Shown: positions 1-28,842 of the stretch, piece by piece
How positions within the stretch are numbered: position 1 is the first letter of the stretch
Layout: every line of letters begins with the position of its first letter
NCBI GenBank assembly: GCA_043720335.1
Contig: JAYSSW010000977.1
Coordinates: 1-28,842, forward strand
Length of the DNA: 28,842 nt
DNA from: Planctomycetia bacterium
GTDB taxonomy: Bacteria; Planctomycetota; Planctomycetia; Gemmatales; Gemmataceae
Direction of reading: 5' to 3'
Program-made: the position numbers and the translations under genes
Notes under the pieces: model-generated
Database searches by the model: none
The model's input: the letters and a program-made list of their open reading frames with translations, nothing else
Told to the model about the DNA's origin: nothing

Positions 1-404
1 CTGAACTGCTTGAACAGCCGCCGCATGCCTTCGGCGTCCTGGCTGATGTTCGGGTAGACCTCGCTGTACGTCCCTTCGAGATAGGCGTGCGCGACGAGCG
101 ACGGCCCGCCGTGCCCGGGGCCGATGATGTAGATGACATCGAGGTCGTCGCGCTGGATGACGCGGTTGAGATGGACGCAGAGCATGTTCAGGCCGGGCGA
201 AGTCCCCCAGTGCCCCAGCAGCCTCGGCTTGACGTGCTCGCGCCGCAGCGGCTCCTTCAGCAGCGGATTGGCGAGCAGGTAGATCTGCCCGACCGAGAGG
301 TAGTTGGAAGCCCGCCAGTACGCGTTCATCTTCCGCAGCTCGTCCGCCGAGAGCGGCCCGGCCGTGTTGCTGACCGTCCAACGCGACGTTTCGGTGCTTG
401 GCAT
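1..404 (-). CDS. xfp: Phosphoketolase (XFP/XPK family), 5' part; runs off the left edge
   Basis: Not in the ORF track. Manual translation from ATG at 404 gives [73 protein letters not shown]...IIGPGHGGP...[11 protein letters not shown]. The [18 protein letters not shown] and GPGHG motifs are typical of the phosphoketolase N-terminus. Confidence 0.93.
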
Positions 405-499
405 GGGTGTTCCTTGGGTGTTAGGTCGCGTTGCGCGCAGACAGAAAAGTGCTCGCTGTGAATGCTTTGCTAGTCTACGGATGCGGTGACAACGGAGTG

Positions 500-1294
500 T
501 CAATCGGGCCGCTGTTGATAGGCTTTCAGGTCAGCATCGTGGATCTGATCGGGAGCGACAAGACGGTAGTGGCGTTCGTGAAGCACTACCACGCCATGTT
601 CCGAGTTGCAGAACTCGAAAAGGGCGATCAACTCGTCGTTCATGAACTGCGCGGCGAGCGGCCTGCATTGCAGCAGCGGGAACTTGTCCGCGCACATCGC
701 CATGTCCTGCTCGATCTGCACGACGTTCAGCAAATCGCGATTGCCTTTGACCTGCACAGGAAGGACGTAGTGCCCGCCCTTGCGGTCGAGGCCAACGTAG
801 ACCTCGTCGGTTTCCACCTGCCCCATTCCGGGGACAGTTGTCCTCAGATGGTTCTGCAACGAGTAGCAGGCGAGGCCCGTAAAGAGATCGATGAGCCGGT
901 TGTACCGCAGTTTCGCAAGCAAGGCTTGTTCATCGGTCTGGGCGTACATCTCGATCACGCCCGGCGTCGCATTCGGGATCTTGGTTTCTGCCATCATCGT
1001 GTGCGGCACGATGATCGACTGCTTGCTGAGGGCGAAGCGATAGCGTGCTGTTCCCGCAGGGCGAATGAGCCAAGTTTCACCCTCGGGCGCGGTGTCGCGG
1101 ATCGCCTGGGGAAGCTCGCCTCGGTAGCGGAAGGTGTAGATCAGATCGCCGAGATTCTTCGGCAGCTTGATCTGCAACTTCGCCGCGACCCGCACGATAT
1201 CCTCGCGTTCAAATTCAATCTCTCGGACGTCGGGCTGGTGGCGGTCCAGAAAGATCGTCTCGATGATCTTCTGGTAGCGGTTTGCCTTTTTCAT
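500..1294 (-). CDS. Putative type II restriction endonuclease (PD-(D/E)xK-like, D...QxK variant)
   Basis: 264-aa ORF with AGGA RBS 7 nt upstream, 17 nt downstream of a DNA methyltransferase. The segment [26 protein letters not shown] fits a PD-(D/E)xK catalytic core. Sampled lines are about 57-60% GC, lower than most of the window. Confidence 0.65.
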
Positions 1295-1311
1295 GTCGCG
1301 GTCCTGTGAGT

Positions 1312-2616
1312 TCAGCCGGGCCAGCGCAGCACGACGACTTCCTCGCGAAGCTGCTGCTTCGTCGCCGTGGCGAGGCGGGTGCGGAAGAGGTCGATGGAGA
1401 CGAGCTGGTAGCCAAGCGGCATCGCGAGGTCGGCGAGGATCTGGCCGGTGCGGATCATGACACGGAGGTACGACGCCTGGTCGCCGACGACGTAGGCCAG
1501 CTGGGCGCCGGGGCGCAGGAAGAGGCGCAGGCTGGCCAGGTGGCGCTGCATGCCGCCGAAGTAGAGCTTGGCGACGCGGGCGTACAGCCGCTCGAAGCCG
1601 GAAGTCTTGCCCAGTTCGATGCGGCGGGCCTCGATGGCCTGCGCGATGCGCTGGATCTCCGGGTGGTCGGCGACCTGGTCGTCGTCGTCGTCCGCTTTGT
1701 AGACGCCGCGCGTGTTGGAGCGGATCAGCGTGCGCTTCAGAGCTTGCAGGTCGGCCTTGCTGCGGACCAGGCCGAGCAGCACTGATTCCAGCCGTGTGGT
1801 CCGCGTGTAGTCCTTCTCGTTCGGATACGGCGGCGAGGTGATGACCGCGTCGAGCGAGTTCGGCGCCAGGAACGCCGCAAGGTCGCGCGAGTCGCCCAGA
1901 TGGATCGCGCTGGGGACTGCGGCGTTCGGCTGCACAAGAGGCAGGTCGTCAGCGATACGACGAACCTCGTGCAGCCAAGGGGCGATCACCGCGCAGTCTT
2001 CCTTCTTTCGACCAACGCCAACCTCCGGGCCGAAATGCAGGTTGCTGATCGAGAACACGACCGCTTTGGCAAACGCGAGCTGAAGGTGCTTCTTCTCGCG
2101 CGATTGGACGCGCTCCAAGCAATCGTGCAGCACGAGAACCTTGTGCAATGGCAGCGGGCTGATTGAGTCAGTCAGGATCAGCTTCGTCAACTCTTCCGAC
2201 AACGTGCGGCAGCGCGGCAACTGAGCCAGGTTCGCGGGCAACGGATCGTCCTCGATGCCGTCCGCCTGCATTTGCTCAATCGCTTGGTCGGCGACGCGGC
2301 TGGCTGCTCGGCGGAGCGAGTCCGCGTCGACCGTCCAGTCGGTTTTCACCTGGCAGGCGAGGTTCGCCATCGGGTTCGCTTCCACACCAACACCGGGGAT
2401 GCCAAGCTTCTTGCATTCGACGAGGGTGGTGCCGGTGCCACAGAAGGGATCGAGAACGAGTTGTTTCCGCGTGACGCCGAAGCGGACGAGGTAGTCGCGA
2501 ACCAGATGGGGTGGATACGACAGGACGAAGCGGAACCACTCGTGGACCGCCCGGTCTTCGTGGAGGACCTTGTTTGCTTCGCCATTGGAACGGGAAGCTG
2601 TCTTGCTGCGCACCAT
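1312..2616 (-). CDS. Amino-DNA methyltransferase, probably N4-cytosine, alpha motif order
   Basis: SAM-binding motif I (VLDPFCGTGTT) precedes catalytic motif IV (VITSPPY); SPPY is typical of m4C enzymes. Start placed at ATG 2616 because GGAG (2626-2623) lies 6 nt upstream; the ORF track extends to 2688. Confidence 0.88.
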   Translation of the reverse strand: MVRSKTASRSNGEANKVLHEDRAVHEWFRFVLSYPPHLVRDYLVRFGVTRKQLVLDPFCGTGTTLVECKKLGIPGVGVEANPMANLACQVKTDWTVDADSLRRAASRVADQAIEQMQADGIEDDPLPANLAQLPRCRTLSEELTKLILTDSISPLPLHKVLVLHDCLERVQSREKKHLQLAFAKAVVFSISNLHFGPEVGVGRKKEDCAVIAPWLHEVRRIADDLPLVQPNAAVPSAIHLGDSRDLAAFLAPNSLDAVITSPPYPNEKDYTRTTRLESVLLGLVRSKADLQALKRTLIRSNTRGVYKADDDDDQVADHPEIQRIAQAIEARRIELGKTSGFERLYARVAKLYFGGMQRHLASLRLFLRPGAQLAYVVGDQASYLRVMIRTGQILADLAMPLGYQLVSIDLFRTRLATATKQQLREEVVVLRWPG

Positions 2617-2719
2617 CGAAAACTCCACCGTCTCGTGCAAACCTTGAATCGGCTGAATCATGGCAGCAAATGAAGTGTCACGCAACACCCATCGCTTGCA
2701 TTCTCGGCTCGCCCCGCCG

Positions 2720-3598
2720 TCACTGGTCGTCCGGGCAGCGTTGGACGTCGACCTCGACCTTCACGACGTGCTGGCCGCCGCCGAGGATGACGCCTTTGAC
2801 GGGGCTGACGTCGTCGTAGTCGAGGCCCCAGGCGAGCAGGATGTGCTTGTCGGAGGGGATCTGGTTGTTGGTCGGATCGACGTCGATCCAGCCGGCGGCG
2901 GGGGAGAACGCCGACAGCCAAGCGTGCGAGGCGTCGGCGCCGACGAGGCGGGCCTGGCCGGGGGGCGGGTTGGTGACGAGGTAGCCGCTGACGTAGCGGG
3001 CCGCCAACCCCAGCGACCGCAGGCAGGCGATCTGCAAGTGCGCGAAGTCCTGGCACACGCCGCGCCGGCCCGCGAACACCTCGCTGAGCGGCGTCGCGAT
3101 CGTCGTCGCTTTCGGGTCGTACTTGAAGTCGTGGTGGATGCGCTGTGTCAGGTCGAGCAGCGCGTCGAGGAACGGCCGGCCGGGGCTGAACGACGGCAGC
3201 GCGTACGCCGCCAGGTCGTCGTTGGCGGCGGCGTAGCGCGAGTCGTAGACGTACTGGCACGCGTCGCGCACCGCCGGACTGAGGTCAGTCGCCAACTGGT
3301 CGCGCACCTTCTCCCACGGCTCCGTCTGCATCGGCATGCTGCGCGGCGACACCTGCACGACGTGCGTGGCCGACACCGACAGCCGGCGGTGCGGCGTCTG
3401 GATGGCGAAGAACGTGGCCGGGTTGCCGTAGTAGTCGACACGCTCGTGGAGCACCTGTGGCAGCGGCGAGATGGTCATCTCGGTGCGGCGCCGGGTCTGG
3501 TACGGCACGTCGCGCGGCGTGAGATGGACGACGTTCTGGCAGAGCGAGACCGGCGCCGTGTACTCGTAGGTCGTCGTGTGGTTCACTCGGTAGCGCAT
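2720..3598 (-). CDS. Transglutaminase-like protein with bacterial transglutaminase N-terminal domain (292 aa)
   Basis: Start at MRYRVNHTTTYEY (ATG 3598), overlapping the upstream gene's end by 16 nt. Cys-His-Asp triad motifs GVCQDFAH, ASHAW and WIDVDPTN. The ORF-track extension to 4048 overlaps the upstream gene. Confidence 0.92.
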   Translation of the reverse strand: MRYRVNHTTTYEYTAPVSLCQNVVHLTPRDVPYQTRRRTEMTISPLPQVLHERVDYYGNPATFFAIQTPHRRLSVSATHVVQVSPRSMPMQTEPWEKVRDQLATDLSPAVRDACQYVYDSRYAAANDDLAAYALPSFSPGRPFLDALLDLTQRIHHDFKYDPKATTIATPLSEVFAGRRGVCQDFAHLQIACLRSLGLAARYVSGYLVTNPPPGQARLVGADASHAWLSAFSPAAGWIDVDPTNNQIPSDKHILLAWGLDYDDVSPVKGVILGGGQHVVKVEVDVQRCPDDQ

Positions 3599-6264
3599 GG
3601 CGGCTCCTCGCCGGTCATCGACGAATCCCGCGACGGCGGGCCGGTGCCGAACGCGGCGTGCTGCATGTCGTTCGCGGACAGGTGGCGCGGAGCTTGCAAA
3701 TGGCTGAGGTAGGTCTGCGTGATGGCGTCCGACAGGACCGGCAGGATCGCAGTCAGGCGGCCGAGCAGTTCCTCGAGGTGGGGCCGACGGCCGCGGTCGG
3801 CCTGAGCCAGCAGCTCGATGTCGGCGAGGCGCAGTGCGGACAGGGCGGAGACCATCAGTCTCTGTTCGGGGCTGCGGCCGGGCCGGCTGCGGTCGCGCGG
3901 CAGGTGGTCCACGTCGTCCGCCAGCGCCGTCAATTGGAACGCCAGCGAGCGCGGGTTCGTCTCGTCGGCCAGCACCAGGTCCAGCACCGCCGTCGTCTGC
4001 ACGCTGCCGTGGTAGCGGCGCCGATACGTCATCGAGCAGTCGGCCCATTCGAGCAGCGCTTCGAGCAACAGCGTCTCATGCCAGGTGACGACGCCCAGCA
4101 CGCTGCGGACCACGCCGATCGTGCTGAGCGAGCGTTCGATCTTGCGGCCCATGTCGAGGAAACGCCAGCCTTCGCTGCGCGTGACGCTTTCCATCGCCAG
4201 CCCGCCGAACGCGGCCAACGAGAGGATGATGCGGTCGAGCTGTTCGAGTTCGCCGCTGAGCGTGGGGCGTCGGCCGTTCGTCGGGACTTCGCTTTCGGGA
4301 GCGGAGCGGCTGGCGGCGGGGACGCGCGTGTCGGATTGGCGATGTTCGGCGAGATCGGCGAGGACGCGCCACATGTCGTTGGAGATGCGGTCGCGCACCG
4401 TGCCCGCGACCCGGGCGAGGCCATTCAGCACCCACGCCAAACTGCCAGCGCGGCGCGGGTCGTTCATCACGGCGAGAAGCTCGGCTTCGGGGGCGGCGAG
4501 CCGCTTGTCGGAGCCGGCGCCGAGGAAGCCCGGCAGGCATTCGCTCTGCCGGGTGATCGTCTGCAACAACGTCGGCAGCTCCGGCGCCTCGGCCAGCCCC
4601 GACGCTTCGATGAGCCTTCGCAGCGCACCACGAAGCAGTCGCGTGAGCCCTTCCGCGCGTTCGGCGTAGCGGCCGAGCCAATACAGATTGTCGGCGACGC
4701 GGCTGGGCAGGTCGTTGCCGCCGCGCGTCAGCTCGACCGGCAGGCCGGCGGGGCGGAGCAGGCTGAACTCGTTGATCGGCGTGGCCGACTGGACCCAGGT
4801 GTCCTTGCTGCCGCCGCCGCGCTGCATCGACACGACCATCGTGCCTGCCGTGGCGCTAACGCGCGACAGTCCGCCCGGCATCACCATGTACGATCCGCCG
4901 TGCGCCACCGCGTAGGCGCGCATCACGACGTTGCGTGGCTGCAGGTGGCCATCGACCAGCACCGGCGCGGTCGAAAGGGCGATGCGCTCCTGGCCGACAA
5001 AAGCGCGGGGCTTCGCGCGGATCTTGTCAGCAAGACGTGAGCGCTCGTCGCGGCTCAGCTCGCCGCCGAAGACCGGCTCCATGCGGACGCCAGCCAAAGC
5101 GGGCTTCACGACCAGGTCGCCCAGGTTCGCCAGCACGTGCGAACAGGCGCGCGGCTCGCCGCACCACCAGGTCGCGACCGACGACAGCCGCAGTTCCTCG
5201 CCGAGCAGCCTACGGCACAATCCGGGCAGGAACGCGAGCAAGCCCGGCGTTTCCAGCAGGCCGCTGCCAAGCGAGTTGGCGACAGCGACGTTGCCCGCCC
5301 GCACCGCTTGCACCAGTCCGGGGATGCCGAGCGACGAATCGGGCCGAAGTTCGAGCGGGTCGCAGTAGTCGTCGTCGAGCCGGCGGAAGATCACGTCGAC
5401 CGGTTGCAGGCCGTCGAGCACCTTGAGGTAGACGTGGTTGTCGCGGACGGTCAGGTCGCCCCCTTCGACGAGCGTGTACCCCAGGTAGCGGGCGAGGTAG
5501 GCGTGCTCGAAATACGTTTCGTTGAAAGGGCCGGGCGTGAGCAGCACCACGCGCGGATTGTCGCGGTTCGTCGGCGCGATGGCGCGAAGCGTGTCGCGCA
5601 ACGCCCGGAAGAAAAGTGCGAGCCGCTGCACCTGGCATTCGCGGAACGTCTCCGGGAACATGCGCGACAGGACGATGCGGTTCTCCAACGCGTAGCCCGC
5701 GCCGGAGGGGGACTGCGTGCGGTCGCCCAGCACCCAGAACGCGCCGTCGGGAGCGCGGCCGATGTTGGCGGCGTAGAGATGCAGGCTCAGCCCGCCCGGC
5801 GGACGGAAGCCGTGGCATGAGCGCAGGAACGCGCGGTTGGGATAGACCAGCTCCGGCGGCAGCAGCCCCGACGCCAGCGAAGTTTGCGGGCCGTACAGGT
5901 CTTGCAGCAAGGCTTCGAGGAGTCGGCCGCGCTGCGCCAAGCCCGCTTCCAACCGGGCGGCGTCGGTCGGCGCGATCAGCAGCGGGATCGGATCGAGCTG
6001 CCAGGGGCGCTCCATGCCGCGCGGGTCGCCGTAGACGTTGTAGGTGACGCCGTTCTCGCGGATGAGGTGCTTGGCGTCCTCCCAGCGTCGCGTCAGTTCG
6101 GGGCGGCCCAGACGCTGCAACGATTGCAGGAACGCGCGCCAATGCGGACGCGCAGCGCCTGTCTCGTCGAGCGCCTCGTCGGGCGTTCCTCGGAACGGGG
6201 TGTAGCCGATCCAGTCCTCGCCCTGGGCGCGATTCGTTTCGGATAGCTCCTGGCTGACGGTCAT
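3583..6264 (-). CDS. Circularly permuted type 2 ATP-grasp protein fused to an alpha-E domain (893 aa)
   Basis: N-terminal motifs GVTYNVY, PWQLDPIP, PSGAGYALENR, YFEHAYLARYLG, VDVIFRRLDDDYCDPLEL, VMPGGLSRV and GGGSKDTWV. C-terminal alpha-E part with LPSRVADNLYWLGRYAERAE and FLDMGRKIER motifs and NPRSLAFQL. Confidence 0.92.
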   Translation of the reverse strand: MTVSQELSETNRAQGEDWIGYTPFRGTPDEALDETGAARPHWRAFLQSLQRLGRPELTRRWEDAKHLIRENGVTYNVYGDPRGMERPWQLDPIPLLIAPTDAARLEAGLAQRGRLLEALLQDLYGPQTSLASGLLPPELVYPNRAFLRSCHGFRPPGGLSLHLYAANIGRAPDGAFWVLGDRTQSPSGAGYALENRIVLSRMFPETFRECQVQRLALFFRALRDTLRAIAPTNRDNPRVVLLTPGPFNETYFEHAYLARYLGYTLVEGGDLTVRDNHVYLKVLDGLQPVDVIFRRLDDDYCDPLELRPDSSLGIPGLVQAVRAGNVAVANSLGSGLLETPGLLAFLPGLCRRLLGEELRLSSVATWWCGEPRACSHVLANLGDLVVKPALAGVRMEPVFGGELSRDERSRLADKIRAKPRAFVGQERIALSTAPVLVDGHLQPRNVVMRAYAVAHGGSYMVMPGGLSRVSATAGTMVVSMQRGGGSKDTWVQSATPINEFSLLRPAGLPVELTRGGNDLPSRVADNLYWLGRYAERAEGLTRLLRGALRRLIEASGLAEAPELPTLLQTITRQSECLPGFLGAGSDKRLAAPEAELLAVMNDPRRAGSLAWVLNGLARVAGTVRDRISNDMWRVLADLAEHRQSDTRVPAASRSAPESEVPTNGRRPTLSGELEQLDRIILSLAAFGGLAMESVTRSEGWRFLDMGRKIERSLSTIGVVRSVLGVVTWHETLLLEALLEWADCSMTYRRRYHGSVQTTAVLDLVLADETNPRSLAFQLTALADDVDHLPRDRSRPGRSPEQRLMVSALSALRLADIELLAQADRGRRPHLEELLGRLTAILPVLSDAITQTYLSHLQAPRHLSANDMQHAAFGTGPPSRDSSMTGEEPPCATE

Positions 6265-6323
6265 CGCGAAAGACGTTCCTCAACGGCGTATACGTCATGC
6301 TCTCGCGATATTGTACCAGCGCT

Positions 6324-9300
6324 CTACTTCGGCGGCGCCGCGCGGCGCAGGTCGAGCGTGAACGGGAAATCGGGGTTCGTCTCCACGGAGGGCGCTGCGG
6401 TCGCGCCGGGCGTGTGGCCGCCGGCGAAGAAACGCGAGCGGCGCCGCGACTCGGCCGAGTTGGCGTTGACGGGGAAGTCGTCGCGGTTGCGGCCGCCCGG
6501 ATGCGCGACGTGATGCTGGCAGCCGCCGATTGACCGGCCGTTCCAGGTGTCGATCAGGTCGAACACCAGCGGCGCGTGGACCGGGATCGTCGGGTGCAGG
6601 CACGAAGGCGGCTGCCAGGCGCGGTAGCGGACGCCCGCCACGAACTCGCCGTTGACGCCGGTCGGGTGGAGCGGCACGCGCCGGCCGTTGCAGGCGACGA
6701 CGTGCCGCGTGTCGACGAGGCCGCGCACCAGCAGCTGCACGCGCTCCAGCGAAGAGTCGACGTAGCGCGCCGTGCCTCCGCCAGTGGTTTCTTCGCCGAG
6801 AACGTGCCACGGCTCGATGGCTTGGCGCAGTTCGAGCGAGACGCCCCGGTAGGTCACGCTCCCCAACATCGGGAAGCGGAACTCCTGGTGCGGCGCGAAC
6901 CATTCGGTCTTGAGCGGGAAGCCCGATTGCCGCAGCTCGTCGATCAGGTCTTCGAAGTCCTGCTCGATGAAGTAGGGGAGCATGAAGCGGTCGTGCAGCT
7001 CGGTCCCCCAGCGGACCGGGCGCTGCGTCGCGGGGAATTTCCAGAATCGGGCGATGAGGGCGCGGATGAGCAGCTGCTGCACCAGGCTCATGCGGGCGTG
7101 CGGCGGCATCTCGAAGGCGCGCAGCTCGACGAGGCCGCGGCGGTCGCCGGCGGCGTCGGGGGAGTAGAGCTTGTCGATGCAGAACTCGGCGCGGTGGGTG
7201 TTGCCGGTCACGTCGATGAGCAGATGGCGGAAGACGCGGTCGACGAGCCAGGGCATGCCAGCATTGTCAGGAACCTGCTGGAAGGCGATTTCGAGTTCGT
7301 GGAGGTTGTCGTTGCGCGCTTCGTCGACGCGGGGGGCCTGGCTGGTTGGGCCGACGAAGAGGCCGGAGAAGAGGTACGACAGCGACGGATGGTTGTGCCA
7401 GCAGGTGAGCAGGCTGCGGAGAAGGTCGGGCCGGCGCAGCACGGGGCTGTCGGCGGGGGAGGGGCCGCCGAGGACGATGTGGTTGCCCCCGCCGGTGCCG
7501 ATGTGCCGGCCGTCCTGCATGAATTTTTCGGCGCCGAGCCGCGTGAAGTGCGCCTCCTCGTAGAGCGCGGTCGTGAGGTCCGCGAGTTCCTTCCAGGTGT
7601 GGGCGGGCTGGACGTTGACCTCGATGACGCCGGGGTCGGGGGTGATCTGGAAATGCGCCAGCCGATGGTCGCTGGGCGGCCGATAGCCTTCCAGCACGAC
7701 CGGCAGCGACAGCTCCGACGCGGTCGCTTCGACGGCGGCGACCAGCTCCAGGTAGTCTTCGAGTCGTTCGACGGGCGGCAGGAAGAGGTGCAGCGCGCCT
7801 CCGCGCGGTTCGACGCACAGCGCGGTGCGGATCAGGGCCGCCTTCGCCTTGTCCTGGCCGTTCCTTGCAGATGAAGTCGACGGCGCGATCTCAGCCGGTG
7901 ATTGGCGGAACAGGCTGCACGCGTCCGGCAGCGGGTCGCGCGGCGCTATCGGGTCGAGTTCGTGGACCACGTCGCGCTCCTCCTCCGCCTCCCAGGGCAG
8001 CTCGTCGAGCGGCAGCCGGTAGCCCATCGGCGAGTCGCCGGGCAGCAGGAAGAGACGCTCGCGGCGCAGGGGCCATTCGCCGCTTTCCCAGGGATCGCTT
8101 TCGGCGTGGCGGCGCAACGGCAGGGCGTAGCCGACGACGTGGTCCAGGCCGCGCTCGAAGATCATCGCCAGGCGGCGACGTTCCTCGGGGTCGTCGAGTT
8201 TGTTCTTCAGCGGATCGACGTTGACCGGCAGGCGCCGCTCGCGCCAGAGGTAGTACAGCGCGTCCTCGAAGGCGGCGATGCTGCGCTCGGCGGGGACGCC
8301 CAGCCGGGCCGCCAGCGACGCGAGGAAGCGGCGCGCGTCGTCGGGGCCGTGGCCGTGGTCGCGCTCCGGGTCGGCGTTCAGGCCGGGGTTGCTCCAGACC
8401 GGCACGCCGTCGCGGCGCCAGTAGCATCCGTAGGCCCAGCGCGGCAGCGATTCGCCGGGGTACCATTTCCCCTGGCCGTGGTGCAGGAACGCCCCTTTCG
8501 CGAATCGGCCGCGCAGCCGCTGCAGAAGCTCGCTGGCGAGCTTCTGCTTGCCCGCGCCGAGCGCGTCGAAGTTCCACTCCGGCGACTCGCGGTCGTCGAC
8601 CGACACGAACGTCGGTTCGCCTCCCATCGTCAGCCGCACGTCGTTCGCTTGCAGTTCACCATCGACGAACAGCCCCAGTTCGTTGATCGCCTGCCACTGC
8701 TCCTCGGTGTACGGCTTGGTGACGCGCGGAATCTCGCGGATGCGCGTGATCTTCATGGCGAAGTCGAAATCGACCTTCACCTTCTCGTCCTTCTCGCCCG
8801 GCGGCGGTGTCCACAGGTACGACCCCGTGATCGCGGCAGCGGACGGCGGCTCGGCAGCGCAGGCGAGCGGGATGTGTCCCTCTCCAGCGAGCAAGCCGGA
8901 AGTCGCGTCGAGGCCGATCCAGCCGGCGCCGGGCAGGTAGACCTCGGCCCAGGCGTGCAGGTCGGTGAAGTCGCTGGTCGGGCCTTCCGGGCCTTCGAGC
9001 GGCTTCACGTCGCCAACGAGTTGCAGCAGGTAACCCGACACGAAACGGGCCGCCATCCCCAGGCGGCGCAGCACCTGTACGAGCAGCCACGCCGAGTCGC
9101 GGCACGAACCTTTGCCCAACGTTAGCGTCTCCTCAGCCGACTGCACGCCAGGTTCCATGCGGACGATGTACTGCACTTCGCGCTGGACGTGCTGGTTGAT
9201 GGCGACGAGGTAGTCGACGTTGCGGATGTCGTGCTGCTGCACCTTCTTCACGAACGCGTCGAGCCGAGGCCCGGCCGGCGCCAGCTCCAGGTACGGGACC

Positions 9301-9641
9301 AACTCCTTCGCAAGGATCGGCTCATAGGTGAACGGCGACTTCTCCGCCGACGGCTCGACGAAGAAATCGAACGGGTCGAGCGGCGACATCTCGGCGACGA
9401 GATCGACCTCGACCGACAGCTCGCGCGCCGCCTTCGGGAAGACGATCCGGGCGAGGTAGTTGCCGTACGGATCCTGCTGCCAGTTCAGGTAGTGCGGTTC
9501 CGGCGTGACGCGCAGCGAATAGCTGACGATCGGCGTGCGGCAGTGCGCGGCCGGCCTCAGCCGAATGACGTGCGGCTCGAACGTGACCAGGTGGTCGTAG
9601 GTGTACTTCGTCTTGTGGTTCAGCGCCACCCGAATGGCCAT
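6324..9641 (-). CDS. Transglutaminase + DUF2126 putative COOH-NH2 (amido)ligase fusion (1105 aa)
   Basis: GGGAG RBS 6 nt upstream. N-terminal transglutaminase with GSCRDSAWLL and DLHAWAEVYLPGAGWIGLDAT. DUF2126 motifs RLTMGGEPTFVS, PDPGVIEVN, GTGGGNHIVLGG, GNTHRAEFCIDKLYSP and GLVELRAFEMPPH. Confidence 0.92.
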   Translation of the reverse strand: MAIRVALNHKTKYTYDHLVTFEPHVIRLRPAAHCRTPIVSYSLRVTPEPHYLNWQQDPYGNYLARIVFPKAARELSVEVDLVAEMSPLDPFDFFVEPSAEKSPFTYEPILAKELVPYLELAPAGPRLDAFVKKVQQHDIRNVDYLVAINQHVQREVQYIVRMEPGVQSAEETLTLGKGSCRDSAWLLVQVLRRLGMAARFVSGYLLQLVGDVKPLEGPEGPTSDFTDLHAWAEVYLPGAGWIGLDATSGLLAGEGHIPLACAAEPPSAAAITGSYLWTPPPGEKDEKVKVDFDFAMKITRIREIPRVTKPYTEEQWQAINELGLFVDGELQANDVRLTMGGEPTFVSVDDRESPEWNFDALGAGKQKLASELLQRLRGRFAKGAFLHHGQGKWYPGESLPRWAYGCYWRRDGVPVWSNPGLNADPERDHGHGPDDARRFLASLAARLGVPAERSIAAFEDALYYLWRERRLPVNVDPLKNKLDDPEERRRLAMIFERGLDHVVGYALPLRRHAESDPWESGEWPLRRERLFLLPGDSPMGYRLPLDELPWEAEEERDVVHELDPIAPRDPLPDACSLFRQSPAEIAPSTSSARNGQDKAKAALIRTALCVEPRGGALHLFLPPVERLEDYLELVAAVEATASELSLPVVLEGYRPPSDHRLAHFQITPDPGVIEVNVQPAHTWKELADLTTALYEEAHFTRLGAEKFMQDGRHIGTGGGNHIVLGGPSPADSPVLRRPDLLRSLLTCWHNHPSLSYLFSGLFVGPTSQAPRVDEARNDNLHELEIAFQQVPDNAGMPWLVDRVFRHLLIDVTGNTHRAEFCIDKLYSPDAAGDRRGLVELRAFEMPPHARMSLVQQLLIRALIARFWKFPATQRPVRWGTELHDRFMLPYFIEQDFEDLIDELRQSGFPLKTEWFAPHQEFRFPMLGSVTYRGVSLELRQAIEPWHVLGEETTGGGTARYVDSSLERVQLLVRGLVDTRHVVACNGRRVPLHPTGVNGEFVAGVRYRAWQPPSCLHPTIPVHAPLVFDLIDTWNGRSIGGCQHHVAHPGGRNRDDFPVNANSAESRRRSRFFAGGHTPGATAAPSVETNPDFPFTLDLRRAAPPK

Positions 9642-9856
9642 CGCGTGCTCCCGTAGCGGTTTGGTGCCATCGCTGCCGTTCGTGGGCGCGCAGCACTCCG
9701 AGAATCTAATGCGTTCGGTACGGCGGGGGGAGCGCCGCGAGGAAATCGGTCACGAATATCAGTCACGCCGACCGACCCGCGCCTTGGGATCCGCAGAATC
9801 GGCAAGGTTCAGCGCGGGGGACGCATCGCAGATTTTACGAATTCCCGCCGCCGACG

Positions 9857-10049
9857 CCTGAGCCCGAAGCGCCAAGCGAGGCCGCCCCGCGCGACGGCGT
9901 GAAATGCCGCGTGTCCCGTTCGCCAATGCGCAGCGAGGCGCCCGCAACGAAGCACGCCATTCCTCGCTGCGCATCGGCAGCCCCAACACGCCATGCCCCG
10001 CCTTCACATCGTCGCGCGGGGCGGCCTCGCTTGGCGCTTCGGGCTCAGG
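9857..10049. repeat. 193-bp nested inverted repeat (REP-doublet/REPIN- or MITE-like)
   Basis: Perfect 40-bp arms: 9857-9896 (cctgagcccgaagcgccaagcgaggccgccccgcgcgacg) and 10010-10049. Inner perfect 13-bp stem 9926-9938 / 9962-9974 (atgcgcagcgagg / cctcgctgcgcat). Confidence 0.85.
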
Positions 10050-10055
10050 GGTGCC

Positions 10056-11384
10056 TCAACCGAACAATTGCAGCAGCGGTTGGCCGACACTGGCGGGGCG
10101 GGTGAAGCCGTCGGGGCTGAGGCGCGTTTCAGGCGGGATGCCGAGGGCGTGGAACAGCGTGGCGCCGAACTGCTCGGGACGGACGGGGAAGTCGCGGACG
10201 GTGGCGCCGTGGCGATCCGACGCGCCGTGGACGGCGCCGCCGCGAATGCCCGCGCCCGCGAGCATCGCGGAGTAGCAAGCGGGCCAGTGGTCGCGGCCTG
10301 CATGCGCGATGCGCGGGGCGCGGCCGAACTCGCCCACCATCACGACCAAGGTGCTGTCGAGCAGGCCGCGCAGCGCGAGGTCTTCGAGCAGCGCGGACAC
10401 GGCTTGGTCGACGTTGGGGAGCGCCCAGCCGAGGCCGAACGCGCCGGTGCCGAACATGCTCCCCAGGCCGGCTCCTTCGCCGTGCATGTCCCAGGTCTGA
10501 ACGTTGCGGAACGTCTCGCCGCGCGGCAAACCTGCCCATGCCGTCACGCTGACGAGTCGCACGCCTGCTTCGACGAGCCGCCGCGCCATCAGCAGGTTCT
10601 GCCCCAGCGCGTGCCGGCCGTAGCGGTCGCGCAGCGGCGTCGGCTCGCGTTCAAGGTCGAAGGCGCGGCGAGCGGCGGGACCGGTCAGCAGATCAACCGC
10701 GCGTTCCAGACACGGGCGCATCGTGTTCGGTGCGGGTTCCGCACGCTGAAGCAGTTGGAGCCGCTGTTGCAGTCGTTCGCGTGGCACGTCGGCGTGCGTG
10801 TCGAAATTCGCGACACGGAAGCCGGGCGTGGAAGGGTTGTCGAGGTCGGTGCCGACACGGAGCGGACTGTAGGACGCGCCGAGGAAGCCGCCCGTGAGGT
10901 AGCGAAGCTGCACGTCGCCGGCGAGGTTCTGCAGCCAAACATACGACGGCAGGTTGCTGCTCGAAGGCCGCAGCTTGGCGGCGACGGAGCCGAAGTACGG
11001 CGTGTCGGCGGTCGGCGCCGAGTGGCCGGTCATGCAGACGTGCATGCCGCCGTCGTGGTTCGGGTCGCCATGCGTCATCGAGCGGATGAGGGCGTAGCGG
11101 TCCGCCATCGACGCCAGGCGCGGCATCAGTTCGCCGATCCTCAGCCCCGGCACGCGCGTGGGAATCGGCCGGTACGGCCCGCGCACGTCCTCCGGCGCGT
11201 CGGGCTTCAGATCCCAGCTGTCATGATGGCTGGCCCCGCCGTACTGCACGATGAAGATGCACGACTTCGCGTTGCTTCGCTGAGCGTCGGCTTGCAGCAA
11301 CTGGGGAAGGCCCAGCCCCAGCATGCCGACGCCGCCGACCTGCAGCAGCCGCCGCCGCGATAGTTTCGCATCATTCGTTTGCAT
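10056..11384 (-). CDS. DUF1501 domain-containing protein with twin-arginine-like N-terminus (442 aa)
   Basis: SRRRLLQVGGVGMLGLGLPQLL leader; KSCIFIVQYGGASHHDSWDLKP, YGRHALGQNLLMARRLVEAGVRLV, WDMH and GEFGRAPR...GRDHW motifs. Confidence 0.88.
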   Translation of the reverse strand: MQTNDAKLSRRRLLQVGGVGMLGLGLPQLLQADAQRSNAKSCIFIVQYGGASHHDSWDLKPDAPEDVRGPYRPIPTRVPGLRIGELMPRLASMADRYALIRSMTHGDPNHDGGMHVCMTGHSAPTADTPYFGSVAAKLRPSSSNLPSYVWLQNLAGDVQLRYLTGGFLGASYSPLRVGTDLDNPSTPGFRVANFDTHADVPRERLQQRLQLLQRAEPAPNTMRPCLERAVDLLTGPAARRAFDLEREPTPLRDRYGRHALGQNLLMARRLVEAGVRLVSVTAWAGLPRGETFRNVQTWDMHGEGAGLGSMFGTGAFGLGWALPNVDQAVSALLEDLALRGLLDSTLVVMVGEFGRAPRIAHAGRDHWPACYSAMLAGAGIRGGAVHGASDRHGATVRDFPVRPEQFGATLFHALGIPPETRLSPDGFTRPASVGQPLLQLFG

Positions 11385-11426
11385 CGAGAATCCCCCAGGA
11401 ATATGCCACCCCTAGCGTAGCTGGTG

Positions 11427-11455
11427 TCGACCCGATTCGCAACGAGCTTTATCAT
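11427..11455 (+). promoter_or_regulatory. Candidate sigma70 promoter upstream of the sugar ABC remnant
   Basis: TCGACC (11427-11432), 17-nt spacer, TATCAT (11450-11455). Confidence 0.35.
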
Positions 11456-11580
11456 GTTTCAACGACGAAATGAGAAACGGAGGTCACGGAGAAATCCAAG
11501 GAGAATGGTTTCGCGACGCCATTGTCTCGTGTTTCGTGGCGAGCGCGACGGTTCCTCCCGGCGTGATGGAGACGTGAACG

Positions 11581-11916
11581 GTGGTGCTGCGACGACTGTG
11601 GCTGTGGGCGTTTCTGCAGCTGGCTGGATGCTCGACCGGAAGCGAACCACCGCGTCGTGTCGTCGGCGTGTCGCTGCTGAACCTGGCCAACCCGTTCTTC
11701 AAGGAGATCGCCGACTCGATGCGCGACGAGCCGGCCAAGCACGGCTACGACGTGGTCGCGGTCAGCGGCGACGAGGATGTCGCCAAGCAGGACAAGCAGG
11801 TGAAGGATTTCCTCGTCAAGCACGTCGACGCGATCGTGCTTTGCCCGTGCGACTCGAAGGGGATCGGCCCCGTCATCCAGATGGCGAACGTGGCCGGCGT
11901 GCCGGTCTTCACGGTC
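11581..11916 (+). pseudogene. RbsB-like sugar-binding lipoprotein, N-terminal ~112 aa only
   Basis: Lipobox LAGC, then VVGVSLLNLANPFFKEI...VDAIVLCPCDS...ANVAGVPVFTV. Similarity stops abruptly at about 11916, where ATPase sequence begins in another frame. Confidence 0.8.
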
Positions 11917-12877
11917 AGCAGAAGTCGACAAGCTGTTCGCCGACGTCCGCGAGTTGAAACGGCATGGCATCGGCGTCCTCCACGTCAGCCATCGGCTCGA
12001 CGAGATCTTCGCCTTGACCGACCGTGTCACCGTGCTGCGCGACGGCCAGCACGTCGGCGCCAAGCCGATCGGAGAGGTGAGCCTCGAGTCGCTGATCGCG
12101 ATGATGGTCGGCCGACGGCTCGACCAGGAGTTCCCGAAACGGCAGGCGGCCATCGGCGCGCCGCGTCTCGTGGTCAAGCAACTATCGCGTGAGCCGTCTG
12201 TTCGCGACGTGTCGTTCACCATCCGTCGCGGCGAGGTGCTGGCGCTCACCGGATTGATCGGTTCAGGCGGCACCGAGACGGCCCGGCTCCTCTTCGGCGC
12301 CGACCGCCGCGGAAGCGGCGACATCGAACTCGACCGCGAGCGTCTCGACATCGCCTCGCGACGCCATCGCGGCGGGCATCGCCCTCTTGACCGAAGACCG
12401 CAAGGCACAAGGCCTGGTGCTCGGCCAATCGGTGATCGACAACTTCGCCCTCGCCAACCTGCCGCAATGGTCGCGGCTCGGCTGGATCGACCACGCCCAG
12501 GAACGTGGCGCCTTCCAGCGCTTCGTCGACCGGCTTCGCATCCGCCTCGCGGGGCCGGACCAGCCGGTCGAAACCCTCTCCGGCGGCTACCAGCAGAAGG
12601 TGCTGCTCGCCCGTTGGCTGGAGCGCAACTGCGACCTGGTGATCTTCGACGAGCCGACGGGCGGCGTCGACGTGGGCGCCAAGGTCGAGATCTACCAGCG
12701 CATCAACGAATTGGCCTGCGAGGGCAAGGCGATCCTGATGATCAGCTCCGAATTGCCTGAGGTGCTGGGCATGGCTGACCGGATCCTCGTCATGCACGAG
12801 GGCCGCGTCACCGGCGAAATCAACGACGTGGCGGGCGCGACGCAGGAACAAATCATGAAGCTCGCCGTGGGGGATGA
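11917..12877 (+). pseudogene. RbsA-like sugar ABC ATPase: N-terminus deleted, internally frameshifted
   Basis: First frame reads AEVDKLFADVRELKRHGIGVLHVSHRLDEIFALTDRVTVLRDG...MVGR. Frameshift near 12357-12361 (IAS-c-DAIAAGIALLTEDRK). Second frame has LSGGYQQK, DEPTGGVDVGAK and ISSELPEVLGMADRILVMHEG. The likely stop TGA 12875-12877 is out of frame after a G5 run. Confidence 0.82.
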
Positions 12878-12878
12878 G

Positions 12879-12962
12879 ATGGCTCGCTCGACTTCACTGG
12901 TGTCCCGGTTCCTCGCTGACCATTTCATCGTCGTGGTCCTGCTGCTGTTGTGCGCCGTCCTT
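12879..12962 (+). pseudogene. Probable RbsC-like permease, first ~28 codons only
   Basis: ATG directly after the ATPase end gives MARSTSLVSRFLADHFIVVVLLLLCAVL, resembling a first permease TM helix. The downstream read-through has no further hydrophobic helices. Confidence 0.5.
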
Positions 12963-12982
12963 GAGCGGGAAGTCGCCACGAG

Positions 12983-13051
12983 TCACGGCACGGCAGCCAG
13001 CAGGAGCGACAGGCCCAGCAGGGAAAGGGAGGCTCGGAGCAGGAATCGCAT
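12983..13051 (-). pseudogene. 22-codon signal-peptide-like ORF (truncated secreted-protein gene or small membrane peptide)
   Basis: GGAG at 13063-13060, 8 nt before ATG 13051. Translation MRFLLRASLSLLGLSLLLAAVP, then TGA at 12985-12983. Confidence 0.45.
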
Positions 13052-13268
13052 CGGCAGGTCTCCAGAAAGGGAGAGGATCACGGGCAGGCTGGAGATGATC
13101 GCACGAGCGGAAGGGGAATGCAAACGAGAAGAGATTTCGATCACGAACCCAGCGCTCGCGATGGGCCGAGAGGCGCTACGCGGTCGCCAATCTTGGGCTT
13201 TGGGTTATTGCCCCGGCTCGAATGACAACCAATATGCTTTTCTCAGAATGACAGCAAATCCTGAAAAT

Positions 13269-13517
13269 TCAGCGGGACTTCTTGATTATCATTCGAGCTG
13301 GGGTAGTATTCGCGTCAAGATGACCACGAATTGTATCAATCAGTCGTCGACAGGCCGCTTCCGCCTCTTCGAGAACGGGCGAAACATACGTCTTTCGCCA
13401 CGAGTCAATTGCTGGATCAAAGTAGGTTATTCTGAAATCGTCTCCAGGTTCAGTTGATAGTTGATATAGGCTCAGATCGCCAATCAACTGAATGATACGC
13501 AACTCCAAGCTGGCCAT
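13269..13517 (-). CDS. Hypothetical 82-aa protein in a low-GC patch
   Basis: Open frame in about 43-45% GC DNA (two sampled lines), where stop codons are frequent. No recognisable family. Confidence 0.4.
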   Translation of the reverse strand: MASLELRIIQLIGDLSLYQLSTEPGDDFRITYFDPAIDSWRKTYVSPVLEEAEAACRRLIDTIRGHLDANTTPARMIIKKSR

Positions 13518-13567
13518 CCTTTGTTGGAGCTGTCGTGAATGATGTAACGATGCGTGTCAACCCAGGT

Positions 13568-13651
13568 ATGAATTGCGATTTCAAAATCGTCGAAATCCAT
13601 GGCGACCTCGTTCTATTATTGTGTCTAGTTGAGTCTGCACTCTTTTGCTAG
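13568..13651 (+). other. 27-codon ORF divergent from, and similar to the N-terminus of, the 82-aa ORF
   Basis: Translation MNCDFKIVEIHGDLVLLLCLVESALFC. DFKIVEIHGDLVLL aligns with ELRIIQLIGDLSLY of the 82-aa ORF. Confidence 0.25.
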
Positions 13652-13746
13652 AAAGCAACGACGGCAGGATTCACCGTTTGGCACTCGGCGATATTCGGTG
13701 TACCCGAATGAAAAAAACACAAGTAAAGCAGGACGAGGGTGATTCG

Positions 13747-15144
13747 CTACCCCAGCCCCGGAATCACGCTCGCTTCGCCCAGGCGCGAGATGGCGCTGTA
13801 CGCGGGAAGCAAGCGCAGTTGCGTCATGTCGACGGTGGCGTGCAGCAGCGTGGAGATGAGGTTGCGCGACGTGTAGGCCTCGGTGGCGGGTTCGCCGCCG
13901 TCGCGGGTGGATTGGCCGACGACGCGGCCCCCCTGCACGCCGCCGCCGAACATCAGAAGCGGGGCGAGCCTGGCCCAGTGGTCGCGGCCGCCGTTGCGGT
14001 TGATGCGCGGCGTGCGGCCCATCTCGCCGGTCGCGACCAGCAGGATCTTGTCGTCCAGGCCGCGCGCTTCCGTGTCGGCGATGAACGCGGCCACGGCGTG
14101 GTCGAACGCACGGCCGATCGCTTCCATGCCTTCGACGACGTTGAGGTTCTCGCCGTCGGCGTGGAAGTCCCAGACGCCTTCGTAGTCGGCGTGGATGGTG
14201 ATGAAGCCGCAGCCCGCCTCGCACAGCCGCCGCGCCAGCAGCAGCAGCTTGCCGATGGAGCGTGCCTGGCCGGCGTAGTAGCCACGTGCGCCGCGGCGGG
14301 TGTAGTCCCACTGGTGCGACGGGACGTAGCGGCTCGTGTCGTAGCGGGCCACGACGCGCGGGTCTTCCCGCGAGAGGTCGAAGGCGTCGGCCACCCGCCC
14401 GCTGAGCAGCACTTCGCACGCCTGCCGCTGGTTGTGGTCGTGCGCTTGGAACTGCGGTTCGTATTCGAGGTCGCGGTTCAGCCGATCGAACTGCGCGGCG
14501 AGCGAGCGGCGGTCGTCGAAGCGGTCGGACGGCAGGTTGAGCCGCAGGTTGCGGAGAAGCTGGCCGGTGCCGCCGGGGATGAACGGGGCGTAGTTGCCGC
14601 CGACCGCGCCGGTCGCAGCGAGATCGCCACGCCCCTGGCCGCGCGCGACTTCGGCGCTGACCGACTGCGGGAAGAGGACGGCGTTCGTCGGCATGCCGGT
14701 CGTCGGATGCATCGCGCCGGCGACGCGCGAATAGAGCGAGCCGATGTTGGCGTTCAGCGATTCGGGGCCGACGATGGGGCGGATGTTGTGCTCGGCGTTG
14801 CCGGTCTGGAACGAGCGGACGATGGCGAGCTTGTGGGCGACGGCGGCGAGCTGCTGCATGGTGCCACCGAAGCGGACGCCGGGGATGGTGGTTTGCACGC
14901 TGCCGTTGAGCGTGCGGATGTCGGCTGGCGCGTCGAGCTTCGGGTCGAACGTCTCGAACTGGCTCGGCCCGCCCTGCTGGAAGAGGAAGATCACCGACTT
15001 GCCGGTGAGCAAGTTCGACACGGGCGACGCCGCCGCGCGTTGAGTCAGCAGCGACGAAAGCGACAGCCCGCCGAGCGTCAAGCCGCCGATGCGGAGCATC
15101 TCGCGCCGCGTGGTGCGCATCGAACTGTCATGGAGCGTGAGCAT
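13747..15144 (-). CDS. DUF1501 domain-containing protein with twin-arginine-like N-terminus (465 aa)
   Basis: Start moved to ATG 15144 (MLTLHDSSMRTTRREMLRIGGLTLGGLSL). Motifs KSVIFLFQQGGPSQFETFDPK, LLLARRLCEAGCGFITI, WDFH and GEMGRTPRINRNGGRDHW. Confidence 0.88.
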   Translation of the reverse strand: MLTLHDSSMRTTRREMLRIGGLTLGGLSLSSLLTQRAAASPVSNLLTGKSVIFLFQQGGPSQFETFDPKLDAPADIRTLNGSVQTTIPGVRFGGTMQQLAAVAHKLAIVRSFQTGNAEHNIRPIVGPESLNANIGSLYSRVAGAMHPTTGMPTNAVLFPQSVSAEVARGQGRGDLAATGAVGGNYAPFIPGGTGQLLRNLRLNLPSDRFDDRRSLAAQFDRLNRDLEYEPQFQAHDHNQRQACEVLLSGRVADAFDLSREDPRVVARYDTSRYVPSHQWDYTRRGARGYYAGQARSIGKLLLLARRLCEAGCGFITIHADYEGVWDFHADGENLNVVEGMEAIGRAFDHAVAAFIADTEARGLDDKILLVATGEMGRTPRINRNGGRDHWARLAPLLMFGGGVQGGRVVGQSTRDGGEPATEAYTSRNLISTLLHATVDMTQLRLLPAYSAISRLGEASVIPGLG

Positions 15145-15210
15145 GGCGGTTCCCCGCGAACGTGCGTTTACTGGTGGGATGAGCAAGCGGCGAGTCGGTT
15201 GGTTGACTCC

Positions 15211-15239
15211 TTTGTAACAGATCGTTCGGAGCGGTTCAA
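15211..15239 (-). promoter_or_regulatory. Candidate sigma70 promoter for the second DUF1501 gene
   Basis: On the minus strand: TTGAAC (15239-15234), 17-nt spacer, TACAAA (15216-15211), preceded by an extended -10 TGn. Confidence 0.35.
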
Positions 15240-15287
15240 TTCTTGAATGCGGGAATCCGAAAGCTCGAAAGCCACGTCGCACTCCGA

Positions 15288-16154
15288 TCATGCGCGCTGC
15301 GCAAGGGCGGCCACGAAGCGGTTGAAGAGCGGACTGCGGTAGCGGAGCTTGCTCCAGACCACGGCCAGTGTGCGGGTCGGCGGATCGCCGGCGATGGAGC
15401 GAAACACCAGGCCGGGATCGCGGCGGACGGCCATCTGCGGCACGAACGACACGCCATGCCCCAGGCGCACCAGCTCCAGCACCGTCGCCAACTGGTGCAG
15501 GTGCGCCGTCGTCACTGGGGCGAGCGCGTGGCGGGCGCAGAACTGTTTCGTCTCGCCCGACAGGCAGTGCGTGTCGTGGAGCAGCACGAACGGCGTGTCG
15601 GCCAGATCCTTCAACCGCAGCTTCGACTTCTCAGCGAACAAATGCTCCGACGGCAGCGCCAGCATCAGCTCTTCCGTCAACAGCGTCTCGACATGCAACG
15701 CCTCGTCCGGCACCGGCAGCGCCACAATCGCCAGGTCGATCTCGCCGTCGGTGATGCGGGCCAGGATCTCCGTCGTCGTCTCCTCGCGCACCTCGACGCG
15801 CGCCTTCGGGTTGTCGGCCGCGAAACGCACCAGCACCTGCGGCAGCAGGTACGGCGCCACGGTCGGGATCGCCGCGACGACGAGCCGGCCCGCCTCCGCG
15901 TCCTCGATGACGCTTGAACGCGCGTCGTCGACCAGCGCCAGGATCTGGTCGACGCGCTCCTTGAAGACTCGGCCCGCGTCGGTGAGCCTGGCGCCTCGTC
16001 CCAGCCGCTCGAAGAGGGGCCGGCCCAGTTCGTGCTCCAGCTTGGCGACCTGCTGGCTGAGCGTCGGCTGCGAGACGTGGCACGCCTCCGCCGCCCGCGT
16101 GAAGTTGCCGAGCTGCGCGAGCTTCGCGAAGTAATGGAGCTGCTGGATTTCCAT
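15288..16154 (-). CDS. oxyR: OxyR, H2O2-sensing LysR-family regulator
   Basis: LysR HTH (MEIQQLHYF...NFTRAAEACHVSQPTLSQQV); IPTVAPYLLP; LLHDTHCLSGETKQFC carries the His-Cys and C-X8-C redox pair of OxyR. Divergent from a catalase. ATG 16154 preferred because ATG 16178 lies inside the operator. Confidence 0.88.
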   Translation of the reverse strand: MEIQQLHYFAKLAQLGNFTRAAEACHVSQPTLSQQVAKLEHELGRPLFERLGRGARLTDAGRVFKERVDQILALVDDARSSVIEDAEAGRLVVAAIPTVAPYLLPQVLVRFAADNPKARVEVREETTTEILARITDGEIDLAIVALPVPDEALHVETLLTEELMLALPSEHLFAEKSKLRLKDLADTPFVLLHDTHCLSGETKQFCARHALAPVTTAHLHQLATVLELVRLGHGVSFVPQMAVRRDPGLVFRSIAGDPPTRTLAVVWSKLRYRSPLFNRFVAALAQRA

Positions 16155-16176
16155 GCGTGCCGCCTTGAAATGCGCC

Positions 16177-16213
16177 ATAGTCGATTCCTATGAATTGTAT
16201 CGACTGCCTCGAT
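16177..16213. promoter_or_regulatory. OxyR binding site
   Basis: ATAG(16177-80)-N7-CTAT(16188-91)-N7-ATCG(16199-202)-N7-CGAT(16210-13) matches 14 of 16 positions of the E. coli OxyR consensus ATAG-N7-CTAT-N7-ATAG-N7-CTAT. A candidate catalase promoter TTGCGT(16213-18)-N18-TACGAT(16237-42) abuts it. Confidence 0.8.
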
Positions 16214-16310
16214 TGCGTTGATGCTCGTCGCGACAGTACGATATGAGCAGCAGTTGGGATCCGGCTCCCGTCCCTTCCAAAGGGAGCGACAACCAGGGGA
16301 GAACCAAGCG

Positions 16311-17846
16311 ATGAAATCGTTCGCATTCGCACTCGTCGCCGTGACGACTCTGTGCCTGGCCGGCACTGTGGCCGCGCAGACGCCCGTCAAGCCGAACATC
16401 ATCGAGGACGGCGGCAAGCCGGTCGAGAACAACCAGGCGGGGCGCGGCGCCGGCGCCAACGGCCCCATGCTGCTCGACAACTTCCACCTGATCCAGAAGC
16501 TCGCCCGCTTCGACCGCGAACGCATCCCCGAGCGCGTCGTCCACGCCCGCGGCGTCGGCGCCCACGGCGAGTTCGTCAGCTACGGCGACCAGTCGAAATT
16601 CACCCGCGCCAAGCTCTTCAGCGCCAAGGACAAGACCACGCCGGTCTTCGTCCGCTTCAGCACCGTCATCCATCCGCAAGGCTCGCCCGAATCGCTCCGC
16701 GACCCGCGCGGCTTCGCCGTCAAGTTCTACACCGAGGAGGGCAACTGGGACCTGGTCGGCAACAACCTGCCCGTCTTCTTCATCCGCGACGCGATGATGT
16801 TCCCCGACATGGTCCATAGCCTGAAGCCCAGCCCCGTCACCAACCAGCAGGACCCCAACCGCTTCTTCGACTTCTTCAGCCACGTCCCCGAGAGCACGCA
16901 GATGCTCACCTTCGTCTACTCCGACATGGGCACCCCCGCCAGCCTGAGGCAGATGGACGGCTTCGGCGTGCACGCTTTCAAGTGGATCAACGCCGAAGGC
17001 AAGACGACGTACGTCCGCTTCAACTGGCGCAGCTTGAACGGGCACAAGAACCACTCCGCCGACGAGGCCGCCGCCGCCACCGCGAAGAACCACAGCAACC
17101 ACACCGACGACTTGTACAAGGCGATCAAGGCGGGCGACTTCCCAAGCTGGGAACTCGCGGTGCAGATGATCGCGCCGGCCGACCTCGCCAAATTCGACTT
17201 CAACCCGCTCGACGCCACGATGATGTGGAACGGCGTGCCCGAGGTCAAAGTCGGCAAGATGACGCTCAACAAGGCGCCGAGCAACTTCTTCCAGTTCACC
17301 GAGCAGGCGGCGTTCTCGCCCGGCATGATCGTCCCAGGCATCGAGCCGAGCGAGGACCGCTTGCTGCAAGGCCGCCTCTTCAGCTACGCCGACACCCAGC
17401 GCTACCGCGTCGGAGCCAACTACCTGATGCTGCCGGTGAACCGCCCGCGCGTCGAGGTCCACAACGGCAACCAGGGCGGCTCGATGAACTTCGGCGTCAC
17501 CCATTCCGACGTGAACTACGAGCCGAGCGTCACGACCGGCAACCGCCGCGACCCGGCGCGCAACGAAGTCGATCTGTCGCAGCTCAACCAGCTCAACCTG
17601 CAGAAGCCGAAGTCGGCCGACTTCAAGCAGGCGGGCGACCTGTACCGCTCGTTCAAAGCGACGGAGAAGGACAACCTCGTCAAGAACCTCGCCGGCGACC
17701 TCGGCCAAGTGAAGGACGCGAAGGTGAAGGCGACCATCGTGTCCCACTTCTACCAGGCCGACCCGGAGTACGGCGCCCGCGTCGGCGAGGCCGTCGGCGT
17801 CACCGTCGAGCAGGTGCGCACGCTGATCTCCCGCGCGAAGGAGTAG
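16311..17846 (+). CDS. katB: Monofunctional small-subunit heme catalase with Sec signal peptide (KatB-like, 511 aa)
   Basis: GGGGAG RBS; signal peptide MKSFAFALVAVTTLCLAGTVAA. Distal His in FDRERIPERVVHARG, Asn in DLVGNN, proximal Tyr in RLFSYADTQ. Confidence 0.93.
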   Translation: MKSFAFALVAVTTLCLAGTVAAQTPVKPNIIEDGGKPVENNQAGRGAGANGPMLLDNFHLIQKLARFDRERIPERVVHARGVGAHGEFVSYGDQSKFTRAKLFSAKDKTTPVFVRFSTVIHPQGSPESLRDPRGFAVKFYTEEGNWDLVGNNLPVFFIRDAMMFPDMVHSLKPSPVTNQQDPNRFFDFFSHVPESTQMLTFVYSDMGTPASLRQMDGFGVHAFKWINAEGKTTYVRFNWRSLNGHKNHSADEAAAATAKNHSNHTDDLYKAIKAGDFPSWELAVQMIAPADLAKFDFNPLDATMMWNGVPEVKVGKMTLNKAPSNFFQFTEQAAFSPGMIVPGIEPSEDRLLQGRLFSYADTQRYRVGANYLMLPVNRPRVEVHNGNQGGSMNFGVTHSDVNYEPSVTTGNRRDPARNEVDLSQLNQLNLQKPKSADFKQAGDLYRSFKATEKDNLVKNLAGDLGQVKDAKVKATIVSHFYQADPEYGARVGEAVGVTVEQVRTLISRAKE

Positions 17847-17870
17847 TCCACGTCGTCGCTGCTTCGGAAT

Positions 17871-17902
17871 GCCGCAGGGGATCGCCCCTGCGGCTTCTTC
17901 TT
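17871..17902 (+). terminator. GC-rich hairpin between catalase and ankyrin genes (terminator or mRNA stabiliser)
   Basis: gccgcagggg-atcg-cccctgcggc: perfect 10-bp stem with 4-nt loop, followed by ttcttctt. Confidence 0.6.
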
Positions 17903-17929
17903 GGCCGCCTTCTCAAAGGATCTCAGCCC

Positions 17930-18532
17930 ATGTTCGCACAACGGCTCTTCCTCGCCGCGTCGCTCATCGTCATTTCAATCTCGCCCGCTTTCGCCGATCC
18001 GCCAGCGAAGAAGCCGATTCCGATCACGCCGGAAGTCGCGGCCAAGCTGCGCGACATCGCGTTCCAGGCGGCGCGCGAAGGCGACCTGGAGACGATGAAG
18101 GCGTACTTCGATTCGGGCCTGTCGGTCAACGACTTCAACGCGCGCGGCGACACGCTGCTGACCGTGGCTGCCTACAACGGCCAGGAGAAAGCGGTTGACG
18201 CGATCCTGGCGCAGCCCAAAGTCGCGGTCGATGCGCGGAACAAGATGGGGCTGACCGCGCTGGCCGCCGCCGGGTTCAAAGGACACACCGCCATCGCTGA
18301 GAGACTGGTCCGCGCCAAGGCCGACGTCAACGCAGCCAACGGCAGCGGGCAGACGGCGCTGATGTTCGCGGCATTATCGGGGCGCGTGAAAACCGTCGAA
18401 TATCTGCTGGCGGTCGGCGCGAACCCGCGAGCCGCCGACACGTCGGGCAACACGGCGCTGAGCCTCGCGCAAGGCCAGGGAGCCGACGCCGTCGTTCGCC
18501 TTCTGGAAACGAAGAGAACGATGAAACCATGA
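17930..18532 (+). CDS. ankB: Exported ankyrin-repeat protein (AnkB-like, 200 aa)
   Basis: AAAGGA RBS, ATG 17930, signal peptide ending AFA. Ankyrin repeats GDTLLTVAAYNG, GLTALAAAGFKG, GQTALMFAALSG and GNTALSLA. Sits directly behind a catalase, as in Pseudomonas katB-ankB. Confidence 0.85.
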   Translation: MFAQRLFLAASLIVISISPAFADPPAKKPIPITPEVAAKLRDIAFQAAREGDLETMKAYFDSGLSVNDFNARGDTLLTVAAYNGQEKAVDAILAQPKVAVDARNKMGLTALAAAGFKGHTAIAERLVRAKADVNAANGSGQTALMFAALSGRVKTVEYLLAVGANPRAADTSGNTALSLAQGQGADAVVRLLETKRTMKP

Positions 18533-18559
18533 TCTTCGGCGTGTCGGTTCGCACAACGC

Positions 18560-21500
18560 CTACTTCTTGATCTTCTCCTCCAGTGCCCGCGTCTGCTGGC
18601 GTACGTTCTCGAAGCGGGGCGGCCAGCTTCGCGCGTCGAGGCGGCGCAGCGACTCGCGGGCCTTGTCCCATTGCTGCTCGTGGATCTGGGCGGCGGCCAG
18701 CTTCAGCAGCCCGGTCGGCTCCAGCTCGCGCAGCTTCGCGACCTGCTCCCAGTGCGCGATCGCCTCCGGCCAGCGGTTCTGCTTCTCGCGGATCTCCGCC
18801 AGCATCGCGTGGCTCTCCGTCTCCGTCGACTGCACTTCCACGATCGAAGTATAGGCCCGCTCCGCCTCGCCCGGCTGCTTCAGCGCGTCGTAGCGCTTGG
18901 CGAGGCTCTCGAAAAGCTTCAAGTCGCGCCGCGAGTGCTGCACCGCTTGCAGCAGTTGACGCACCGCTCCCTCGCGGTCGCCCAGCGCGTCGTGGGCGGC
19001 GACCAGCAGCGTGAAAACCTCCGCGTCGTTCGGTTGCAGTTCAACAGCGAGCTCCCACTGCTTGATCGCCTTGGCGTGCTGCTTCATCTCCTGGTACGCC
19101 TGCCCGATCGCCTTGCATACGACGGGGTTTTTGAGCTTCTGCTGGTCGAAGTGCGCGACGAACGCGTCGAGGTCCGGCGACTGCACCAGCACGGACTTCA
19201 ACGTGTCGAGCGCCTTGGCCCGGCCGTCCGCGTGCCCGCCCCACGCGACCACGGCGCCGCCGGCCGCATCGACCGCTTCGGGCGTTTTCTTCAGTCCGGC
19301 GTAAGCCCGCGCCAGCCCCTGGTAGTACGCCGCCAGCTCGCCATCGCCGACGCCGCGGTTCGCCCGGCTGCGCTCGTGCAGCGGGATCAGCTCCTTGTAG
19401 TACGCGACCGACGGCTCGTACAACTCGTTCTCCAGCATGCTGTGGGCGAGCTGGCTGAGCGGGCCTTCGCCCCAGCGGCCCTTCTCGTGGAAGTGCGCGT
19501 CGGTCTGCTTGAGCAGTGCCAGCAGTTCCGCTTTGCGGTCGGTGCGGAAGTAAGAGTGCATGAGCAGCGTGCGGTAGCTCATCGACTCCGGCTGGCGCTC
19601 GACAAGCGGCTGCAGCAGCGCGATCGATTCGCCATGCCGCTTTTCGCGATGGAGGTAGTTGACGAGCTTCCCCTGTCCCGCTTCGTCGAGCCGCTTCTGG
19701 CCATGCGAGACGAAGAGGATCTCGGTGGCGCGCTTCCGCAGATCGAGCGTGTGGACCAGGTAGTCGGCGACGTGCTGCGCGGTGAGATTGGAATGCTTGC
19801 GCTGGGCCAGCACCTCTTCGGCGACCTTCTCGTAGTCGGCGCGGTTGGTCTTCCAGAAGTGATAATCCACGCGATGATGGGGCAGTTCCTCGCGGCGTTC
19901 GACGCTGCGGCGCAGCTCCGCCAGCACGAGCTTGAGGAGCCTCCCCTTCACGTCGGCCATCTCCTTGGTCTCCTCGAACCAGCCGAGCAGCGAGCCGCCG
20001 TGGACGCGCCAGCCGTCGCGGCCGAGGTGCCGCAGCCAGCGCGGCTCGCGGTCGATCTCGTCGAGCAGGAACACGATCCCCTCGCGCGGCCCCGCCACGC
20101 TGCGCAGCGTGCTCGCCACCGCTCCCACCATCGAGTCGCGGCCGCTCGTCTGCTCCTTCAGCAGCGGCGGCAGAGCCTTCGCCACGAACCCCTTCAAGTC
20201 CGCCGCCACGCCGGGAATCTTCAGGTCGTGCGCCGAGTCGTAGGTCCGCATGAGCAGCGAAACCAGCTGGTGGCGGTGGTTGGCGTCGGGGTCGGCGAGG
20301 GCCTTCCGAATCCGGGCGGCGAGTGCCTGGTACAGCTCAGCGCCCTTGCCGAGCGACACGTCCGCCTTGTGCTGCAAGGCGCGGAGGTAGTGCGCGTCGA
20401 GCCGTTCGACCAGCCAGCGGCGCTGCTGCGAATGGGCGGGATGCTTGAGCTGCGCGAGCAGGACTGTTTCGCCGCGCGCGAAGTGGCCGGCCGACACGAG
20501 CAGGTCGACGTAGGTGTCGAGCGCGGCGTTGGCGACGACGGGCAGCACCCCCTGGTTCGCCGCCTCGAACTCGTCGAGCGCGGCCTGCATCACGTCCGTG
20601 GCGTCGGCGACGCGGCCGCGGCCCCGCAGCGTCCTCGCGTGGCAGTGCGCGATCTGGAAGCGGTCCAGCGATCCCGCCGCCGAATCGGCGTGCAGCGCCT
20701 TCAGCTGCCGAAGCTGCTCGTCGGCCAGCGCGGGCTGCGAGATGGCGCCCAGCCCCGCGAGCAGCTCCGCCATCCGGCGCGGCTCGCCCGGCGACCACGC
20801 CCGCTTGAACGCGCGCTGCAGTGCGGCCAGCGCCTTCTCCCGGTGCGGGCCGGGCTGGTTCAGCAGCTCCGACGCGCGCCGCTCCACCTGCGCTTCGAGC
20901 AGGTCGAGCGCACGCTCATCGACAGCGGTCTTGGCGTGGGGCCGAACCTCGGCGATCCGCTTCACGATCTCGTCGGCGGTCGCTTCGTCGCGGACCTCGT
21001 CGAGCACCGACTGCATGCCGCCCAGGAACGGGTAGACCTTCGCCGCCGTGTGGCCGACGACCGCGTCGGGCAGGCCGGACAACAGGCGGAAATCGTGCGA
21101 CGCCTGGTACGATTGCTGGAGCTGGTGCAGGTAGGCGTGCGGCGTCGCCGACTTGTCGAACAGCACCGCGAACAGGCGCAGCACCTCCGGGTCCAGCTCG
21201 GTAGGCAGCTTGCCGTCGCGGCTGTGCCAGGGCGCCATCTTCGCCGCGATCATCCGGCTCAGCTGCTGCTCGGACGTCGTTTGGTAGACTTTCAGCGCCG
21301 CCCGCTCGCTCGCTGCGCGCTGGCCTTGGATGAGAAGCCAGTCGGCCAGCGAACGGTACTCGCGCGGGCCGAGTTCGTCCGCCGCCTCGAACTGCTGGAT
21401 CGCCTCGGCCAGCTTCCCCTGCTCGGCCAGCAGATGGCCCAGCGCCAGCCGCCAGTGGTTGTCGTCGTCCTGCGCCGACCACTGCCGCAGCGAGACTTCC

Positions 21501-24500
21501 AGTTCCTTGTTGCGGTCGAGCGCGATGAGCAGGCGCATCTTCGCGGACTTCCAGCCGGCCGAACCCTCCTTGCCTTCCGCCTCGATCGCCTGGTCGTGAT
21601 GCTTCACCAGTCGTTCGACGAGCGCCGGCTCGGCGCCCTTCCGCGCGGCCAGGTTCGTGAGCGTCACCAGGTGGCGCTGACGCAGCGCCGCTTCCAACGC
21701 CTGCTCGATGGTCGGCTCGTCGATGCGCTTCTTCGGCGCCGCTCCCATCACTTCCCACGCCTCGGCGACGGCGCGCTTCAGGCTGCGGTCGAGCGGCACG
21801 TCGAGGTAGACGCTCTCCGCGACCAGCCACGCCGCCAGCGCCTTCGGCCGCTTCGCCGACTCCTTGAACAGCCGATCCGCGAGGGCTTCCCGCGCCGCGC
21901 GGCGGAGGTCGGCGTGCTTCTTCTGCAGGTCGGTGCGTGACAGCTTCTCCGGATGCTCGATCGCGCCGGCCGCGGCCGCGACGCGGTTCGCCAACATGCG
22001 GTCGGTGAGCCGATGCGCCGCCGACACGGCGGCGACCAGCCGTTCGCCCGGTTCTTCCGCGTCAGATTGTTTATCGAGCAGCGCGAGCGATTCGTCCTCG
22101 ATGGCGGCGGTCCAGGGGGCGCCGAGCAGCCGCTCGAACAGCCGGCCCGCGTACTCGGCGCGGTGCTTCTCCGGCCCCGTCAGCCGCTGCAGGCGCAGGA
22201 ACGCCAGCGGCTCGCTCTCGCTGCCGAAGCTCGCCAGGATGATGGCGAGGAAGTCGCCGAGGTCGTGCTTCTCGTCTTCGTCGCTGGATTTCGTCCAGCG
22301 CTGCCGCAGCGCGGCGACGACGCGGTCCCAGGCCGCCTTGTCGAGCGTGTCGTTGTTCAGCCAGCCGTGGAAGCGGCGGATCTGCGCGACCGACAGCTTG
22401 TCGAGGTCGCGCACGAACACCGCGCCGAGCGCCTTGCGCAACGGCCCGATTTCGTCGGTGTTGCGCAGGTGCGACAGGATGCTGCTGGTGGTGTCGTGCA
22501 GCCGGGGATGCAGCGCGAAGTCGAGGGCCGCCTTCGCCAGCGGGTCGAGCCAGCGGTCCTCGACGGGGCCGGGATGGCCGGTGAAGCTGCGCCGCGTCTC
22601 CCCGCTGAGATGGTCGACCGCCGCGCGCAGACGGCTGACGACCGGGTCGGTCGCTTCCTTCGTGGCATGCGCTTCCTGCAGCCAGCGAAGCGCGAACGCC
22701 TCCGCCTTCTGCGGCTGATCGGTCAGGACGAGGGCGCGGAGGAGCTGCGCATAGGCGGACAGGTTCGCGGGTCCGCGCTCGACCCACGCTGCGAGATAGT
22801 CGGCCAGGTCGGCGTAGCGGCCCTGCTGTTCCAGCAGCGCCGCGTAGGCGGTGAGAAGCGCCGCCTCCTCGCCGTCGTTCCATTTCGCGTCCTTGCCGAG
22901 AGCGCGCGTCAGCCAGGCGTAGGCGCCGGCGTAGTCGCCGGCCGCCGCCAGGGCCTGGGCGTGGTCGCGCTGCAGAGCGACGTCGCGCGGATGGTCGTCC
23001 GCGAGCTGCTTGCGCAGCTTCGCCGCCTCGTCGGAGGCGAGATGCGCGAGCCGGTGGAGCAGCCAATGTTTGCGGGCCTGCAGATGCGGCGGCTGCTTGT
23101 CGTGGGTCGGCCGCAGCGCGTCGAGCAGCGCCAGGGATTCGGCGTGCTGCAGCACGCGCGCCGACGTGTCGAGAAGATGCCCGGCCAGGAAATAGGCCTC
23201 GGCGCCGGCGTCCTTGGCGACGCGGGCGGCTTCCTGGAGCTGCCAAAGACGAAGCTCGTCGTGGCGCCGGCTGTCGTTGAGGATCGCCGCACGCAGCCAA
23301 CGCAGGCCCGGCTTCCCCTGCGCGGCCTTCTCAGCGCGCTGCAGGTGGTCGAGCACCTTGTCCCATTGCTGGCTGGCGTGGAAGTGCAGCATCAGCAGGA
23401 ACTCGTCGCCGAAGGTTGCCTTGCCCGCCGCGTGCGCCTTCTTCGCCGCCGCCACGCTCGGCAGCGGCAGGTGCAGGAACTGCACCGCGTCGCGCCCAAC
23501 CAGCTCCGTCTTCGTCCGCTGCGCCAGCTCGTCCGGCGTGAGCGACTTCACCGTCTGCGTGGCGAGCGACGTGCGCTTGCCGTCCGCGTTGGTGGCCTCG
23601 ATCTTCCGCGCCCACCAGCCGCCGGCGACCTCGACGAAATCGTCGAACTTCGTCGTGTCGAAGAGTTTGCCGTTGTCGCGGTTCTCGACCGACAAGACGA
23701 CGTGCCGGACGGTATCGACGAGGATGCGCGTCTCGTAGCGGTGCACCTTCAGCACGAGCAGCGCGCGGTCCTTGCCCTGCGCTTCGACGGTTGGCGTGTA
23801 GCTCGCGAATTCCCTTTCGACCGACACGGCCGAATGATCGCCGAGAGCGAGTTGCAGCGTCCCGTCGAGCGGCGTGGCGGCGCGGGTTCGGCCCAGCTGG
23901 AACGCCTTCGAGAAGGCGCCAACCTCCTTGCCATCGTTCCATGAAACGAGCGTCTGTCCGCCGTCGCTCGCGGTGCGGACGAGCCAGGTCTTGGCGGACG
24001 CGAGATCGAGCCGGCGCGAGCGCGTGGCGAGTTCGCCCCAGCGCGGCTCGAACGTGTCGGTCTGCCGAACGATTTCGACGCCACCAGCCATCTTCGCAAT
24101 CTGCTCGCTGCGCAGCAGGCTCGCCGCCAGCTCGCGCGCCGCCGCCGGCCACGCCGATTTCGCCGGCTTCGACTTCGCGGGGATCGGAGTCAATGTTGGG
24201 AAAAGCATGTTTAACCAGGAAGAATGCCCTCTCCGCAACAAGCGATGCGTTCCACCTGTAGGCGCGAAATCGAGCGCGAGCACGCGGATTCGTTCCGTTT
24301 GCATGTTCAAAGGAGAGCCATTGGCTTCATCGAAAAAGAAGGGACTTGCGTCGTTCAACGCCCTGATGGGGTCGTTGAGCACCAACCTTTCTTCCACGCT
24401 TTGGAACTCCATTTCTAATCCCCACTCCTCCTTTTTCGCCTCGTCGCTGAAGAAATCGCTTAAGCCATCCATGCTCCGTGACTCATCGACGACCCCGAAC

Positions 24501-27500
24501 CGATCGAACTCGCGGACTTCCGCGCTGAGTCGCTCGGAGGGAGCGAAACCCGCGCTGATGTCGCCCAGATCCCCGAGCTCCAAAAACATGTCTTTGAAAG
24601 CAACTTCGGCTCGGCCTCCCCGAAGGAACCACTTGTTCGAGTCTCGTTTCACGGGCATGGGAAACTCCATCCGCCGCGATCCGATCGGCCCCCGGCCCAG
24701 CTTCGCGAGGTCGGCCAGCACGGCGCGGCGCAGCGCGGTGCGCCAGTCGGCGGCGGCTTTCCGCTGCTTCTGCGCCAGGTCGAAGACGGCGTTGTCGCGG
24801 CCGTCGGCGAAGAAGCGCTCGCCGTCGCGCATCAGGAAACGCCGTTTCATCTTGAACCGCTCGCGGTCGGCGTCGGTCTCCAGCACCAGCAGCGACGTGT
24901 ACGGCGTGATGATCTGGAACTCCTCCGAAAGCCCGATGATCTCGTCCTTCACCGCGCTCGACGCGCCTTGCTCCAGCAGGCTGTCGAGGTGCATCCGCGC
25001 CCACAGCCGGGGGATGAACGCGTTGCCCAGCTCGGCGTCCTTGAACGACGCACGGGCCGTGAAACGGACCGGCTTGTCCCCCTGCATGCCGGTGACGACC
25101 ACCTCGCCCGCCTGGTCCTTGCCATCGGGCAGGTAGCGGCCCAGCAGGATCTGCTGCGTGCCTGCGGGGACGTTCGCCAGCGACTCCGGGTAGACGCGGG
25201 CGGCCTTGAAGCCCTTGAACTCGACCTTCACGTCGCGCAGCGCGGGCTGGGCGATCTCGGCGAGCAGTTCCCGCGCGATGGCGGGCGGGCCTTGCTCGCT
25301 GGAGATGCGCCGCATCGACCCGCTCCCCAGCGACGCGATCGCCTTCATCACGCCCGCCTCGTAGGTGCTGCCGAGCGTCACCGCGTGGAACACGGCGCCC
25401 CCCTGGTGCAGCCTGCGCAGCCGTTTCGCGAACGCCACCGGGTCGCCGTCGCCGCTGGTGACGATGCCGTCGCCGACGTAAACGACATGCGTCTTCGGCC
25501 CGCACTGCTTCAGCGCGGAGGCGAAGGCGACATCGAGGTTCGTCCAGCCCAGCGACGTGCGGCGAGCCAAAAAATCACGCGCAGCGACGACCTGGCTCGC
25601 CTCGGCGGACGCCGGCATCACGAAGGCCCAGTCGCAGGTCACGTCGCACGTCGCCAGGTTGAACGTGTCCTTCGGCGACAGCGACGCCAGCAGTGACGCG
25701 ACGAATGTCGCTTGCGCGGCGCGTTGTCCAGCATCAATGGACGCCGACGTGTCGGCCAGAACCAGCAGGTGCAGCGGTTCGCCGTTCGGCAGGATCGGCC
25801 GATCCCAGTCGCCCCCCGCGCCGGGCGGCGTGAGTTGGAGCATGAAGTAGCCGTCGTCGCCGCGGCGGTGCGGGATCATCACCACGTCGGACTGACGCCC
25901 TTCGACTTCGACGACGACCTCGAAGTCGCGCGTCGGCGTGTACTCCTGGGCGCTGAACTCGACGTGGGCCGAGTGCGCCGTCCTGGCGTCGCGCGTCGTG
26001 TGCGTCGGCGACGACACGCTGCGCAGCGGCACGGCGGAGTTCACCTTCACGTCGAGGTTCAGCTCGCGCAGCGGGTGCTGCTGCAGCATGTCGCTTTGCA
26101 AGGCGTAGCTGTACCGATAGCGGCTCCCCTTCAGCGGCAGCACCTGCGTGTAGGTGATCTTGATCCGCTTCTCCGCGTTCGGCGGGATCGGGAACACGCG
26201 GGCCTTGAACAGGTTGCCGCCCGACCATTCGAGCAGGCCGGGGTCGCGCTTTTCGCGCAGGATGGTCTCGAAGATCTCGCGGGCGCGCTGCTTCTCGACC
26301 ACGTCGGCTTCGACGTAGTTGTCGCCGATCCACATGCCGAAACCGGAGATCGACGCGTCCTGCGGCAGCGGGAAATGGAAGACCCCTTCCAGTTCCGTTT
26401 TGGTGTGGTTGACGAACGATTCCTCAATGACGGTGCGGGCGATCTGGTCGCGGATGTCGACGGTGACCTTGTGGTAGCCGACCGTGAGCGGCACGTTGCG
26501 GCCATCGACGAGGGCGACGAGCGAGCCAAGCGACTCGTTCGCGGTCGCCCCCTTGAAGCCGAGCAGCCAAGGGGGATCCTTCTCGACGCGCACCAGTTGC
26601 GAGGCGTTTTTCGCGTTCTCCACGCGGTAGAACTGGCGATCCTTCACCGCGACTTTTTGCTGGTTCGGTCCCAACAGTTCGATGGTCGTGCCGGTCGTCG
26701 GGACGATTTCGAGCTGGCCTTCGACGAGGCGGATCGTTTTCGGGCTGACGAGTTCGACGAGCGTTTTCGGCCCCAGAATCACGCCGGTCTGCTTGGCGAG
26801 CCGCAGCGCCGCCGCGTTGGCGCCGCGCGCGTCGGTGCGGATCCAGTCGCCCGGCTTGAGGACCAGGTTCTCGCGGAGCGGCGTCCAGCGTTCGTGCAGC
26901 ACCGGCCGAATCGCGACGATTCCTTGCACATCGCCCACCTTGCCGATGCGGCCGTCCTCGGTCAGCGTGTCGGCGATCTTGAACTTCTCCGCGCCAATCG
27001 GCTGGTCGTAGGCGACGACGGTCAACGAGGCGAACACTTCGCTCTTGCCGTCGCGCTCGATCAGCGTGCGCAGCGATTGGAGACGCCCGGTCTTGGCGTC
27101 CACGGTTGCTTCGAGTCGTTTCGGCGTCTCCTTGAGATTGGGCAAATCGACGCGATAGGTGAGCAATTCGCGGTCGCCCTCGTGAACCTGGTCCGCAGGC
27201 AGCGCGTGAACGTAGTTCTCCAAGCCTTTTCCTTGGGGCAGGCCGAGCATGTCGCGCCACGACGACGGTTGAGCGGTGCGGCGGGCTTCGTTCGTGCTTT
27301 CGCGGACGGTCCACGAGTTGCCTTCGTCGACGATGCGGTAGTTGCCGTCGAGGTCGTCGAGCCGCGAACGGGGCGGCTGGCTGGTCTGCCAGAACTCGTA
27401 GGTCTTGCCGCCGCGCACGAGGCGTGCGTGCAACGTGCCGGCCTGGTCGAACTGGTCGAACGCCTGACCGAGCGTGAGGCTTGGCGACGTGAGCGCGATC

Positions 27501-27754
27501 CAGGCGTAGGCCGACACGCCGACGAGGACGACGGCGGCAGCGGCGCCCGCGAGCCAGCGACGGTAGAACATGGGACGTTTCCTCGGTTCGACGGGGAGGG
27601 GAGAACCGGCCACGAACGCGTCGGTCGACTGCGCGCGCAGCTTGGCGAGAAATTCGGCTTCGGGGGGCGCGGCGGCGCTTTCGGACGCGGCCAACGCGGC
27701 GGCGAGCTGCTCCTCGTCCTTCGCGTCGTCCGGCACGGGTTCATGCGGATCCAT
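18560..27754 (-). CDS. Giant (3064 aa) membrane-anchored putative anti-sigma factor: TM helix, FecR-like, VIT, vWA (MIDAS) and long TPR-like region
   Basis: ATG 27754 with GAGG RBS overlaps the ECF sigma end by 14 nt. TM helix near 27490-27560; FecR-like block near 26700-26950 (GKVGDVQG...LKPGDWIRTD...IRLVEGQLEI); VIT near 26140-26540 (HKVTVDIRDQIARTVIEESFVN...EGVFHFPLPQDASISGFGMWIG...RDPGLLE); vWA with DTSAS at 25739-25753, plus GWTNL and YVGDG; helical TPR-like repeats across about 18570-23400. Confidence 0.85.
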   Translation of the reverse strand: MDPHEPVPDDAKDEEQLAAALAASESAAAPPEAEFLAKLRAQSTDAFVAGSPLPVEPRKRPMFYRRWLAGAAAAVVLVGVSAYAWIALTSPSLTLGQAFDQFDQAGTLHARLVRGGKTYEFWQTSQPPRSRLDDLDGNYRIVDEGNSWTVRESTNEARRTAQPSSWRDMLGLPQGKGLENYVHALPADQVHEGDRELLTYRVDLPNLKETPKRLEATVDAKTGRLQSLRTLIERDGKSEVFASLTVVAYDQPIGAEKFKIADTLTEDGRIGKVGDVQGIVAIRPVLHERWTPLRENLVLKPGDWIRTDARGANAAALRLAKQTGVILGPKTLVELVSPKTIRLVEGQLEIVPTTGTTIELLGPNQQKVAVKDRQFYRVENAKNASQLVRVEKDPPWLLGFKGATANESLGSLVALVDGRNVPLTVGYHKVTVDIRDQIARTVIEESFVNHTKTELEGVFHFPLPQDASISGFGMWIGDNYVEADVVEKQRAREIFETILREKRDPGLLEWSGGNLFKARVFPIPPNAEKRIKITYTQVLPLKGSRYRYSYALQSDMLQQHPLRELNLDVKVNSAVPLRSVSSPTHTTRDARTAHSAHVEFSAQEYTPTRDFEVVVEVEGRQSDVVMIPHRRGDDGYFMLQLTPPGAGGDWDRPILPNGEPLHLLVLADTSASIDAGQRAAQATFVASLLASLSPKDTFNLATCDVTCDWAFVMPASAEASQVVAARDFLARRTSLGWTNLDVAFASALKQCGPKTHVVYVGDGIVTSGDGDPVAFAKRLRRLHQGGAVFHAVTLGSTYEAGVMKAIASLGSGSMRRISSEQGPPAIARELLAEIAQPALRDVKVEFKGFKAARVYPESLANVPAGTQQILLGRYLPDGKDQAGEVVVTGMQGDKPVRFTARASFKDAELGNAFIPRLWARMHLDSLLEQGASSAVKDEIIGLSEEFQIITPYTSLLVLETDADRERFKMKRRFLMRDGERFFADGRDNAVFDLAQKQRKAAADWRTALRRAVLADLAKLGRGPIGSRRMEFPMPVKRDSNKWFLRGGRAEVAFKDMFLELGDLGDISAGFAPSERLSAEVREFDRFGVVDESRSMDGLSDFFSDEAKKEEWGLEMEFQSVEERLVLNDPIRALNDASPFFFDEANGSPLNMQTERIRVLALDFAPTGGTHRLLRRGHSSWLNMLFPTLTPIPAKSKPAKSAWPAAARELAASLLRSEQIAKMAGGVEIVRQTDTFEPRWGELATRSRRLDLASAKTWLVRTASDGGQTLVSWNDGKEVGAFSKAFQLGRTRAATPLDGTLQLALGDHSAVSVEREFASYTPTVEAQGKDRALLVLKVHRYETRILVDTVRHVVLSVENRDNGKLFDTTKFDDFVEVAGGWWARKIEATNADGKRTSLATQTVKSLTPDELAQRTKTELVGRDAVQFLHLPLPSVAAAKKAHAAGKATFGDEFLLMLHFHASQQWDKVLDHLQRAEKAAQGKPGLRWLRAAILNDSRRHDELRLWQLQEAARVAKDAGAEAYFLAGHLLDTSARVLQHAESLALLDALRPTHDKQPPHLQARKHWLLHRLAHLASDEAAKLRKQLADDHPRDVALQRDHAQALAAAGDYAGAYAWLTRALGKDAKWNDGEEAALLTAYAALLEQQGRYADLADYLAAWVERGPANLSAYAQLLRALVLTDQPQKAEAFALRWLQEAHATKEATDPVVSRLRAAVDHLSGETRRSFTGHPGPVEDRWLDPLAKAALDFALHPRLHDTTSSILSHLRNTDEIGPLRKALGAVFVRDLDKLSVAQIRRFHGWLNNDTLDKAAWDRVVAALRQRWTKSSDEDEKHDLGDFLAIILASFGSESEPLAFLRLQRLTGPEKHRAEYAGRLFERLLGAPWTAAIEDESLALLDKQSDAEEPGERLVAAVSAAHRLTDRMLANRVAAAAGAIEHPEKLSRTDLQKKHADLRRAAREALADRLFKESAKRPKALAAWLVAESVYLDVPLDRSLKRAVAEAWEVMGAAPKKRIDEPTIEQALEAALRQRHLVTLTNLAARKGAEPALVERLVKHHDQAIEAEGKEGSAGWKSAKMRLLIALDRNKELEVSLRQWSAQDDDNHWRLALGHLLAEQGKLAEAIQQFEAADELGPREYRSLADWLLIQGQRAASERAALKVYQTTSEQQLSRMIAAKMAPWHSRDGKLPTELDPEVLRLFAVLFDKSATPHAYLHQLQQSYQASHDFRLLSGLPDAVVGHTAAKVYPFLGGMQSVLDEVRDEATADEIVKRIAEVRPHAKTAVDERALDLLEAQVERRASELLNQPGPHREKALAALQRAFKRAWSPGEPRRMAELLAGLGAISQPALADEQLRQLKALHADSAAGSLDRFQIAHCHARTLRGRGRVADATDVMQAALDEFEAANQGVLPVVANAALDTYVDLLVSAGHFARGETVLLAQLKHPAHSQQRRWLVERLDAHYLRALQHKADVSLGKGAELYQALAARIRKALADPDANHRHQLVSLLMRTYDSAHDLKIPGVAADLKGFVAKALPPLLKEQTSGRDSMVGAVASTLRSVAGPREGIVFLLDEIDREPRWLRHLGRDGWRVHGGSLLGWFEETKEMADVKGRLLKLVLAELRRSVERREELPHHRVDYHFWKTNRADYEKVAEEVLAQRKHSNLTAQHVADYLVHTLDLRKRATEILFVSHGQKRLDEAGQGKLVNYLHREKRHGESIALLQPLVERQPESMSYRTLLMHSYFRTDRKAELLALLKQTDAHFHEKGRWGEGPLSQLAHSMLENELYEPSVAYYKELIPLHERSRANRGVGDGELAAYYQGLARAYAGLKKTPEAVDAAGGAVVAWGGHADGRAKALDTLKSVLVQSPDLDAFVAHFDQQKLKNPVVCKAIGQAYQEMKQHAKAIKQWELAVELQPNDAEVFTLLVAAHDALGDREGAVRQLLQAVQHSRRDLKLFESLAKRYDALKQPGEAERAYTSIVEVQSTETESHAMLAEIREKQNRWPEAIAHWEQVAKLRELEPTGLLKLAAAQIHEQQWDKARESLRRLDARSWPPRFENVRQQTRALEEKIKK

Positions 27755-28352
27755 GGTCGGCCTCTTCGGGATGGATCGTTGGATCGGCGTGCTTGCGATA
27801 CGCTTCGCGGAATGCCTGCCGGGCACGGCTGAGTTTGGAGCGGATCGCGACTTCGGTGCTGTGCTCGCGGCTCGCGATCTGTGCGACCGTGTCGCCGTCG
27901 AGATAGCGCGACGTGAGCAGCAAAGCGTGGTCGGCGGAAAGTTCGGTCAGCACGGCCCGCACCTGCGTCGCCCGTTCGGCGTTCACCAGAAGATCCGCCG
28001 GCTCCACGCCATCGATGGACGCGAGCAGCTTGCCGTTGCAGGCGGCGTGGCCAACCATCAGGCGGCGGCGCTGGTCCTGGTTGCGCAGGTGCAGGGCGAC
28101 ATGGTTGTGGGCGACGCCCCAGAGCCAGGACCAGAGCGAGCCGCGTGCGGGATCGAACGAGCGGGCGGAGCGGGCGGCGGCCATCATCGTCTCCTGCACC
28201 ACGTCGGCCACGTCGGTGCTGCCGCCGCCGAGCAGGCGCGCGACGCCGCGCCAGACGCGAACGGCGTAGGCGTCGTAGAGCGACTGCCAGGCGTCGGCCC
28301 TGCCTTCGCGCAGTCCCTGCGCGATCAATCGGTCGTGGGATTCGTCCTGCAT
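27741..28352 (-). CDS. ECF (sigma-70 family) RNA polymerase sigma factor (203 aa)
   Basis: Start at MQDESHD (ATG 28352). Region 2: LYDAYAVRVWR...DVADVVQETMMAA...FDPARGSLWSWLWGVAHN. Region 4: LSADHALLLTSRYLDGDTVAQIA...AIRSKLSRARQAFR. Confidence 0.9.
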   Translation of the reverse strand: MQDESHDRLIAQGLREGRADAWQSLYDAYAVRVWRGVARLLGGGSTDVADVVQETMMAAARSARSFDPARGSLWSWLWGVAHNHVALHLRNQDQRRRLMVGHAACNGKLLASIDGVEPADLLVNAERATQVRAVLTELSADHALLLTSRYLDGDTVAQIASREHSTEVAIRSKLSRARQAFREAYRKHADPTIHPEEADHGSA

Positions 28353-28466
28353 CCAGGGTTCGCCGTGGGGACCGGAGGGCCGGAGGAGTTCCAGCAAACC
28401 TAACAACTCTTTGCGCGCCGGGCTGCAAATGGGTCGGAGAATCTTGAGATTGCACAGCGATTCATG

Positions 28467-28528
28467 AAAGCCCAGGGACGGACGTCCCTGGGTATGCAAA
28501 TCCCCAGGGACGGCTGTCCCTGGGCTTT
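28467..28528. repeat. Tandem pair of 22-bp palindromes (REP-like or operator)
   Basis: cccagggac-ggac-gtccctggg (28471-28492) and cccagggac-ggct-gtccctggg (28503-28524), 10 nt apart. Flanking aaag/cttt make the whole 62 bp an inverted repeat as well. Confidence 0.8.
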
Positions 28529-28623
28529 CCGAGGGCTTATTCCGTTGACGTTTTCGCGCGTTCGTGACATGATCGATGACATAGGTTTTTCCGCATCCCT
28601 GCCGTTTTCCCAGGAGTCGGTCG

Positions 28624-28842
28624 TTGCGATCAGTCGTTGCTATGTTTGTTGCCACTGCCTTGCTCGCACCCGTGGCCGTTCACGCACAGGCGCCTGACAG
28701 CAAGGCGATCTACCAGCAGAAATGCGCCCGCTGCCACGGCAAAACGGGCGAGGGGGCGAAGGAGCATCCGCAGCCGCTCGTGGGCAACCGGACGCTGCCG
28801 CAGTTGACGAAGTACATCGCCCGCACGATGCCGGAGGACGCG
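28624..28842 (+). CDS. Secreted c-type cytochrome domain protein, N-terminus only (likely planctomycete DUF1592-type); runs off the right edge
   Basis: Not in the ORF track. AGGAG (28612-28616) lies 7 nt before TTG 28624. Translation MRSVVAMFVATALLAPVAVHAQAPDSKAIYQQKCARCHGKTGEG...YIARTMPED has a signal peptide and a CxxCH heme motif. Confidence 0.75.
   Translation, partial: MRSVVAMFVATALLAPVAVHAQAPDSKAIYQQKCARCHGKTGEGAKEHPQPLVGNRTLPQLTKYIARTMPEDA

Follow-up and report, generated by a model that had tools for sequence, protein, structure and literature searches.

Pairs formed by an ECF sigma factor and an anti-sigma factor are a standard signalling device, in which sensing usually falls to a small part and genes beyond the pair are usually controlled as well. 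In RpoE-RseA-RseB of E. coli and AlgU-MucA-MucB of Pseudomonas, an ECF sigma factor of the sigma-E kind is combined with a single-pass anti-sigma protein whose cytoplasmic N-terminus binds the sigma factor, with a LolA-like periplasmic domain of the RseB/MucB kind and with autoregulation of the operon; the locus reported here shares the single-pass layout and the LolA-like domain and is predicted to share the rest. With FecI-FecR-FecA and PupI-PupR it has in common a beta domain that is folded like the periplasmic domain of PupR. Anti-sigma factors that carry a von Willebrand A (vWA) domain outside the membrane have a precedent in the ECF289 type, where such a domain is fused to DUF3520 (Casas-Pastor et al. 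2021, PMC7826278). The proteobacterial member named there is one of ECF291 (CnrH), a related group, and not of ECF289. ECF289 appears to be a different ECF group from that of the sigma factor described here, without the VIT domain, LolA-like domains and giant solenoid found here. Finally, the order of a VIT domain followed by a vWA domain with a MIDAS site is that of inter-alpha-trypsin-inhibitor heavy chains (ITIH) and of bacterial VIT-vWA surface proteins (TIGR03788; XrtN and MSEP-CTERM targets), from which the protein described below differs in being five times longer and tethered to a sigma factor.

Here we describe a planctomycete locus in which the predicted anti-sigma factor forms one end of an exported protein of 3,000 residues that is conserved across planctomycete orders. 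The locus lies in a stretch of 28,842 nucleotides from a member of the Planctomycetia (assembly GCA_043720335.1, contig JAYSSW010000977.1), referred to as the window. We interpret the two genes of the locus as a self-contained ECF sigma/anti-sigma unit that would work as a homeostatic loop replenishing its large envelope protein, with a probability of about 0.6. Compared with the RpoE and AlgU systems, the predicted anti-sigma protein itself carries the RseB-like domain in cis, its sigma-contacting segment has two predicted helices rather than four, no RseA_N, RseA_C or MucB_RseB Pfam match is found, a 2,800-aa VIT-vWA-solenoid core is added and the regulon is apparently limited to the operon. 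The two-gene unit occurs widely among planctomycetes, a phylum in which the biology of the envelope remains a matter of debate, and it offers a testable case of a cell that may use a private sigma factor to monitor a single large component of its envelope. The promoter, the sigma factor and cultivable hosts (Gemmata, Zavarzinella, Pirellula staleyi, Telmatocola) together give a handle on a large protein family.

The first gene (27741-28352, minus strand, 203 aa) encodes an ECF (group 4) sigma factor, with regions 2 and 4 present (Pfam Sigma70_r2, PF04542, 51.7 bits; Sigma70_r4_2, PF08281, 25.6 bits), without region 3 and with a length of about 200 aa. It matches TIGR02937 at 66.6 bits (cut-off 42.9), and none of the NCBIfam subfamilies reaches its cut-off, the top one being TIGR02989 at 64.8 bits against 124.55. 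By profile comparison its nearest solved structure is E. coli sigma-E (1or7, 6.2e-25). As the preliminary description had noted, the stop of the sigma gene and the start of the large gene overlap by 14 nt. A GAAGAGG box precedes the ATG of the large gene, and a stop/start overlap recurs in 23 of 32 orthologous loci. Comparison of three long contigs revealed no conserved neighbour besides the sigma gene. The large gene (18560-27754, minus strand, 3,064 aa plus stop) occupies an open reading frame that is open throughout from 18560 to 27826, and the ATG at 27754 corresponds to the methionine (MNP..) at which homologues start. The existence of over 670 homologues, which align over the full length at 45-63% identity, shows the gene to be real.

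A candidate ECF-type autoregulated promoter lies ahead of the sigma gene at 28410-28436 (minus strand), ending 57 nt before the sigma ATG, where the window carries an exact copy of the motif, CGACCCA-N13-GCGCAAA. Among the orthologous loci, 27 of 33 have CGACACA-N13-GCGCAAA with at most two mismatches upstream of the sigma gene; the best motif pair was counted in 17 of the 33, against at most 5 in shuffles. When the 6.1-Mb assembly was scanned with a position weight matrix (PWM) built without the window, the window copy ranked first (23.0 bits; control maximum 18.3). The second match (C581) sits within a hicB coding sequence and was taken as a chance occurrence, and all remaining matches score below the reversed-matrix control. 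The two-gene unit thus seems to switch on mainly itself, as far as promoter sequence can tell. Other targets of the sigma factor may exist, since the assembly is 85% complete and such a scan finds only promoters resembling that of the operon. In four of the more distant f2 genomes and one genome with a signal-peptide form, motif counts were at control level, with no copy at the f2 loci, and the motif as written would apply to the closer relatives of the window only. The sequencing runs that contain the window DNA are all DNA runs from sediment metagenomes; none is an RNA run.

The large protein begins with a cytoplasmic segment (residues 1-62, 27569-27754, minus strand) of two conserved helices, predicted to be the anti-sigma part, followed by a single membrane helix with the N-terminus inside (residues 67-93, 27476-27556, minus strand; Kyte-Doolittle mean 1.98) that is preceded by the KR-rich stretch PRKRPMFYRR. 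This is the layout of a roughly 60-aa cytoplasmic N-terminus and one membrane helix given in the preliminary description. Within residues 1-62 the motifs DEEQxAxLL and PPDxxFLxRLRxxST are conserved across 33 orthologues. Co-folding of the sigma factor with this segment, the check proposed for its suspected anti-sigma role, supported that role as a prediction, with an ipSAE of 0.79 against 0.01 for the best of three controls. Among solved complexes 58 of 80 attain this mark, and among mismatched pairs 2 of 110, counts that apply only roughly since the co-fold was run with custom-built alignments; sigma/anti-sigma complexes, moreover, are plentiful among solved structures. In the model, residues 13-50 contact residues 14-64 and 124-185 of the sigma factor. 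The first 50 or so residues of the large protein therefore probably hold the sigma factor inactive, according to this model. No recognisable anti-sigma domain was found among Pfam families in residues 1-265, and a profile of the cytoplasmic segment returned only noise from the PDB. Assignment to the Class I four-helix anti-sigma domains was accordingly rejected at the level of sequence, the segment having only two conserved helices.

The lack of a match to any known anti-sigma family would also suit an arrangement in which the N-terminus is an anchor that does not bind the sigma factor, a separate factor controls the latter, and the sigma factor merely drives production of a large structural or adhesive envelope protein; co-fold scores, moreover, express model confidence. 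We consider this highly improbable. The cytoplasmic motif is kept over 33 loci, the co-fold lies far above its controls, the sigma gene adjoins only forms with a cytoplasmic segment and membrane helix and never plain signal-peptide forms, and the same core has recruited two unrelated modules of anti-sigma type.

Directly beyond the membrane helix lies a half-barrel of the LolA/RseB/LprG kind (residues 95-260, 26975-27472, minus strand; AF2 mean pLDDT 86.9), which is part of the anchor module and not of the core. Foldseek relates it to RseB (1.2e-5), MucB (1.3e-5) and LolA; by structure superposition (VIA) the Z scores lie between 12.1 and 8.3, and RseB (8.8) is surpassed by generic LolA/LppX chains. 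Membership of the RseB/MucB family itself was rejected, as the domain has no MucB_RseB Pfam match and has only the LolA-like N-domain fold in common with it. The core opens with a beta domain (residues ~264-402, 26549-26965, minus strand) assigned by fold only: the AF2 model of residues 300-402 superposes on the FecR-family regulator PupR (6ovm_R; Z 9.7, rmsd 2.4 Å over 94 residues) and on 4m0h (Z 8.2). It is followed by the VIT domain (residues 428-535, 26150-26473, minus strand; Pfam PF08487, 103 bits), the most conserved part of the protein with 84-88% identity to 29 homologues, and by the vWA domain (residues 663-813, 25316-25768, minus strand; Pfam VWA_3, PF13768, 38.3 bits), whose five MIDAS residues D668, S670, S672, T738 and D762 never vary among 18 homologues. 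With a VIT domain preceding a vWA domain with a complete MIDAS, the protein belongs with the VIT-vWA (ITIH-like) proteins. TIGR03788 matches residues 554-965 at 1.4e-58, and identity as a marine proteobacterial sortase target of that family was rejected: its 198.8 bits fall well short of the cut-off of 551.65, and there is no sorting signal.

The vWA domain is succeeded by a conserved region (residues 814-1021, 24692-25315, minus strand; 65-77% identity) closed by a long helix at about 975-1021 in the AF2 model, and then by a disordered, variable linker of about 155 aa (residues 1022-1177, 24224-24691, minus strand; AF2 pLDDT below 50), a low-GC in-frame segment with 10-24% identity and 32-51% gaps among homologues. 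A second LolA-like domain, this one in the core (residues ~1225-1405, 23540-24082, minus strand; AF2 pLDDT above 90), finds LolA3 (3.6e-9) and other LolA, LolB and RseB chains by Foldseek and has a weak Pfam LolA_like match at residues 1342-1403. The remainder is a helical solenoid of about 1,650 aa (residues ~1435-3064, 18563-23452, minus strand), with AF2 helical repeats from about residue 1435. Hardly any indels interrupt it within the family, the gap fraction staying near 0 over 1,850 residues; sequence search of the PDB gives TPR matches covering only its last 190 or so residues, and its ESM Atlas features are TPR clusters of the generic kind. The preliminary description had thus correctly seen the VIT domain and the vWA domain with its intact MIDAS. 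Its beta-rich block can now be named as the second LolA-like domain, and its 1,600 aa of TPR-like helices stand as a solenoid, with canonical Pfam TPRs only near 1574-1673 and 2879-3042. It had missed the LolA/RseB-like domain at 95-260 and the linker at 1022-1177.

The same description had called the region after the membrane a FecR-like block and put the protein under the FecR label. The first holds as a PupR-like fold without a Pfam FecR match; the second is not supported, there being no FecR Pfam domain, no TonB-dependent partner and a sigma factor that among solved structures is nearest to sigma-E. FecR family membership was rejected for the window copy after searches with residues 1-456, 1-265 and 255-430 returned no PF04773 match at E ≤ 1. 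In addition, no STN domain is present, and the FecR-fold domain belongs to the core, occurring also in secreted forms that have no sigma factor. A TonB-dependent transducer, already reported to be missing from the window, is not found among the scanned open reading frames of the window, and the whole assembly yields one marginal Plug match (24.2 bits). The unit in the window is not a FecR/TonB cell-surface signalling system.

Within the Planctomycetota, the 2,800-aa core makes up a single family. More than 100 proteins are collinear with the large protein, from a (T/S)L(T/S)(D/E)DGR motif to the C-terminal TPRs, at 45-63% identity over about 3,000 aa. The family occurs in 40 of 301 sampled genomes, with a single match in nearly every positive genome, and relatives were found in 376 species genomes. 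The architecture is thus that of a large conserved family rather than a unique one. In the literature searched, no study of this giant VIT-vWA-solenoid family was found, and no paper linked "VIT domain" with "anti-sigma". A survey of 105 loci showed that adjacency to a sigma gene follows the membrane-anchored architecture. A sigma gene adjoins 50 forms with a membrane helix and LolA-like N-terminus (one such form has none), all 12 forms with only the anti-sigma segment and a membrane helix, and all 4 with a membrane helix and another module, that is, 66 of 67 membrane-anchored forms, against 0 of 19 forms with a signal-peptide N-terminus. Signal-peptide forms that have no sigma gene beside them make up about two thirds of a phylum-wide sample of the family, and they begin exactly at the FecR-fold domain. 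Because the same core is freely exported as a signal-peptide protein in other planctomycetes, it must have its own job in the envelope. Searches of five genomes with signal-peptide forms for a sigma orthologue gave best scores of 111-122 bits.

These distributions bear on the proposal, made in the preliminary description, of a one-protein cell-surface signalling system in which binding of an external macromolecule by the vWA MIDAS and the solenoid would activate a wider set of response genes. The invariance of the MIDAS residues, the FecR-fold domain in the core, the supported coupling of anti-sigma segment and sigma factor, and the presence on this core, in some lineages, of a genuine FecR module are all in its favour. 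We nevertheless judge it unlikely: the only convincing promoter copy in the genome is that of the operon itself, the prevalence of forms without a sigma factor argues that the core needs no signalling to do its job, a TonB-dependent transducer is lacking, and a solenoid of fixed length with few indels resembles a defined structure more than a variable ligand binder.

The boundary between anchor and core suggests a different trigger, namely that the anchor is cut at the (T/S)L(T/S)(D/E)DGR junction, the core leaves, the stub is degraded and the sigma factor reports how much of the core has been exported or shed. Signal-peptidase sites of the free forms directly precede the motif that joins anchor to core in tethered forms, just 8-17 residues separate membrane helix and core in the Zavarzinella-type clade, and the regulon appears confined to the operon. 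Such export-coupled release is drawn from domain boundaries only, with no cleavage motif or protease identified and no evident A-x-A site after the membrane helix of the Zavarzinella-type forms, and we hold it to be distinctly improbable, less so than the anchor-only arrangement.

In the homeostatic loop that we favour, the sigma factor would be produced together with the single-pass membrane protein, and two helices within its roughly 50 N-terminal cytoplasmic residues are predicted to clamp the sigma factor between regions 2 and 4 and so keep it off RNA polymerase. The exported part would place the LolA/RseB-like domain on the anchor side, followed by the core. Perturbation of this part, whether by a ligand at the MIDAS, by lipid in the LolA-like pockets or by loss or cleavage of the core, would presumably lead to degradation of the anchor by regulated proteolysis, by analogy with RseA and RsiW, and thereby free the sigma factor. 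The free sigma factor would then read the CGACCCA-N13-GCGCAAA promoter ahead of its own gene; since it reads its own promoter, the main and perhaps only output would be more sigma factor and more large protein. Such a loop would replenish an envelope protein rather than relay a signal to a wider regulon. In a stricter and more doubtful version, the circuit would be closed: each molecule of the large protein would bear a sigma-holding tag, the operon would be the sole target, a cut of the core at the junction used by the free forms would destroy the tag and call for resynthesis, and the core would have become linked to transcription on two or more independent occasions through unrelated modules.

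Two unrelated anti-sigma modules are indeed joined to the same core, the true FecR type occurring in other lineages and not in the window copy. At four loci (L052, L057, L061 and L062) the core is preceded by a longer cytoplasmic N-terminal segment, a membrane helix and a Pfam FecR domain (23.8-36.3 bits; L052, L057 and L061 are above the 24-bit cut-off), beside a sigma gene whose product is 20-24% identical to the window sigma factor. The longer N-terminal segment is tentatively taken as a conventional anti-sigma domain; a weak, sub-threshold zf-HC2 match in L062 is the sole match of this kind. The anchor module of the window protein has relatives of its own. A search by word matching returned no stand-alone relative of residues 1-262, and an exhaustive profile search found a planctomycete family of proteins of about 710 aa with a membrane helix, a LolA-like domain and CarboxypepD_reg repeats. 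Its LolA-like domain is 28% identical to residues 95-260 (E 2e-11), so that the membrane helix and LolA-like module are common to both, whereas the exported part is different and the sigma factor distantly related; this family is likewise uncharacterised. At the one locus of it that was read, P0197, the gene begins at the last base of the adjoining ECF sigma gene.

For two overlapping minus-strand genes, the best-supported reading is a private sigma/anti-sigma loop that regulates itself and is attached to a large exported protein; elsewhere this protein also occurs in free form. The first (27741-28352) encodes a 203-aa ECF sigma factor that matches Pfam Sigma70_r2 at 51.7 bits and r4_2 at 25.6 bits, clears the 42.9-bit cut-off of TIGR02937 with 66.6 bits and is closest by profile, among solved structures, to E. 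coli sigma-E, AlgU and SigW. The second, the large gene (18560-27754), encodes 3,064 aa. Both genes and the 14-nt overlap of the preliminary description are confirmed: the large gene starts at the ATG at 27754, within the sigma gene and behind a GAAGAGG box, and homologues share that start (beginning MNP). That the long frame is a genuine gene follows from its homologues: more than 670 proteins match the product, and for more than 100 the match is collinear over about 3,000 residues, with 45-63% identity. Named homologues come from Gemmataceae, Zavarzinella formosa, Thermoguttaceae and Pirellulales.

The large protein opens with an acidic cytoplasmic segment (residues 1-62) carrying two conserved helices (DEEQxAxLL and PPDxxFLxRLRxxST). 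The sole hydrophobic helix of the protein follows (67-93) and, because it is preceded by PRKRPMFYRR, the N-terminus is placed inside, as the preliminary description had it. AF2 models residues 95-260 with confidence (mean pLDDT 86.9) as a half-barrel resembling LolA, RseB and LprG (Foldseek RseB 1.2e-5; VIA Z 12.1-8.3). The conserved core of about 2,800 aa begins at residue ~261 with the motif (T/S)L(T/S)(D/E)DGR(I/V)G. The FecR-like block claimed for this region stands as a fold, with residues ~300-402 superposing on PupR, a FecR-family regulator, in its periplasmic domain (6ovm_R: Z 9.7, 94 residues at rmsd 2.4 A) as well as on 4m0h (Z 8.2), but not as a profile match, Pfam FecR being absent there even at E<=1. 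A FecR/TonB signalling label does not fit the window copy. The described succession of a VIT domain (428-535, 103 bits) and a vWA domain with intact MIDAS (663-813, VWA_3 38.3 bits) is borne out, all five MIDAS residues being invariant. A long helix (~975-1021) leads into a disordered linker (1022-1177, window 24224-24691, AF2 pLDDT <50), an in-frame low-GC segment that is the least conserved and most gap-rich stretch across the family, and then a second LolA-like domain (~1225-1405, Foldseek LolA3 3.6e-9). The remainder (~1435-3064) is indeed a helical-repeat solenoid of about the size first proposed, but canonical TPRs are confined to 1574-1673 and 2879-3042, the C-terminal ones matching PrsT, PgaA and PilW, of the kind seen in polysaccharide/pilus export scaffolds. 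Compared with 29 homologues, the solenoid is 40-70% identical and nearly gap-free across 1,850 residues, and the VIT domain is 84-88% identical. The MIDAS vWA, the lipid-carrier-like barrels of anchor and core (one each) and the fixed-length, TPR-ended solenoid fit an envelope or surface scaffold and point to no specific ligand.

Binding of the N-terminus to the sigma factor, also proposed earlier, is supported by structure prediction. Using own-built alignments (33 rows each), co-folding of the sigma with residues 1-62 reached 0.79 in three of three runs, against 0.01 for the best of three controls; solved complexes attain this mark in 58 of 80 cases and mismatched pairs in 2 of 110, a calibration that is only rough for alignments of our own making. 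The predicted interface places partner residues 13-50 on sigma residues 14-64 (region 2) and 124-185 (region 4), contacts across both regions being the usual blocking mode of anti-sigmas. Compared by sequence with known anti-sigma families, residues 1-62 gave no match.

Relatives of the large protein occur in 40 of 301 genomes of a phylum-wide sample, with a single match in nearly all, and in 376 genomes of a species collection. The part ahead of the core varies, and across 105 loci its type predicts the sigma neighbour. With the transmembrane and LolA-like N-terminus of the window type, a sigma gene is adjacent at 50 loci and missing at one; it is always adjacent where the same cytoplasmic motif is followed by the transmembrane helix only (Zavarzinella type, 12 loci) or where the helix is joined to another module (4 loci), and never beside the 19 forms with a plain signal peptide. 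Among the 80 closest named loci, 66 of 70 are linked to a sigma gene; in the unbiased sample, 9 of the 27 loci that could be evaluated are. In 23 of 32 orthologous loci the large gene begins before the sigma gene has ended, most commonly with an overlap of 4 or 11 nt, and in the three long contigs compared no conserved neighbour besides the sigma gene was found. Two loci (L105, L123) keep the anti-sigma-type N-terminus with no upstream sigma ORF detected, which could reflect gene loss, frameshift or an assembly fault. At another locus (L045, genome G220), an open frame of 687 aa lies about 1.9 kb upstream of a signal-peptide form, on the opposite strand. It includes a sigma-like domain (E 3.8e-31 against the sigma profile) and may encode a sigma fusion protein in the vicinity of a family member that lacks a sigma.

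In a core tree (FastTree, midpoint rooted, local support values only), signal-peptide forms are basal and paraphyletic, and window-type forms fall within one clade of 79 rows, in which the Zavarzinella-type group, having lost the LolA-like domain, is nested. Five further sigma-linked loci are placed among the signal-peptide forms. In four (L052, L057, L061, L062), the core is preceded by a longer cytoplasmic segment, a transmembrane helix and a Pfam FecR domain (23.8-36.3 bits, three above the 24-bit cut-off); the segment is taken for a conventional anti-sigma domain, with a weak, sub-threshold zf-HC2 match in L062 only. No FecR match was found in the fifth, L046. Because the module differs and the sigmas of these loci are only 20-24% identical to the window sigma (the Zavarzinella sigma, 59%), the core has been coupled to an ECF sigma on at least two occasions, through modules that are unrelated. 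The window-type module is itself portable, since an exhaustive profile search recovered its transmembrane and LolA-like part (28% identity, E 2e-11) in a planctomycete family of ~710 aa (P0191-P0254), joined to CarboxypepD_reg repeats; at the single locus read (L157:3042-5695), the first base of the gene coincides with the final base of an ECF sigma gene.

A comparison of the 260 nt ahead of 33 orthologous sigma genes for two-part words in common identified CGACACA-N13-GCGCAAA. The best word pair recurs at 17 of the 33 loci (shuffles gave no more than 5), and the motif is present with up to two mismatches in 27 of 33. The window carries a candidate promoter, CGACCCA-N13-GCGCAAA (28410-28436, minus strand), 57 nt before the sigma ATG. 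With a weight matrix built solely from other genomes, this site ranks first in the 6.1-Mb assembly (23.0 bits); the second match (22.0 bits) lies inside a hicB coding sequence and is taken as a chance match, and all remaining matches fall under the reversed-matrix control maximum of 18.3. The hicB gene belongs to a hicB-hicA toxin-antitoxin pair (contig C581, 985-1559). As far as an assembly that is 85% complete can show, the recognisable target predicted for the window sigma is its own operon.

The genes and domains, the make-up of the family, the link between architecture and sigma adjacency, the conservation of the promoter-like motif and the predicted sigma-binding interface are computational results; in the proposed mechanism, disturbance of the exported part would lead to proteolysis of the anchor and release of the sigma. 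The literature searched yielded no papers on the large-protein family; a vWA-bearing anti-sigma factor is recorded for ECF289 (PMC7826278).

Elsewhere in the window, the genes for a LysR-type regulator (15288-16178, minus) and a catalase (16218-17846, plus) diverge; after the catalase comes an ORF with ankyrin repeats, whose end is at 18532. This unit converges on the large gene, stopping 28 nt short of that gene's stop. The layout at 15288-18532 resembles oxyR-katB-ankB of Pseudomonas. Two genes of the DUF1501 family, which is common in planctomycetes, lie at 10056-11384 and 13747-15291 (minus; 281 and 193 bits), with unannotated ORFs in between. A three-gene minus-strand cluster (2720-9641) encodes a transglutaminase, a circularly permuted ATP-grasp fused to alpha-E, and a transglutaminase-DUF2126 protein.
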